DNA from: an uncultured Nitrospiraceae bacterium
Lineage (GTDB): Bacteria > Nitrospirota > Thermodesulfovibrionia > Thermodesulfovibrionales > Dissulfurispiraceae
Assembly: GCA_963705105.1 (NCBI GenBank)
Contig: CAVPIW010000014.1
Span: 224,001 to 288,000 of the forward strand
Length of the DNA: 64,000 nt
Reading direction: 5' to 3'
Part shown: positions 1 to 64,000 of the stretch, piece after piece
Numbering within the stretch: the stretch's first letter is position 1
Layout of the letters: each line of letters opens with the position of its first letter
Position numbers and translations under genes: made by a program
The notes under the pieces: model-generated
What the model was told of the DNA's origin: nothing
Database searches by the model: none
What the model saw: the letters and a program-made list of their open reading frames with translations, nothing else

Positions 1-1491
1 TACAGCCTGGAGAGGGAATTGTTCGGTTCCGTGCAGTATTTCAGCCAGCTTCTCTTGTATGCCAAACCGTGCGCCGTTCAGGGGCTTACTTCCGGATGGG
101 TTGGAAGCTCGGAGAAACTCTTTATCGCCGACCTCTATTCGAATAAGATTCTGGAGCTCGAAATTCCCGGAGCCGGCGTTCTGCCCCCCAATCCGAACCA
201 TTATGTGAGTCAGCCCGTCCCCATGCCCGAGGGGCTGGTGCTCGGCCGAAACACCAGCATGGCGGTCAACTCCCTCAAAGGGGAACTGCTGGTGACCGCG
301 GGCGATAACATCTTCAGGTACGATTCCGTCGCAAACAACTATCTTTTCCCGGAGACTGCAAAGCCGTTCATTCACATCGTTGGTGTCGATGCGGACCGCT
401 TTGGCACCCTTTACATCACCGATGGGCAATCGGGAACGATTACCGCCATCCCTTCTGATAAACAGAATAGCCTCTTCTATCAGGAGTTGATCACGAACCC
501 GGCCACTCGAAGCCTTTTTACTCTCAAGTCGAACATCAACTCACCAGGAGAGCTTCGTCTTTCAGGGGATCATCGTTCCATCGTGTGGTTTGACCACGAT
601 GGGTACCACAACAGGGTATTCGGCATCTCGGCCCGTGTCATCGACCTGCAGGGCAACCCCCTGGCGGGCGCCAGGGTGAGCTGTTCTGACCGCGGGGAGG
701 TGAGAAGCGCCCTCACAGACCAATACGGCGTATTCCATCTGCCGGGGTTGCTCCTGGAGGGATTTCCTCTTCAAATGGGGCTCCTGATCCGGAGCGCGGA
801 CGGCCGGAGCGGTACTTACATTGCTAAGATGAGGGACAGGGGGGAGACATTTATTCCGGAGCTCCTCTTCGTTCCGGACACCCTCCCGAGCGGGACGGTT
901 TCTCTGCCGACCCAGCCCTCGCCGGTCCCGCCCGTGTCGGTGTCCATTCCTCTTCCGCCTGCGTGGGATCCGGTCTTTGAGATTGACCGGCCGGAGCTCC
1001 CCCCGCCGCCGGTCCTCCCGGGAACGACGAGCCCGCGCGCGCCAAGGGTTGAAATCGTGACCCCCGTTGACGGGAAGAGGTTGAATCAGGATGAAGACCA
1101 GATTCTGGGCTATGTGGACGACCCGTCCGTTACGCAGGCCGTCCTTACAATGAACGGGATCGAAGAAACGGTTTCCGTCCAAGACCATCTTTTCAGGAAG
1201 TCCATTTCGCTTCGTCCCGGAGTGAACCATATTCAAGCAAAGGCGACGGTCTTCTCGGGCGGGGAGCCGTTGACGGGAATCTCCAAACCTGTGCTGGTTT
1301 TCAGGATCAACGAGAGTATCACGGCGGGAACCATCTCCGGCATCATCCGGGAGAGAAGCACGGGCTACCCTGTGCCGGACGCACTGATTCGCATTCAAGG
1401 AACCAATCTGGAAGCCTATGCGAATGAATTAGGGATATGGAGTATCAGAGAGGTTCCTTTGGGAACGGTTACGGTTGAAATCATTCCGTAG
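1..1491 (+). CDS. 5'-partial large secreted/surface protein: beta-propeller-like region, carboxypeptidase-regulatory-like (transthyretin-fold) domains, Pro-rich linker, Ig-like domain
   Basis: Frame is open from base 1. 'RVIDLQGNPLAGARV..TDQYGVF' and 'GTISGIIRERSTGYPVPDALI..ANELG' are CarboxypepD_reg-like; Pro-rich linker; 'LRPGVNHIQAKA' Ig-like. Confidence 0.75.
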   Translation, partial: YSLERELFGSVQYFSQLLLYAKPCAVQGLTSGWVGSSEKLFIADLYSNKILELEIPGAGVLPPNPNHYVSQPVPMPEGLVLGRNTSMAVNSLKGELLVTAGDNIFRYDSVANNYLFPETAKPFIHIVGVDADRFGTLYITDGQSGTITAIPSDKQNSLFYQELITNPATRSLFTLKSNINSPGELRLSGDHRSIVWFDHDGYHNRVFGISARVIDLQGNPLAGARVSCSDRGEVRSALTDQYGVFHLPGLLLEGFPLQMGLLIRSADGRSGTYIAKMRDRGETFIPELLFVPDTLPSGTVSLPTQPSPVPPVSVSIPLPPAWDPVFEIDRPELPPPPVLPGTTSPRAPRVEIVTPVDGKRLNQDEDQILGYVDDPSVTQAVLTMNGIEETVSVQDHLFRKSISLRPGVNHIQAKATVFSGGEPLTGISKPVLVFRINESITAGTISGIIRERSTGYPVPDALIRIQGTNLEAYANELGIWSIREVPLGTVTVEIIP

Positions 1492-1517
1492 GTATGACAC
1501 TCAGACTGGAGGATGAC

Positions 1518-4500
1518 ATGAGAAGGGGGATCAGGGGGAGATATTCAAAGGGAGTTCTGTGCGCCCTGTCATTTTTCCTTGCCGTATTCGTTCTTCTGGC
1601 CGGAAATCCTGCCCGAGCGGATTTCACGGTCACTGTGACCGGGCCGGGTGGGAGTGCGAGTCAGACCATATTGGGTGATGTGGGCGGTTCCTTCGACGTC
1701 AATATTCCCCTCAATAAGAACGCGGTGAATACCATAAAGGTGACTGCCACCGATGCTATCGGAAACAGTGCCTCCGAGGAGCTCAAGGTCACCCAGGTGG
1801 CGCTCGATGCCATCGTCGTTTCAAAGATCACCGCGCAAAGGCTCTCCGTCCAGGAAGTCGAACAACTGGTCAATGACGGGATAATCAATCTCGCCGATCC
1901 GGCGAATTACAACGTGTCAGCCTTCGATATCGTCCTCACGATTGCGGACCAGCCGGTCCCCGTCAGGGTGCCGGTCGCCGTTCCCAAGATCGCGGAAGAG
2001 AAGTCCGGGTGGGAGGTCTACAAGCTTCCTCCTGCCGGCGACGGCGGTGGCGGAGACAGGCCGAAACCTCCCCCTCCCGAGATCATCGTCTTCGAATCGA
2101 CGATCCCCGGTCCTCCGGGGGAGCCTCCGATTTCCATTCCCGGAGTGCTGGTCATAGAAGGCAAGATAAAGAGCCTCAAGGAGTTCTTCTCCGTCCGTCT
2201 GCTGCTGATGAACACGTCAGGGATCTTCACGCTCACCGACATAACTGCAATGATAGAATTTCCGGAGGGCGGACTTTCAACGGTGTCGCCCAAGGACGGC
2301 ATCATCTCCTTTGGAGAGATCCTTCCCGGCGAAGGCAACCAGCCCGGGCAGAAGGAAAAGGAGTGCATCATACGCGGCGACGAAATCGGCATGCGCGATG
2401 TGAAGGTGAACTTCGGCGGCTTCGTCAGGGGGCCGGGCATACCGGAAGACAAACCGATTCCCTTCAACGGCAGCGCCATGACCGAGGTCGAGGTGAAAGG
2501 GCCTCCGACCTTCAAGGTGGAGGTGACACATCCCGATTTTGTCACCCAGGGCGTGCCTTATGAGCTCAAGGTGGACATCACGAACACGGCCGACATCCCC
2601 GCCATGTATGCGAGCCTTTCTATCGCCCTTGGTGCGGACGGGGTCCTGGTGAAATGCAGCGTCGACGGGAACGGCAACCCCGTCTGCACCCAGATCCAAG
2701 GCGAAGACATAAGAAACCTCGGCCATATTCTGCCGGATCAGAAGGTTTCACAGGTCTTCACGGTGATGCCCCTGAAATCAGGGGCGATCAGCTCCTGCAT
2801 GGGCGCTTCGGACCAGAATATCAGCCTCCAGGTCTATGTGGGCAACATCGGCTGCGTGGTAGGACAGTTCCCTCCGGACAGGGTATCTCCGGACGGTTCG
2901 CCCGCAGTCAGCGTCCTTCCCACGCCGAATGCCAACGGCATCCACCCGGATTCGCCCGTGACCGCCTTCTTCAGCGAGCTGATGAACGAGGCCTCGATCA
3001 CAACCGGACCGGGCGGGACGTTCAACGTCTTTGACAGCGCCGGAAACGAGGTCTGGGGACAGTTGCGCCTTATCAGGCTCCCTGCTGACCCCACCGCCAA
3101 TCAAAAGACCGTTGCCATCTGGCAGCCGACGGGCGGCACACTTGTCGGTAACAAGAAATACACGGTCATTCTCACGACGAATATCATGGACCTCGAGGGC
3201 AAGAGACTGCCCTCCAAATGGGAGAGCACGTTCACCACGACCGGCACAGGTCTGGACGATATGGACCCGCCGACGGTCAGCCTCTCCATAGAGCCTCCGA
3301 TAAACCCCGGCTATGTCTTGCCGGGCCAGATCGTCAAAGTGGACGCCTACACCGCAGATCAGGGAAGCGGGGTCGCCCGCGTGGAGGCGAGAATAAAGGA
3401 TCTGGATGAACCGAACGCGCAGTATCAGCTCATAGACCAGAAGACGGTATTTGCAGGCGACAAGCCCCCTTTCATATTCCCGATTGATTCCGGGAAGCTG
3501 ATACTGAACCATACCTATCAGTTCAGGGCTACCGTTTATGACGGGGCGGGAAACCCCCGTGAGGCCACTATAGCGTTCAAGATTGCACCGACCGCAGCTG
3601 CACCGACTGTCACGTTGCCGGAAGATCCTGCCCAACCGGTCCTTCACGGCATCTCCGTTGATGTGACGCCCCTGAACGTTACCGGGGGCGTGAGGGAGGT
3701 GCGCTTCTATCTGGATGATGCGCCGAATCCTTTCAGGGTGGTCAGCATTGCCCCGTATCAGACGAGCCTCGGCACTCTCGGCTTGACACTCGGCACACAT
3801 ACAGTCCGCGCAGTCGCCCTTGACCCTCTGGGACAGTCTGGCGAAGACACTCTGTCTTTCACCCTCGCTGAAAACCTGAATATGCCGGTGGTCAACTTCG
3901 GCAGCGCCGTGAATGGGGCGAAGTACGCCCTGGGTGAACAGATCCTGGTGAAGCCGGTCATCAGCGATCCTGTGGGACTTGCTTCGGTCACCTATTACCT
4001 TGATGGTTTCCCCGGTAACCCTGGAGGTAACAACGGAGAGGTCCTCTATTCCGGCTTTGCACCCATTCTCTTCAGCACGACAGGGAGGAGCCTGGGGTCG
4101 CATACCATCTATGTAAAGGCGACGAACAACCTTGGCGTCTCTAATAACCTTAGCGATCCGGAATCCTCGCTGCAGTTTGTCATCACCGAGTACAAGGAAG
4201 GGCCGCCGCCCGCAGCGCCAACGGTCAACATTGTCTCATATCCCGAAAACGGCACAGTGACATTACAGGGTAACAGCGTTGCAAACGCGAGAATCAGCGT
4301 CACCAACGCGACCAAGGGACTGAGCATCAACGTGAATGCTGCGACCTCAGGGAGCTTTACCGCTCAGATCCCTGCTGATGCCGGAGATACCATCAGCCTG
4401 GTGGCCTACGATCTGACCACGTCCATCTATCCGAGCGCTGCCACGACGGTCACAGTCCAGGCCGCGCCGGTCCTGACGGGGATATCGGGCTCTCCGCAAT

Positions 4501-7500
4501 CAATGTCCTTCAATGCGCGGAATGAGTATCAGGACATCACCGTGACAGGGAATTACAACCAGGGGCCTTCGTCCAATGTGACCTCCAGAGCGACCTTCTC
4601 ATCCAGCAATCCTGCCGTTGCGTCTGTAAACTCATCGGGAAGGGTTGTGGCTCTCTCCTATGGGACAGCGACAATTACCGCAACGGTTGGAGGCTTTCAG
4701 GCGCAGGTGTCGGTCACGGTTACCATCGTTTCACTCACGAGCATCACCGTTGAGCCCTCTCCCGTCAATCTCGTCACCATCGGTCAGACACGGCAGCTCA
4801 CCGTGACGGGTCATTACAGCAACGGAACGACGCAGGTGCTGAACAGCGGGAACACATTTACAGCGGGCAACGTAGGCATCGCCACGGTCAATTCATCGGG
4901 CCTGATCAGCGCAGTCGGCAACGGGAACACACAGATTACGGTGTTCCACTCCGGTGTGGCGCCTGTCGCAGTGCCTGTTATGGTGGACATCACGCAAGAC
5001 ACGGCTCCGACCGTGCAGATTCTCAGTCCCGCCCCCGGTTCGTCCGTGGAGCGGGGACAGAACATTCAGGTCACGGTGAGGGCGCAGGACACGGTCGGAG
5101 GGGTGACAAGACTCACTCTCACCGTTACGGGAGAGACGAGCCATGCCGAGTTGAAACAGATCTCACCGGCCTCGCCTGATACGACACAGAGTTTCACCTT
5201 CGCCGTATCTTCCGCTGCCGCAATCGGAGGGAGCATCACTCTCAGTGCAACAGCCGAGGACACTGGCGGAAAGACGTCCCCGGTCTCTTCCGTTACGCTC
5301 AATGTGGTTGACCTCAACGCACCGGTCGTCAGCATCACTCTGCCTGCGAACCAGACACCATTCAACTATGGAGACACGGTTAACGTCAATATATCCGCGA
5401 CGGACGCCGTGGGAGTAACGCAGATCAGGTATGAGACGACGGGTGCACTGACCTTGTCGGGGTCGATGGCGATTACACCTGCTTCCCCATCGGCCATCGC
5501 GTCATTCAGCTTCGTCATCCCCTTCGGGGTGACAACCCCGAACGTCAGAATTCTCGCCTACGCAAGAGACGGGTACGGCAGAGAGGGAGCGGCCATTCCT
5601 GTGGATATCATTATCACCAATGCAGACATCACTCCTCCTGCAACAGTCGTCACAGCCGTTGCCGACCCCGGATTGAATGCAAGGACCACGATCACCTACC
5701 AGGTCACCTCGGGTCTCGCCGACCTCGACCATGTGGAGCTCTACTTCCGCCGGAACGGAATCGGCACATTCAACCGGTACACCGATGCAGATGGCGGAAA
5801 TCCACAGGGAACATTCTCCCCTGAGATCGGAAATGCCGGCTCGATTCTCTTCGATTCCACGAAGATGGGCGGCGACGGGACCTATGACTTTTACACTGTC
5901 GGCGTGGATAAGGCGGGAAACCGTGAACCTGCGCCTGTCAGCGCAGATCAGACAGCCGTCTTCAACGCCGGAACAGTCTGGACAACGATGAATTCACCGA
6001 CAACCATTGGCGAGGGCGATACCGCCTTTGATAATAAGAACCTGAGAATCACCGGCGCAACGGTTACTGTTAACGGACCTCACAGCTTCAAGAATGTCGA
6101 ACTGCTGAACGGCGCAGTCTTGACGCATTCCGACACAACGGCCTCGCAGGAATTCAGCCTCAACCTGTCCGCATGGACATTGTCCATCGATTCGACGAGC
6201 AGGATTGATGTGGCGGGGCGGGGCTACATAGGAGGCAATGGGGATTGGGAGAGCGGTCGAACGGTGGGCAATGTCTATGGGTCCGGCTCTGGGACCGGTG
6301 GCAGCTACGGCGGTCTGGGAGGCCGCTACAATGATGGTTCGGCCGGGCAGCCCAATTCCGTTTACGGCAGCCTTACGGACCCGGTGGACCTGGGAAGCGG
6401 TGGAGGCGCCTGGGGTGGTACGGATGGCGGGGATGGAGGCGGAAGGATTCTCATCAACGCCGTCAATGTTACAGTGGATGGCTCAATCCGCGCTAACGGC
6501 GGAGAAAGCGCGGGATCGGCTGCAGGAGACGGCAGCGGGGGGGGCATCCGTATTTCCACAAAAACCTTGTCAGGTGCCGGAAATATAACGGCAAACGGAG
6601 GAGGAAGCGGCAACGGGACCGGCGGTGGAGGCGGAAGAATCGCCATCACATTCTTTGACATGGAAACGATGAATGCAGGCGGGATCACCGCCATGGGAGG
6701 CCTCGGCCAATATGGCAGCGGCGCGAACGGTACGGTTTTCCTGAAACAGGAACAGACCGCCGGCGGCGAGCTTGTCATTACGGGGCAAGGACCTGCAACG
6801 CCGTGGACAAACCTCACCATCCCGACAGGATATACTTTTGATTCAATCACCTTACGAGACAATGCCAGGGTAATCACAAACGATCCGATCACGGTCACAG
6901 GGGCCTTATGGGTTACCGGCAATTCGATTCTCACGCACAGTGGCCCAAATGAGGCCGGATTGGTGATCAACGCCTCGGTGGTTCAAGTGGACGCAGGCAG
7001 CGCAATTGACGTGACGGGTCGCGGCTACGCGGGAGGCGCTGGGGATTGGGAAAGCGGCCGGACATTGGGTAATGCATACGGGTCCGGACCCGGAACCGGG
7101 GGCAGCTACGGCGGTCTGGGAGGCCGATACAGTGATGGATCCGCGGGACAGGCCAATCTGGTTTACGGCAACGTGAAGGACCCTGTGTTCCTGGGCAGCG
7201 GTGGAGGATCCTGGGGTGGTTACGACGGGGGCAGTGGCGGCGGACGGATCACGATCCATGCAACTGAGGAAGTGATCGTTCACGGCGCCATCCGGTCAAA
7301 CGGAGGAGAGAGCGCCGGCAGCGCAGCCGGAGACGGGTCCGGAGGATCGATCCGGATCGAAACATCCCGTCTTGCCGGGACCGGATCCATCAGCGCCAAT
7401 GGCGGCGGGTCCGGCAACGGTGTCGGCGGTGGTGGCGGACGGGTGGCCATCTATTGCGATTATGTGGATCCGACGGATGACCTCGGCGACCTTCGCGGCA

Positions 7501-10500
7501 CCACGGCCTTTGGAGGTCGCGGTAATTATGATAGCCGGAGGGCCAGCGCGGGAACGGTTTACATCAAATACAGCAACCAGCAGCAGGGGGATCTGTACAT
7601 CGATGACAATGTCGTGGATGGCAGCGGGACCCCCAACGGGACATCACCGGAGTCTACCCCGCTCACCTACATTACCTTCGGGACCACCGCCGGGGTGAAT
7701 ACCGATGCGTTTACTTTGACCACGGATGGACTGGCGTCGTTGATGCCTGGAGGTCTGGTGGGGATGAGAATCAATCCGGACATTACCCAGCAGGAGACCT
7801 TTGTCATCCAGTCCAACACGGCGAATGTGATCACGGTAATCAATCCGAACGAGCACGGGATTAACTTCTCAGCGGTGGCCGGCGCAGGGAAGACGTATGG
7901 CGGATGGTACCGGTTTGACAATGTCTTCTTCCGCCGGGGAGGCAACTTGGTGGTGGGAGACATTATCGAGGCGGGAACGATGAGGATTGAAGAATATGGG
8001 GTATTGACTCACTTCGAGACGACGCCCAGCTTCGTCTCCCAGCTTGACCTGACTGTAGGGGATCTTGTCATTGATACCACCGGCCGGATCGATGTCACGG
8101 GTCGCGGGTATATTGGTGGCAAGGGAGATTGGGAGAGAGGCCGGACAGTGGGCAATGTCTATGGGTCCGGCTCTGGGACCGGTGGCAGCTACGGCGGTCT
8201 GGGAGGCCGCTACAATGATGGTTCGGCCGGGCAGCCCAATGACCTGTATGGCAGTCTTACGGACCCTGTGGACCTGGGCAGCGGCGGCGGCGCCTGGGGT
8301 GGTACGGATGGCGGTGACGGAGGCGGCCGGATCTTCATCACGGCGACACACATCACGCTTAATGGTCGCATCATGGCCAACGGCGGGGAGAGTGAGGGAA
8401 GCGCTGCGGGAGATGGCTCCGGTGGCACGGTCAGTATCGTGACCGGCAGCCTCGCCGGAGGAGGGATCATCCAGGCCAACGGCGGTGGTAATGGCAACGG
8501 CACCGGCGGCGGCGGCGGGAGAATCGCTATCTACCATAATGGCTCCCTGACAGTGCCTGCGGCCAATATCACGGCCATCGGGGATGCGGGGCATTATGGC
8601 GTCGGAGGAAATGGAACGGTCTATTTCAGAGGACCCGGGCAGCAATATGGCGATCTCATCGTAGATGGCCTCGGTAATGCCACTCCAACGGATACGACGA
8701 CCATACCCGGAGACTATACCTTTAATGACATTGTCCTTCGAAACTCCGCAAGGGTCGTTGCGGATGACGGCATCACCGTAACGGGCAGATTGCTGATCAC
8801 CGGCAATTCGATTCTCACGCACAGTGGCCCAAATGAGACCGGATTGGTGATCAACGCCTCGGTGGTTCAAGTGGACGCAGGCAGCGCAATTGACGTGACG
8901 GGTCGCGGCTACGCGGGAGGCGCTGGGGATTGGGAAAGCGGCCGGACATTGGGTAATGCATACGGGTCCGGACCCGGAACCGGTGGCAGCTACGGCGGTC
9001 TGGGAGGCCGATACAGTGATGGATCCGCGGGGCAGGCCAATCTGGTTTACGGCAACGTGAAGGACCCTATGTTCCTGGGCAGCGGTGGAGGATCCTGGGG
9101 TGGTTACGACGGGGGCAGTGGCGGCGGACGGATCACGATCCATGCAACTGAGGAAGTGATCGTTCACGGCGCCATCCGGTCAAACGGAGGAGAGAGCGCC
9201 GGCAGCGCAGCCGGAGACGGGTCCGGAGGATCGATCCGGATCGAAACATCCCGTCTTGCCGGGACCGGATCCATCAGCGCCAATGGCGGCGGGTCCGGCA
9301 ACGGTGTCGGCGGTGGTGGCGGACGGGTGGCCATCTATTGCGATTATGTGGATCCGACGGATGACCTCGGCGACCTTCGCGGCACCACGGCCTTTGGAGG
9401 TCGCGGTAATTATGATAGCCGGAGGGCCAGCGCGGGAACGGTTTACATCAAATACAGCAACCAGCAGCAGGGGGATCTGTACATTGATGACAATGTCGTG
9501 GATGGCAGCGGGACCCCCAACGGGACATCACCGGAGTCTACCCCGCTCACCTACATTACCTTCGGGACCACCGCCGGGGTGAATACCGATGCGTTTACTT
9601 TGACCACGGATGGACTGGCGTCGTTGATGCCTGGAGGTCTGGTGGGGATGAGAATCAATCCGGACATTACCCAGCAGGAGACCTTTGTCATCCAGTCCAA
9701 CACGGCGAATGCGATCACGGTAATCAATCCGAACGAGCACGGGATTAACTTCTCAGCGGTGGCCGGCGCAGGGAAGACGTATGGCGGATGGTACCGGTTT
9801 GACAATGTCTTCTTCCGCCGGGGAGGCAACTTGGTGGTGGGAGACATTATCGAGGCGGGAACGATGAGGATTGAAGAATATGGGGTATTGACTCACTTCG
9901 AGACGACGCCCAGCTTCGTCTCCCAGCTTGACCTGACTGTAGGGGATCTTGTCATTGATACCACCGGCCGGATCGATGTCACGGGTCGCGGGTATATTGG
10001 TGGCAAGGGAGATTGGGAGAGAGGCCGGACAGTGGGCAATGTCTATGGGTCCGGCTCTGGGACCGGTGGCAGCTACGGCGGTCTGGGAGGCCGCTACAAT
10101 GATGGTTCGGCCGGGCAGCCCAATGACCTGTATGGCAGTCTTACGGACCCTGTGGACCTGGGCAGCGGCGGCGGCGCCTGGGGTGGTACGGATGGCGGTG
10201 ACGGAGGCGGCCGGATCTTCATCACGGCGACACACATCACGCTTAATGGTCGCATCATGGCCAACGGCGGGGAGAGTGAGGGAAGCGCTGCGGGAGATGG
10301 CTCCGGTGGCACGGTCAGTATCGTGACCGGCAGCCTCGCCGGAGGAGGGATCATCCAGGCCAACGGCGGTGGTAATGGCAACGGCACCGGCGGCGGAGGC
10401 GGTAGAATCGCAATCGATTACAATACTTCCAGTTTCAGCGGTGCGATTACTGCCAATGGAGGGGACGGGTCCTACGGTGATGGTGGACCCGGCACGGTCA

Positions 10501-10511
10501 ACCAGCAATAG
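1518..10511 (+). CDS. Giant (~3000 aa) secreted protein: signal peptide, many bacterial Ig-like domains, five glycine-rich modules
   Basis: GGAGGA RBS before ATG 1518 (ORF track starts at 1494). Signal peptide ending 'NPARA'; Big_2-like 'FSSSNPAVASVNSSG'; Big_5-like 'FSELMNEASI'; 5x 'GGSYGGLGG..LGSGGG'. Confidence 0.9.
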   Translation: MRRGIRGRYSKGVLCALSFFLAVFVLLAGNPARADFTVTVTGPGGSASQTILGDVGGSFDVNIPLNKNAVNTIKVTATDAIGNSASEELKVTQVALDAIVVSKITAQRLSVQEVEQLVNDGIINLADPANYNVSAFDIVLTIADQPVPVRVPVAVPKIAEEKSGWEVYKLPPAGDGGGGDRPKPPPPEIIVFESTIPGPPGEPPISIPGVLVIEGKIKSLKEFFSVRLLLMNTSGIFTLTDITAMIEFPEGGLSTVSPKDGIISFGEILPGEGNQPGQKEKECIIRGDEIGMRDVKVNFGGFVRGPGIPEDKPIPFNGSAMTEVEVKGPPTFKVEVTHPDFVTQGVPYELKVDITNTADIPAMYASLSIALGADGVLVKCSVDGNGNPVCTQIQGEDIRNLGHILPDQKVSQVFTVMPLKSGAISSCMGASDQNISLQVYVGNIGCVVGQFPPDRVSPDGSPAVSVLPTPNANGIHPDSPVTAFFSELMNEASITTGPGGTFNVFDSAGNEVWGQLRLIRLPADPTANQKTVAIWQPTGGTLVGNKKYTVILTTNIMDLEGKRLPSKWESTFTTTGTGLDDMDPPTVSLSIEPPINPGYVLPGQIVKVDAYTADQGSGVARVEARIKDLDEPNAQYQLIDQKTVFAGDKPPFIFPIDSGKLILNHTYQFRATVYDGAGNPREATIAFKIAPTAAAPTVTLPEDPAQPVLHGISVDVTPLNVTGGVREVRFYLDDAPNPFRVVSIAPYQTSLGTLGLTLGTHTVRAVALDPLGQSGEDTLSFTLAENLNMPVVNFGSAVNGAKYALGEQILVKPVISDPVGLASVTYYLDGFPGNPGGNNGEVLYSGFAPILFSTTGRSLGSHTIYVKATNNLGVSNNLSDPESSLQFVITEYKEGPPPAAPTVNIVSYPENGTVTLQGNSVANARISVTNATKGLSINVNAATSGSFTAQIPADAGDTISLVAYDLTTSIYPSAATTVTVQAAPVLTGISGSPQSMSFNARNEYQDITVTGNYNQGPSSNVTSRATFSSSNPAVASVNSSGRVVALSYGTATITATVGGFQAQVSVTVTIVSLTSITVEPSPVNLVTIGQTRQLTVTGHYSNGTTQVLNSGNTFTAGNVGIATVNSSGLISAVGNGNTQITVFHSGVAPVAVPVMVDITQDTAPTVQILSPAPGSSVERGQNIQVTVRAQDTVGGVTRLTLTVTGETSHAELKQISPASPDTTQSFTFAVSSAAAIGGSITLSATAEDTGGKTSPVSSVTLNVVDLNAPVVSITLPANQTPFNYGDTVNVNISATDAVGVTQIRYETTGALTLSGSMAITPASPSAIASFSFVIPFGVTTPNVRILAYARDGYGREGAAIPVDIIITNADITPPATVVTAVADPGLNARTTITYQVTSGLADLDHVELYFRRNGIGTFNRYTDADGGNPQGTFSPEIGNAGSILFDSTKMGGDGTYDFYTVGVDKAGNREPAPVSADQTAVFNAGTVWTTMNSPTTIGEGDTAFDNKNLRITGATVTVNGPHSFKNVELLNGAVLTHSDTTASQEFSLNLSAWTLSIDSTSRIDVAGRGYIGGNGDWESGRTVGNVYGSGSGTGGSYGGLGGRYNDGSAGQPNSVYGSLTDPVDLGSGGGAWGGTDGGDGGGRILINAVNVTVDGSIRANGGESAGSAAGDGSGGGIRISTKTLSGAGNITANGGGSGNGTGGGGGRIAITFFDMETMNAGGITAMGGLGQYGSGANGTVFLKQEQTAGGELVITGQGPATPWTNLTIPTGYTFDSITLRDNARVITNDPITVTGALWVTGNSILTHSGPNEAGLVINASVVQVDAGSAIDVTGRGYAGGAGDWESGRTLGNAYGSGPGTGGSYGGLGGRYSDGSAGQANLVYGNVKDPVFLGSGGGSWGGYDGGSGGGRITIHATEEVIVHGAIRSNGGESAGSAAGDGSGGSIRIETSRLAGTGSISANGGGSGNGVGGGGGRVAIYCDYVDPTDDLGDLRGTTAFGGRGNYDSRRASAGTVYIKYSNQQQGDLYIDDNVVDGSGTPNGTSPESTPLTYITFGTTAGVNTDAFTLTTDGLASLMPGGLVGMRINPDITQQETFVIQSNTANVITVINPNEHGINFSAVAGAGKTYGGWYRFDNVFFRRGGNLVVGDIIEAGTMRIEEYGVLTHFETTPSFVSQLDLTVGDLVIDTTGRIDVTGRGYIGGKGDWERGRTVGNVYGSGSGTGGSYGGLGGRYNDGSAGQPNDLYGSLTDPVDLGSGGGAWGGTDGGDGGGRIFITATHITLNGRIMANGGESEGSAAGDGSGGTVSIVTGSLAGGGIIQANGGGNGNGTGGGGGRIAIYHNGSLTVPAANITAIGDAGHYGVGGNGTVYFRGPGQQYGDLIVDGLGNATPTDTTTIPGDYTFNDIVLRNSARVVADDGITVTGRLLITGNSILTHSGPNETGLVINASVVQVDAGSAIDVTGRGYAGGAGDWESGRTLGNAYGSGPGTGGSYGGLGGRYSDGSAGQANLVYGNVKDPMFLGSGGGSWGGYDGGSGGGRITIHATEEVIVHGAIRSNGGESAGSAAGDGSGGSIRIETSRLAGTGSISANGGGSGNGVGGGGGRVAIYCDYVDPTDDLGDLRGTTAFGGRGNYDSRRASAGTVYIKYSNQQQGDLYIDDNVVDGSGTPNGTSPESTPLTYITFGTTAGVNTDAFTLTTDGLASLMPGGLVGMRINPDITQQETFVIQSNTANAITVINPNEHGINFSAVAGAGKTYGGWYRFDNVFFRRGGNLVVGDIIEAGTMRIEEYGVLTHFETTPSFVSQLDLTVGDLVIDTTGRIDVTGRGYIGGKGDWERGRTVGNVYGSGSGTGGSYGGLGGRYNDGSAGQPNDLYGSLTDPVDLGSGGGAWGGTDGGDGGGRIFITATHITLNGRIMANGGESEGSAAGDGSGGTVSIVTGSLAGGGIIQANGGGNGNGTGGGGGRIAIDYNTSSFSGAITANGGDGSYGDGGPGTVNQQ
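6915..10396 (+). repeat. Intragenic near-identical direct repeat: 6915-8512 = 8799-10396 (1598 bp, offset 1884)
   Basis: Direct comparison; about six substitutions counted by eye. Confidence 0.95.
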
Positions 10512-10656
10512 AAGTGGTCGATGGACGAGCCTCCGATTCAGACAGGATGTGCAGAGCGGCTGCTCCTCGACCCGACAGAAGCATAAACGGCGATGAAGCT
10601 CAGCTCTGAATAGGTTCTGGATGAGCATGCTCAGTCCCTGAAGAATTCACAATCAT

Positions 10657-10697
10657 CATGCCGGTCCCTGCGCGAATCCCCGCCGGGGGCCGGCATG
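10657..10697 (+). terminator. GC-rich hairpin after the giant gene (possible terminator)
   Basis: catgccggtccc...ggggccggcatg inverted repeat; the U-tract is weak. Confidence 0.4.
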
Positions 10698-10761
10698 CTC
10701 ACACCATTTTCCCGTCATTCCTGTTTCTCTTTTCATTCCATTCATGTATAATTTCAACTGT

Positions 10762-11637
10762 ATGATCAGAAATGACCTTACATTCCTCCGTCCTCAGGTC
10801 CTCACCTTCATCAACATCTTCCTTGCCGTCATCATCGTTCTCGCTGCCCTCGTGCTCGCCCGGGACGTGCTGACCTTCGCCTCCAGAAAGCCGCTGACGC
10901 CCCTGAAGGCGGCGGGATCAGCGGACAAGGGACAAGCCGCGGACACCCTCCAGTCCTACGAGCCCATCGTCAGGAACAACTTCTTCGGCGCGCCGGGAGG
11001 CCCGCTGAAGCCCCTGACTGCTTCGAAAGACGGCGGACAGGCACAGTCCGACAAGTCCCTTGTCGGGACGGTTGCGCCGGTCCAGGGTTACAAGGGATAT
11101 GCGATTTTCATGGACAAGTCAGGGACGCAGGAAGTCATCAAGGTGGGGGACAAAGTCCCCGGTATGGGCCGCCTCGAAAAAGTGGACAGGGACAAGGCCA
11201 CTGTGCGGGGTGACGCCGGGACCGTCGTCGTCCCCCTTGTCGACATTGTGAAGATAACGGATGTGCACACGGCCCAGAGCGGAGGCGGAGCATCCGACTT
11301 TGCCAGGCCCGTGGGAACGGGCAGCTTCATCGTCGACCAGAAGAAGATCCTCCAGGCCCTCGAAAACCCTAACCAGCTCATGACGGACGCCCGGCTGACG
11401 CCGAACGTCGTCAACGACCGCCAGGAGGGCTTCATGCTCCGCGAAGTCAGGGAAGGCGGCATTTACAGGAATCTCGGGCTGCAGAACGGTGATGTTCTTT
11501 TGCGCATTAATGATTATAATATCTCGAACCCGGAAAACGCCCTGCAGGCCTTCTCGGCGCTCCGGGGCATGGACAGGGTCCAGCTGGATATCATTCGCGG
11601 CGGCAACAAGATGAACCTGAACTACCAGATTCGGTGA
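10762..11637 (+). CDS. gspC: Type II secretion protein GspC (TM, HR domain, PDZ)
   Basis: N-terminal TM; 'RNNFFG'; PDZ 'LGLQNGDVLLRIN'; lies upstream of the secretin. Alternative start 10744. Confidence 0.85.
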   Translation: MIRNDLTFLRPQVLTFINIFLAVIIVLAALVLARDVLTFASRKPLTPLKAAGSADKGQAADTLQSYEPIVRNNFFGAPGGPLKPLTASKDGGQAQSDKSLVGTVAPVQGYKGYAIFMDKSGTQEVIKVGDKVPGMGRLEKVDRDKATVRGDAGTVVVPLVDIVKITDVHTAQSGGGASDFARPVGTGSFIVDQKKILQALENPNQLMTDARLTPNVVNDRQEGFMLREVREGGIYRNLGLQNGDVLLRINDYNISNPENALQAFSALRGMDRVQLDIIRGGNKMNLNYQIR

Positions 11638-11653
11638 CACAGAGGATGAAATC

Positions 11654-13915
11654 TTGAAAAGCGGGACTGAGATAATCATTGTCGCTGTCAGCAAGACTTT
11701 GAGACACTTTGCCCTGCCGTTGCCATGCAACCTGAATATGATGAACCATGCGATCATCTTTCTTTTCGTCATACCTCTTCTCCTTTCACTCCTGCTCACG
11801 CCGGTCCTGCCGGTTCATAACGCCTGTGCGGCTCCCCGGGAAAGTCACCCGGCCGATCAGAAGGTGACCGTCAACTTCGTCGATGTGGACCTGACGGTGG
11901 TGACGAAATTCATCAGCGAGGTGACGAAGAAGAACTTCATTTACGATGAACGCGTCAAGGGGAAGATAACGATCATCGCGCCATCGAAGCTCAGCATCGA
12001 AGACGCGTTCAGCCTCTTCACATCCGTTCTCGACCTCAAGGGGTTCACCGTCGTGCCCTCCGGCGTCAACGCCTATAAGATCATCCCCTCTTCCGAGGCG
12101 AAACAGCGCGGCGTTACGATCGTGAGCGATCGGAAACCGGTGAACGAAAGTTACATGGCCCGGCTCATTCCGCTGAAAAACGTCTCCTCCGATGACGCCC
12201 TGAAATTCATCCAGCCCATCGTGTCGAAGGACGGGTATGCATCGTCCTTCGGTCCCGGCAATTTGCTCCTCGTCATCGACTCGGGCCTGAACATGGAGAA
12301 GGTCCTCTCCATCATCGAGAGCATCGACCAGCCGTCCATGAGGGAGGGCCCGGAGATCGTGTATCTCAAACATTCCAGCGCCGATGCCGTGGCGAAGATC
12401 ATCAACGAAGGGTCCGTCCGCAGATCGCGGGCGGTTCCGCAGCCCGCTACCGGTGAGGACGCCAAGGCCGTGGCGGACCAGCGGCTGAACGCCGTCGTGA
12501 TCTTCGGGGACAAGGGCGCGAGGGAATCCATGAAATCCCTGATCGCACTGCTCGATGTTCCTTCTCCGGAAATGCAGGGGAGGATCAACGTCTACTTCCT
12601 CGAGCATGCCGACGCCTCGGAGCTCGTCAAGGTGATCGAGGGGATCATACGGGGAGGCCAGCAGCGCCAGCAGGCCGCTGCAGCGCCCGGAGGGGCGCCG
12701 GTCACGCCCTTCGAGGCGGCCGGGGGCATCACGGTGACGGCCGACAAGGCCACCAACTCCCTGGTCATCGTCGCCTCTCCCTCCGACTATCAGAACCTGC
12801 TGCAGGTGATCAGGCAGCTCGACAGGCAGCGAAGGCAGGTCTTCGTCGAGGCGATGATCGTCGAGGCGTCGATAGACAAGCTGAGAGAGCTGGGCATCAA
12901 ATGGAGGGCCACGGTCCAAAAGGACGGTGAGCCCATCGTGATCGGAGGATTCGGTACCATTGATTCGGCAGCGGTCCAGACCATCCTCACCGGCCTCCAG
13001 GGCGCCACCCTCGGGGGGCTTGGTAACTTCCTCGATGTGCCCTTCACGACGGTCCGGCCCGACGGTTCCGTCGTCAAGTCGACACTGACCATCCCGGGTT
13101 TCGCCGCTCTCTTCAACCTGAACGAGTTCAAGGACTCGATCAATGTCCTGTCGACACCGCAGATCCTCACGTCGGACAACAAGGAGGCGGAGATCGTCGT
13201 CGGTGAAAACGTGCCGTTCATCAGCAAGCGGGAGTCGGATCCGACGAGGACGGCGTCGGTCTTCAGCACGATCGAGCGGAAGGACGTGGGCATCATCCTG
13301 AAGCTCACCCCCCAGATCACCGAGGGGGACCATGTGAAACTGAACATCTATCAGGAGATCTCGGCGCTGAAAAACGAATCGGAAGTCGTCGCCATCACCG
13401 TCGGGCCGAGCATCACGAAGCGGGCGACGACGACGTCCGTCGTGGTAAAGGACCGGCAGACCGTCATCATCGGCGGCCTCATGCAGGAGCGGATCGAGGA
13501 CAACCTCACGAAGGTGCCTTTCTTCGGGGACCTCCCCCTGCTGGGATACCTCTTCCGGAGCAGGAGCACGTCGAGGGAAAAAACGAACCTCCTCGTTTTT
13601 CTCACACCCCATGTCGTGAAGCAGGCGGAGACTCTCGATGCGATAACCGAGACGAAACGGAAGGAGTTCGCCATTGCCGAAGGCAGATATACCCCGGGGG
13701 AGGTCCTCGTGAAATTCAAGGAGGGAGTCACGAGGGAGCGGGCCGTCGAAATTATCAGTGAAAGAGGCTCCGTCATCATAGGCTTCATCCAGGCTGCCGG
13801 CATTTATCACCTGAAGCTCAGGGAGAAACTGCCCGTCGAGGAAGGGGTGAAGGAATTCGGCCTCTACCCTGAAGTGAAATACGCTGAGCCGAACTACACG
13901 ATCAAGATGCAGTGA
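11654..13915 (+). CDS. gspD: T2SS secretin GspD with an extra C-terminal subtilase-propeptide-like domain
   Basis: N0-N3 domains; secretin motifs 'QVFVEAMIVE', 'STPQILTSDNKEAEIVVG', 'KVPFFGDLPLLGYLFRS'. Start is TTG 11654 or ATG 11738. Confidence 0.95.
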   Translation: MKSGTEIIIVAVSKTLRHFALPLPCNLNMMNHAIIFLFVIPLLLSLLLTPVLPVHNACAAPRESHPADQKVTVNFVDVDLTVVTKFISEVTKKNFIYDERVKGKITIIAPSKLSIEDAFSLFTSVLDLKGFTVVPSGVNAYKIIPSSEAKQRGVTIVSDRKPVNESYMARLIPLKNVSSDDALKFIQPIVSKDGYASSFGPGNLLLVIDSGLNMEKVLSIIESIDQPSMREGPEIVYLKHSSADAVAKIINEGSVRRSRAVPQPATGEDAKAVADQRLNAVVIFGDKGARESMKSLIALLDVPSPEMQGRINVYFLEHADASELVKVIEGIIRGGQQRQQAAAAPGGAPVTPFEAAGGITVTADKATNSLVIVASPSDYQNLLQVIRQLDRQRRQVFVEAMIVEASIDKLRELGIKWRATVQKDGEPIVIGGFGTIDSAAVQTILTGLQGATLGGLGNFLDVPFTTVRPDGSVVKSTLTIPGFAALFNLNEFKDSINVLSTPQILTSDNKEAEIVVGENVPFISKRESDPTRTASVFSTIERKDVGIILKLTPQITEGDHVKLNIYQEISALKNESEVVAITVGPSITKRATTTSVVVKDRQTVIIGGLMQERIEDNLTKVPFFGDLPLLGYLFRSRSTSREKTNLLVFLTPHVVKQAETLDAITETKRKEFAIAEGRYTPGEVLVKFKEGVTRERAVEIISERGSVIIGFIQAAGIYHLKLREKLPVEEGVKEFGLYPEVKYAEPNYTIKMQ

Positions 13916-13918
13916 CAA

Positions 13919-14130
13919 TGACCTGATCGTTGCACAAGCCCCCCGGAAAAGGCGGGGCGAAGATGCCGACAAGTCTTGCTGCTAAGACACCTTATCAATC
14001 GTCAGACCACCGTTTAAGGGGAATGTTCAACTGCGTAAAATTCAATCGATGAGAACCGGCACTGCAATGATCAATGTCGCATTCAGCAAGACGGCGCGGC
14101 GCTTTGCCCAGCCTTTCCATGCAACCACGG
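13919..14130. repeat. Degenerate copy of the MITE-like palindromic family
   Basis: acctgatcgttgca..ggaaaaggcggggcgaag ... gctttgcccagcctttccatgcaac ends are shared with other copies. Confidence 0.75.
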
Positions 14131-14149
14131 CAATTCTATATGTCGCCCG

Positions 14150-14733
14150 ATGAAGACGACCCTCCCGGCACAGCGCAGACACATCCCTTTCAAATGGCTT
14201 CTCCTTTCTTACTGCGGCGTCATCATCGCAGCTATCCTCGTCCATGTCGCTGAAGTCCCCTTTGCTCCCGCCCTCGTCGCCCTGAGCCTCGCCGTCCCGC
14301 CGCTCCTTCTCCAGAGGGGGATCAATCTCTTCCTGTCGCCGAAAGACATGCTGGCGGGTCTCCTCGTTTCCCTCGGCGTTCTCATTCCCTATGCAGCGTG
14401 GATGTTTGCCGCGGGACGCGGTTTCACCATGCCTTCAGCGCTGACCGTCCTTCATCAGACCGTCTTCGTCGCCTTTCCCGAAGAGACCTTCTTCCGGGGC
14501 TTTTTGCAGGAACAGTTTGGGAACACCTTTGCCGGGATCTTTATCGTGAGCGCCCTTTTCGCCCTGGCCCATCTCCCCCGGGCCGCCCTGACAGGGGATT
14601 GGTCGGCGCTGCTGACTTTCTTCCCCTCCCTTGTCATGGGAGGGCTGTACTGGAAGACGGGCAACGTCCTGCCGGGGATCGTCTTTCATGTGCTCTCCAA
14701 TATCGCCCACAACGGCTTTGCGGGGCAGCCGGG

Positions 14734-14737
<4 letters not shown>
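14150..14737 (+). CDS. CPBP (CAAX protease II/Abi) glutamic intramembrane protease, myxosortase/MrtJ-like
   Basis: EExxFR 'FPEETFFRG', 'FALAH', 'HVLSN'; hydrophobic; stop overlaps the gspE start (ATGA). Confidence 0.9.
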
Positions 14738-16252
<1,515 letters not shown>

Positions 16253-16272
<20 letters not shown>

Positions 16273-17428
16273 GGGCTACAGGGCCGACGGGACGGAGGCT
16301 GCGGGGACGATCGAGGCGTCGGGCCAGTCCGAGGCCCTCGACCGGGTGAAGGCCGAAGGCATCTTCCCGAGCAGTGTCACCGAGCCCCGGGCCGCGACGC
16401 AGAGACGTTTCTTTCAAAGGGTCGATGAGACCTTTCTTCCCGCACTGACGCGCCAGCTCTCGATTCTCCTCTCCGCCGGCGTCCCCCTCATGGAGGCCCT
16501 CGCCTCGCTCTCCCGTGAATACGAGGGCTTCTATCAGCAGCTGCTCATCTCCGTCAAAGAGCGCGTGGCAGGGGGAGCGGGCCTTCACCGCGCCCTCGAA
16601 GACTTCGGCGATTTCTTTCCCGATTTCTATATCAGCATGATTCAGGCGGGTGAGATGAGCGGCAGCCTCGACAGGGTCCTCACGAAGCTCTCCGATTTTC
16701 TCGAACGGCAGCAGGACATACGGTCGAAGGTGCGGTCGGCCATGATCTACCCGCTCCTCATGATGGGCGTTAGCATCGTCGTGCTCTCCTTCCTCTTCAC
16801 CTTCGTCATACCGAAGATCGTCAAAATATTCAAGGACACCCAGAGTACACTGCCCCCGGTGACGCAGGTGCTTATCTTCGTCAGCAACGTGTTCACGAAC
16901 TATTGGTGGCTCCTGATCATCGTCGTCGCGCTGATCGCGGCCTTGGTGAAGAGGTTTGTCAGAACGCAGAGACCTCTCGTCGACAGGCTGCTCCTCAGCA
17001 TGCCCGGCGGCGTCATGAAAAGCCTCTGTTACGGACGCTTCGCTCGGACGATGGCCTTCCTCCTCGAAGGCGGTCTGCCCGTTCTGAAGGCCCTCAGCCT
17101 CTCCGCCAAATCGACGGGCAACACCGATATCGAGGCATCCGTCCGCCGCGCCGCAGAGAGGGTCACGGAGGGACAGCGGCTGTCGGCGGCACTCGACGGT
17201 TTTCCGCCCGTCTTCCTGCAGCTCGTCGCCACCGGGGAAAAGAGCGGCAGGCTGCCGGAGACGCTGAACAAGGCGGCGGACTCCTATGAAGATGAGTTCA
17301 GCCGCTCCATGGGCAGGGTCGTGGCGCTCTTCGAGCCCCTCATGATCCTCGTCATGGGCCTCGTCGTCGGCTTCATCGTCCTCGCCGTCCTGCTTCCCAT
17401 GTTCCAGCTCAACCAGTTGATCAAGTAG
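16253..17428 (+). CDS. gspF: T2SS inner-membrane platform protein GspF
   Basis: 'TRQLSILLSAGVPL', 'AGEMSGSL', 'AMIYP', 'GEKSGRL', 'EPLMI'. Confidence 0.95.
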
Positions 17429-17673
17429 GACAGGAGACATCCGCTACTCGTCAAGCCAGTCCGTTGCCGGCACTGCAAGAAAGTCGTATGGATCATTCCT
17501 TCATAGAAGGATGGATACTTAAGCATCGATGCGGGTACTGGAGAAACGATATGGCATCATCTGCCGTATTGCATTGAAAGCGATCAACTGACTGTGGAGC
17601 CTGGGCATGAAGGCAGCTAATCGGGTAAGGGACGTTAGTTGACCGTCCCTCCCGGAAACACCCACCGTGCGAG

Positions 17674-17832
17674 ATGGAGCCCAGGCCGTGTGGCGCAAAG
17701 AAACTGAAGGAAACACCGTACTACAGGATCCGCAGCGGAGATTTCAGAATTGTTTACAGCATCGATGACAAAGCAGAACTTGTCAAAATCCTCTCCATCG
17801 GTGACCGCAAAGACGTTTACAGATTGCTCTGA
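17674..17832 (+). pseudogene. C-terminal fragment of a RelE/ParE-family toxin
   Basis: Own translation MEPRPCGAKKLKETPYYRIRSGDFRIVYSIDDKAELVKILSIGDRKDVYRLL; in-frame TAA at 17626; no N-terminal half or antitoxin. Confidence 0.75.
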
Positions 17833-18117
17833 CCTTTCTCGCAAGCAAACCACAACATCCCGCCGTCGATGCATGATATCCGAAGAAGAAAATCTGTCGT
17901 CACTTCTTGCATCCGCTTTTAATTTCTATATAACAGAAAATATCTGCCTTGTCTTGACATTTTTTCTCTTTTTTTTGATCTTTCTTGCTTTTCTGTCGGT
18001 ATTTATGAGACTGGTGATGATTGTAGGCGATAGACACGCAGTCACCCCCCCACTGCCAACCTCGATTATTGTTTGCAAGGGTTTACTGTCTCCTCTTTAT
18101 TCAGGTACAATACGGAC

Positions 18118-18582
18118 ATGTCAAACCCTGTAAAAAGCCAATCACGGACAATCGGCGGCTCCCGGGGCTTCACCCTCCTGGAGATCATCGTCGTCGTCTT
18201 CATCCTCAGTCTCCTCGCGGCGATCGTCGCACCCAGAATCATCGGCAGGACCGATGACGCGCGCATCGCCGAGGCGAAGGTGCAGATGAAGAACTTCGAG
18301 ACGGCCCTCAAGCTTTTCAAGATGGACAGCGGTTTCTATCCCGACACGCAGCAGGGACTGGAAGCCCTCACGGAGAAACCGACAACGGGCCGCATTCCGC
18401 AGAGCTACCGCGAGGGAGGATACCTGGAGCAGAAAAAGATCCCTCCCGATCCCTGGAACAATCCCTATGTGTACGTCTCCCCGGGCCTGAACGGCGATTT
18501 CGACATCCTGAGCTACGGGGCCGACGGGAAGGAAGGCGGAGAGGGGATCAATGCCGACATCAAGAACTGGGAGATCCGCTGA
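18118..18582 (+). CDS. gspG: Major pseudopilin GspG
   Basis: G|FTLLE prepilin site; 'YPDTQQGLEAL', 'DPWNNPY', 'SYGADGKEGGEG'. Confidence 0.97.
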   Translation: MSNPVKSQSRTIGGSRGFTLLEIIVVVFILSLLAAIVAPRIIGRTDDARIAEAKVQMKNFETALKLFKMDSGFYPDTQQGLEALTEKPTTGRIPQSYREGGYLEQKKIPPDPWNNPYVYVSPGLNGDFDILSYGADGKEGGEGINADIKNWEIR

Positions 18583-19009
18583 GGGTTTTACCCTCCTTGA
18601 GCTCATCGTCGCGGTTTCCCTCCTTTCCCTGTTTCTCGCACTTGCACTCCCCTCGCTGAGTTCCGTCGGCGAGAGGCGGCTCAACGCCGAGGCGAAAAAG
18701 GTCGCCTCCATTGTCAGGTATCTCAACGATTCCTCCCTCACGGCAAAGGAGGAACACACCCTTTCCGTGGACTTCGCGGGCAGGACGTTGGCCTACAAAG
18801 GGCCGGAAGGGGAGAAATCAGAGACCTTTGCCTATCTTGCGGGGATCGACATCCAGTCAAGGGGAATGGTCACCGATGGTCAGATCATCCTTTTCTTCAC
18901 CCCCCTCGGTTCACGTGAAGGCTTCACGGTCCTGCTCAAGGATGAGAAATCGTCCCTCTCGGTGGTATTCAATCCCCTGAGCGGACGGGTCAAGATCAAA
19001 CCCTCATGA
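18551..19009 (+). CDS. gspH: Minor pseudopilin GspH
   Basis: G|FTLLE motif; overlaps the end of gspG. Confidence 0.8.
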   Translation: MPTSRTGRSAEGFTLLELIVAVSLLSLFLALALPSLSSVGERRLNAEAKKVASIVRYLNDSSLTAKEEHTLSVDFAGRTLAYKGPEGEKSETFAYLAGIDIQSRGMVTDGQIILFFTPLGSREGFTVLLKDEKSSLSVVFNPLSGRVKIKPS

Positions 19010-19057
19010 GACATCATCTGTGTTTCCGGCATAATCTGAGTGTTGCAGAGATCTTTG

Positions 19058-19344
19058 GGAAAGGCGGGGCGAAGATGCCACCAAGAACGGTCGACTGTCG
19101 GAACAAGCCTACGAACACCGGGGCGGGGAGGCTGATGTGGTGAAAAGTCTTTCCGCTAAGATACCTTGTTCGTCCCCGGACCACCCCTTGCCGTGTCTGT
19201 CGATACCCGATGCCCGTCAGGCAACAGGCGCTGAACACCTTGAGATGCCTCATCATCGCATTGGAAAGGCTTTGAACCATATCCGCCTCCCCGGCGGCAA
19301 CGTCGCAATCAACAAGGCTTTGAGGCGCTTTGCCCCGCCTTTCC
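19058..19344. repeat. MITE-like element (long subtype) between gspH and gspI
   Basis: ggaaaggcggggcgaag ... ctttgccccgcctttcc inverted ends; body matches 26135-26360 and the split copy at 23951-24712. Confidence 0.85.
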
Positions 19345-19712
19345 ACGCGCCGGATAGATCATCATCACGGCGCCGGGGCAGCGGGGGGTTCACCCTCCTG
19401 GAAGTGATGATCAGCCTCGCCATCACGGGCGGCCTGCTCGTCACCCTCATCTATACGCTCAATTATCATCTCGGCGTCGCCGAGAGACACGCCATCGTGA
19501 CGACAGCGACGAACCTCGCCAGGGAAAAACTCGTAGAGATGGAAAAGACGCCGGCAACGCAGAAAGGCGAGTTCCCCGAGCCCTACGCGTCTTTCTCCTA
19601 CGAGACCGCCGTCAAGGCTTCGTCGTTCCCGGGGATGTCGGAGATCTCCGTCACCGTGACAAGCGGCAGGGAGGAGATGACCCTGCGGGAACTCATTCGC
19701 TCGTCGCGATGA
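19137..19712 (+). CDS. gspI: Minor pseudopilin GspI (start codon lies inside the repeat element)
   Basis: 'RRRGSGG|FTLLEVMISLAI'; sits between gspH and gspJ; start uncertain. Confidence 0.8.
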   Translation: MVKSLSAKIPCSSPDHPLPCLSIPDARQATGAEHLEMPHHRIGKALNHIRLPGGNVAINKALRRFAPPFHAPDRSSSRRRGSGGFTLLEVMISLAITGGLLVTLIYTLNYHLGVAERHAIVTTATNLAREKLVEMEKTPATQKGEFPEPYASFSYETAVKASSFPGMSEISVTVTSGREEMTLRELIRSSR

Positions 19713-20347
19713 GGAAGGAAACGGCAGTGCGAGACCGCGGGTTCACCCTCCTGGAGGTCCTTCTCTCCATCGCCCTTGTCGCCGTCGTCATCACCGTCCT
19801 GTACAGCACCTTTTTCCTCTCCCGGCGGGCTGTCGACGCCGTCGACGATTCCCTCCTAAGGCTTCAAGAGTGCCGGTCCGCCCTCGACCTGATGAGGAGG
19901 GAGATGGAATCGGCCTACCTCAGAGACGAAAAGCACACCCTCTTCAAGATCGAAGACAGGGACTTCTTCGGCAGGCAGACATCGCAGGTGACCTTCACGT
20001 CATTCACGCCGCAGGCCACGGGACTCGCAAAGATCACCTACCGGATCGACGAGGAGGAGGGGCAGTTGATGCTCACGAAGAAGATCGTCATGCCCTTTGC
20101 CCGGACCGAGGAGCCCCAGGCTGTCCCCCTGATCGAGGATGTGGAGTCCTTCACCGTAGAAGTCCGCTTCAATGACCGCTGGGTCAGGACATGGGATACG
20201 GCGGTGACAACAAAAGCTCCCGAGGAGATCAGGATATCCCTCGGCGTGCCCCTCAAACGCCGGGAGGGCCTGTCGGGTGACGCCCGTCAGGCAACGGGAT
20301 ACCGCCTGGTCGAGACGGTGCAGCCGAGACGGGGGAGGGTCCCGTGA
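19709..20347 (+). CDS. gspJ: Minor pseudopilin GspJ
   Basis: 'RG|FTLLEVLLS'; 'WVRTWD', 'PEEIRI'. Confidence 0.85.
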   Translation: MRKETAVRDRGFTLLEVLLSIALVAVVITVLYSTFFLSRRAVDAVDDSLLRLQECRSALDLMRREMESAYLRDEKHTLFKIEDRDFFGRQTSQVTFTSFTPQATGLAKITYRIDEEEGQLMLTKKIVMPFARTEEPQAVPLIEDVESFTVEVRFNDRWVRTWDTAVTTKAPEEIRISLGVPLKRREGLSGDARQATGYRLVETVQPRRGRVP

Positions 20348-21219
20348 GGTCTATCGTACGCTCCGAGCAGGGCATGGCCCTCATTCTCACAATCATGATC
20401 CTTGCCGTGATCACGGCGATGGTGATCGAGTTCGCCTACGGGGTCTTCACGGCCACATCGGCTCTTTACAACTGGAGGGACGGCCAGCGGCTCTCGGCCG
20501 TTGCGCTCTCCGGGGTCCGTCTCGCGGTAAAGACGCTCAACGACATTCCCGAGAGAGAGCTCTACCGGTTTACGGGGAACCTCGAGATCCCTGTCGAAAG
20601 TGTGTTCGAGGGATTTTCGGGCACGCTCATGATGACCGTGACGGACGAGAACGGGAAGTTCAACCTCAATGCGTTGTCCCGGTCCGGCCGGGACAGGAGA
20701 CCGTACGAAGCGCTGCAGTCGCTGTTGCGGTCGATCGGTGTCGACCTCGCCGTCGCCGACAGGATCGCCGACTGGGTCGACAGCGACAGCGAACCCCGTC
20801 TCCGCGACTCCGAGGAGGGCGCGAAGAACGGGCCCCTCGACAGCCCGGACGAACTCCTGTTCATCAAAGGCATCGACCGTGAGACCTACGACCGTCTCAT
20901 GCCCCATGTAACGATTTACGGGATGGAGGGGCGGGAAGACTCGCTCAAGATCAATATCAATAGCGCTTCCATCCCTGTTATAATGTCTGTCAATACGATA
21001 GACAGGAGCGAAGCCGAGAAGGTGAGGGACCTCAGGCCCTTCAAAGATGTAAGCGCCGCCCGGGCCTCAAGCAGCGCTCTCGGGACGGACATCGCCGTTG
21101 TACCGACGAACCTGCGCATCACCGCCGTCGCCGAAGAAAACAGGATCAGGCGGATCATCGAGTGCGTCCTGAGGAGAGACGGCGCCCAGTCGACGGTCCT
21201 GTACTGGCGGGAGATGTAG
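20344..21219 (+). CDS. gspK: Minor pseudopilin GspK
   Basis: 'G|MALIL', 'DENGKFNLN', 'IADWVDSD', 'KNGPLDSPDEL', 'KININSA'. Confidence 0.92.
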   Translation: MRSIVRSEQGMALILTIMILAVITAMVIEFAYGVFTATSALYNWRDGQRLSAVALSGVRLAVKTLNDIPERELYRFTGNLEIPVESVFEGFSGTLMMTVTDENGKFNLNALSRSGRDRRPYEALQSLLRSIGVDLAVADRIADWVDSDSEPRLRDSEEGAKNGPLDSPDELLFIKGIDRETYDRLMPHVTIYGMEGREDSLKININSASIPVIMSVNTIDRSEAEKVRDLRPFKDVSAARASSSALGTDIAVVPTNLRITAVAEENRIRRIIECVLRRDGAQSTVLYWREM

Positions 21220-21228
21220 GGGACTTCA

Positions 21229-21448
21229 TGGACCTTATCGATGCATATGCCATCAGGGAAGGCGGGGTGTATGCGCCGAAAACCTTGATGCGGCGACACA
21301 TTAACCGTTACAGAAGACGACGTTTCAAACCAATGGTCGGCCACACAAAGAGTGGAATCCTGAAAGACGAACCTGACGAAGCGTATCATCGCCTTCAGCA
21401 AGGCTTTGAGGCGCTTCACCCCGCCTTCACATGCAGCTGGAAGGTTAT
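21229..21448. repeat. MITE-like element (short subtype) between gspK and gspL
   Basis: Co-linear with 41846-42065; reverse complement of 39535-39755 and 24129-24354. Confidence 0.88.
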
Positions 21449-21453
21449 CACAC

Positions 21454-22525
21454 GGTGAAAAAATCCGTCTTCGTCGACATCCGGCAGTGGGGCGGCCCCT
21501 CTGAGTCTCTCGTGCTCTACAGCTTCTCCGGCCGGGGCCGGGCCCTTCGCCATGAGACGACAGTTCCCCTCTCCGGAGGGACGATCCCGGCGGACCTTCA
21601 AAACAGCCATTTCACGGCCGGACTTCCCCTCAGCCTCCTGAACTTCCGGGTCCTCAGCGTCCCCTTTTCGGACAGGCAGAAGCTGAGGGACATATTGCCT
21701 TTTGAGCTCGACAGCCTCCTGCTCGGCGGCAGCGACCGGATTATTTTCGACTTCAGAATCCTCAGCGAGACCCAGGGCCAGGCCGAGGTGCTCGTCACAT
21801 ACGTGGAAAGGCAACTCCTCGGGACCGTCCTGCAGAGATTAACGCAGTCCGGTATCGACCCCGCCGTCGTCACGTCCCTTGAACTCAGAAAGGTGCTCCG
21901 GGCGGACCGGGCAGGGTTGGCCGAGTCCCTCCTGAGTCCGACCTCATTGGACGAAACGGAAAGGATCGACCTGGCAGGACAGGAGCTTTCCGATCCGACT
22001 GTCAATCTCCGGACAGGCCCCTTCGACTATACGAAAGACCGGGAGAAGGTGCGAAAGAAACTCCGGGTCGCGGCGATCCTCGCCCTTGTTGCCGCCGTCC
22101 TCATCAACGGCGACCTCGTTCTCAGGACGGTGACGGCCCGGCAGGAGACGTCGGCGCTCAACAGGGAGATGCGGAGATTCTATACGGAACTATTCCCCAA
22201 GGAGAAGAAGATCACCGACGAGGTGTACCAGTTGAAATCGCACCTCAAGGAGATCGGCGAGAGGGGAGACGCCCTGGCGGGAGCCCCGGCCCTTCCCTTC
22301 CTGATGAATATCTCGAAGTACAAGTCAGAGGGCGTTTCCGTCAGCGAGATCACCTTCGACCGCGATGCCGTAACGGTCAAGGGCGAGGCGGGCTCCATGG
22401 ACAACGTGGAGACATTCAAGAAAGGCCTTTCCGAAGTGCTCCGTGACGTCTCCGCTTCAGACATCAAGAGTTCCGTCGACAAGAAGACGCTCTTCACCGT
22501 CACAGGCAAATACAGGACGCGATGA
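21454..22525 (+). CDS. gspL: T2SS GspL
   Basis: 'FRVLSVPFSD..ILPFELD' cytoplasmic domain, one TM, periplasmic domain. GTG start 21454 (ORF from 21431). Confidence 0.8.
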
Positions 22526-23109
22526 GCGAAGCAAAGGGACCGCACACATTGTTCCGCCTTCTTAAGTCTGCCCGCGGCGGAGTCGACCTCGCCTCTGCCG
22601 GCCCTTTGCAGGCGCTGATGAAGAACATCCGCCAGGGAGGGCTTCTCGGGGGGGCGGTGCTGCTGCTGTTCCTGCTCGTCATCCCGCTCTTTTTCCTTGC
22701 CCGGTCTTCCACGAAGGATCTCGATGCGGCGAGGTCCAGATACCGCGAGATCGTCCAGGTGGGCGGCCAGTACCTGGACCTGCGGGACCGCTTCGACGCC
22801 GTGGAGAGGAGGAAGTCGGCCAAGAAGGCGGGCAGCGTGACCGAGGCGACGGACATGGTCCTCTCCCCCCTCGGGATAAAGGGCAAGATGAAGGCCCTGA
22901 AGGTGACGGGAAAGAAGGAAATCCGTGATGGTCACGAAGAGTCCGCCGAGGTCCGCTTCGAGAAGATGACCATGAACGAAGTCGTCAATGTCCTCTATGC
23001 CATTGACCATGCCCCCGTGACGGTCTCGGTGAAGCGGGTCACCATGAAGAAATCCTTTGAGAACCCCGACCTCCTCGACGTGACGATGACGCTGTCCCTG
23101 TTCCTCTGA
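22522..23109 (+). CDS. gspM: T2SS GspM-like
   Basis: Single TM, coiled coil, 'EESAEVRFEKMT..LLDVTM'; position in operon. Confidence 0.75.
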   Translation: MSEAKGPHTLFRLLKSARGGVDLASAGPLQALMKNIRQGGLLGGAVLLLFLLVIPLFFLARSSTKDLDAARSRYREIVQVGGQYLDLRDRFDAVERRKSAKKAGSVTEATDMVLSPLGIKGKMKALKVTGKKEIRDGHEESAEVRFEKMTMNEVVNVLYAIDHAPVTVSVKRVTMKKSFENPDLLDVTMTLSLFL

Positions 23110-23123
23110 TCCGGACCGGCCCG

Positions 23124-23951
23124 ATGAAAACGCTCGGTCTCGTGCTCGCATGCCTCGTTCTTCTCGCCATCGGCATCTGGATTATCGTCATTCCGGAAAG
23201 CCTCATCGTCGATGCAATCGAAGGCGCAGTCCCCGGAGAGGCTCTTTCCGTTCGCGTCGACGGTCTCGAAAAAGGTCTCTTCTATTCGGTCAAAGCCCGG
23301 CGGGTCATCATTCATGGGGCAATGGGGACGAAGCTGCCCGGTCAAAATATGTCCCCTCCGCCGTCAGACCCTCAGCCCCTGTTGACCTTCGAAGGGGTCT
23401 CCGGGTCGCTCGATTTCCCTTCCCTTGTCACCCTGACACCCCGTATCCACATCGAGGGCTCTCTCAACGGAGGGTCCGTCAGCGGCGTCACGGCGATCAG
23501 CGAAGGCGGACGCAGCGATATCGTCTTTCGTGACGTATCCCTCCGGGGGCTCGCCGCCCTGGAACTTTTCGGCATCAAGGGAGAGGGCGTCCTTTCCGGG
23601 AATATGCGGTACGGCGCCGGCGCCGGTGAGATCCAGATCACCATCGACAAGGCGAAGCTTAAGAGCACGACGTTGGGCGGTGTCTTCATCCCCCTCGAAT
23701 TCTTCAGCAGGATGCGGGGCGCCCTGACAACACGCGGCGGGAATACGGAGGTCAAATCCTTCACGCTCGAAGGGAAGGATGTCTTTGCGAGGATCACCGG
23801 CACGGCGGAGGGAAGGGACGTGAACATGAAGATGGAGCTCATGCCCGAGCCGGCCTTCACCGCCGAACCCCTGCTGATGACCCTCCTGGCACCCTATAAG
23901 GTATCGCCGGGGTACTACGTCATTCCTGTGAAGACGAAGCTCGCATTGTAG
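23124..23951 (+). CDS. gspN: T2SS GspN-like
   Basis: N-terminal TM anchor followed by a beta-rich periplasmic domain; last gene of the cluster. Confidence 0.7.
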   Translation: MKTLGLVLACLVLLAIGIWIIVIPESLIVDAIEGAVPGEALSVRVDGLEKGLFYSVKARRVIIHGAMGTKLPGQNMSPPPSDPQPLLTFEGVSGSLDFPSLVTLTPRIHIEGSLNGGSVSGVTAISEGGRSDIVFRDVSLRGLAALELFGIKGEGVLSGNMRYGAGAGEIQITIDKAKLKSTTLGGVFIPLEFFSRMRGALTTRGGNTEVKSFTLEGKDVFARITGTAEGRDVNMKMELMPEPAFTAEPLLMTLLAPYKVSPGYYVIPVKTKLAL

Positions 23952-24712
23952 ACCTTGCATGGGAAAGGAGGGACAAAGTGCCTCGGAGCCTTGCTGATCG
24001 GGACGTTGTCGCCGGGAAGGCAGATATGGGTCAAAGCCTTTCCAATGCGATGATAAGGGCCATTTTGGCAGATGTGCCGAAAGGCGGGGCAAAGCGCCTC
24101 AAAGCCTCGCTGATAGCGAGCATGATTGTTTACCTTTCTGTTGCAGGAAAAGGCGTGGCGAAGCGCCTCAAAGCCTTGCTGAAGGCGACGATACGCCTCT
24201 TCAGGTTTGAGTTTCAGGATTCTACTCTTTGTGTGATCGACCATTGGCTTGAAAGGTTGTCTTCTGTGAGGGTTACGGTGTCGCCGCAGCAAGGTTTTCG
24301 GCGCATTCACCCAACCCCGCCTTTCTCGGGAGTGTATTGCAACGATAAGGTTTATTATTGGTTGTTAAAGATTTCATCCTTTGTATCATCAACAGTCGTG
24401 CTTACAAACTCCCCACGGACGGCAGCGGTTTCGCAGCACCGATGCTTTTCGGCGCTTTGCCCCGCCATTCGGTTGAGCGTATGATGGAATACGTTCATCT
24501 CAGAGTGTTCAGTCTCTGTTGGCTTGCGGACTTTCGGTATCCATAGATACGGTAAAATGTGGTCTGGTGATAAACAAGGTATCTTAGCGGAAAGGCTTTT
24601 CACCACATCAGCCTTCCCGTCAGGGTGTTCGCGGTCCGGGTTCCGACTGTCGACTCCAATGACTTAATGACTTAATGACTTTTACGGTGGCGCCTTCGCC
24701 CCGCCTTTCCGC
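23951..24712. repeat. Nested stack of three MITE-like copies
   Basis: The long subtype is split at ~24060/24496 by an element with ends at 24079 and 24470, which itself contains a short-subtype copy at 24129-24354. Confidence 0.8.
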
Positions 24713-24734
24713 ACGGACGTTAGAAGGAGGTTAT

Positions 24735-25643
24735 GTGGAAGATACGTTCAGGCCGGGAACGCTCTGGCAGTCAATCGTTGTCGTGACGGAGCGGGCCCTC
24801 TCGACGGGCGCCCTCCTGTCCATTCCGACGGACTTCGATTTCATCGAAGACGGCGGCGTGCGTTTCCTCGTACGGGTGCTCTCGTCCCTGGAGAGGAAGG
24901 ACGCCGAAAGGAGAATGCAGCAGGCACAGACGGGTCCGTCGGGCAAGAAAGCGAACCCCTTCCTGCCCTATGAAAAAAATCTCTTCGTGGCCGATGTCTC
25001 CGAAACCCACGTTGCGCTGCTGAACAAGTTCAACGTTGTAGAGCACCACCTTTTGATCGTCACACGACACTTCGAGCACCAGGAGACACTCCTGACGCTG
25101 CGGGATTTCGAGGCCCTCTGGACCTGCATGGCCGAGTACCAGGCCCTCGGATTCTACAACGGCGGCGAGGCGGCAGGTGCAAGCCAGGAGCACAAGCACC
25201 TCCAGATGGTGCCGCTCCCCCTCGCTCCTGTGGGACCGGAGGTGCCGATTGACTCCCTGCTCACGGCGACAGCCTGGCGTGACGATATCGGGAGAGTCGA
25301 TGGATTCCCCTTTCTTCACGCTTTTGCACGCATCGGAAAAAGTCCGGCCACCCCTCCCGAAGACCTCGTGGCAAGGATCTTTGACCTCTATTGCCGCATG
25401 CTCGTGCGGACGGGATTGAAGGCGCCTCAGCCGGGAGTCTTGGAGCGGCAATCCGCGCCCTATTGCCTGCTCGTCACGCCTGAGTGGATGCTCCTTGTCC
25501 CTCGGTCACGGGAATTTTACGACGGCATCTCCGTCAACTCCCTCGGCTTTGCCGGCGCCCTGCTCGTCAGGAACAAAGAGCAAATGGACATGATGAGAGA
25601 GCGGGGACCGATGCATGTGTTGAAAAGCGTGGCTGTCGAATAA
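24735..25643 (+). CDS. ATP adenylyltransferase / Ap4A phosphorylase (Apa2-like)
   Basis: 'NPFLPYE', 'LNKF', 'FYNGG..AGASQEHKHLQ' (HxHxQ), 'VNSLGFAG'; AGGAGG before GTG 24735. Confidence 0.92.
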   Translation: MEDTFRPGTLWQSIVVVTERALSTGALLSIPTDFDFIEDGGVRFLVRVLSSLERKDAERRMQQAQTGPSGKKANPFLPYEKNLFVADVSETHVALLNKFNVVEHHLLIVTRHFEHQETLLTLRDFEALWTCMAEYQALGFYNGGEAAGASQEHKHLQMVPLPLAPVGPEVPIDSLLTATAWRDDIGRVDGFPFLHAFARIGKSPATPPEDLVARIFDLYCRMLVRTGLKAPQPGVLERQSAPYCLLVTPEWMLLVPRSREFYDGISVNSLGFAGALLVRNKEQMDMMRERGPMHVLKSVAVE

Positions 25644-25646
25644 AGA

Positions 25647-25947
25647 TCAGTGACAGTGTGAGTGACAGGGAAAGGCGGGGCGAAGCGCCTCAAAGCCTTG
25701 CTGAAGGCGACGATTGATCACTGTAGGGTCTGCTCCCCGAGCAGACCGCGTCATTAATGTCGGGCCGTTCGGGGAACGGCCCCTACACGATTTCATCCTT
25801 TGTGTCATCGACCATTGAAGTATAGTTCGTCTTTCGTTTTGATACAGGTGTCGCCGCATCAAGGTTTTCGGCGCATAGACCCCGCCTTCTCACGGACGGA
25901 GAAAATACTAATCCTTTCACTGACACTGGCACTCACACTGACACTGA
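25647..25947. repeat. MITE copy containing a GTAG-REP doublet (25722-25787), flanked by inverted hexamer repeats
   Basis: tgtagggtctgctccccgagcagacc...gggccgttcggggaacggcccctaca inside family ends; (agtgac)n versus (cactga)n flanks. Confidence 0.8.
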
Positions 25948-26134
25948 GGTTACGCTCCCTTGTATCCCGGGCAACCGTCGAATCCAGTGCAGCCGCCCTT
26001 CCTGAGCTTGCAGTCCCTGTTCAGGCAGGGTGTCAGCCGCCTGGCCCGTAAGCTGCCCGTCGATTTTTTCGATTTCGATTCCTTCTTCTTATTCATGAGC
26101 AGTCAAGAGTTGAAACCAGGCCACGAACGCCCAA

Positions 26135-26360
26135 ACGGGGAGGCTGATGTGGTGAAAAGCCTTTCCTCTAAGATACCTTATTCATCCCCAGACCACCCCT
26201 TGCCGTGTCTGTTGATACCGAAATCCCGCCAGGCAACAGGCGCTGAACACCTGGAGATGTCTCATCATCGCATTGGAAAGGCTTTGAACCATATCTGCCT
26301 CCCCGGAGGTGGCATAGATATGAGCAAGAAGTCGATGCGATTCCCCGTGCCTTTTCATGC
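26135..26360. repeat. Partial MITE-like copy (long subtype)
   Basis: Matches 19124-19344 (ggggaggctgatgtggtgaaaag...aaccatat). Confidence 0.85.
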
Positions 26361-26433
26361 GCTCCAAGCTTTCATTCTGTCCACCTTTGAGTTCAGCTGT
26401 GAAGATTCTATATCATACGTCTGAAGGGGCAGG

Positions 26434-26841
26434 ATGTTCAAAACCATTTTCAAAGAGTTCATCCCCATCATGATCATCAACATAATGATCATAGCGGGCA
26501 TCCTTGTTGTGAAGGGAGCACCGTCGCAGGTGCTTCCGGGTGTCGATGGCAGCGGGGGCATAGGCGCCTTTTCACCGCTACCGGAGGCCTTCTGGTTTTT
26601 CCCTGCCCTTGCCTGCGTCGTGTACATCGTTCTGACGGTCATCCAGTTTTTCCATGAGTCGCTCTTTGTACCAAAAACCGTCCTCATCGCCGTCATTGCA
26701 AACCTCCATGTGGCGATCATGCTTGTAAAGGCCGGCAGTGCGTCCTCCCATCTTGTCGCGATGCTCCCGTCGGCGGTCCTGCTTGCCGCATATGTCATAT
26801 GGCATCTTCTGCCGGTGAGACGGAAGAAGGTCTCTTCATGA
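26434..26841 (+). CDS. Hypothetical membrane protein (about four TM segments)
   Basis: Hydrophobic segments; stop overlaps the next ATG. Confidence 0.6.
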   Translation: MFKTIFKEFIPIMIINIMIIAGILVVKGAPSQVLPGVDGSGGIGAFSPLPEAFWFFPALACVVYIVLTVIQFFHESLFVPKTVLIAVIANLHVAIMLVKAGSASSHLVAMLPSAVLLAAYVIWHLLPVRRKKVSS

Positions 26842-28322
26842 GGAATCCGGGCGGCCCCATTCCTGATGCATTACGATGGGCCTGCGTACCGCGATGGTTT
26901 ACCGAGGACATTTTCACGAGCACTCTTATACAGGACGGGGCATCCTGCCGGGGGACCGATGCTTTTCAAGATGTGACTTCATCGGACTATTGCCGTCCCT
27001 ATGACGCCGTTCATGGCGCATACGAAATCATCCCCGAGATCAGGCGTGTCGTCAACGCGCAATCGGAGGCGAACCGCCGGGAACACTGGCACCGCCTTCA
27101 CGACGCCTTGAACGATTATCACGAAGCCAGGTCCGCATCTTCCGGGCCTTCCGCCTTCCTCCATCGCGTCGAGATGGTGTATCACTCTCTCTTCGTTGAC
27201 GAGGGCACGGGGATGGACCTGCTCGACGCCCTCTTTCTGGACAATCTGGAAGTCAATGACCTCGCCCGGTGCCAGGCTTTCGTTGAAGCGGGAAGGGATT
27301 GGGCCGCGGAATGCCTCCCGCAGGAAGGCAGTGCATGGCGCCTGCGCCTGTGTGAAGCTGAGCTGCGATGGGCTCAGCACCGCTGGCAGGAGGCCTACGA
27401 TCTCGCTCTTTCACTCGCAAAGCTGGACCTCCAGTCGTCAGTGAAAATCTCGCTGAGGATCCGGAAGGTCCTTTGCGGGGCCGGTATTCGCTGCAAAGCA
27501 GAGGAGGGGATCGTCAGGATGCTGAAACAGGAATTGCGTGGCCCTCCGGCTTGTGCCCCCGGATACAGGGCTGGTCTCCTGCGCCTCATGAGTGACGCCT
27601 GCATGAGCGACCTCCAGTGGAAGGAGGCGATGGCGTGCCTGGACGATGCGGCCATGGTCCTCAGGCCTGAAATGAAAAAATATGCGCGTGATCTCTGTGA
27701 AGTCCTGATGGCCGCGGCGCGCTACGCCCTTGCCGGTGAGGACGGCACGGGCGCGTGGAACCATCTCCGTGAGGCATCGTCTGTCGCCGCACAATGGGGA
27801 TCCATACCGCTCAGGGTGGACGTTGAACTGGCTCATGCACGTTTCTTCAGGGCAAGGCATGACTGGCAGGGCGCCCTCTGGCGTTGCCGGGAAGCGCTTC
27901 GGATGGCAGAATCATCCAAAGAGGACATCCTCGCGGCAAGGGTGCTCATGGAGTGCGCCCAGATAGCGAGGGATGAAGAGACGTGGAAGACCAGGAAGGC
28001 CGGTGTCCGTTCATTGGAACAAAGCACGCCTGATAATGCTTATGCCCCAGCCATCGGCTACTGCCGTGAGGCGTTGTCGATTTGCCGGGACTTGCAGAGG
28101 ACAGATTTGGAGGGAAGGGCGAGGGCTGAACTTGCCGCTCTCCTGTGGGAGCAGGGAAAGAGGACCGAGGCCGTTCAGGAAATGGGGCGTGCGCTGGAAC
28201 AATTCAACGCATTGGGCGCTTTGGCTGAGGTCGCCGCGGCGACGGAACTGCTGAACCGGTGGCTGATTGAAACAGGAGGTGATGGCGCCCTCCGGAATAA
28301 TCCGGCAGAAGGACAGGGATGA
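26838..28322 (+). CDS. TPR-like alpha-helical repeat protein
   Basis: Repeated 'A..C.REAL.I' and 'GRARAELAALLWEQGKRTEA' TPR-like helices. Confidence 0.65.
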   Translation: MRNPGGPIPDALRWACVPRWFTEDIFTSTLIQDGASCRGTDAFQDVTSSDYCRPYDAVHGAYEIIPEIRRVVNAQSEANRREHWHRLHDALNDYHEARSASSGPSAFLHRVEMVYHSLFVDEGTGMDLLDALFLDNLEVNDLARCQAFVEAGRDWAAECLPQEGSAWRLRLCEAELRWAQHRWQEAYDLALSLAKLDLQSSVKISLRIRKVLCGAGIRCKAEEGIVRMLKQELRGPPACAPGYRAGLLRLMSDACMSDLQWKEAMACLDDAAMVLRPEMKKYARDLCEVLMAAARYALAGEDGTGAWNHLREASSVAAQWGSIPLRVDVELAHARFFRARHDWQGALWRCREALRMAESSKEDILAARVLMECAQIARDEETWKTRKAGVRSLEQSTPDNAYAPAIGYCREALSICRDLQRTDLEGRARAELAALLWEQGKRTEAVQEMGRALEQFNALGALAEVAAATELLNRWLIETGGDGALRNNPAEGQG

Positions 28323-28421
28323 CTTCTTCGAGGATGAGATGATCGGGGCTGTTCGTCTCCGGCAGCGGCGAGAGTGCCGAAGGGATTGCGTTGTCAACGA
28401 AAATTATGGTATTTAGTATGT

Positions 28422-28844
28422 ATGCGCGCAAAGCACTTTCACTGGACGCTTAGACTGATCTGCCTGCTTTATGTTGTTTTCAGGGTCATTGTCCCTTACT
28501 CCCACTCTCATGCGGAAGATGCCCCGGCCGAAAAGGGCTTGATCAGGGCGGACAGCGGCACAGACCTGTTTCCCCTCTTTTCGGCAAGAGACTGCTGTGA
28601 GTTGCACGAGACGGGTCATGACGACGGCGATGACCATCACATCCATTTCTTTATAGAAGACAGGTATGCCGGCACACGATCTTTATCGGACAATACATCA
28701 TCAAAACTCAAGGCTTGCACTGCCGCTGACACCGTTCAATCGAACGGCGGCGTTCAATCGTGTTCAAATGTAGTCATTTCACCCGCCATACAACCCCGGA
28801 TGGCTTATCTGCGTGAGCACTCCGGGCTTGCCCCTCCCTGCTGA
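28422..28844 (+). CDS. His/Cys-rich exported leader protein (DUF2946/CzcI-like) upstream of the metal efflux operon
   Basis: N-terminal TM followed by 'HSH'; 'CCELHETGHDDGDDHHIH'; C-terminal 'GLAPPC'. Confidence 0.6.
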   Translation: MRAKHFHWTLRLICLLYVVFRVIVPYSHSHAEDAPAEKGLIRADSGTDLFPLFSARDCCELHETGHDDGDDHHIHFFIEDRYAGTRSLSDNTSSKLKACTAADTVQSNGGVQSCSNVVISPAIQPRMAYLREHSGLAPPC

Positions 28845-28919
28845 ATCAAATCGTCTCCTAAGCATATCTTCTGAACGGGAACGCCCGTCTCATACGCATT
28901 CAATACGGGAGGAATAATA

Positions 28920-30146
28920 ATGCACTTCGCGACGATCGTGCTCTTTCTGCTGATGTCGGCGTCCGGGGCACTTGCCGCCGCTTCATTAAGTCTGGAAGAT
29001 GCCGAGAAACTGTTCCTGGGAAATAGTCTGGCCGTCAAAGCGAAACGGATCGAGCTGCAAAAGACCGATGCCGACATTCTTGCAGCCAAAACGCTGTCTA
29101 ACCCTTCGCTGAATTACGAGCTGTCGGCTTTAAAGAGCGGGGAAAGAGAGAATGAGGAAACGTACTCCATCAGTCAAAGCATCGATATCGCTGGCAAGAG
29201 AGGCAAAAGGATCGATGCGGCCCTGAGGAACAAGGAAGCCCGTTTACTTCTTTCCGAACAGGAGATTGCAGAGCTTCTCCTGCAGATGAAGCAATCCTAT
29301 TACAGGGTTCTGCTCCTCAGGGAGAACGGGAAAGTCCTCGGCGAAATCTCCGCGATGTTCTCCGAGGTCGTAAGAACGACGGAAGAACGGGTTAAGGCCG
29401 GGGACGCCCCGGAGGCGGACCTCATGAAGCTCTCTTCAGAAGGGAGCAAAATCATGCGCGGTCTCGAGGCACTCAGAACGGACCTGAAGGTGGAAAGAAA
29501 GAAGCTTGGGGTTCTTCTGAATGTTGAGGAGAATGAATTTGATCCTGCAGGAGAGTTGCGTTATGTGCCCGTATCACTCAATGTGAAGGATCTGACCGAT
29601 CTTGCTCTCAGGGAAAAACCGGGCATCAGGGCGCAAAGCGCGACTGTCGAAGCGGCAAAGGCGTCGCTTTCCTCCGTTGAACGCGATGCTCTGCCGTCCG
29701 TCGATTTGGAGGCAGGATACAAGAGACGAACGGGCGGCTTTACCGGCGTTGTCGTAGGCGTCTCCGTTCCAGTCCCCATTTTTGACAGGAACCAGGGCGG
29801 GATTGCCCGCACCTCGGCCGAGCTCGAGCGTGCAAAGGTAGAACTCGATGCCGTCAATAAAGTCACAAAGTACGAAGTGACTGCTCTTCTCGAACGGATT
29901 GCGTCGTTTCAGCGAAGGATAACCGATTTACTGCAGCATCTTGAGACATCAGGGATGCTGACGAAGATAGCCGCCATCGCCTATGAAGAGGGCGAGACCA
30001 GCCTGCTGAGCCTGCTCGATGCGGTGCGGTCCGAGAAAGATCTGATAATCGAATACAACGGCACTGTGTATGAGTATTGGACAACGCTCTTTGAGCTCGA
30101 GAAGACAGTGGGCGTAAAGGTGATACAAATGGGAGGCACGAAGTGA
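28920..30146 (+). CDS. TolC/CzcC-family outer-membrane efflux protein
   Basis: Signal peptide; 'NPSL', 'VPVPIFDRNQG', 'AYEEGETSLLSLLDA'. Confidence 0.9.
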   Translation: MHFATIVLFLLMSASGALAAASLSLEDAEKLFLGNSLAVKAKRIELQKTDADILAAKTLSNPSLNYELSALKSGERENEETYSISQSIDIAGKRGKRIDAALRNKEARLLLSEQEIAELLLQMKQSYYRVLLLRENGKVLGEISAMFSEVVRTTEERVKAGDAPEADLMKLSSEGSKIMRGLEALRTDLKVERKKLGVLLNVEENEFDPAGELRYVPVSLNVKDLTDLALREKPGIRAQSATVEAAKASLSSVERDALPSVDLEAGYKRRTGGFTGVVVGVSVPVPIFDRNQGGIARTSAELERAKVELDAVNKVTKYEVTALLERIASFQRRITDLLQHLETSGMLTKIAAIAYEEGETSLLSLLDAVRSEKDLIIEYNGTVYEYWTTLFELEKTVGVKVIQMGGTK

Positions 30147-31648
30147 GAAATATAGGAATAGTATTTGTAATCGTTCTGCTTTTGGGAGGGTGCGCCCCCA
30201 AACAAACGGAGCAGGCAGCGCACGAGGAAGAGTCTGTCAGGAGGACCGTGTGGACCTCAAAAACGGAGCTCTTCATGGAATACGACGAACCGGTTGCCGG
30301 GAAGAAGTCCGGCTTCCTCGTCCATTTGACCGATCTCTCTGGTTTCAAGCCCGTTACCGAAGGGCGACTGACGCTCACTTTCGTTCCCAAGTCGGGAGAG
30401 CCTCTTGCCGTAATGATTGAGAAACCGGACAGGCCGGGCATCTTCAAAACTGAGGTCGCTTTCAAGGAGCAGGGAAACTACGACATGACGGTTTCACTCC
30501 AGGGCAGGGCCCTTTCAGACGTGATTTCCGTCGGCGCCGTTGATGTGCACGGCGGAGACAAGAAGCCCGCACATCATGGAGATACAGGCGGGGGAGACAT
30601 CTCTTTTCTCAAGGAGCAGCAGTGGACAATCGATTTTATGGTCGGGCTTCCGCTGCGGCGGGATGTCTCTTCCTCCTTTGTCGCGGCGGGGGAGATCGTT
30701 CCTGCCGCAAACGCAGAAGCAACATTATCAGCGCCCCTCGCAGGGGTGGTGTCTCTTTCCCAGAGGCTCCCATACGCCGGGAAAAGGCTCAAGGCAGGGG
30801 AGGTGGTTGCCGTAATCGAGCCTCCGATCAACCAGCAGGGCGGCATCGGCCAGTTGTCGGCGTCATATGCGGAAGCAAAGAACAGGGTGACTCTTGCACA
30901 GAAGGAGTACGATAGGGCGAAACGGCTCTATGAAGCGAAGGCGGTGCCTAAAAGAAGACTCGAGGATGCCGAACTCGGCCTTGAAAGCGCAAAGGCGGCT
31001 TTTGAACCGCTGGACAGGGCGGTTCAGGAGATGAAGCCCGGCGCCTCCGGGAACAAGGTCATTATCAGGGCGCCTTTCGGCGGTACCGTCGTGGAACTGC
31101 TGACCGCAAACGGCAAGGCCGTCGATGCCGGTCAGCCGATTCTGAGGCTTATTGACACGTCGTCGGTCTGGCTCAGGGCGAACGTGCCAGCGAGCGAAAT
31201 CGGCGGCATCAAGAACCTCGAGAAAGCGACTTTCACAGTTGCCGGCAACGGAGGCACATTTAAGCCTTCGCGCCTCATTACGGTGAGCGACGTGATCGAT
31301 GCCAGAACCAGGACGGTGCCCGTCACCTTTGAGGTGAACAACAGCGGGGGCAGACTCAAGATCGGCATGTTCGCCGACGTCTCCATAGAGACCGGGCATG
31401 TCGCAAATACCCGTACACTGCCTGAAGAGGCGCTTTTTGAGGATGAAGGGAGAACTTTCGTCTTCGTTCAGAAGGAAGGAGAGTCCTTTGAGCGGCGGGA
31501 AGTGAAGACCGGTGTGCGCGGAAACGGCTTTGTGGCGATCATTTCGGGACTGCAGGAAGGAGAAAGGGTCGTGTTCAAAGGCGGTTACTACGTGAAGCTC
31601 GCGTCGCTCTCTTCAAGAACGGCTCAGGGCCACGGCCACGATCACTGA
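30143..31648 (+). CDS. RND periplasmic adaptor (CzcB/CusB-like lipoprotein)
   Basis: Lipobox 'LGGC'; 'IRAPFGG', 'DARTRT'; His tail 'GHGHDH'. Confidence 0.92.
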   Translation: MRNIGIVFVIVLLLGGCAPKQTEQAAHEEESVRRTVWTSKTELFMEYDEPVAGKKSGFLVHLTDLSGFKPVTEGRLTLTFVPKSGEPLAVMIEKPDRPGIFKTEVAFKEQGNYDMTVSLQGRALSDVISVGAVDVHGGDKKPAHHGDTGGGDISFLKEQQWTIDFMVGLPLRRDVSSSFVAAGEIVPAANAEATLSAPLAGVVSLSQRLPYAGKRLKAGEVVAVIEPPINQQGGIGQLSASYAEAKNRVTLAQKEYDRAKRLYEAKAVPKRRLEDAELGLESAKAAFEPLDRAVQEMKPGASGNKVIIRAPFGGTVVELLTANGKAVDAGQPILRLIDTSSVWLRANVPASEIGGIKNLEKATFTVAGNGGTFKPSRLITVSDVIDARTRTVPVTFEVNNSGGRLKIGMFADVSIETGHVANTRTLPEEALFEDEGRTFVFVQKEGESFERREVKTGVRGNGFVAIISGLQEGERVVFKGGYYVKLASLSSRTAQGHGHDH

Positions 31649-31663
31649 GCCAAGGAGACGGTC

Positions 31664-34600
31664 ATGCTTGATAGATTGACGAAAATATGTATTGAAAACA
31701 GACTGATCATTATTGTATCTTCGCTTCTTCTGCTCATTGTGGGCGCTTATGTGACCGTCAAGATGAAGGTGGACGTGTTCCCTGATCTCACGGCGCCGAC
31801 GGTCACGATCATGACCGACGCTCACGGCATGGGACCCGAGGAAGTGGAGGCGCTCATCACCTATCCGATAGAGAGCGCCATCAACGGGGCGACGGGCGTG
31901 CGCCGTGTCAGGTCTTCTTCCGCTTTCGGCATATCCACTGTCTATGTCGAATTCGATTGGGGTACCGACATCTACCGGGCGCGCCAGGTCGTGAGCGAAA
32001 AGCTCCAGCTCGTTACCGCAAGCCTTCCGCGGGAAACGGTCCCGATGCTCGCGCCGGTTTCCTCCATCATGGGCGAGATCATGATTATCGGACTGCACAG
32101 CGATCGGCATCCTTTCATGGAGGTGAAGGAAACCGCCGATTTTGTGGTCAGAAAAAGGCTGCTCTCCGTATCGGGCGTGTCGGAAATAGTGACGGTGGGA
32201 GGCGAGACAAAGCAGTACCAGGTTCAGGTGGACCCTCACAGATTAAGCGCGTATGGCGTGTCTCTGAATGAGGTCGTCGAGGCTGTGAAGGGCTCAAATG
32301 AGAATTTCTCGGCAGGCGTCATGAAATCGGGGGGACAGGATTATCTTATCAGGGGGCTCGGAAAGGTCAAATCCGGCAACGATATCGGGACTGCAGTCGT
32401 GTCGACAAAAGAGGGAGTCCCCATCCTCGTGCGTGACGTTGCAACGATCCGGGTTGCGCCCGCTTTCGCGATCGGCGACGCTTCAATCGATGCCCGGCCG
32501 GCCGTCACCCTGGCTATACAGAAGCATCCCGATGCGAATACCGTAGAGCTCACGGGAAGACTCGAAAAGGCCCTCGAAGAGATCAAGAAGTCCCTGCCTG
32601 AAGGCATGGTCCTTGACACCGGCGTATTCAGACAGGCGGACTTTATCGAGAGGGCCGTCCGCAACGTTCAGAGAGTCGTCCTTGAGGGCGGCGTGCTCGT
32701 CATCGCGATCATTCTCCTGTTTCTCGGGAATTTGCGCGCAACGATCATCTCCGTGTCGGCAATGCCGTTGTCGCTCGTCTTTGCCATATTCGTGATGAAA
32801 TACTTCGACATCACCATCAATACCATGACCCTCGGAGGCATGGCGATCGCAATCGGCGTTATCGTGGATGATGCCATCATCTATGTCGAGAATGTCTTCC
32901 GCAGGCTCGGCGAAAATCACCGCAAGCCCGAGACGATGCGACGCTCGGCCCTGAAAGTGATATACGACGCCTCGGGGGAGATCAGGGGACCGATCATCAA
33001 CGCCACGCTGATCATCGTCGTGGTTTTTGTCCCTCTCTTCTTCCTGACCGGAATCGAGGGAAGGCTCCTGAGGCCCCTCGGCGTTTCCTACATGGTCTCG
33101 ATCGGCGCCTCGCTGTTTGTGGCGCTCACCGTTACTCCGGCGATGTGCGCATATCTCCTCCGAAAAGGCAGGTTTCTTGAAGAGAGCGGCGAGAGCAGGC
33201 TCATAGTCTGGCTGAAGAAGGCATATAGGCCGACGCTCGACTTTGCGATCAACAAACCGGGCACGGTCATCGCCGTCGCAGCCGCCGGACTCGCCTTGTC
33301 TCTCATCCCTCTCTTGTTTATCGGCAGGTCTTTCCTCCCCTCGTTCAACGAGGGTTCCATTACCGTGATGATCGCCACTGCGCCGGGCACCTCTCTCGAG
33401 AAGTCCGCAGAGATAGGCACCCTCGCCGAACAGCTGCTGCTGAAACATCCGAATGTCGTGAAGACATCGCGCAAGACCGGCAGGGGTGAGCTGGATGAGC
33501 ACGGAAAGCCCCCGAGCGCATCGGAAATCGACGCCAGGCTGGAGACGAAAGGCAGAAGACTCGACGACATTCTGGCCGAACTGAGAAAAGCAATGGCGAC
33601 GATCCCGGGAACGGTCGTGTCCTTCAGTCAGCCTATCAGCCACAGGGTGGACCATATGCTTTCCGGCACCATGGCCAATATCGCGGTGAAGGTTTTCGGA
33701 CCCGAACTGTTCCGCCTGAGAGCGATTGCCGAGGATGTGAGGCTGGAAATGAGCCGGGTTCAGGGCATTACCGACCTTTCAATAGAGCAGCAAGCGGACG
33801 TCTCCCAGCTCAGAATCGTACCGAAGCGGGCCGAGATAGCCAGGTACGGGATGTCGGTCCTTCAGGTCGCCGAGGCTGCGGAGATAGCGATGTCGGGGCA
33901 TGTGGTCACCCGCACACTCGAAGGAGACAGGGGGTTCGACGTCCTTGTGAAGTTCGACGACCGCGCCAGGAAAGACATCGAAGCCGTCCGCTCGACGCTC
34001 ATAGATACACCGGCAGGGATGAAAGTGCCGCTCTCTGCGCTTGCCGACATAATTTCAGCCAAGGGACCGAACAGCATAAGCAGGGAGAAGGTCCAGAGAA
34101 AGATCGTCGTGCAGGCGAATGTGGCCGGCAGAGATCTGAGGAGTGTTTACGAAGACGCCAGGGGACGGATCGAAAACAACCTGAAGCTTCCGCCCGGCTA
34201 CTACATCGAATACGGAGGACAGTTTCAGAGCGAGGCCGAGGCATCGAGAATGATCGGCAGTCTGAGCGTCCTGTCGATGCTCGCAATCTTTCTGATTCTC
34301 TACGTGGAATTCGGCTCCTTCAAGACCGCGGGCCTCGTCATGGTGAACCTGCCCCTTGCCCTGATCGGCGGCGTCATCGTCATTTTCCTCACCGACAGGG
34401 TCATCAGCATCGCATCGATCGTCGGTTTCATTACTCTCTTCGGTATCGCCACAAGAAACGGCATTCTGCTTGTCTCGCACTACCGCCATCTTATCAGGGA
34501 AGAGGGCAGAGATCTGAGAACCGCAGTGTATCAGGGGTCTATGGAGCGGCTGCGTCCCGTCATCATGACCGCCCTTGCCGCGGGTCTGGCGCTTGTCCCT

Positions 34601-34747
34601 TTCGCCGTTGCGGCGGATAAGCCGGGCAATGAAATACTGTCGCCCCTGGCAATCGTGATTCTGGGAGGGCTGCTGAGCTCAACGGCGCTCAACATGGTCG
34701 TCATACCGTCTCTTTACGTGAAGTTCGAAAAGGAGGAAACTCAATGA
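31664..34747 (+). CDS. Heavy-metal efflux RND permease (CzcA/CusA family)
   Basis: 'DVFPDL', 'NTMTLGGMAIAIGVIVDDAII', 'ERLRPVIMTA'. Confidence 0.95.
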   Translation: MLDRLTKICIENRLIIIVSSLLLLIVGAYVTVKMKVDVFPDLTAPTVTIMTDAHGMGPEEVEALITYPIESAINGATGVRRVRSSSAFGISTVYVEFDWGTDIYRARQVVSEKLQLVTASLPRETVPMLAPVSSIMGEIMIIGLHSDRHPFMEVKETADFVVRKRLLSVSGVSEIVTVGGETKQYQVQVDPHRLSAYGVSLNEVVEAVKGSNENFSAGVMKSGGQDYLIRGLGKVKSGNDIGTAVVSTKEGVPILVRDVATIRVAPAFAIGDASIDARPAVTLAIQKHPDANTVELTGRLEKALEEIKKSLPEGMVLDTGVFRQADFIERAVRNVQRVVLEGGVLVIAIILLFLGNLRATIISVSAMPLSLVFAIFVMKYFDITINTMTLGGMAIAIGVIVDDAIIYVENVFRRLGENHRKPETMRRSALKVIYDASGEIRGPIINATLIIVVVFVPLFFLTGIEGRLLRPLGVSYMVSIGASLFVALTVTPAMCAYLLRKGRFLEESGESRLIVWLKKAYRPTLDFAINKPGTVIAVAAAGLALSLIPLLFIGRSFLPSFNEGSITVMIATAPGTSLEKSAEIGTLAEQLLLKHPNVVKTSRKTGRGELDEHGKPPSASEIDARLETKGRRLDDILAELRKAMATIPGTVVSFSQPISHRVDHMLSGTMANIAVKVFGPELFRLRAIAEDVRLEMSRVQGITDLSIEQQADVSQLRIVPKRAEIARYGMSVLQVAEAAEIAMSGHVVTRTLEGDRGFDVLVKFDDRARKDIEAVRSTLIDTPAGMKVPLSALADIISAKGPNSISREKVQRKIVVQANVAGRDLRSVYEDARGRIENNLKLPPGYYIEYGGQFQSEAEASRMIGSLSVLSMLAIFLILYVEFGSFKTAGLVMVNLPLALIGGVIVIFLTDRVISIASIVGFITLFGIATRNGILLVSHYRHLIREEGRDLRTAVYQGSMERLRPVIMTALAAGLALVPFAVAADKPGNEILSPLAIVILGGLLSSTALNMVVIPSLYVKFEKEETQ

Positions 34748-35122
34748 CAAGAATGGCCGGCGTATCCCTTCGTCGTTAACATCGACGGCCAGGCCGCCAT
34801 TTGGGAAGCGGACGGAGTAAAGGACGACAAACCGGAGTACGACCGGGACGGCAGGACGAGCCGCGACCCCGAGGCGGGTGTGGGGATGAAGTATACCCTT
34901 GCAAAAAGAGTGAGCCTCCGGGCCGGATCTCATAGGGTGTTCTTCGGTCTTCCCGGAGATGATTATTTTGCCGAGGTGGAGGCGATTCTCACGGAGGGAG
35001 AGACGCATGTCCTGGAGTTTATGCCCGTTTACAGAACCAAGAGAATTCCGATGAGGATACCGTCATTTCTTCAGGGGATAAACAGATATGACGTATTTTT
35101 GAACGGCAAGCAGATCAACTGA
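34744..35122 (+). pseudogene. Probable 5'-deleted/frameshifted accessory gene after the RND permease
   Basis: The RBS-supported ATG 34744 stops after 11 codons, while another frame is open from the permease stop to 35122 (YPFVVNIDGQA...RDPEAGVGMKY...). Confidence 0.55.
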
Positions 35123-35220
35123 TACCCTTTAACGGGGCGGGGCTTGTGTAGATCTTTCAGTTGCGTGAAAAGGCCGGGTTCATAGCCTTTCTCCCCGCCG
35201 CCTGCGTGCTCAAACGGACA

Positions 35221-35256
35221 TTGACAAACTCAAAAACAGGTGCTACAATTGTATCA
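35221..35256 (+). promoter_or_regulatory. Sigma70-type promoter of chrB with a palindrome over the -10 box
   Basis: TTGACA-17 bp-TACAAT; TGCTACAATTGTATCA inverted repeat. Confidence 0.75.
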
Positions 35257-35262
35257 TCTGAT

Positions 35263-36261
35263 ATGAAAATACCAAAATCAAATCGTCACAAGTGGCTGCT
35301 CATCTTCTACACCGTTCCCTCCAAGCCGGTCAAGAACCGCATGAAAATATGGAGGCAGCTCACTCATGCCGGAGCCGTTCAGCTGAAGGGGGCCGTCTGC
35401 ATTCTGCCGTACAGTGAAGAGCATTACGAGTTTTTCGAGTGGATTATCTCGGAAGTCGCCGCTATGGGAGGGGACGGTGGGTTCGTCAAGGTTGAGGCGA
35501 TCGAGACGATGAACGACGACGAAATCATTCGTCTCTTCAATGCCCAGCGGGACGTGGAGTACAGGAAGGCGGACAAATCGCTCGATGACATCGAGCTTAA
35601 ACTGGGCAGCATCAGAAAAGGAACCCCCGGTGAGCCCGATGCCTCCCTTGCCGATGAGATGGCCAGACTGACCCGCGATGCCGAATCCATCAAGAAGAGA
35701 GATTTCTTCGGGTCAAAGGCCGGAGCTGCATTCGCCAGGCGCGTCCAGGCCTTGCAGAGGGCGATTCGTGATACCCCTGGACATGCAAAGAGGGGGGAGA
35801 AGATCCCGGACCGGCAAATCGTCGCGCGGAGACGGGAGGATTATCAGGGAAGGACCTGGGTGACACGCAGGCGCCCCTTCGTCGACAGGATGGCGTCTGC
35901 ATGGCTCATCAGGAATTGGATCGATAGAGAAGCGGTGTTCGAATTCATCGATGAGCAGGAGATCGGCAATCTCGGGAAGAGCCGCGTCACCTTCGACATC
36001 CGGGACGGGGAATTCACGCACGTCGGAGACCTCTGCACCATGGAAGTGCTGATCAGGTCCTTCGGTTTGAAGGACAAGGCGCTGCGGCGTATCGCCGAGC
36101 TCGTCCACCAGCTCGACCTGAAGGACGAGAAATACCACGCTTCTGAAGCAAGGGGTGTCGAGGAGATCCTTGCTGGCATCAGGAAGACCGCATCTGACGA
36201 CAGCGACGCATTGGAGAAGGGGATGGCCGTCTTTCAGATGCTCTATGCCTCGCAGAAATAG
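35263..36261 (+). CDS. chrB: Chromate resistance regulator ChrB
   Basis: N domain 'RMKIWRQL..GAVQLK'; C domain 'WVTRRRPFVDRMASAWLIR', 'FTHVGDLCT'. Confidence 0.9.
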   Translation: MKIPKSNRHKWLLIFYTVPSKPVKNRMKIWRQLTHAGAVQLKGAVCILPYSEEHYEFFEWIISEVAAMGGDGGFVKVEAIETMNDDEIIRLFNAQRDVEYRKADKSLDDIELKLGSIRKGTPGEPDASLADEMARLTRDAESIKKRDFFGSKAGAAFARRVQALQRAIRDTPGHAKRGEKIPDRQIVARRREDYQGRTWVTRRRPFVDRMASAWLIRNWIDREAVFEFIDEQEIGNLGKSRVTFDIRDGEFTHVGDLCTMEVLIRSFGLKDKALRRIAELVHQLDLKDEKYHASEARGVEEILAGIRKTASDDSDALEKGMAVFQMLYASQK

Positions 36262-36324
36262 CGGGGACACGTCAGAATGACCTCGCAGCAAATATCTCAG
36301 TAGAGCAATCGAAGGGAGTGTAAC

Positions 36325-39300
36325 ATGGACATATTGAACCTTTTCTTTAGAAGGCGACCCGCTGTTTCCCTGAGCGGACTTCGAGGCTCTCTTGCCGTCA
36401 AATACCAACGATTCAGGAACCTCCTCACCCACAACCAGAGGGCGTTGAGCCTCCTTTCGGATATGGAGTACGCCTATTATACGGGTAAACCGTTCACCCT
36501 CGCCTGGGCCGGGGCGCGTTACGAGGAATTCGCCGAGGCGGTCTTCGGTCTCGTGCATGCCCTCCAGTCGATCTCCGGAGGGGCTTATGAAGGACTTGTC
36601 GACCGCAGTTACGCCATCGATGGGAAGCTTGCCGATTCCTTCAAGATCCCTTATCGGTATTCTACGCACGACATCGTTCTTCCACTCCGAAATGGGACTG
36701 ATCTCATGCAGGGGATGCTGGGCGCCAAGGCCGCAAATCTTGCCGTTGCCGGCAATGAGATGGGTCTTCCCGTCCCCGACGGTTTTGTCGTTACGAGCTA
36801 CGCCTTCGAGCGGTTCATGGAGGAAAACGACCTCTTTTCTGTTGTCGAACAGGCGTTTGCATGCCTCTCCGGCGAGTCTCATGATGAACTGGACAAGTTG
36901 AGCATCAGGCTGAGGGAGGCGATAATGGCTGCCGACGTGCCCGGCACTATCAGAGAAGCAATACTTCAGGCCTATGCTGACCTTGAAAGGAGGACCATCG
37001 GGGGCGTACGCATCTCCATGAGAAGCAGCGCCGTCGGTGAGGACAGCGACGCTTCTTTTGCCGGCCAGTTCACCTCGGTGCTGAATGTCACGAGAGAAAA
37101 TATCATTGACGCGTATAAGACCGTCGTTGCGAGCGCATTCTCGCCGCGGGCGATATCCTACCGGCTTCTGTACGGTCTCGACACAAGGGAGACACCCATG
37201 TGCGTCCTCGGTATCGTCATGGTAGACGCCAGGACAAGCGGTGTCGGTTATACGGTCGATCCCACCGCAACGGACTCCGGCCTGATGAGGATCAACGCCC
37301 TCTGGGGGCTCGGAGAGCAACTCGTGGGAGGCTCCGTGTCGCCTGATTCGTTCCTCATTGACAGGTCTGCGATGACGGTGGTTAGAAAAGACATCGTAAT
37401 GAAAGACCGACGTCTGGCCGCATTACCCGAAGGCGGCACTCAGCTTGAGGAGGTCACCGAAGGAGAGCGTGCATCGCCGTCCCTGGATGACGCCTCAGCC
37501 ATAATCCTTGCGCGGTATGCTCTCAGGCTGGAGGAGAGGTTTGGGCGCCCCCAGGACATCGAATGGGCTGTCGACGGAGAGGGGAAGCTCTTCATCCTTC
37601 AATCCAGGCCTTTGCGCCTTCCGGACAGAAAAACCGAGGAAGGTTTGCCTGATGAACAGAACGTTGCGCTGCCTATATTGTTGTCGGCCGGAAAGACAGC
37701 CTCTCCGGGAGTAGCGATAGGAAAAGCCTTCGTTGTCTCCGGTGAGAAAGACCTTTCGGCCATTCCCGACGACGCAGTCATTGTGGCCAAAGTGGCGTCA
37801 CCCGACCTCGCACGAGTGATCAACGGGGTCAGAGGTATTATAACCGACCTGGGCAGTGTCACGAGCCATCTCTCCTCCGTGGCGAGGGAATTCGGTGTGC
37901 CTATGATTGTCGACACCGGCAACGCAACAGCAATTTTGAAAGACGGGGATGTCATCACACTATCGGCGACGTCTGCGACCGTCTATCAGGGAATTGTCGA
38001 GTCCATGCGTAAGGGGGCACGGACACGGATAAACCATTTCGTCGACAGCCCCGTCCACAAGAGGATGCGTTCCGCTCTTGACTTGATCTCCCCGCTCAAC
38101 CTGATCGATCCGGACAGTCCCTTCTTCTCACCTGACGGATGCGAGACATTCCATGACATCATCAGGTTCTGTCATGAACGGTCGATGGTCGAGATGTCGG
38201 GCATCGGGAAGAAGGCTGAAGAGGGAGGTTCGATACGGCTCGAGACGACACTCCCTCTGGTGATCCATCTGGTCGACCTCGGCGGGGGGCTCCGGGAGGG
38301 GCTTGCCGGCAAGACCGCCGTCGCTGGAGATCTCCTCTCGACGCCCATGAAGGCGATATGGCGCGGCTTCAATCATCCCGGAATCACCTGGTCCGGAACG
38401 ATCAACTTCGACATGAAGAAGATGGCGACCCTCTTCGCCGTCGCCGCCACGTCCGAGTTCGGGGAACTGCCGGGCGGCACGAGCTATGCCATCTTCTCGA
38501 AGGAATTTCTCAACTTCAACGGAAAGTTCGGCTACCATTTCGCCACTCTCGATGCCCTCTGCACCGAAAACAGCGATCAGAACTATATCTCCCTCCAGTT
38601 CTCCGGCGGTGCAGGCACCTACTATGGAAAATCACTGAGGATTCAGTTCCTGGGCGCAGTGCTCAATAGACTGGGGTTCCGGGTGAACATAAAAGGTGAT
38701 CTCCTTGAGGCGGCTCTCAAGGGATATGACCTCGCATCCCTGGAAGAGAAACTGGATCAGACGGGGAGGCTCCTGGCGTCGAGCCGGCTTCTGGACATGG
38801 TACTCTCCAGCCAGACGGATGTCGCATACCTTACGGAACGATTCTTCAACGAAGACTATGACTATCTGACAGGCAGGGAGGAAGGACAGCCGGAGCATTT
38901 TTACGTCCATGGCGGCCACTGGAATCGCATGTCGGAGGGGCGTTACGGACTGCTCCTGCAGGACGGCTCTAAGGAGGGGTTCACCATTTCCTCGGGTATC
39001 GCCGGGCTTATGGGAAGGATAGCAGGACCATCACTGCAGGATTTCCTCGACAACCTCGGCGCCTACTATTACTTTCCAATGGCGATCGCCAAGGACAGCG
39101 AAATCGCAGACGGCACGATCATGGGCAGGGTCAAATCGACGGGAGGAAATATCGACCGGGCTGCCGGACTGGCCTTTGGCATCCGGAACACCGGTAACTA
39201 CTTCGCCTTCCGCATCAACGCACTCGAGGACAACGTCATCCTCTTCGAGTTCGTCAACGGCAAGAGATTCGAGAGGATGAACGTATCAAGAAAAATCGAA

Positions 39301-39501
39301 ACGGACCGATGGTACATGCTGAAGATCGTGGTCCGGGGTGGGGAAATAGAGGGGTATATCGACAAGGAACGTGTCTTGAATTATACCGCCTCAGAGCCGG
39401 TGAGCGGCCATGTGGGGCTCTGGACGAAGGCGGACTCCGTGAGCTACTTTGACACACTCGTCATCGACAGCGGCGGACGGAAGCGGATCATCGAGCATTA
39501 G
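36325..39501 (+). CDS. PEP-synthase/dikinase-like protein (ATP-grasp + His swivel) with C-terminal ConA/DUF1080-like beta-sandwich
   Basis: 'GAKAANL', 'RSSAVGEDS..SFAGQF', 'PQDIEW', 'LQSRPL', 'TSHLSSVARE'; C-terminal 'GHVGLWTKADSVSYFD'. Confidence 0.85.
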   Translation: MDILNLFFRRRPAVSLSGLRGSLAVKYQRFRNLLTHNQRALSLLSDMEYAYYTGKPFTLAWAGARYEEFAEAVFGLVHALQSISGGAYEGLVDRSYAIDGKLADSFKIPYRYSTHDIVLPLRNGTDLMQGMLGAKAANLAVAGNEMGLPVPDGFVVTSYAFERFMEENDLFSVVEQAFACLSGESHDELDKLSIRLREAIMAADVPGTIREAILQAYADLERRTIGGVRISMRSSAVGEDSDASFAGQFTSVLNVTRENIIDAYKTVVASAFSPRAISYRLLYGLDTRETPMCVLGIVMVDARTSGVGYTVDPTATDSGLMRINALWGLGEQLVGGSVSPDSFLIDRSAMTVVRKDIVMKDRRLAALPEGGTQLEEVTEGERASPSLDDASAIILARYALRLEERFGRPQDIEWAVDGEGKLFILQSRPLRLPDRKTEEGLPDEQNVALPILLSAGKTASPGVAIGKAFVVSGEKDLSAIPDDAVIVAKVASPDLARVINGVRGIITDLGSVTSHLSSVAREFGVPMIVDTGNATAILKDGDVITLSATSATVYQGIVESMRKGARTRINHFVDSPVHKRMRSALDLISPLNLIDPDSPFFSPDGCETFHDIIRFCHERSMVEMSGIGKKAEEGGSIRLETTLPLVIHLVDLGGGLREGLAGKTAVAGDLLSTPMKAIWRGFNHPGITWSGTINFDMKKMATLFAVAATSEFGELPGGTSYAIFSKEFLNFNGKFGYHFATLDALCTENSDQNYISLQFSGGAGTYYGKSLRIQFLGAVLNRLGFRVNIKGDLLEAALKGYDLASLEEKLDQTGRLLASSRLLDMVLSSQTDVAYLTERFFNEDYDYLTGREEGQPEHFYVHGGHWNRMSEGRYGLLLQDGSKEGFTISSGIAGLMGRIAGPSLQDFLDNLGAYYYFPMAIAKDSEIADGTIMGRVKSTGGNIDRAAGLAFGIRNTGNYFAFRINALEDNVILFEFVNGKRFERMNVSRKIETDRWYMLKIVVRGGEIEGYIDKERVLNYTASEPVSGHVGLWTKADSVSYFDTLVIDSGGRKRIIEH

Positions 39502-39534
39502 GCAGGCAGCGCTTTGATTGGATAACAGATGAGA

Positions 39535-39755
39535 TTAACCTTTCTGTTGCATGAAAAGGCGGGGCGAAGCGCCTCAAAGCCTTGCTGAAGGCGACGATAC
39601 GCATTGTCAGCTTCGTGTTTCAGGAGTTCACTCTTTGTGTCATCGACCATTGGTTTATAATTGCCGTCTTTCGTTTTGATACAGGTGTCGCCGCAGCAAG
39701 GTTTTCGGCGCATACACCCCGCCTTTCCGGAAGGCGTATGCAACGATAAGATTAA
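39535..39755. repeat. MITE-like element (short subtype), best-preserved copy
   Basis: Ends ttaacctttctgttgcat / atgcaacgataagattaa; inner inverted repeat aaaggcgggg / ccccgccttt. Confidence 0.9.
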
Positions 39756-39802
39756 GTCTCTGCATTTAATAATTCAACAATGACGAAGGGGGAGGTTTCA
39801 TC

Positions 39803-40528
39803 ATGAAATGGATAACAAGGGAAAAGGTGAAGGTCGACAGGGTGGCCTGTCCATGGCTCATCCGGAAGTTCATCGATCAGGATGCGGAATTTCTTTTTGT
39901 GCCGGCCGACAGGGTGATGGAACAGGCCGAAAGGGAGGGGGCGATTCCCTTTGATGCGCCCGGCGTGGAACTGGGTCATCATGCGGGGCAGTGCAGCTTT
40001 GAGTCGATGGTCGCGAAATACGGGATAATGGACCCTGCCGTCCTGCTGTTAGCACAGATCGTCCATGGAGCGGACGTGAAGGCCGATCTGTATGTCCGTC
40101 CCGAAGCGGCGGGGCTGCTGGCCGTGGCAGAAGGCTTCAGACACCTGGGACTGAAAGACGATTATGAGATCCTCGAAAAGCAGTTCATCGTCTATGACGC
40201 ATTATACGCCTATTGCAAAAGGAAGGTGCGAACCCTGACCGTCGGAGAACTGCAGGGTCTCATGGTCGAAAGGGGGGCCCTCGTTCTTGACGTCCGGAGG
40301 TCCGACGATTTTGCCGCTGAACCGGAGATGATCCCGGGAGCGCAGCGGCGGGATCCGGAGCAGGTGGACGCCTGGGCGGGAGAACTGGCGAAGGACAGCG
40401 ACATTGTTATCTATTGTGCTCGGGGAGGGTCGGTCAGCAACACGGTGATCGATAGACTCCTCGATCGGGGACTGCGGGCTCGTTACCTTGAAGGAGGGCT
40501 CGAAGCGTGGAAGAAAACACAGAAATAG
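39803..40528 (+). CDS. ChrF-like (ChrB C-domain) protein fused to a rhodanese domain
   Basis: 'MKWITRE..KVDRVACPWLIRKFID'; rhodanese 'LDVRR..MIPGA', 'YCARG', 'LEGGLEAW'. Confidence 0.85.
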   Translation: MKWITREKVKVDRVACPWLIRKFIDQDAEFLFVPADRVMEQAEREGAIPFDAPGVELGHHAGQCSFESMVAKYGIMDPAVLLLAQIVHGADVKADLYVRPEAAGLLAVAEGFRHLGLKDDYEILEKQFIVYDALYAYCKRKVRTLTVGELQGLMVERGALVLDVRRSDDFAAEPEMIPGAQRRDPEQVDAWAGELAKDSDIVIYCARGGSVSNTVIDRLLDRGLRARYLEGGLEAWKKTQK

Positions 40529-41835
40529 CCTCCCCGGAGAAGGCTCCGCGAATGGCGGTCTCGTTCCGGGAAGCCTTTCTCTGGTGGCTGAAGCTCGGCT
40601 TTATCAGTTTCGGCGGCCCGACGGGACAGATCGCCATCCTGCACAAGGAGCTGGTCGATAAGCGGAAGTGGATATCGGAAGATCACTTTCTCCAGGCATT
40701 GAATTTCTGCATGCTCCTGCCCGGACCTGAGGCCCAGCAGCTCTGCGTCTACATCGGCTGGCTGCTCCACAAGACCTGGGGCGGCATCGTGGCAGGAACA
40801 CTCTTCGTGCTCCCTTCCGTCTTCATATTGCTCGGGTTGTCCTGGCTCTATGCGGCAATGGGCACAGTGCCTGCCGTTGCCGCCCTCCTGTACGGCCTGA
40901 AACCCGCCGTCGTCGCCATCGTCGCAGAGGCTGTCCTGAGGATAGCGAAGAAGGCGCTGAAGAACTGGTTCTTCGTGGCGGTGGCGGCAGCGTCCTTCCT
41001 GTGCATTTATGTTCTTTCAGTGCCCTTTCCGGTCATCGTTTTCTCTGCTGCCGCATTGGGGTTCGTCATGAAACAGGTGGCGCCGCGCCTGTTCAGTTCG
41101 GCGGGGACGACGACCAGTGAAGACGCCGAAACCCTTATCAGCACCCTTGCGGCTCAGATGCGAGGCACGGGCTGGCGTCCCGCCCTCAGCACTTTGCTGA
41201 TGTGGGTCGCCATATGGGCGGCGCCCGTTGTTGCTGTTGCACTTTGGAAGGGAAAGAGCATCTTCACAGAAATAGGCAGACTTTTCAGTACGGCGGCTAT
41301 GGTGACCTTCGGCGGGGCCTATTCGGTCCTTGCCTACGTCGGACAGGAGGCGGTCGACAAATACGGCTGGCTCCAGCCTGAGCAGATGATGGACGCGCTC
41401 GCCCTGGCCGAGACCACGCCGGGTCCTCTCATCATGGTCAACCAATTCGTGGGCTACATTGCGGCCTATCAGAACCCCGGCGACCTGAACCCGGCCGCCG
41501 CCGGCATCATTGGGGGACTCCTGACCACGTGGGTGACCTTCGCACCGTCTTTCCTGATGATTTTCCTTCTCGCGCCTTATATAGAGGTGCTTCGCAAAAA
41601 CGCCCTGCTGTCGACGGCGCTGGCCGCGGTGACGGCGGCGGTCGTCGGCGTGGTGCTGAACCTGGGAGTATCCTTTACCCGTCATGCACTATTGCCGGAA
41701 ACGGGCGGCTTCGACTGGTACGCACTCATCGCATCTATCATCACCTTTATAGGATTGCAGTACCGCCATTGGCCGATGATTCCCGTCATTCTCGGATCGG
41801 CGGCAGCGGGATATGCATGGAAAATGCTGTTTTGA
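40507..41835 (+). CDS. chrA: Chromate efflux transporter ChrA (long chain)
   Basis: 'LGFISFGGP', 'LPGPEA', 'TFGGAY', 'ETTPGP'. Confidence 0.95.
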   Translation: MEENTEIASPEKAPRMAVSFREAFLWWLKLGFISFGGPTGQIAILHKELVDKRKWISEDHFLQALNFCMLLPGPEAQQLCVYIGWLLHKTWGGIVAGTLFVLPSVFILLGLSWLYAAMGTVPAVAALLYGLKPAVVAIVAEAVLRIAKKALKNWFFVAVAAASFLCIYVLSVPFPVIVFSAAALGFVMKQVAPRLFSSAGTTTSEDAETLISTLAAQMRGTGWRPALSTLLMWVAIWAAPVVAVALWKGKSIFTEIGRLFSTAAMVTFGGAYSVLAYVGQEAVDKYGWLQPEQMMDALALAETTPGPLIMVNQFVGYIAAYQNPGDLNPAAAGIIGGLLTTWVTFAPSFLMIFLLAPYIEVLRKNALLSTALAAVTAAVVGVVLNLGVSFTRHALLPETGGFDWYALIASIITFIGLQYRHWPMIPVILGSAAAGYAWKMLF

Positions 41836-41845
41836 CACGATGGCG

Positions 41846-42065
41846 TTGAACCTATCGTTGTATACGCCCTCAGGAAAGGCGGGGTGTATGCGCCGAAAAC
41901 CTTGCTGCGGCGACACCGAACCCGTCGCGGAAGACAGCGGTTCAAACCAATGGTCGATGACACAAAGAGTGTAATCCTGAAACACGAACCTGACAATGCT
42001 CATCGTCGCCTTCAGCAAGGCTTTGAGGCGTTTCGCCCCGCCTTTCCGCGCAACAACGAGGTAAA
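41846..42065. repeat. MITE-like element (short subtype)
   Basis: Reverse complement of 39535-39755. Confidence 0.88.
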
Positions 42066-42100
42066 GCCCCATTCCTGGATCTCAACTGAAAGGACTGCTC

Positions 42101-42129
42101 TTGACTGAAAATGTAGCAAGAGTTACAAT
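42101..42129 (+). promoter_or_regulatory. Sigma70-type promoter
   Basis: TTGACT-17 bp-TACAAT, with a tgtagc..gttaca inverted repeat. Confidence 0.65.
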
Positions 42130-42171
42130 ATTAACAGGAATAACAAATTAGGACGCGCAAGGAGGATCAAT

Positions 42172-42456
42172 ATGCCCCCCATTACGGATCATGTGAAGAC
42201 GAGCATTGAGCGAACGGGAAAGGAATACCGGGACATTCACGAGTGGCTTGACAAGGACCCTGAGAAGAAGGCCGAACGGCACGATATCACCAGGATGTAT
42301 GAATACGGAAAAACGATTGAGGAGAAGTACGGAGAAGAGGGACTTCAGGAATATATCCGTCACATTCATGACGACGTGAGGGCCAAATTCGACCACCTGA
42401 AGGAGGATCTTGATAAGGCGATCGCCGACACGCTCGCGTACTTCGGCGTTAAATAG
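42172..42456 (+). CDS. Small His-containing hypothetical protein
   Basis: AGGAGG RBS; 'DH..IHEWLD..RH..HIHDD' possible metal ligands. Confidence 0.75.
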   Translation: MPPITDHVKTSIERTGKEYRDIHEWLDKDPEKKAERHDITRMYEYGKTIEEKYGEEGLQEYIRHIHDDVRAKFDHLKEDLDKAIADTLAYFGVK

Positions 42457-42624
42457 AGTCTGTTTATAAAGTAGACTTCATCTGTCATTCCCGCAACCCC
42501 GCACTTGATGCGGGGGCGTCGGAATCCTTTTGAAAGAACGATTCCGGACTGATCCTCGGCTGTGCGAGGACAAGAGCCGGGATGACAAACAAACTTCACT
42601 TCATGAGTTTATAAACAGACTCTA
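42454..42624. mobile_element. 171-bp MITE with perfect 17-bp terminal inverted repeats and internal palindromes
   Basis: TAGAGTCTGTTTATAAA ... TTTATAAACAGACTCTA; internal tgtcattccc...gggatgaca. Confidence 0.75.
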
Positions 42625-42646
42625 AATAGGAAAGAGGAGGAGGATA

Positions 42647-43195
42647 ATGAGTTACAAGATACAGGAATCCGATATCGAAATCCTCGGGAACGCGGGGGTT
42701 TCCGGGGATGACATTGCACACTGCAGGGCCGTCGCTGAAAAGGCGCTGGAGATCGCCGAGCGGACAGGCGCTGATCTCGACATGGAGCTGGTCGGCAGGG
42801 GCGCGCTCTTCCACGACCTCGGCAAGGCGACGACACACGAAATAGTGCACGGCAAGATCGGCGCTGAACTGGGAGGGCAGCTCGGCCTCCCGCAGCAGGT
42901 CACCGCTATCATGGAGAAGCACATTCGCGGGGGACTCACGGAAGAGGAGGCCGTCGAGCTCGGGCTGCCCGTAAAAGACTACACGTTGAAGTCTCTCGAA
43001 GAGAAGATCGTCATCTATGCCGACCGTCTCGTGGACATCATCACCGACGGCATCGTGCCGATACGGTCGGAAGCGGAAGCCGAAGAGCGGTTCGAGGAGA
43101 TCCTCAGGGAGATTCCCAAATACGGCAAGAACGACAAGACGCTCGTGCGCTACCTCGGCTACCATCGGGAGATACAGGGCCTCATGAAGCGATGA
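42647..43195 (+). CDS. HD/HDIG-domain phosphohydrolase
   Basis: 'AHCRAV', 'GALFHDLGK', 'HGKIG', 'KHIRGG', 'YADRL'. Confidence 0.9.
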   Translation: MSYKIQESDIEILGNAGVSGDDIAHCRAVAEKALEIAERTGADLDMELVGRGALFHDLGKATTHEIVHGKIGAELGGQLGLPQQVTAIMEKHIRGGLTEEEAVELGLPVKDYTLKSLEEKIVIYADRLVDIITDGIVPIRSEAEAEERFEEILREIPKYGKNDKTLVRYLGYHREIQGLMKR

Positions 43196-44403
43196 GATCT
43201 CCTTCTCCGTTCATCATGCTCTGCAGCGCGGGGCTTTTCGCCGTCTTCAGCTCCACGATCTCGAAGAGCCCTGTGCTGCCCCTCTTCGCCTCCCATCTCG
43301 GCGCCGACCCGGCCGGTGTGGGCACCGTCGCCGCCGTTTCGGCCTTCACCGGCGTTGTTGCGAGCGTGCCGGCAGGCATGATCTCGGACAGGATCGGGCG
43401 AAAAAGGATGCTGGTCATATCGGCGGTCATCTTCGCCTCGGCCCCGTTCCTTTACCAGTTCGCCGCGACTCTCTGGCATCTCGCCCTCATCAGGTTCTAT
43501 CACGGCTTTGCAACGGCCATATTCGTTCCCGTCGCCATGGCCCTCGTCTCGGATCTCTTTCACGGGGAGAGGGGCGAGAAGATGGGGTGGTTTTCGACGT
43601 CGACGCTGCTCGGAAGGTTCATGGCGCCGATCATCGGCGGGGTCGTCATCGGTTCTCTCGCCTTCAACCCCGGCCTCGGCTACCGGGTCGTCTACCTCGT
43701 CTGCGGCGTCGCAGGGATCCTTGCTCTTCTGCTTACCCTGAAGCTGCCAGGCACAGAGACCGGCCACGCGGAATATCAATCGTGGAGAATGTCATTCAAT
43801 ATCCTGAAGGGTGTCATGTCGAACAGGGTCATCGTTCTGACGAGCGCCGTCGAGGCGTCGATCCTCTTCGCCTATGGCACTTTCGAGACCTTCCTCCCCC
43901 TCTATGCGGTCCGGAAGGGCATCAGCGCCTATGAAGTGGGCCTGTTCCTGTCGTCCCAGGTCATAACTCTCGCCCTGACAAAACCGGTCATGGGCAGGTT
44001 CTCGGACAGGCACGGGCGAAGGCCGCAGATCGTGGCGGGAGCCGTCGTCGGCGCCTGCTGCATCGGGAGTTTCTCTCTCTTCACGAGCTTTTTTCCCCTG
44101 CTGGCGCTGAGTGTCCTCTTCGGCCTGAGCCTCTCGGTCGTCACATCGGCCACGTCGGCCTTCATCGCCGATCAGAGCAGCAGGGAGAGCCACGGCTCCG
44201 CCATGGGGATGCTGGGCTCCATTATGGACATCGGGCATACCGCCGGGCCGTTCATCTCAGGCATAGTCGCGAGTCACCTGGGCTTCGCTGCGTCATTCCT
44301 CGGCGCGGCATTTGTCCTCGCAATCGCGTCCGTCATCTTCCTGCTCCTCATCGGCCTCAAAGACAACAAGGAATCGCCGCCGCAGGGGCAGGATCAACGG
44401 TGA
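43192..44403 (+). CDS. MFS transporter
   Basis: Motif A 'GMISDRIGRK' and 'GRFSDRHGRR'; 12-TM pattern. Confidence 0.95.
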   Translation: MRSPSPFIMLCSAGLFAVFSSTISKSPVLPLFASHLGADPAGVGTVAAVSAFTGVVASVPAGMISDRIGRKRMLVISAVIFASAPFLYQFAATLWHLALIRFYHGFATAIFVPVAMALVSDLFHGERGEKMGWFSTSTLLGRFMAPIIGGVVIGSLAFNPGLGYRVVYLVCGVAGILALLLTLKLPGTETGHAEYQSWRMSFNILKGVMSNRVIVLTSAVEASILFAYGTFETFLPLYAVRKGISAYEVGLFLSSQVITLALTKPVMGRFSDRHGRRPQIVAGAVVGACCIGSFSLFTSFFPLLALSVLFGLSLSVVTSATSAFIADQSSRESHGSAMGMLGSIMDIGHTAGPFISGIVASHLGFAASFLGAAFVLAIASVIFLLLIGLKDNKESPPQGQDQR

Positions 44404-44625
44404 CGCAGGTCAACCTCAACTCCATGGAGTGATACAGGCCCAAGCCTTGTTCTGATTGCTGAGAATTGAGATGTGGACCTCCTTTCCTTGCCGCAGATAC
44501 GCCCCCTCATGCCGGCGACATCAGTATAGTCCCCCTGCAAGCCCGCCTTGCAAGCATTTGAAATTCTTGAATAGGTCCAACGGAAACATGTATGATTAAG
44601 TACTTATGGAATGCGAGGTGCCACC

Positions 44626-44856
44626 GTGATAAAATTGACGAGAATAACTTTTAACCCTGAAGTAATGGGTGGAAAGCCCTGCATCAGGGGCATGCGTGTT
44701 ACGGTCGGGATGATCGTCGGCATGATCGCCGCAGGTCATTCGAGGCAAGACATTCTGAAACTCTATCCTTATTTGGAGCTCCCCGATATCGACGAGGCGC
44801 TGTCGTATGCAGCGTGGCGCTCGGAAGAAGTTGAGGTCCCCTTTCAGGCGGCGTGA
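44626..44856 (+). CDS. DUF433 antitoxin
   Basis: 'RITFNPEVMGGKPCIRGMRVTV..YPYL'. Confidence 0.92.
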   Translation: MIKLTRITFNPEVMGGKPCIRGMRVTVGMIVGMIAAGHSRQDILKLYPYLELPDIDEALSYAAWRSEEVEVPFQAA

Positions 44857-45215
44857 AACTCCTGATTGATATGAACCTTTCGCCCGAATGGGTCGAGGCA
44901 CTTGAGACTGAAGGTGTTCACTCCGTTCACTGGTCGACAATCGGGTCTTCTTCGGCGTCTGACAAAGAGCTCATGGTGTGGGCCAAAAGCAACGGCCATA
45001 TCGTAGTGACCCATGACCTCGATTTTGGAGCAATCCTCGCTGCGACGAATGCCGATGCCCCAAGTGTAGTGCAATTGCGCTTTCAGGATTTGGCGCCTTC
45101 GCATGCAAGATGGCTTGTCGTCAAAGTGTTGCGTGATTATGGACGAGAGCTTGAGCAGGGGGCTCTGATAAGCCTCGACGAAGAGAAGGCGCGAGTCAGG
45201 ATCCTGCCCCTTTGA
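44853..45215 (+). CDS. DUF5615 PIN-like (VapC45-type) toxin
   Basis: 'MKLLIDMNLS', 'SDKE', 'VTHDLDFG'; coupled to DUF433. Confidence 0.92.
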   Translation: MKLLIDMNLSPEWVEALETEGVHSVHWSTIGSSSASDKELMVWAKSNGHIVVTHDLDFGAILAATNADAPSVVQLRFQDLAPSHARWLVVKVLRDYGRELEQGALISLDEEKARVRILPL

Positions 45216-45634
45216 CAACTAACACCTGTCTGTTATTGAACACTTCATTCATTATGCACTGAATAGTCCTTTGTCAATTCGCTCCGTTTACCTGCAAGCC
45301 CGCGAAATTGTTAACCCGATAAATCAAATAACATCGCTGCCGACAACCTGATTTCGGAAGGAGGATGTTCCTCCGAGAGTCCGCGGCAAATGATTTTCCC
45401 AGAGTGATGCGGCGTCCTACCGGAAAGAATTTTCCGTAAGGACTGACGACCCGTCTTGGGTCTTTGTCAATTCGTTCCGTTCACCTGTAAACACGCAAAT
45501 TCAAGCGCTTGCAATTATTCTGAATTGCTGGTAGAAATATATCAGTTTCACATTACTGCGAGCAGGTCAAGAAGTAGAGGTATCAGAGTGACATGCGCTG
45601 ACGGAGCGGTGAAGTTGGAGGAGAGGTTTTTGGC

Positions 45635-48600
45635 ATGACGACAAGCCTGAGCGGTTCTGGCATACGGGATAATTACCTGCACGGAAAGGCAGGCGACTTC
45701 CTCCGCGACGCCATTGTTTCAGATGCTAAGCTCTCCTTTGTGTCCGCCTATTTCACGATCCACGCCTTTGATGCTTTGCGCGACATCCTTGAGATTGCCG
45801 GTAAGCTGCGGTTTCTTTTCGGTGAGCCCCGCTTTGTCCGCAGCCTTGACCGTGAGAACAAGCAGTCACGGCAATACCGCCTCACCGAGCAAGGTTTGTC
45901 GTTGGCCAATCAGCTCTCTCAGCGCCGATTGGCGAGGGAGTGTGCTGACTGGATCAGGCACAAGGTTGAAATCCGCTCGGTAACACGATCCGGTTTCCTT
46001 CACGGAAAACTCTATCATATCCAAGATGGTAAACTTGCTCATGCCTTGGTGGGCAGTTCGAACTTTACCGTGCCCGGTCTTGGATTGCTGCAACAAGGCA
46101 ATAACATCGAGCTTAATCTTGTTGTCGCCGATGACCGCGACCGTGTTGATCTCCTGTCCTGGTTCGACAGCCTGTGGGACGACAACGCGCTTGTTGAAGA
46201 TGTCAAAGACACAGTTCTTAAAGAACTCGCCCGACTGTACGCGAATCAATCACCTCAGTTCATCTACTACCTGACGCTCTTTCATATCTTCAGGGACTTC
46301 CTCGAAGAGACACGAGACGTTGATGACGCCCTGCGTCGCACTGCGCTCCCGGATACCCGCACTTGGCAGTCGCTCTTCGCGTTCCAGAAAGACGGCGCGA
46401 AAGCTGCCATCAACAAGATGTTGACCGTCAACGGGTGCATTCTTGCCGACAGCGTTGGTCTCGGCAAGACCTTCACCGCCCTTGCCGTGATCAAGTACTT
46501 CGAGTTGCGCAACGAACGCGTCCTTGTTCTTTGTCCGAAGAAGCTGCGGCGGAACTGGACGGTATACCGCTCCAACAGCACGCTCAATCCATTTCTCGAA
46601 GACCGATTTCGTTACGACGTCTTGTCGCATACTGATCTCTCACGAGACCGTGGGGACGTTGACGGCATTGATCTTGCGACGCTGAACTGGGGCAATTATG
46701 ACCTTATCGTGATCGATGAATCCCACAACTTCCGGAACAACGCTTTGGCTCAGAACCGGCCCGGCGGTTCACCGCGGCGAAGCCGTTATCAGCGTTTGAT
46801 GGAGGACATCATCACCTCTGGAGTGCGCACCAAGGTTCTGCTGCTTTCGGCTACTCCGGTGAACAACCAGCTCGCCGACCTCCGCAACCAGATTTCCTTT
46901 ATTGCCGGTGGAGATGTCGCGCGAGACGATAGGCCCGACGCAGCTTTTGATGCACCGCTGGGGATAGCCTCAGTACGCGAGACGACTCGCAAAGCGCAGA
47001 TGCACTTTACGAACTGGTCCAAAAAGCCAGCCGCTGAGCGCAAGACCAGGGACCTACTGTCTGCCCTCGGCGGTGATTTTTTCAAGCTTCTCGATGGGTT
47101 AAGTATCGCCCGCTCTCGCCGGCAAATCGTGAGCTATTACGCCGACGAGATGAAACAGTTGGGCGGCTTCCCTGATCGGCTTGCACCGCAGGCGATAAGC
47201 CCCCAGATTGATTTGCAGCAACGCTATCTCTCCTTTGAACAGCTTGACCATGAGATCAGCGACCTTCATCTTGCACTCTATCATCCTACCAGGTTTCTCC
47301 GTGACGAACTTCCAGGCTCAATACGCGCTGCCTATTTGGATACGATCCTGGGCGCCTTCACTCAGGAAGGCCGTGAGCGAATCCTCATTGCAATGATGAA
47401 GGTGAATTTTCTCAAGCGCCTCGAAAGCTCAGTCGACTCATTCCGCCTTACCATTCGCCGCACTATCGAGAAAATCGACCGCCTGGAAGAGCGTATTCTT
47501 GCCTTCGAGAAGCATCTCGACGACAATCCTGAAGTCGATTACGACGTACTCACGCCCGACCAGTTCGAGGATCCGGACTTCGAGGGCGAAGACTTCACTA
47601 TTGGCGGCAAGAGGCGCATCCATCTCGGCCATCTGAAGCTCCCAGAGTGGCTCAAGGCGGTGCGCCATGACCGGACGCAACTCCAGTTCATGCTTCAAAA
47701 GACTGAATCGGTCAAACCCCACCGCGATGGGAAACTTGATGAACTCCGCCGCCTTATTGACCGCAAAGTCCAGAATCCAACGACTGACCTGGACGGTCGC
47801 CCTAACAGGAAAGTGCTCGTCTTCACGGCCTTTGCCGATACCGCTCGCTATCTGCACGAGCAGCTTGAACCGTGGGCTCGGGCGCACCTCAATATCCACG
47901 TGGCGCGTGTCGTCGGTGAAGGGGACAATCGCACTTCCCTTGGCAGTTTGGATTACGACGACATCCTCACAAACTTCTCTCCGCGATCAAAGCGTCGTGC
48001 TGAACAGCCGCGGTTTCCCCAAACAGAGGAGATCGATCTCCTCATTGCCACTGACTGCATTTCCGAGGGGCAGAACCTTCAGGACTGTGACCTCCTCATC
48101 AACTACGACATCCACTGGAACCCGGTCCGCATCATTCAGCGCTTCGGCCGAATTGACCGTATCGGTTCGCGAAACCGGGCGGTGCAGCTCGTCAACTTCT
48201 GGCCCGTGGCTGACCTTGACAAATATCTCAACGTAAAGCACCGCGTCGAGGCACGGATGGCGCTCGTGGATCTGGCGGCGACGCAGACCGATAACCTCCT
48301 CGATCCGGGACAGCTCGAAGACCTTATCAAGGAAGACCTGCTTTTCCGTGACCGACAACTGAAACGTCTTAAGAACGAGATCCTCGACCTCGAAGACCTC
48401 GATGACTCAGTGTCCCTTACCGACTTTTCCCTTGACGAGTTCAGACTCGATCTCCTGCAGTTCATCGAATCGCGCAGGTCAGATCTGGAGGAAGCGGGCC
48501 TCGGCATTTACGCCGTCGTGCCACCAAAGGCGAACCTTCCTGCTTGCCGTCCGGGTGCCCTTTTCTGCGTTCGTCATCTCGGCAAAACAGATAGACCCTC

Positions 48601-49030
48601 CACAGTGTCCCAAGACGCCGAAGCAGGTGAACCGCGACCATCGGACTCGGCCAATATCAATCCTCTGGCGCCTCATTATCTGGTCTATGTTCATGATGAT
48701 GGAACGGTCCGCTTCACCTTCACCCAACCGAAGGAGTCATTGTTGCTGCTGCGTGAACTTGCTGCAGGTGAGCCCTCAGCATTTGAGAAGCTTTGCGACA
48801 TTTTCGACGCGGCTACAAATGACGGCGCAGATATGAGTCATTACGATAACCTCATTCAAAAGGCCCTCTCATCCATAGAGCGTACCTTTCAACGCAAGGC
48901 CGCTGCGGGTCTGCTCGCAGGACGGGGTGGTGTGCTACCGAGAGCATCAGAAACACCCTTTGCCGATCAGAACCAATTCGAGCTCATCACATGGCTCGTC
49001 ATCCTGGAACCGCAACAGGGGATCAAATAA
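45635..49030 (+). CDS. PLD-nuclease-SNF2-type helicase fusion
   Basis: PLD 'HGKLY..VGSSNFT'; 'LADSVGLGKT', 'DESHN', 'SATP', 'SEGQNLQ', 'QRFGRIDRIG'. Confidence 0.92.
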   Translation: MTTSLSGSGIRDNYLHGKAGDFLRDAIVSDAKLSFVSAYFTIHAFDALRDILEIAGKLRFLFGEPRFVRSLDRENKQSRQYRLTEQGLSLANQLSQRRLARECADWIRHKVEIRSVTRSGFLHGKLYHIQDGKLAHALVGSSNFTVPGLGLLQQGNNIELNLVVADDRDRVDLLSWFDSLWDDNALVEDVKDTVLKELARLYANQSPQFIYYLTLFHIFRDFLEETRDVDDALRRTALPDTRTWQSLFAFQKDGAKAAINKMLTVNGCILADSVGLGKTFTALAVIKYFELRNERVLVLCPKKLRRNWTVYRSNSTLNPFLEDRFRYDVLSHTDLSRDRGDVDGIDLATLNWGNYDLIVIDESHNFRNNALAQNRPGGSPRRSRYQRLMEDIITSGVRTKVLLLSATPVNNQLADLRNQISFIAGGDVARDDRPDAAFDAPLGIASVRETTRKAQMHFTNWSKKPAAERKTRDLLSALGGDFFKLLDGLSIARSRRQIVSYYADEMKQLGGFPDRLAPQAISPQIDLQQRYLSFEQLDHEISDLHLALYHPTRFLRDELPGSIRAAYLDTILGAFTQEGRERILIAMMKVNFLKRLESSVDSFRLTIRRTIEKIDRLEERILAFEKHLDDNPEVDYDVLTPDQFEDPDFEGEDFTIGGKRRIHLGHLKLPEWLKAVRHDRTQLQFMLQKTESVKPHRDGKLDELRRLIDRKVQNPTTDLDGRPNRKVLVFTAFADTARYLHEQLEPWARAHLNIHVARVVGEGDNRTSLGSLDYDDILTNFSPRSKRRAEQPRFPQTEEIDLLIATDCISEGQNLQDCDLLINYDIHWNPVRIIQRFGRIDRIGSRNRAVQLVNFWPVADLDKYLNVKHRVEARMALVDLAATQTDNLLDPGQLEDLIKEDLLFRDRQLKRLKNEILDLEDLDDSVSLTDFSLDEFRLDLLQFIESRRSDLEEAGLGIYAVVPPKANLPACRPGALFCVRHLGKTDRPSTVSQDAEAGEPRPSDSANINPLAPHYLVYVHDDGTVRFTFTQPKESLLLLRELAAGEPSAFEKLCDIFDAATNDGADMSHYDNLIQKALSSIERTFQRKAAAGLLAGRGGVLPRASETPFADQNQFELITWLVILEPQQGIK

Positions 49031-52000
49031 TGGATGCACAGAGGAGTAGACAGCTCAAAGAAGGCATTCAGACAACTCTTGCCGACTTCACGAGAAACCC
49101 TCTTCCTCTTGCGGCACGAAAGCTTTTCACCGTGCTTGGTTATACCAGCGAGCGCGATGAGCGGACTTTGAGGATCACCGATGTCGATGAATTCTTTGCC
49201 TGGCTCGACAGCGGTCACAGACTCTCCATTCTCTCGGATAAAGATAAGAAAGCACTCATCTCTGCATGTGAGGATCTAACCTTTCTCTTACAACTCACTG
49301 ATGAAGAAATAGGAGCAATCATCGGGGCTGCGCAGAGCGGACTTTTCGGTTCAGACACAACCGTAGACGGTTCGCGCATTGAGAGTTATCTCGTCTTTGC
49401 AGTCGAACTCTCGTCCAATGCACCGCGCTCCCGCACAGAACTTGCCCGGATTGTCCGCTTGATCAACAAACCCTTGCCCATGCCTGCACTTATCCTTTTC
49501 AGGCATGGCGATACGCTGACGCTCGGGGTCATAAACCGTCGTCTCCACAAGCGGGCTCAAGACAGGGATGTCCTTGAAAAGGTCACTCTCATCAAAGACG
49601 TTGTCTTTGCCAAACCCCATCGTGCACACATTGAGATTCTTTTCGATCTTTCTTTTTCCAGTCTCTATGAGCAGTATCAGCCGTCCAATTTCGTGGCGCT
49701 TCATACAGCATGGCAAAAGACACTTGATACGTCGGAGCTGAATAAGAAGTTCTATCGCGAACTCTCCAACTGGTACTTCTGGGCTATCAAGAATGTGGAA
49801 TTCCCGGACGACGCCGAGAAAAACAAAGATGTCCGGAACGCAACCAGCGTGATTCGCCTGATCACCCGGCTTATCTTCATCTGGTTCATCAAAGAGAAGG
49901 GGTTAATCCCCGAGGATCTCTTCAATGAAACAAGGCTGAAGACCATACTCAACTTCAACGACAAGAATCAGAGCACCTATTACAAGGCAATCCTTCAGAA
50001 CCTGTTCTTTGCCACGCTCAATACCGAGATGAACAAAGACAAGCCCGGCAGCCGCAAGTTTAGAGGGAAAAGGAAAGAGGGAAGAGATCAGCATTACATG
50101 ATACACAATGTATTCAGGTACGAAGACTATTTTGTGAACCCCCATGATGCTCTGAAAGAATACTTCGAGGACATTCCGTTTCTGAACGGCGGTCTGTTTG
50201 AATGCCTTGACAAGATGATCACAACCAACGGCAGAGAAAAGGTTGTTCGCATAGATGGCTTCTCCGACCATCCGAAAAACGTTCTCAAAGTATCTGATGA
50301 CCTTTTTTTCTCCCCTGAACAGAGCATTGACCTAAATGAGATATACGGCACCAAAAATAAGGCATACAAAGTCAGGGGATTGATCCACATCCTTGACAGT
50401 TATAAGTTCACCATTGATGAAAACACACCAATCGAGGAAGAAATAGCCCTTGATCCTGAGCTTCTCGGTAAGGTCTTTGAAAACCTACTTGCGAGTTATA
50501 ACCCGGAAACGCAGACGACGGCTCGCAAACAGACCGGCTCATACTATACGCCCAGAGAGATCGTCAATTACATGGTCGACGAATCCCTCATCTCATACCT
50601 CAAAACTAGACTTCAGAACTCTGTCGTATCGCTGGATGTGGACAAGCAGGGGGATGATAACGGAACGTCATGTCTCCGCCATCTCTTCTCTTACACGGAG
50701 GAACCCCACCATTTCAGTCAGCAACAGGTTGATGCGCTCATTGACACTATCGACAATATGAAAATCCTTGATCCGGCTTGCGGTTCTGGCGCCTTCCCAA
50801 TGGGCATCCTGCACAGGTTGGTGCATGTCCTGGGAAAACTTGATCCGAACAACGAGAAGTGGCGTACGAAACAGCGGCAAAAGGCCATCAAGGAAACCGA
50901 GGAAGCATATAGGATCGGCAATCAGGAGGAGCGTCAGAAAAGGCTTCTGGATATTGATGATGCCTTCGAAAACAATGCCTCAGACTACGGACGGAAACTC
51001 TACCTAATCGAAAACTGCATATTTGGCGTGGACATTCAGCCTATTGCTGTCCAAATTGCCAAGCTTAGGTTTTTTATATCACTCATGGCAGACCAGAAGA
51101 CTGATTCCGATAGGGAGAATCTCGGCGTCAGACCGTTGCCAAACCTTGAAACAAAATTCGTCGCTGCGAACACACTCATCGGCGTAATACGTCCGGGCCA
51201 GCAGTTCCTCCGAAACCTCTTGATTGAAGCCAAAGAAGGGGAACTTCGCCGCGTTCGGGAGCGCCACTTTCTTGCACGAACGCCTGCAACAAAGGCCAAG
51301 TTCCGTGACCAGGACTCAAGACTGCGCGTGGAGATAGCAAAACTCCTCAAGGATGATGGATGGGATACTGTAACTGCCCACAAAATATCCGCTTGGAATC
51401 CATATGACCAGAATGCATCTGCTGATTTCTTTGACCCTGAGTGGATGTTTGGAGAGACTAATGGTTTTGATGTGGTGATAGGCAATCCGCCATATGTAAG
51501 TGCTTTGGATTTCAAACGAATATATGGCACCACTGTTCGCGAACAACTTAATGCACTTTATCACTCTGCAACTGGCACCTACGACCTATTCGTATTATTT
51601 GTCGAGCAAGGATTGAAGCTTTGCAGAAATCTGGGCCATTTAGCTTACATTACTCCTAACAAGTACTTATCAGCAAAGTATGCTGTTGGACTTCGCAGTT
51701 GGTTGATTGCCAACGCCAGCCTCTTGAGGATTCTTGATGTTTCTCCTATTCGCGTTTTCAAAGAGGCTGCGGTATATCCAGTTGTGTCCATCTTTCGCAA
51801 GGAGCCACAAATTGCAGGATCCGTTCTTGTTTCGTTGCCGGCTACTCGCAATCTTGAGTGTTTTGATGCTAACTACTATGAGGAGACCTCTGTGCCGGCC
51901 GAGTGGCTCGAACTGTTACCAGAAAATATCTGGGGATTTCTGCTATCGAGAAACGTCAGACTTCTCCCAGTTGTCATGCGGTCTGCTGCGTCTCTTGCAT

Positions 52001-52241
52001 CCCTTGGAGGGGTCAATGCGACCTCGACGGCGAGCGAGGCGGATGAGTTTGGTGCCTGGATCACATCAATGCCCGGAACAAAGAGCATGAAATTGATCAA
52101 TACAGGCACGATTGAAAAATACATAACTCTCTGGGGAATAACAGAGATGACACATAAAGGCAAGAAATTCCTAACGCCATACTTACCCTTGGCCAAGGCC
52201 AAGGTTATGGGGTCGGTTGTCAATAGTGGACACCAAACCTC

Positions 52242-53105
52242 TCATGCTGCCTGTGCATTCATATGGTATGCTTTTTCAAAAGCAGCAGGTGAAAGATACC
52301 CAAGTCTTGCCTGCCGCCGCTGCCGATTGTAGAACACCTCGATATACTCGGTGATCTCCCGAATCGCCTCCTGCCTCGTCTTATACCGCCTGTGATGCAC
52401 AAGTTCACTTTTCAACACTCCCCAGAAACTCTCCATCGGCGCGTTGTCATAGCAGTTGCCCGTCCCGCTCATTGAGGCATTCATCTTCAAGTGTTTCAGC
52501 AGCTTCCTGTAGTCATGCGCACAATACTGACTGCCCCGGTCAGAGTGGTGTATCAGCTCTGCAGGAGGACGTTTCGCCCAGATCGCTCGTAACAACGATT
52601 CCCTGACAAGGTTCTGTGTTATCCTCTCCCCCATCGCATACCCCACAATCTCTCCCGCAAAAAGGTCCTTATGCGCTGCAAGATATAGCCACCCTTCCTC
52701 CGTCGGGATATACGTGATGTCGCTGACCCACACGCGGCCCGGTGCCGTCGCCTCAAAGTCTTGCTGTAGCAGATTGTCCGCCACAGGTAACGTATGCCGC
52801 GAGTCCGTTGTGACCTTGAACCGCCGCTTTTGTTTGCACCGTATCCCCAATTTCCTGCGTATCCTCTTGATTCGGCTCACTCCTGCTTTCACCCCGTGGG
52901 CTGCCAAATCCTTCTGCAGACGCTCCGGACCATACGTCCCTCGTGTGCGCTCGTGTGCCGCCTGTATCTCGACCTCCAACCGCGCCTCCTCTTTGGCATG
53001 GGCGGACGCGGGCCGACTGACCCAGGCAAAATAACCGCTCGCCGATACATCAAAAACACGGCTCATAAACGGGATCGGATACTCGAGTCGCAATTCATTC
53101 ATCAT
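52242..53105 (-). CDS. IS3 transposase OrfB (DDE)
   Basis: 'WVSDITY', 'HSDRGSQY', 'DNAPMESF'. Confidence 0.95.
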   Translation of the reverse strand: MMNELRLEYPIPFMSRVFDVSASGYFAWVSRPASAHAKEEARLEVEIQAAHERTRGTYGPERLQKDLAAHGVKAGVSRIKRIRRKLGIRCKQKRRFKVTTDSRHTLPVADNLLQQDFEATAPGRVWVSDITYIPTEEGWLYLAAHKDLFAGEIVGYAMGERITQNLVRESLLRAIWAKRPPAELIHHSDRGSQYCAHDYRKLLKHLKMNASMSGTGNCYDNAPMESFWGVLKSELVHHRRYKTRQEAIREITEYIEVFYNRQRRQARLGYLSPAAFEKAYHMNAQAA

Positions 53106-53416
53106 CGCGTACCTGGCTGCGACTCCCTCGCAAAGTACGCGGCCGCTTTTTTTAACAGGTCCCGCTCCATCCTCGTCTCTATAAGCTCTTTCTTGACTCT
53201 TGCCAGTTCCATCTCTATCTCGGTGAGGGGCCGATAGTTCTTGCCGATGTCCTTGAGTTTGCCGGCCTTATACGCCTTGACCCAGTTGCCCAACGTAGAT
53301 GGCGGCAACGACAACCGATGGGCCACTTCAGGTAATGACATGCCTGTCTCCACAATCATCTTCACTGCTTCCTCTCGAAATTCCTTCGTGTACCGTCCTT
53401 GCGGAATCCCTTTCAT
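53102..53416 (-). CDS. IS3 transposase OrfA
   Basis: 'YTKEFREEAV' HTH; 'LKKAAAYFA' with an A7G slippery site near 53146-53153. Confidence 0.92.
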   Translation of the reverse strand: MKGIPQGRYTKEFREEAVKMIVETGMSLPEVAHRLSLPPSTLGNWVKAYKAGKLKDIGKNYRPLTEIEMELARVKKELIETRMERDLLKKAAAYFARESQPGTR

Positions 53417-53940
53417 TCTGACACCTCCGTCTTTCTTAGTTTACCGACTTTGGTGTCCACTTTTTCCATCCTACCTCAGTTAATAGTCGCAGAATTTCTA
53501 TGTACAAAGCACCCAAGGTGATATTTGCGAAAATGGCAAAACGATGCGAAGCCGCCATTGATGATGCAGGTGAGTTCGCGTCACTAAACACCAACTGCTT
53601 CTACAATCCAAGAAATGGCATTTCAATAAAGTACATTGCCGGCATCTGCAACTCCCGTGCGTTTATGTTCCTTTATGACCTCTTCTTCAGTGCACTTAGA
53701 ATGAGTGGCGGTTACTACCAGTTCCAATCGCCCCAACTACGTGTTGTTCCTATACCTCGGGCAGATACATGTCAAATGGCGGCTGTCGAAGCTTTGGTTG
53801 AGAAGATTCTTGTAATTAAGAGAGAAGCCCCTCATGCTGACACATCAAATGTCGAACGGCAAATTGACGACATGGTTTACTCCCTCTATGGCCTCACACC
53901 AGAGGAGGCTGAAGCCGTCGAGTGCATAGAGTAAGCAAGA

Positions 53941-55479
53941 ATGCCAACGCTCGAAGGATTAATCTCTCGCGGATACTTCCCCAAGGAATTGCCGCCTGCT
54001 TTCAATAGCTCCCGTTTGCGTGGGGTCTTGTTACAAAATGGGTCAGACGTACCACGATTATTTCAAGACCACCGTGGTGCTGGAAAGATGATGACGCACA
54101 ACCTCGCGCAAAGTGGTTCACTCCGAAGAAAACTCGGGATACCTAATCCAGTCCACTTCTGCAAGCTGGCAGCCTTTGTAGTCGATAACTGGCAAGATTT
54201 GTATGCAAGTGCATCACGCTCTCATCTATCATTGACAACCCCTGTAGACGGATATTTGCGTAGAGCCATTGAACGACAATATGATCTCACAGAGCGTCCC
54301 GTCCGCAGAGCACAGCTACGGAGCACTTCGCGCTACATTTTACAGGCAGACATAAGTCGTTTCTACCCTTCGATTTACACTCATAGCATACCGTGGGCAT
54401 TGCACACCAAAGCAATTGCGAAGAGGAATCGCAGTGACCAGTTACTTGGAAACCAGCTTGATCGACTTGTCAGGCATGCACAAGATGACCAGACGATGGG
54501 AATTCCCATTGGTCCCGACACATCTCTGCTCATAGCGGAAATTCTTTTGGCAGCTGTTGACGAGGCTTTACGTGAAAGAGGGATTACTCGTGGATTCAGA
54601 TATATTGACGACTACGAGATTGGGTTCCAGACTTTGTCAGATGCCGAAGCGGCTTTATCACACTTCCAAGAAGTGCTCAATGAATACGAGCTTGCTTTAA
54701 ACCCAAACAAAACGAGAATACTTAAATTGCCCCTACCGGCGGAGCCACTCGCCATTTCGGAATTGCGAACCTTCCTATTTAGACCTTCTATCCCTGGGCA
54801 GCGATCAGATCTCTTGCGATATTTCGACAGAGCGTTTTACCTGGCCAACGATAATCCTGAAGAACACATACTGAAGTATGCCATAGCAAGACTGAGTGGC
54901 ATAGACATCCATTCGTCCAACTGGAGCCTCGTTGAAAACCTTCTTCTTCAATGCTTGGTTGCAGAATCGGGAACTATGCCCCTTGCTCAGAATCAGTTTC
55001 TTCGTTATAGGGATCTGGGATTTGCCCTTGATAGAGACAGAATTGGTGAAGCTCTGGGCAGTGCGATAGCCCAGCATAGTTCGTTGGGACACGGTAGTGA
55101 GGTGGCATGGGGTTTGTGGTGCCATCTCGTCTTAGGAATCAGAGTCAGTTCTGCCAGTTGCAGTGCCGCATCTTTCTTGAATGACTCCATTGCAGCCCTG
55201 CTCCTGTTGGATGCACACAACAAAGGTCTTGTTTCCTCAGCTATTGAGTTCCGCAATTTACCATCGGTCATGACCACAGATGAACTCTATGGTGAGCACT
55301 GGCTCCTATCGTACGAGGCTAACGTTAAAGGGTGGCTTCCATCAGAAGGCACCTCGGATCATGTATCAGATGATCGGTGCTTTGCCCTTCTCAAGAACAG
55401 CGGCGTCTATTTCTACGATGACACAGTGAGTGACCATATAGGGTATGAAGCACCTGGGGGATGGGCCGAGAGATACTGA
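53941..55479 (+). CDS. Reverse transcriptase of the UG/Abi (defence-associated) class with a helical C-terminal domain
   Basis: 'GYFPKELPP', 'RKLGIPNP', 'DISRFYPSIYTHSIPWALH', 'GIPIGPDTS', 'RYIDD', 'LNPNKT'. Confidence 0.92.
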   Translation: MPTLEGLISRGYFPKELPPAFNSSRLRGVLLQNGSDVPRLFQDHRGAGKMMTHNLAQSGSLRRKLGIPNPVHFCKLAAFVVDNWQDLYASASRSHLSLTTPVDGYLRRAIERQYDLTERPVRRAQLRSTSRYILQADISRFYPSIYTHSIPWALHTKAIAKRNRSDQLLGNQLDRLVRHAQDDQTMGIPIGPDTSLLIAEILLAAVDEALRERGITRGFRYIDDYEIGFQTLSDAEAALSHFQEVLNEYELALNPNKTRILKLPLPAEPLAISELRTFLFRPSIPGQRSDLLRYFDRAFYLANDNPEEHILKYAIARLSGIDIHSSNWSLVENLLLQCLVAESGTMPLAQNQFLRYRDLGFALDRDRIGEALGSAIAQHSSLGHGSEVAWGLWCHLVLGIRVSSASCSAASFLNDSIAALLLLDAHNKGLVSSAIEFRNLPSVMTTDELYGEHWLLSYEANVKGWLPSEGTSDHVSDDRCFALLKNSGVYFYDDTVSDHIGYEAPGGWAERY

Positions 55480-55656
55480 TGCCTCATATCAAAGAAAATA
55501 TTTGTGAGGCAACAGAGAACCCGGTTGCTGAGATTACGAAGAGCAGAATGCTGCGTTATTATCTTGGCATTTGGATAATAACATAACGATGATGCAATCG
55601 GCTATGCTTATCAATGAGTTTTGTGGTTGTTTATTATCTCCTAAACGGAGGCGGGA

Positions 55657-57165
55657 TTGGCGATAAAGAGAACAGACAGGGCGGAGGAGAGCCGGAACCC
55701 TGAGATAGTACGGGCGCTGTGCGCTCTTGACGAAAGCTTGTATTTCGAGTCGAAGAGGGTCTCCGGCAAAATGGTGCACAAGGCTCTCGAGACCATCGTC
55801 GCTTTTGCGAATACCGAGGGTGGTGCACTTGTCCTCGGCATGGAGGACTTAAAGAAAACAAAAGGCAACGACCGATTGTACGGCATTGCGGAGAATCCTG
55901 AAGCCCTCGATGAACTTCGCCAAAAAGCGTCGCACCACATCACGCCTTCTCTCGAAGATCTCAAATGGCGGCCTATCCCCTGCACTCTTCGTGATGGATC
56001 AAAGGGCTCAATCGTCTTGATTGAAGTTACGAGAAGCAAGAAGGTCCACTCCATCGTCGAAAATGGGACGTGGAAGAGACTGGATCGCGGCAATAGAGAA
56101 ATGACGGCGCGAGAGATCAACGAGCTCTGTTTTGCCCGCGGCGTTATCAGTGCCGAGACAGAGACAGTTTCCGTTCCCTTTGAACTGCTCGAAACAGGGT
56201 ACTGGAAGACATACTGCGAGACGCGGAAAATTGCCACGGGGGATATCAAAGACAGGATGTTCCGTATCGGTCTCGCCCGTAAAGTTGAGGGCATGCTGAT
56301 GCCGACGAGGGCAGCCGTGCTGCTCTTTGCCGACGACCCGTCCGGTCTCATGGCGTCTAAGACCTCGGTGCGTGTGTTCCACTATTCAGGAGCGCGTATT
56401 GAGCATGAGCCGATCCCCAATCTCTTAAAGAAGCCGAAGACGTGCTTGGGTCCTCTCATCAAGCAGATTGAAGACGCCTATGAGTATGTGATCAATGAAA
56501 TAGCGGGTGGCTTGAGACTCTCTGCATCCGGATTCGAGACCGTGCATTGCTATCCCACTCGCGTCATAAAGGAGGCGATCACCAACGCGGTCATCCATCG
56601 TGATTATCACATCAACCGCGATATTCACGTCAGGATATTTGACAACAGAATCGAGGTGGAGAGCCCTGGCCTCTTCCCCGGTGACATTAGGCCGGAGACC
56701 GTGGCAACAGCGGGTTCGTTGAACCGCAATCCGCTAATCGTCAATCATTTGAGGGAATTTCCGGTCCCGCCTAACATTGACGCGGGTGAAGGGGTTCGTA
56801 TGATGTTCTCAACGATGCGTGCGGTCGGCCTCTATCCGCCCTTTTACTTCACGAGGCCGTTTCTTCAAACCGATGGAGTGATGGTTGTGCTTCTCAATGA
56901 AGAGCGCCCTGCTGTTTGGGAACAGGTCAGTGAATGGGTTGACCGCAAAGGCTCTATCACGAACAGCGCCCTTTGCCAGATAGCGGACATTGATACGCTA
57001 AAGGCCTCAAAGATGCTGAAACGATGGGTTGAAAAAGACATGCTTGTGCCCGATATGACCAAGGGCAAACGAGGTGCACGCTACAGAAAACCAGGACAGG
57101 ATCTCGCGGTAAGATCATTCTTTTCATTATCCGGGCTCTCGGATAATAACCCGGAGGACAGCTAA
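55657..57165 (+). CDS. Schlafen/AlbA_2 domain + HATPase-like (RecG-C) + wHTH protein
   Basis: 'ESLYFESK', 'AFANTEGGALVLG', 'EAITNAVIHRDY', 'IEVESPG', 'RNPLI'; GGAGG before TTG. Confidence 0.88.
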   Translation: MAIKRTDRAEESRNPEIVRALCALDESLYFESKRVSGKMVHKALETIVAFANTEGGALVLGMEDLKKTKGNDRLYGIAENPEALDELRQKASHHITPSLEDLKWRPIPCTLRDGSKGSIVLIEVTRSKKVHSIVENGTWKRLDRGNREMTAREINELCFARGVISAETETVSVPFELLETGYWKTYCETRKIATGDIKDRMFRIGLARKVEGMLMPTRAAVLLFADDPSGLMASKTSVRVFHYSGARIEHEPIPNLLKKPKTCLGPLIKQIEDAYEYVINEIAGGLRLSASGFETVHCYPTRVIKEAITNAVIHRDYHINRDIHVRIFDNRIEVESPGLFPGDIRPETVATAGSLNRNPLIVNHLREFPVPPNIDAGEGVRMMFSTMRAVGLYPPFYFTRPFLQTDGVMVVLLNEERPAVWEQVSEWVDRKGSITNSALCQIADIDTLKASKMLKRWVEKDMLVPDMTKGKRGARYRKPGQDLAVRSFFSLSGLSDNNPEDS

Positions 57166-57470
57166 TATCCACTGCATATCAATTAGATCTTGCGTATTTT
57201 ATTATCCGATTCGAGAGCGTTGGACAGATTCGCACGACCAGCATCAGGGAAGGGGGCTACTCTAACTGCGATGATTCCCTCTTGGAGAACTAAACCGCTG
57301 CGCGGTGGTGATGAGTTGTCAGCGTAGTGAAACGAGATAGAGCTTTTTCTTCGTTGTAGAGGCTTTCAGTTCGGTCCCTCTTGTTGAACAGTCCCCATCG
57401 TCTTACAATCTTCTTTTGGTGTACCTGACGGCATGAGCTGTCGGATATTGATACCAGAGGAGGCAGTTGC

Positions 57471-58313
57471 ATGAGCACATTGAGAGAGCAGATGGTGGCG
57501 GATCTTCAGTTGAGAGGCATTACCCCCAGGACGCAGAAGAAGTATCTCCGGGAAGTCAGCAACCTCGCGAAGTATTACAACAAGTCACCCCAGGACCTGG
57601 GCGAACAGGAAGTGAAAGAGTACCTGGTGCATATGCTGAAAGACAGAGGCATCTCCGTGGGAACGTACCGAACCTACGCAGCGGGGATCAAGTTCCTGTA
57701 TACGACGACCCTGGACCGGCCCGAGGTCGTGGAGAAGATCAAGTATCCCAAAAGCACACACAAGCTCCCCGAAGTGCTTGACCTCTCGGAGATCAAGGCC
57801 CTGCTGTCCGTCATGGACAATCTCAAGCACCGGGCACTGCTGACGATGACCTATTCAGCAGGACTCAGGGCCAGCGAGGTCGCCCGCCTGAGAGTAAGCG
57901 ACGTCGACAGCAAGAGAATGATGGTGCGGGTGCAGCAGGGCAAAGGCAGAAAGGACCGCTACAGCATCCTGTCCAAAACAGCCCTTGAGTGCCTCAGAGA
58001 GTATTACAGGCAGTATCGCCCCTCGCAGTGGCTGTTTGAAGGACAGAGCGAGGATACCCATATCTGCTACACGTCCATACGGAATATCTTTCGGGAGGCC
58101 AAGGAGCGGGCCGGCATCACAAAACCGGCAACCCCTCATACGCTGAGGCACTCCTTTGCGACTCACCTGATTGAAGCAGGGACAAGCCTTCATCATGTCC
58201 AGCTGCTCATGGGCCATAGGTCCCCGAGCACGACGACCGTCTATCTGCATGTCAGCCGGATGAATCTGGCACAAGTCACCAGCCCCCTGGACACCATGCC
58301 GGAAGAACTGTAG
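57471..58313 (+). CDS. Tyrosine recombinase/integrase (IS91-associated type)
   Basis: 'YSAGLRASE', 'GKGRKDR', 'HTLRHSFATH', 'LMGH', 'TTVY'. Confidence 0.95.
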   Translation: MSTLREQMVADLQLRGITPRTQKKYLREVSNLAKYYNKSPQDLGEQEVKEYLVHMLKDRGISVGTYRTYAAGIKFLYTTTLDRPEVVEKIKYPKSTHKLPEVLDLSEIKALLSVMDNLKHRALLTMTYSAGLRASEVARLRVSDVDSKRMMVRVQQGKGRKDRYSILSKTALECLREYYRQYRPSQWLFEGQSEDTHICYTSIRNIFREAKERAGITKPATPHTLRHSFATHLIEAGTSLHHVQLLMGHRSPSTTTVYLHVSRMNLAQVTSPLDTMPEEL

Positions 58314-58335
58314 CAGTTCACCTCCCCACTGCCGG

Positions 58336-59526
58336 ATGCGGCCCTCTCGCGGCGTCGAGGTGGCGGATATCTTCCGCCGGCACGGCCCGGAGTACAGGAA
58401 AGCCCACTGCTTGCCTCTGCATCACCTGCGGGTCATGCGTGCCGTGGAGATCTGCAGGACGGCTGCTTTGGGCGGGCATACAGACAGGTGCGAGGACTGC
58501 GGGCACATCGAGATCTCCTACAACTCCTGCCGGAACCGCCACTGCCCCAAGTGCCAGACTCTGCAAAAGGAGCGGTGGATCGAGGCGCGAGGACAGGACC
58601 TCCTGCCTGTTGAGTACTTCCACGTCGTCTTCACCATTCCCACAGAGCTCAATCCCCTGGTCATCATGAATCAGAGGGTCCTGTATAATCTGCTGTTCCG
58701 GTCGGTTTCCGAGACCCTCGGGGAATTGTGCCAAAATCCCCGGCATCTCGGCGCACAGATCGGCTTCATCGGTGTTCTGCACACCTGGGGGCAGAACCTG
58801 CTGGATCACCCCCACATCCACTGCGTTGTGCCCGGCGGTGGGCTGTCCCCGGACAGGAGCCGCTGGGTGTCATGCCGCAGGGGTTTCTTCATCCCCGTCC
58901 GGGTGATGTCGGAGCTCTTCAGGGGCAAGTTTCTCGACTACCTTAAGGACAGGTTTCACGCGGGCGATCTCATCTTCCCCGGCGGAATTGCTCATCTGGG
59001 ACATCCCGGGGCCTTCTCGGCACTCTGCGGCCGGCTCTACAACAAGAAATGGGTCGTCTACTGTAAAGCACCCTTCGCCGGCCCCGAGGGTGTCCTCCAG
59101 TATCTGGGCAGGTATACTCACAGAATCGCAATCAGCAACAACCGTATCCTGAACGTGCAGGACGGCGCCGTATCCTTCCGCTGGCGGGACTACGCCGACG
59201 GGGACAAACAGAAGATTATGACGCTCACGGCTGAGGAGTTCATCAGGCGCTTCCTCCTGCATGTCCTTCCGCCACGCTTTGTCAGGATACGCCACGTCGG
59301 TCTGCTGGCAAACAGAAACGGGAAAGATCACATTGCCGTCTGCCGGCAATTGCTCGGCAGTGACACAACGGTCACCAAAGAAAAAGATACGAAAGAGACC
59401 TGGCAGGAACTGTTACGCAGGATCTGCGGCATCGATGTTACCACCTGTCCTGTCTGCAAGAAGGGCAAGATGGTCATGGTGGAGCTATTGCCTCCCTGCC
59501 GGTGCAACAGCCCCCCGGATCATTAG
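58336..59526 (+). CDS. IS91-family rolling-circle transposase
   Basis: Zn finger 'YNSCRNRHCPKC', HUH 'HPHIH', 'YLGRY'. Confidence 0.95.
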   Translation: MRPSRGVEVADIFRRHGPEYRKAHCLPLHHLRVMRAVEICRTAALGGHTDRCEDCGHIEISYNSCRNRHCPKCQTLQKERWIEARGQDLLPVEYFHVVFTIPTELNPLVIMNQRVLYNLLFRSVSETLGELCQNPRHLGAQIGFIGVLHTWGQNLLDHPHIHCVVPGGGLSPDRSRWVSCRRGFFIPVRVMSELFRGKFLDYLKDRFHAGDLIFPGGIAHLGHPGAFSALCGRLYNKKWVVYCKAPFAGPEGVLQYLGRYTHRIAISNNRILNVQDGAVSFRWRDYADGDKQKIMTLTAEEFIRRFLLHVLPPRFVRIRHVGLLANRNGKDHIAVCRQLLGSDTTVTKEKDTKETWQELLRRICGIDVTTCPVCKKGKMVMVELLPPCRCNSPPDH

Positions 59527-60085
59527 GCAATGAGCACCGCTGAGATGACAACAACCGTATCGCCGGCACTCTGCGAAAACAGCCCTCTGTTTCGCCGCAC
59601 CCTCTTATTGCCTGAAATTGCGCCTCTGCATGGCCTGGCCACAGTCGAGACGTACCGAACTGCTTCTTGCGCTACGCTGAATGGTCTCATTCGAGCAGAA
59701 ACTGCCGCCGTATCCCCAAAACGACCTCCCTTCTCGTCGTAGCAACTCCAGACAATCCGTATCGAATCTCCATAATCGGCGCAGCGGCATCGTTCTTCAC
59801 GCGTTATTCAGCAACTGCGCTGCAGAATGACGCTTACTCGTATTCCGCAGAATCACAATGAGATGCGGCCATACTGACTTCTGTGAGAAGTTATTCCTGA
59901 CAACGGAGAGGAGCACAGCCCTTCGAGTCTACTGGCGACTGAACATCTCCGTTGTGCTGAAGGGACGGAGGGGGTCGGCGGGACGGAAACGGTAGATGAT
60001 CATCCCGATGCGCGGACGGTCGACTTCCACAGGGCGGTAACCATACTCCTGCACCTGTGCGGCGCCTTTCGACAGTGAGGATCAA

Positions 60086-60298
60086 GAGAACCGCGGCTCC
60101 GTTATGGACATCGGGCATACCACCGGCCCATTCGTCTCAGGCATGGTTGCAGGTTATCTGGGCTTCGGGGCGTCCTTTCTCGGAACATCAATTATCCTCT
60201 CAGTCGCGTCCGTCATCTTTCTCCTCGTCATCGGCATCAAAGACAACAAGGAATCGCCGCCGCAGGCCCGGGAACTTTCCGGAAAACAGCATTCATAA
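60086..60298 (+). pseudogene. Second, diverged copy of the 3' end of the MFS gene
   Basis: 60095-60266 aligns with 44215-44386 (MDIGHT.GPF..KDNKESPPQ). Confidence 0.9.
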
Positions 60299-60516
60299 TT
60301 CACGAACAGATGATAGGACTCAGAGAGCCGCGTCGCGCCTTGTCTTCCCCCGGTGAACGCGAACATGTGATATGCCTCATTTTCGGGTATAATGTGACTA
60401 TAGATAAAAGAGAAGGATGTCCCGACAAGGCCACAGCAGCCGGAAGGGTCGGAGGGACGGCAGGTCTCGCCGGGCGGATTTGACGATCTCGCACCAATGA
60501 AAGGAGGAGGTCTGAA

Positions 60517-60822
60517 ATGTTGTATGTTGCGATTTTTAATGCACGGGAGCATGTGAGCAGGAAAGACATCTATCGTGAAAGGGCCGAGTGGTTGAAAAAG
60601 GGCAAGGAGAAGATGTTTTTAAAAAAATGCAAAACCATCGAACGGTATGAGGTCGTTGGCAGCTCTCCCCTCCGGGTCTTTTTTATCATCGAGACGGACG
60701 ACCCGTTGGCATTGAACATACTATCCAACCATTTCGGCGATGCATGGGAGTCGGACATTTACCCCGTTATCAAGCGCGGAATAGCTGAAGCGTTGAAGGA
60801 GGACACCGCAGGCAAGTCGTAG
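60517..60822 (+). CDS. Small alpha+beta hypothetical protein (DUF3303-like)
   Basis: AGGAGG RBS; 'VFFIIETDD..WESDIYPV'. Confidence 0.7.
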   Translation: MLYVAIFNAREHVSRKDIYRERAEWLKKGKEKMFLKKCKTIERYEVVGSSPLRVFFIIETDDPLALNILSNHFGDAWESDIYPVIKRGIAEALKEDTAGKS

Positions 60823-60965
60823 CTGATTTGCCGGGTTTGCCGCTCACTGCGGTGAGGCTGCGGGAAACACCGGGTCAGATATGCAGGTCTTCCCGCAGGA
60901 GATGATCCTTCACGGGCTTAACCGGGTACTGAAATGGAGGGGGTCAAATACCGGGCGCTCACAGG

Positions 60966-61005
60966 GAGGCGGTGTCATGGTATGACCCAGCCATGGCGCT
61001 GCCTC
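60966..61005. terminator. Hairpin between convergent genes
   Basis: gaggcggtgtcatgg / ccatggcgctgcctc. Confidence 0.4.
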
Positions 61006-61040
61006 GCCTCACGACATGATACTCACCTCAAAGACATCGG

Positions 61041-64000
61041 TCAGCGGCCCGGAAACGTCACATGAAAGGCGGTACCCTGTCCCCGCTCCACGCTGAGGGC
61101 GCCTTTTAACTGCGTGACCAGAACGCGCACCAGTTGCAGACCAAGGGTGGACGTGTGATCCAAATCCAGGCTGTCGGGCAGCCCCACTCCGTCGTCAGCC
61201 ACGATGAGGGACAGGCGATCGTCGGCGTCCCGATGCAATTCCACAGTGACACTGCCTGAGCGTCCTTCGGGAAAGGCGTGCTCGATCGCGTTGGAAACCA
61301 GTTCATTGACGATCAATCCGCAGGGAACGGCCTGGTCAAGGCCGAGTTCGACGGCGGCGGCACGGCAATCCAGCCTTACCCGGCGCGGGTCCGCGCCGAA
61401 GGCGTGGACCAGATGGGCGCTTAAATCCTCGATGTAAGCGGCGAAATTGATCCGGGCCAGGCTCTCTGACCGATAGAGCATTTCGTGGAGCATCGCCATC
61501 GAGCGCACGCGGTTCTGAGTGTCCTGCAGGGCGGTGAGCGCAGGCAGGTTTTTTTCCTGGTCCGCCTGCAGGTTAAGCAGGCTGCTGACGATCTGCAGGT
61601 TGTTCTTTACGCGGTGATGGATTTCCTTGAGCAAGACGGTTTTCTCTTCGAGCGACGCGCGCAGGGCGTCCTCTGCCGTCCTGCGCCCGGTGATGTCGAT
61701 CCAACACCCTATCATCTCCGTCGTTCTGCCCGAGGCGTCACGTAACAGCCGAAGCTCATCGCGCATCCACCGGTAGGTTCCGTCCTGATGTAGAAACCTG
61801 TATTCATGGACGTGGACATTGCCCGTAAACAGGGTTTCCACACCACTGAGTACCTTCTCCCTGTCATCGGGGTGGATATGATTCAGCCAGAAGGCGGGGT
61901 CCTCAAGAAATGCGCTTGCAGGATACCCCAACAGCGATTGTACGTTCCCGGAAACGAAGGTTGCAGCGTAATCCCCGGAAGGGCGGCATGTGTAAATCAC
62001 CGCCGGGGTGCCGGTGAGCAGGAAATTGAGCCGCTGCTCCCGTTCCTGCAACTTCACCTCCGCCCGCTTGCGCTCGGTGATGTCGGTGTGGGTACCGATC
62101 AGTCGGACTGCCCTGCCGGCGCGGTCCCGGGCCACGGCCTTTCCACGGCCCAAGATCCACCGCCACTCGCCGTTCCTGGCCTCCATGCGGAACTCGACTT
62201 CGAAATCATCACGACGATTCTCGATGCAGTCCACGTTGGCCTCGAGGGTCGCGCCCTTGTCTTCGGGGTGGATGAGGTCCTTCCAGGAATTCACGTGCCC
62301 CGGGACCTCACCGGGTGTGTAGCCGAGCATCGCGGCGTAGCCCGGACTGTAATAAACCTCGTCGGTAGTCACATTCCAATCCCAGAGGCCGTCGCGGCTC
62401 GCTTCCATCGCCAACCGGAAGCGCTCCTCGCTCTCGCGCAGCGCCTCTTCCGCCTGCTTACGCACGGTGATGTCGCGGTCCATGCCGCGGTAACCGCGGA
62501 ACTCGCCTTTGGGGCCGAAGAGGGGGACGCCGCTGCTTTCCAAAAATATCGGTCTGCCGTTTTTGTGCAAGTTGGTGTTCTCCAGGGCCGTGAACGGCAG
62601 CCGTTTGGCCGCTATTTCCCGGAATTGACTCTCCAATCGCCGGGCCTCGGGCACCGGCATGAGATCGAAGGGGGTTCGCCCGATTACCTCCTCAGGCGCA
62701 TACCCGAGAAGGTCCAGCACCTTCTCGCTCGCATACACATAGCGAGCCTCCGCATCAATTTCCCAAATCCAGTCGGACGTCGTCTCGACCAGGCTGCGGT
62801 AACGCTCTTCACTCTCCCTCAGCTCGGCTTCCGCCCGCTTGCGTTCGGTGATATCCTGCACCATGCCCACGGACCGGACGATGGAGCCCCCGGCGTCCTT
62901 GACATGCTCGCATTTCTCAAGGACGAAACGGATCTCACCGTTGTCGCCGCGGACAAGGCGGTGCTCTATCTCATAGGTGTCACGGCCTTCACGCACCGAT
63001 TCCGAGTAGGCGGAGTCTACAGCATCGCGGTCGTCCGGATGCACCGCTTCGAGGAAAGATTCGACCGAAGGATTGAACACCCCCGGAAGCACCCCGAATA
63101 TCCGGTATACTTCCTGAGACCAGGTCAGCCTGTTGTCGACGAGGTCCAGTTCCCAGCTCCCGATATGTCCGATCTCCTGCGACTTGCTCAGCAGGGCCTC
63201 GCCGTTCCTCAGTTCGGACACATACTGCTTCAGGTCTTGCCGCATCTTGTCGATGGACGCTGCGAGGAGATCCAGCTCACGGGTACCCGCCTGCCCCAGG
63301 GAAACGTCGAAATCGCCGGCGGCCAGGCGGCCCGTTGCCTCGGTCAATCTGGCAATGGGTACCGTAAAGGAGCGCGCCAGCACGAAAGAGAACAGAAACG
63401 CTCCGGAGATGACAGCCAGGCCGATTCCGGCGGAGGTCATGACGGTCCTGCGGATCATGGCGTTGCGTTCCGACAACTGCACGCTGGCGCCCATCATGTA
63501 TGTTCGTCCCAGGGCATCCTTTCGGGGAATCAGCACCATTCTCCCCTCCCCCCACTCATTGTGAAAGGTGGAGAAAGTGGGTGTTAATCCCGCGCGCATC
63601 GCCGGCGCAAAAGCGGTAGGGTCCCGGTGATTCTCGAAAAAAGCGGCGCATGGCGACGCCGGATCCCTGAGATCGGAGTGTGTGGCGGATGTGAAAACAA
63701 ACCGGTTGTCGACGAGAAGGACGCTCCAGAGATACTGCAGATTCAGACGCCGGCAGAGATCGTCGTTTCTTGCGACGATCCGACGGTACTGCTCTTCGGA
63801 GACGGATGTCTCATCGACAAGGCTATCATGATAGTCGGGACCAAGCAGCTCCCGGGTCAACTCGGCCGCCGTCAGCAGTCTGGAATCCTCAAGGCTGACA
63901 AGATCGTTCGTGCGGTAATGCACGAGGAGAATGGTGAAAATGGCGGAGGTGGTCAGCGCAACCATTGAAATGATGAACATCAACGAGAACATGACGCTGC
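61041..64000 (-). CDS. Membrane sensor histidine kinase: periplasmic domain, HAMP, four PAS/PAC, HisKA_2, HATPase (probably 5'-partial)
   Basis: Four 'DIT.R' PAC ends; '[14 protein letters not shown]', '[12 protein letters not shown]', 'DDGVG', 'TLGL'. Confidence 0.93.

Follow-up and report, generated by a model that had tools for sequence, protein, structure and literature searches.

A DRT6 reverse transcriptase behind a helicase–methylase operon, probably an autonomous passenger of a 16-kb defence island

The window, as we call the whole 64,000-nucleotide stretch that was analysed, derives from an uncultured Nitrospiraceae bacterium and contains an inserted island with approximate ends (Table 1). 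GC content falls to 0.47–0.55 over 45–58 kb and is 0.53–0.63 in the rest of the window. The 3′ end of an MFS gene is repeated at 44215–44386 and 60095–60266 (172 bp, 84%), and one contig in run X5 fuses position 44343 to 60387 and omits 16,043 bp (a single contig, with a 114-nt side). No tRNA was found within the window. The gene set and junctions reported in an earlier, sequence-only note agree with the coordinates. TAATG at 49028–49032 is common to the end of the helicase gene and the start of the methylase gene; the methylase stop (53934) and the ATG of the reverse transcriptase (RT; 53941) are 6 nt apart; and 177 nt separate the RT stop (55479) from the TTG of the AlbA_2 gene (55657). The orientation and order of the four genes stand as described there, but they do not form an uninterrupted run, as an IS3-family element splits the methylase. 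The locus as a whole is an ordinary stacked defence island.

Table 1. Features of the island and of its reverse transcriptase (positions in the window).
Feature	Position	Strand	Basis or remark
Inserted island, ~16 kb	44344..60386	.	Ends approximate; toxin-antitoxin-like pair (presumed), helicase, methylase, IS3, DRT6, AlbA-ATPase, integrase + IS91-like transposase
DUF433 + DUF5615/PIN-like gene pair	44611..45215	+	Pfam; which we take to be toxin-antitoxin-like
PLD-domain SNF2-type helicase, 1,131 aa, frame intact	45635..49030	+	Pfam PLDc_2, SNF2-rel, Helicase_C
Eco57I-like (type IIG-like) N6-adenine methylase, 5′ part	49030..52207	+	Pfam Eco57I/N6_Mtase; DPACGSG and NPPY motifs; broken by IS3
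IS3-family element, 1,271 bp	52208-53478	-	orfA 53102-53416, orfB 52242-53105
Methylase 3′ part, TaqI_C specificity region	53479..53934	+	Pfam/PADLOC; in frame with 5′ part
DRT6 (UG12) reverse transcriptase, 512 aa	53941..55479	+	RT domain (RVT_1) + alpha-helical repeat domain + flexible tail
Tyr114, rival candidate primer	54280..54282	+	Aligned to DRT4 priming Tyr125; profile alignment anchored on invariant R108/R119
His148 and Asp174, counterparts of the DRT4 RNase HD pair H160/D192	54382..54462	+	Alignment; each 208/208 homologues
YIDD polymerase motif	54601..54612	+	D223 208/208, D224 206/208 homologues
Tyr512, terminal, candidate priming residue on flexible tail	55474..55476	+	pLDDT <50 for 508-512
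AlbA_2 (Schlafen) + HATPase_c_4 protein	55657..57165	+	Pfam; TTG start; separate cargo
Tyrosine recombinase + IS91-family transposase	57471..59526	+	Profile searches

The helicase matches the HKD+Snf2 model of PADLOC (E 6e-121), and the methylase parts on either side of IS3 sum to a single frame of 1,209 amino acids. An SNF2 helicase beside an adenine methylase resembles class 1 DISARM (DrmD + DrmMI). However, the helicase scores 146 bits against DrmD, far below the cut-off of 610, and Pfam and PADLOC identify neither the AlbA gene nor the RT gene as part of DrmABC. On the basis of these profile matches, the pair is assigned to a PLD-helicase/type IIG-like module and not to DISARM. Two further helicase–methylase operons in the source genome carry other genes in their 3′ slot.

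Inspection of the RT by eye revealed the motifs YIDD (residues 221–224), YTHSIPWA, GIPIGP and the terminal GGWAERY, and no VTG retron motif; the catalytic aspartates D137, D223, and D224 are intact. The AlphaFold model (pLDDT 92) is helical in its C-terminal half from approximately residue 270, in keeping with the ~250-residue helical C-terminus described earlier. The best PADLOC match is Drt6 (577.8 bits, E 5.5e-174), and the three models labelled Drt4 give 573.5, 533.2, and 274.9 bits (the last being PDLC03752). The PADLOC label alone is thus close between Drt6 and two of the Drt4 models; the fold search separates them, with DRT6 (PDB 9WY8) as the best Foldseek match at a TM of 0.91 and rmsd of 2.1, compared with a TM of 0.79 for DRT4. 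The score against the NCBIfam Drt4 equivalog, 245.9 bits, lies below its cut-off of 450. A retron or group II intron RT was rejected, as VTG is absent and the profiles fall far under their cut-offs (53.6 bits of 300 for the group II intron model and 30.5 of 235 for retron St85). Taken together, the profile and the modelled fold assign the RT to DRT6 (UG12). The earlier placement among class 1 UG/Abi RTs, protein-primed and anti-phage, was therefore right and can now be given this name.

UG12 (Mestre et al. 2022) protects E. coli K-12 against T5 and ZL-19 when reconstituted as a single gene (PMC9226505). A DRT6 of another source forms a hexamer, synthesizes template-independent single-stranded DNA covalently linked to protein, and provides phage defence; it is activated by ORF55, a phage protein that binds DNA, and in sbcB cells it is toxic (PMC12783706). 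The window RT is 32% identical to the solved DRT6 over approximately 495 residues and has the same RT domain and alpha-helical repeats. The Rfam search yielded no ncRNA apart from one chance hit; neighbouring genes differ across the family, although the nearest relative has the same RM context. Three differences stand out: the solved enzyme has a long acidic tail, whereas that of the window RT comprises 19 residues and ends in Tyr; the window RT, unlike the solved enzyme, has Tyr at the DRT4 priming position; and it lies directly behind a methylase. With DRT4 (UG15; PDB 9VDO) it shares the fold, YIDD, and the RNase His/Asp pair, but the two are only 24% identical. DRT3b, another class 1 enzyme, is more distant (122 bits compared with 578 on Drt6 in PADLOC).

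The earlier note proposed that the RT belongs to a dedicated RM-coupled system, a proposal that the genomic contexts did not bear out. We tallied 100 dereplicated homologue loci and counted an RM-type operon if it was co-oriented, upstream, and within approximately three genes. Such an operon occurs in 16 of the 100 loci, in 12 of the 65 with at least 5 kb upstream, and in 10 of 66 clusters at 70%; these figures are lower bounds, as RM fragments upstream of L010, L014, L016, and L028 were left out. The operon is directly upstream in 9 of the 100 loci. An Eco57I-type gene occupies that position in one. Family-wide, most homologues lie away from RM genes, the first half of the outcome that the note itself had set against coupling. 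Near-constant linkage to a single RM type, as expected of an RM guard, was not observed; the neighbours include type I, IIG, III, and DUF1156 systems. The same tally for Shedu, a stand-alone nuclease, gave RM in 5/18 loci and direct RM in 4/18 (a small set from one phylum). The DRT6 rate of 16/100 is no higher than this. The tally samples RTs that are 37–58% identical to the window RT and does not speak for its nearest subclade. From the side of the helicase, close homologues are accompanied by an RT in 0 of 11 other loci, and the slot after the methylase, readable in six helicase loci, holds Bro-N (twice), DUF3800, a PDC-M41A gene, an unknown gene, or a housekeeping gene. We consider it probable that the corresponding slot in the window is a variable cargo slot with DRT6 as its passenger.

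Our preferred explanation, which we likewise regard as probable, is that the RT is an autonomous DRT6 abortive-infection enzyme carried in the 3′ slot of the helicase–methylase operon within the island. By analogy with the DRT6 already in print, the window RT would form a hexamer and synthesize random single-stranded DNA primed covalently on itself. As reported for DRT4 and DRT6, host 3′ exonucleases would keep the product short, and a phage SSB would protect it and thereby lead to killing. The killing step is probably the RT's own putative RNase site at His148/Asp174, by analogy with DRT4, in which alone this activity has been reported. Because the His/Asp pair is kept throughout the family, the RT probably needs no partner effector. 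The RM operon would supply transcription and a ride, RM and RT acting as layered but mechanistically separate defences. Within the nearest subclade, RT and operon may share a long history of joint inheritance.

The present state of the operon raises a further reading, which concerns the source strain only and is compatible with the RT being a passenger. IS3 is flanked by a 4-bp target duplication (GTTA, 52204–52207 and 53479–53482) and breaks the methylase within its specificity region, just upstream of the RT and on the opposite strand. The insertion is recent, as near-identical full-length copies exist elsewhere in the genome (four more at ≥99.8% and a fifth at 97%). The operon, whichever function it first had, may be undergoing silencing, with IS3 ruining methylase specificity and exerting a polar effect on the RT; we regard this as quite possible, if short of an even chance. 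The antisense element separates the RT from the start of the operon, the methylase frame ends early, and the 6-nt spacing suggests that the RT was coupled to a frame that now lacks its start. The same IS has also entered a gene behind the C13 helicase–methylase operon of this genome. The claim that the RT has no room for its own promoter holds for the 6-nt gap, but the start of the operon is now separated from the RT by IS3. Promoter scans stayed at chance level, one of them finding 7 sites compared with 5.0 ± 2.3 expected by chance; one of these chance-level sites, a 9/12 match at 53675–53702, could serve the RT. Contigs matched to the locus gave no junction across IS3 and covered little of the RT, observations that weigh neither for nor against. 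The helicase and RT frames are moreover both intact, which argues against silencing. RT expression in the source genome may be reduced by IS3.

If DRT6 primes on itself, which residue carries the DNA? The suggestion that the terminal Tyr does so holds up. Each of the 12 homologues with ≥56% identity has Tyr in the final or penultimate place, as do 51 of 97 homologue clusters, compared with 16 of 560 other proteins. DRT9 primes on its C-terminal Y496/Y498 (PMC12483538) and DRT3b on Y666, the tail of which ends at residue 667 (PMC13174585). Both are precedents for Tyr512, although they belong to ncRNA-containing systems and DRT3b also has a second RT. The tail sequences favour Tyr512, somewhat beyond an even chance, as the primer of the window RT. 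Tyr114 is the next candidate by alignment and a doubtful one. Its counterpart Tyr125 is reported to be invariant in DRT4, but within the family of the window RT the position is Tyr in 37/208 homologues (18%), including 7 of the 8 closest listed, and the solved DRT6 lacks it, yet a covalent product was reported. Counting against Tyr512, 34 of 208 homologues have no Ser, Thr, or Tyr in the last two places. A loop Tyr compensating for the missing tail hydroxyl was considered and is not supported (3/34 compared with 41/174).

The conserved tail end might instead be a binding tip for a phage SSB or a host exonuclease, with Tyr114 or another internal residue as the primer. We hold this to be possible, though not the favoured account. 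In DRT4, the position of this tail is taken by a C-terminal subdomain, which binds the phage SSB gp44 (10.64898/2026.10.21.760695); acidic tails with a final Phe occur in a few cases (DDDLPF, EDGDF, DDDPF), like the SSB tip DDIPF; and the retention of Tyr114 in the closest listed homologues fits an internal primer. Against it, Phe or Trp ends account for 10% of the 97 clusters and Tyr ends for 36%, and the low frequency of Tyr at position 114 across the family, as well as its absence from the solved DRT6, speaks against that residue. In tails without Tyr, the penultimate residue is Ser/Thr in 20 of 46 clusters (2–12 at the other last eight places), a preference pointing to a hydroxyl and not to an aromatic ring. 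This family-wide bias for Tyr or penultimate Ser/Thr on a flexible tail yields a prediction of how DRT6 primes when it lacks the DRT4 Tyr125; the published DRT6 structure study may already identify the residue. DRT4 makes a product of random sequence (PMC12783706).

The nearest subclade (RTs 63–67% identical to the window RT, with the tail P-x-G-W-x-x-x-Y; FastTree support 0.999) invites a different reading of the RM linkage, in which a DRT6 lineage has turned guard of the helicase–methylase pair: the methylase complex would hold or sense the RT, which would fire when restriction is blocked. In PrrC and Ronin, the effector is held by type I RM subunits. The window genome is not alone in its RM linkage, which also counts against the passenger reading: genome G323 (locus L225, RT P0008, 64% identical), the only nearest-subclade relative with readable context, repeats the arrangement in an intact operon, helicase-(2 nt)-methylase-(3 nt)-RT. 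Both members with context thus lie 3–6 nt behind the same methylase family, and their hosts belong to different families of one phylum. The two methylases pair among nine with a support of 0.90, both on long branches; the helicases are not grouped in their tree. Such guards exist, as in Ronin, which like PrrC places an abortive-infection gene tightly in an RM operon (10.1101/2023.04.06.535777).

We nevertheless consider the guard reading unlikely, and a guard role for the window RT possible and unsupported. It draws on two loci (n = 2), and upstream of L081, a member of the sister clade, no RM gene is present. For RonA homologues the linkage to hsdM/hsdS is invariable (10.1101/2023.04.06.535777), whereas a minority of DRT6 loci are RM-linked, the RM types being several, and the reported trigger of DRT6 is a phage DNA-binding protein independent of RM. 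The fold search found in the RT no extra domain able to read a methylase. The RT is also intact despite loss of the methylase C-terminus, which a caged toxin might punish, but the insertion is recent and may silence the RT. Transfer of the RT together with the methylase specificity region was rejected, as this region is 32–34% identical between the two RT-linked loci and 66–73% in other methylases. In G323, a DUF8370/DUF8371 gene comes after the RT, and the AlbA_2 gene is absent there. Further relatives with context were found in 0/316 other genomes of the window's order, searched with the single protein, and in 1/11 of G323's order (G323 itself). A search for contigs shared by RTs P0002–P0012 and a methylase recovered P0008 with P0238 (589,542 bp), and no other RT–methylase pair among 115 matches, or among the 120 best out of at least 7,998, a sample too small to be informative. 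The literature searched contained no RT acting as an RM guard. A more specific version, in which this subclade primes on its last Tyr and backs up PLD-helicase/Eco57I-like systems, its RNase firing when restriction is disabled, strikes us as decidedly improbable. If a guard were true, RM surveillance would be linked to DNA-synthesis immunity, and the intact natural operon of G323 makes the question answerable without the broken window copy.

The earlier note also raised the idea that the PLD nuclease-helicase receives DNA from the RT, which could be a substrate, a guide, or an activator. Gene order is what speaks for it (in the window and G323, and more loosely at L136 and L056), but all 11 other loci of the helicase family are without an RT, the DRT4 product is random in sequence and DRT6 synthesis template-independent, and a putative effector site is present within the RT itself, which makes such a supply very improbable. 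The best RT homologue on viral contigs is 46% identical, and the best on plasmids, where one of nine contexts was opened, is 35% identical. A distant plasmid homologue (30% identical) lies behind a TOPRIM and helicase pair.

The reverse transcriptase (RT) of the window is a DRT6 (UG12) enzyme. Its best PADLOC match is Drt6 (E 5.5e-174), with two Drt4-labelled models close behind; it misses the NCBIfam Drt4 cut-off (246 vs 450 bits). The earlier note's assignment to the UG/Abi RTs of the anti-phage kind, distinct from retron and group II enzymes, is borne out: NCBIfam retron and group II models score the RT far below their cut-offs, and an AlphaFold2 model (78-sequence alignment; pLDDT 92) was closest in a structure search to the DRT6 hexamer 9WY8 (TM 0.91, rmsd 2.1). 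DRT4 is the second-best fold (TM 0.79), and AbiK (TM 0.65–0.73) falls behind both.

UG12 reconstituted in E. coli is reported to defend against T5 and ZL-19 and to require its RT site (PMC9226505). The DRT6 product is described as template-independent DNA covalently attached to DRT6 itself; T5 ORF55 activates DRT6, which is toxic in sbcB cells (PMC12783706). Two reviews class DRT6 as single-gene or DRT4-like and its mechanism as unresolved (PMC13213688, PMC13314766). DRT4 reportedly has an RNase site, H160/D192 (bioRxiv 10.64898/2026.10.21.760695). The aligned residues of the RT, H148 and D174, are intact and both invariant in 208/208 homologues of full length (94 complete locus RTs and, from the 119 other listed matches, the 114 with at least 495 amino acids), which suggests that the chain probably carries a polymerase plus its own effector. 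We consider it fairly likely that the RT acts as an autonomous DRT6, with every activity carried over from the DRT4 and DRT6 papers. The RT would prime ssDNA on itself, a host exonuclease would trim this DNA, and phage SSB would stabilise the trimmed product; RNase activity of the RT would then drive abortive infection. The restriction-modification (RM) operon would lend it transcription and mobility.

The earlier note proposed the terminal tyrosine, Tyr512, as the primer. Among the listed matches and locus RTs, the tail beyond the last conserved motif is variable (median 25 residues). A Tyr takes one of its last two places in 126/208 homologues, 51/97 clusters at 70% and 12/12 homologues at >=56% identity; among other ORFs the background is 16/560. 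These two places hold a Ser, Thr or Tyr in 72/97 clusters vs 128/560 other ORFs, and Ser/Thr in Tyr-free tails peaks one residue before the end (20/46 clusters). Because the clusters are related, these counts are given as raw proportions. Precedents for tail priming are DRT3b, with Y666 as its reported primer one residue from the end of the tail (667; PMC13174585), and DRT9, with Y496/Y498 (PMC12483538). Priming on an internal residue is the rival: DRT4 is reported to use Y125 (PMC12783706; bioRxiv 10.64898/2026.10.27.754916), which corresponds to Tyr114 of the RT and is retained in seven of the eight closest listed homologues. Tail priming also has to accommodate 34 of 208 homologues that lack a terminal hydroxyl (the loop Tyr occurs in only 3 of these), binding of phage SSB by the equivalent DRT4 region (bioRxiv 10.64898/2026.10.21.760695), and a tail unresolved in the AlphaFold2 model. 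However, among listed matches and locus RTs just 37/208 have a Tyr at the Y125-equivalent position, and solved DRT6 has another residue there. Our literature search found no statement of the DRT6 priming residue; the DRT6 structure paper, outside its scope, may name it. Tail priming is one of two cheap tests that give the locus its value. In a minority of cases (loci L063, L160, L024, L035, L047 and L068), the DRT6 tail is acidic with a Phe at its end (DDDLPF, EDGDF, DDDPF) and resembles the SSB C-terminal tip; this may be mimicry that draws in host exonuclease or binds partners of SSB.

Re-reading of the sequence upheld the four genes and every junction described between them.

Features of the RT operon in the window
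Feature	Position	Details
Helicase	45635-49030	PLD and SNF2 domains (Pfam)
Eco57I-like adenine methylase	directly after helicase	TaqI_C specificity end (Pfam)
IS3-family element, 1,271 bp	52208-53478	opposite strand; 4-bp target duplication; splits methylase
RT	53941-55479	RVT_1 (Pfam)
Last gene of four	after RT	AlbA_2 and HATPase_c_4 (Pfam)

The methylase pieces on either side of the IS3 element sum to a single 1,209-aa frame, and four more full-length copies of the element (>=99.8% identity) lie elsewhere in the source genome. Co-transcription of the RT with the operon is plausible in the intact ancestor; promoter scans of the locus gave no sites above chance level. Independently of our other readings, the RT may be silenced by the insertion in the source strain, which we hold only tentatively. 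A perfect TTGACA at the IS end (52208-52235, minus strand) points outward, toward the methylase and away from the RT.

The earlier note proposed that the RT is coupled to the RM genes. Loci were taken from the 80 top-ranking genome matches (of 564) and the 80 top-ranking metagenome matches (of at least 575); these formed 123 clusters at 90% identity, and removal of 23 with <700 nt of upstream DNA left 100. By hand tally (Pfam of the first upstream ORF in 100/100, of the second in 77 and of selected others, plus gene maps), a co-oriented methylase-type RM operon lay no more than about three genes away in 16 of these 100 best-match loci, a lower bound because four further loci with upstream RM fragments were left uncounted. 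The rate was 12/65 with >=5 kb upstream and 10/66 for clusters at 70%. The direct upstream neighbour was an RM-operon gene in nine of the 100 and an Eco57I-type gene in one (L136). RM partners comprise type I, IIG, III and SNF2/DUF1156 operons, and type IV genes precede the RT in three further loci; this variable context is established. Shedu, a stand-alone defence nuclease, served as control; 18 genomes among 401 from the source phylum carry it. With all ORFs compared by local BLAST and 53 of the 87 neighbours listed scanned with Pfam, a methylase-type RM operon lay upstream in 5/18, directly in 4/18. Thus, DRT6 is no more RM-linked than another single-gene defence, and dedicated coupling is not supported at family level.

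The reverse count started from the helicase. Twelve of the order's 316 other genomes carry close homologues of it; none of these genomes yielded a DRT6 match with a single-protein query, and none of the 11 fetched helicase-homologue loci has an RT; there, changing cargo occupies the slots before and after the methylase. The source genome has two more helicase-methylase operons (contigs C13:1171-11154 and C10:139027-147036), with other genes in the RT slot; on C13 the same IS3 lies within a gene behind the operon. The literature search found no paper on DRT6 inside RM operons, nor, among the papers listed, one naming the helicase-methylase pair.

Coupling fares better in the nearest subclade. 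When 401 genomes of the phylum were searched with a profile, six RT matches came up besides the window RT. The closest, in genome G323 (locus L225, identical to listed homologue P0008; 64% identity), repeats the order helicase, 2 nt, methylase, 3 nt, RT, with an intact Eco57I-like methylase of 1,187 aa; an uncharacterised DUF8370/DUF8371 protein (L225:10549-12015) follows after 12 nt. Three of the other five have no RM neighbour; another, L227, duplicates L024, and the DRT6-like L229 (28% identity) is flanked by hsdS and hsdR. Together with L225 and listed homologues P0002-P0010, the window RT forms a clade (support 0.999) whose tails share the pattern P-x-G-W-x-x-x-Y. In the sister clade, locus L081 lacks an RM gene upstream. 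The two RT-linked methylases pair in a nine-methylase tree (0.90, long branches); their junction with the RT may thus be an old one passed on by descent. The helicases do not group, and the methylase specificity regions are only 32–34% alike. This result counts against our main reading; with n=2, the linkage fits hitch-hiking as much as a guard that fires when restriction is blocked, as with PrrC or Ronin. The shared junction and paired methylases favour such a guard, but we regard it as unlikely: the family is mostly unlinked (16/100 best-match loci), whereas linkage of Ronin guards is constant at family level, RonA homologues reportedly always being linked to hsdM/hsdS (bioRxiv 10.1101/2023.04.06.535777). 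The intact G323 operon offers a cheap test bed. That RT-made DNA feeds the PLD nuclease is very improbable.

Other DRT6 neighbourhoods vary. In a subclade with a D/N-V-S-G tail (L005, L008, L012, L095, L098, L101), HsdR and fused HsdM/S precede a 243–266-aa gene overlapping the RT start (e.g. L012:7970-8707); it has an RxxxxH motif, no Pfam or PADLOC match, and is presumably HEPN-like. Other members lack an intact RM operon or lie behind McrBC. This cassette is a second, better-sampled candidate for an RM-linked DRT6. At L019, L024, L066 and L229, and at L089, L090 and L092, DRT6-like RTs lie within type I operons (R-S-RT-x-M, M-S-RT-R), at their ends (M-S-R-RT), or with an SNF2/NOV_C helicase on one side and a DUF1156 gene on the other, mostly with gaps <20 nt. 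L056:962-10954 holds the window's four families in another order (helicase 26%, Eco57I 29%, AlbA-ATPase 60%, DRT6 49%); its RT belongs to another subclade, and the locus is an independent assembly of these parts. A plasmid RT that scores best on the Drt6 profile (L224:591-5677) begins 15 nt after a TOPRIM and helicase pair that we take to be Gabija-like.

The operon block sits within a ~16-kb island of lower GC, flanked by a 172-bp repeat of an MFS gene 3' end (44215-44386 and 60095-60266; 84% identity). A single contig of run X5 links 44343 straight to 60387, an empty site. Overall, defences are stacked in this island, and its methylase has been broken recently. A tyrosine recombinase and IS91-like transposase pair lies at 57471-59526; a similar pair is upstream of the RT, on the opposite strand, at L076. 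Regions 1494-16272 and 28920-41835 encode a 3,005-aa Ig-repeat protein followed by type II secretion/pilus-type secretin and ATPase genes, together with a set of RND efflux genes and ChrB/chromate transporter genes.
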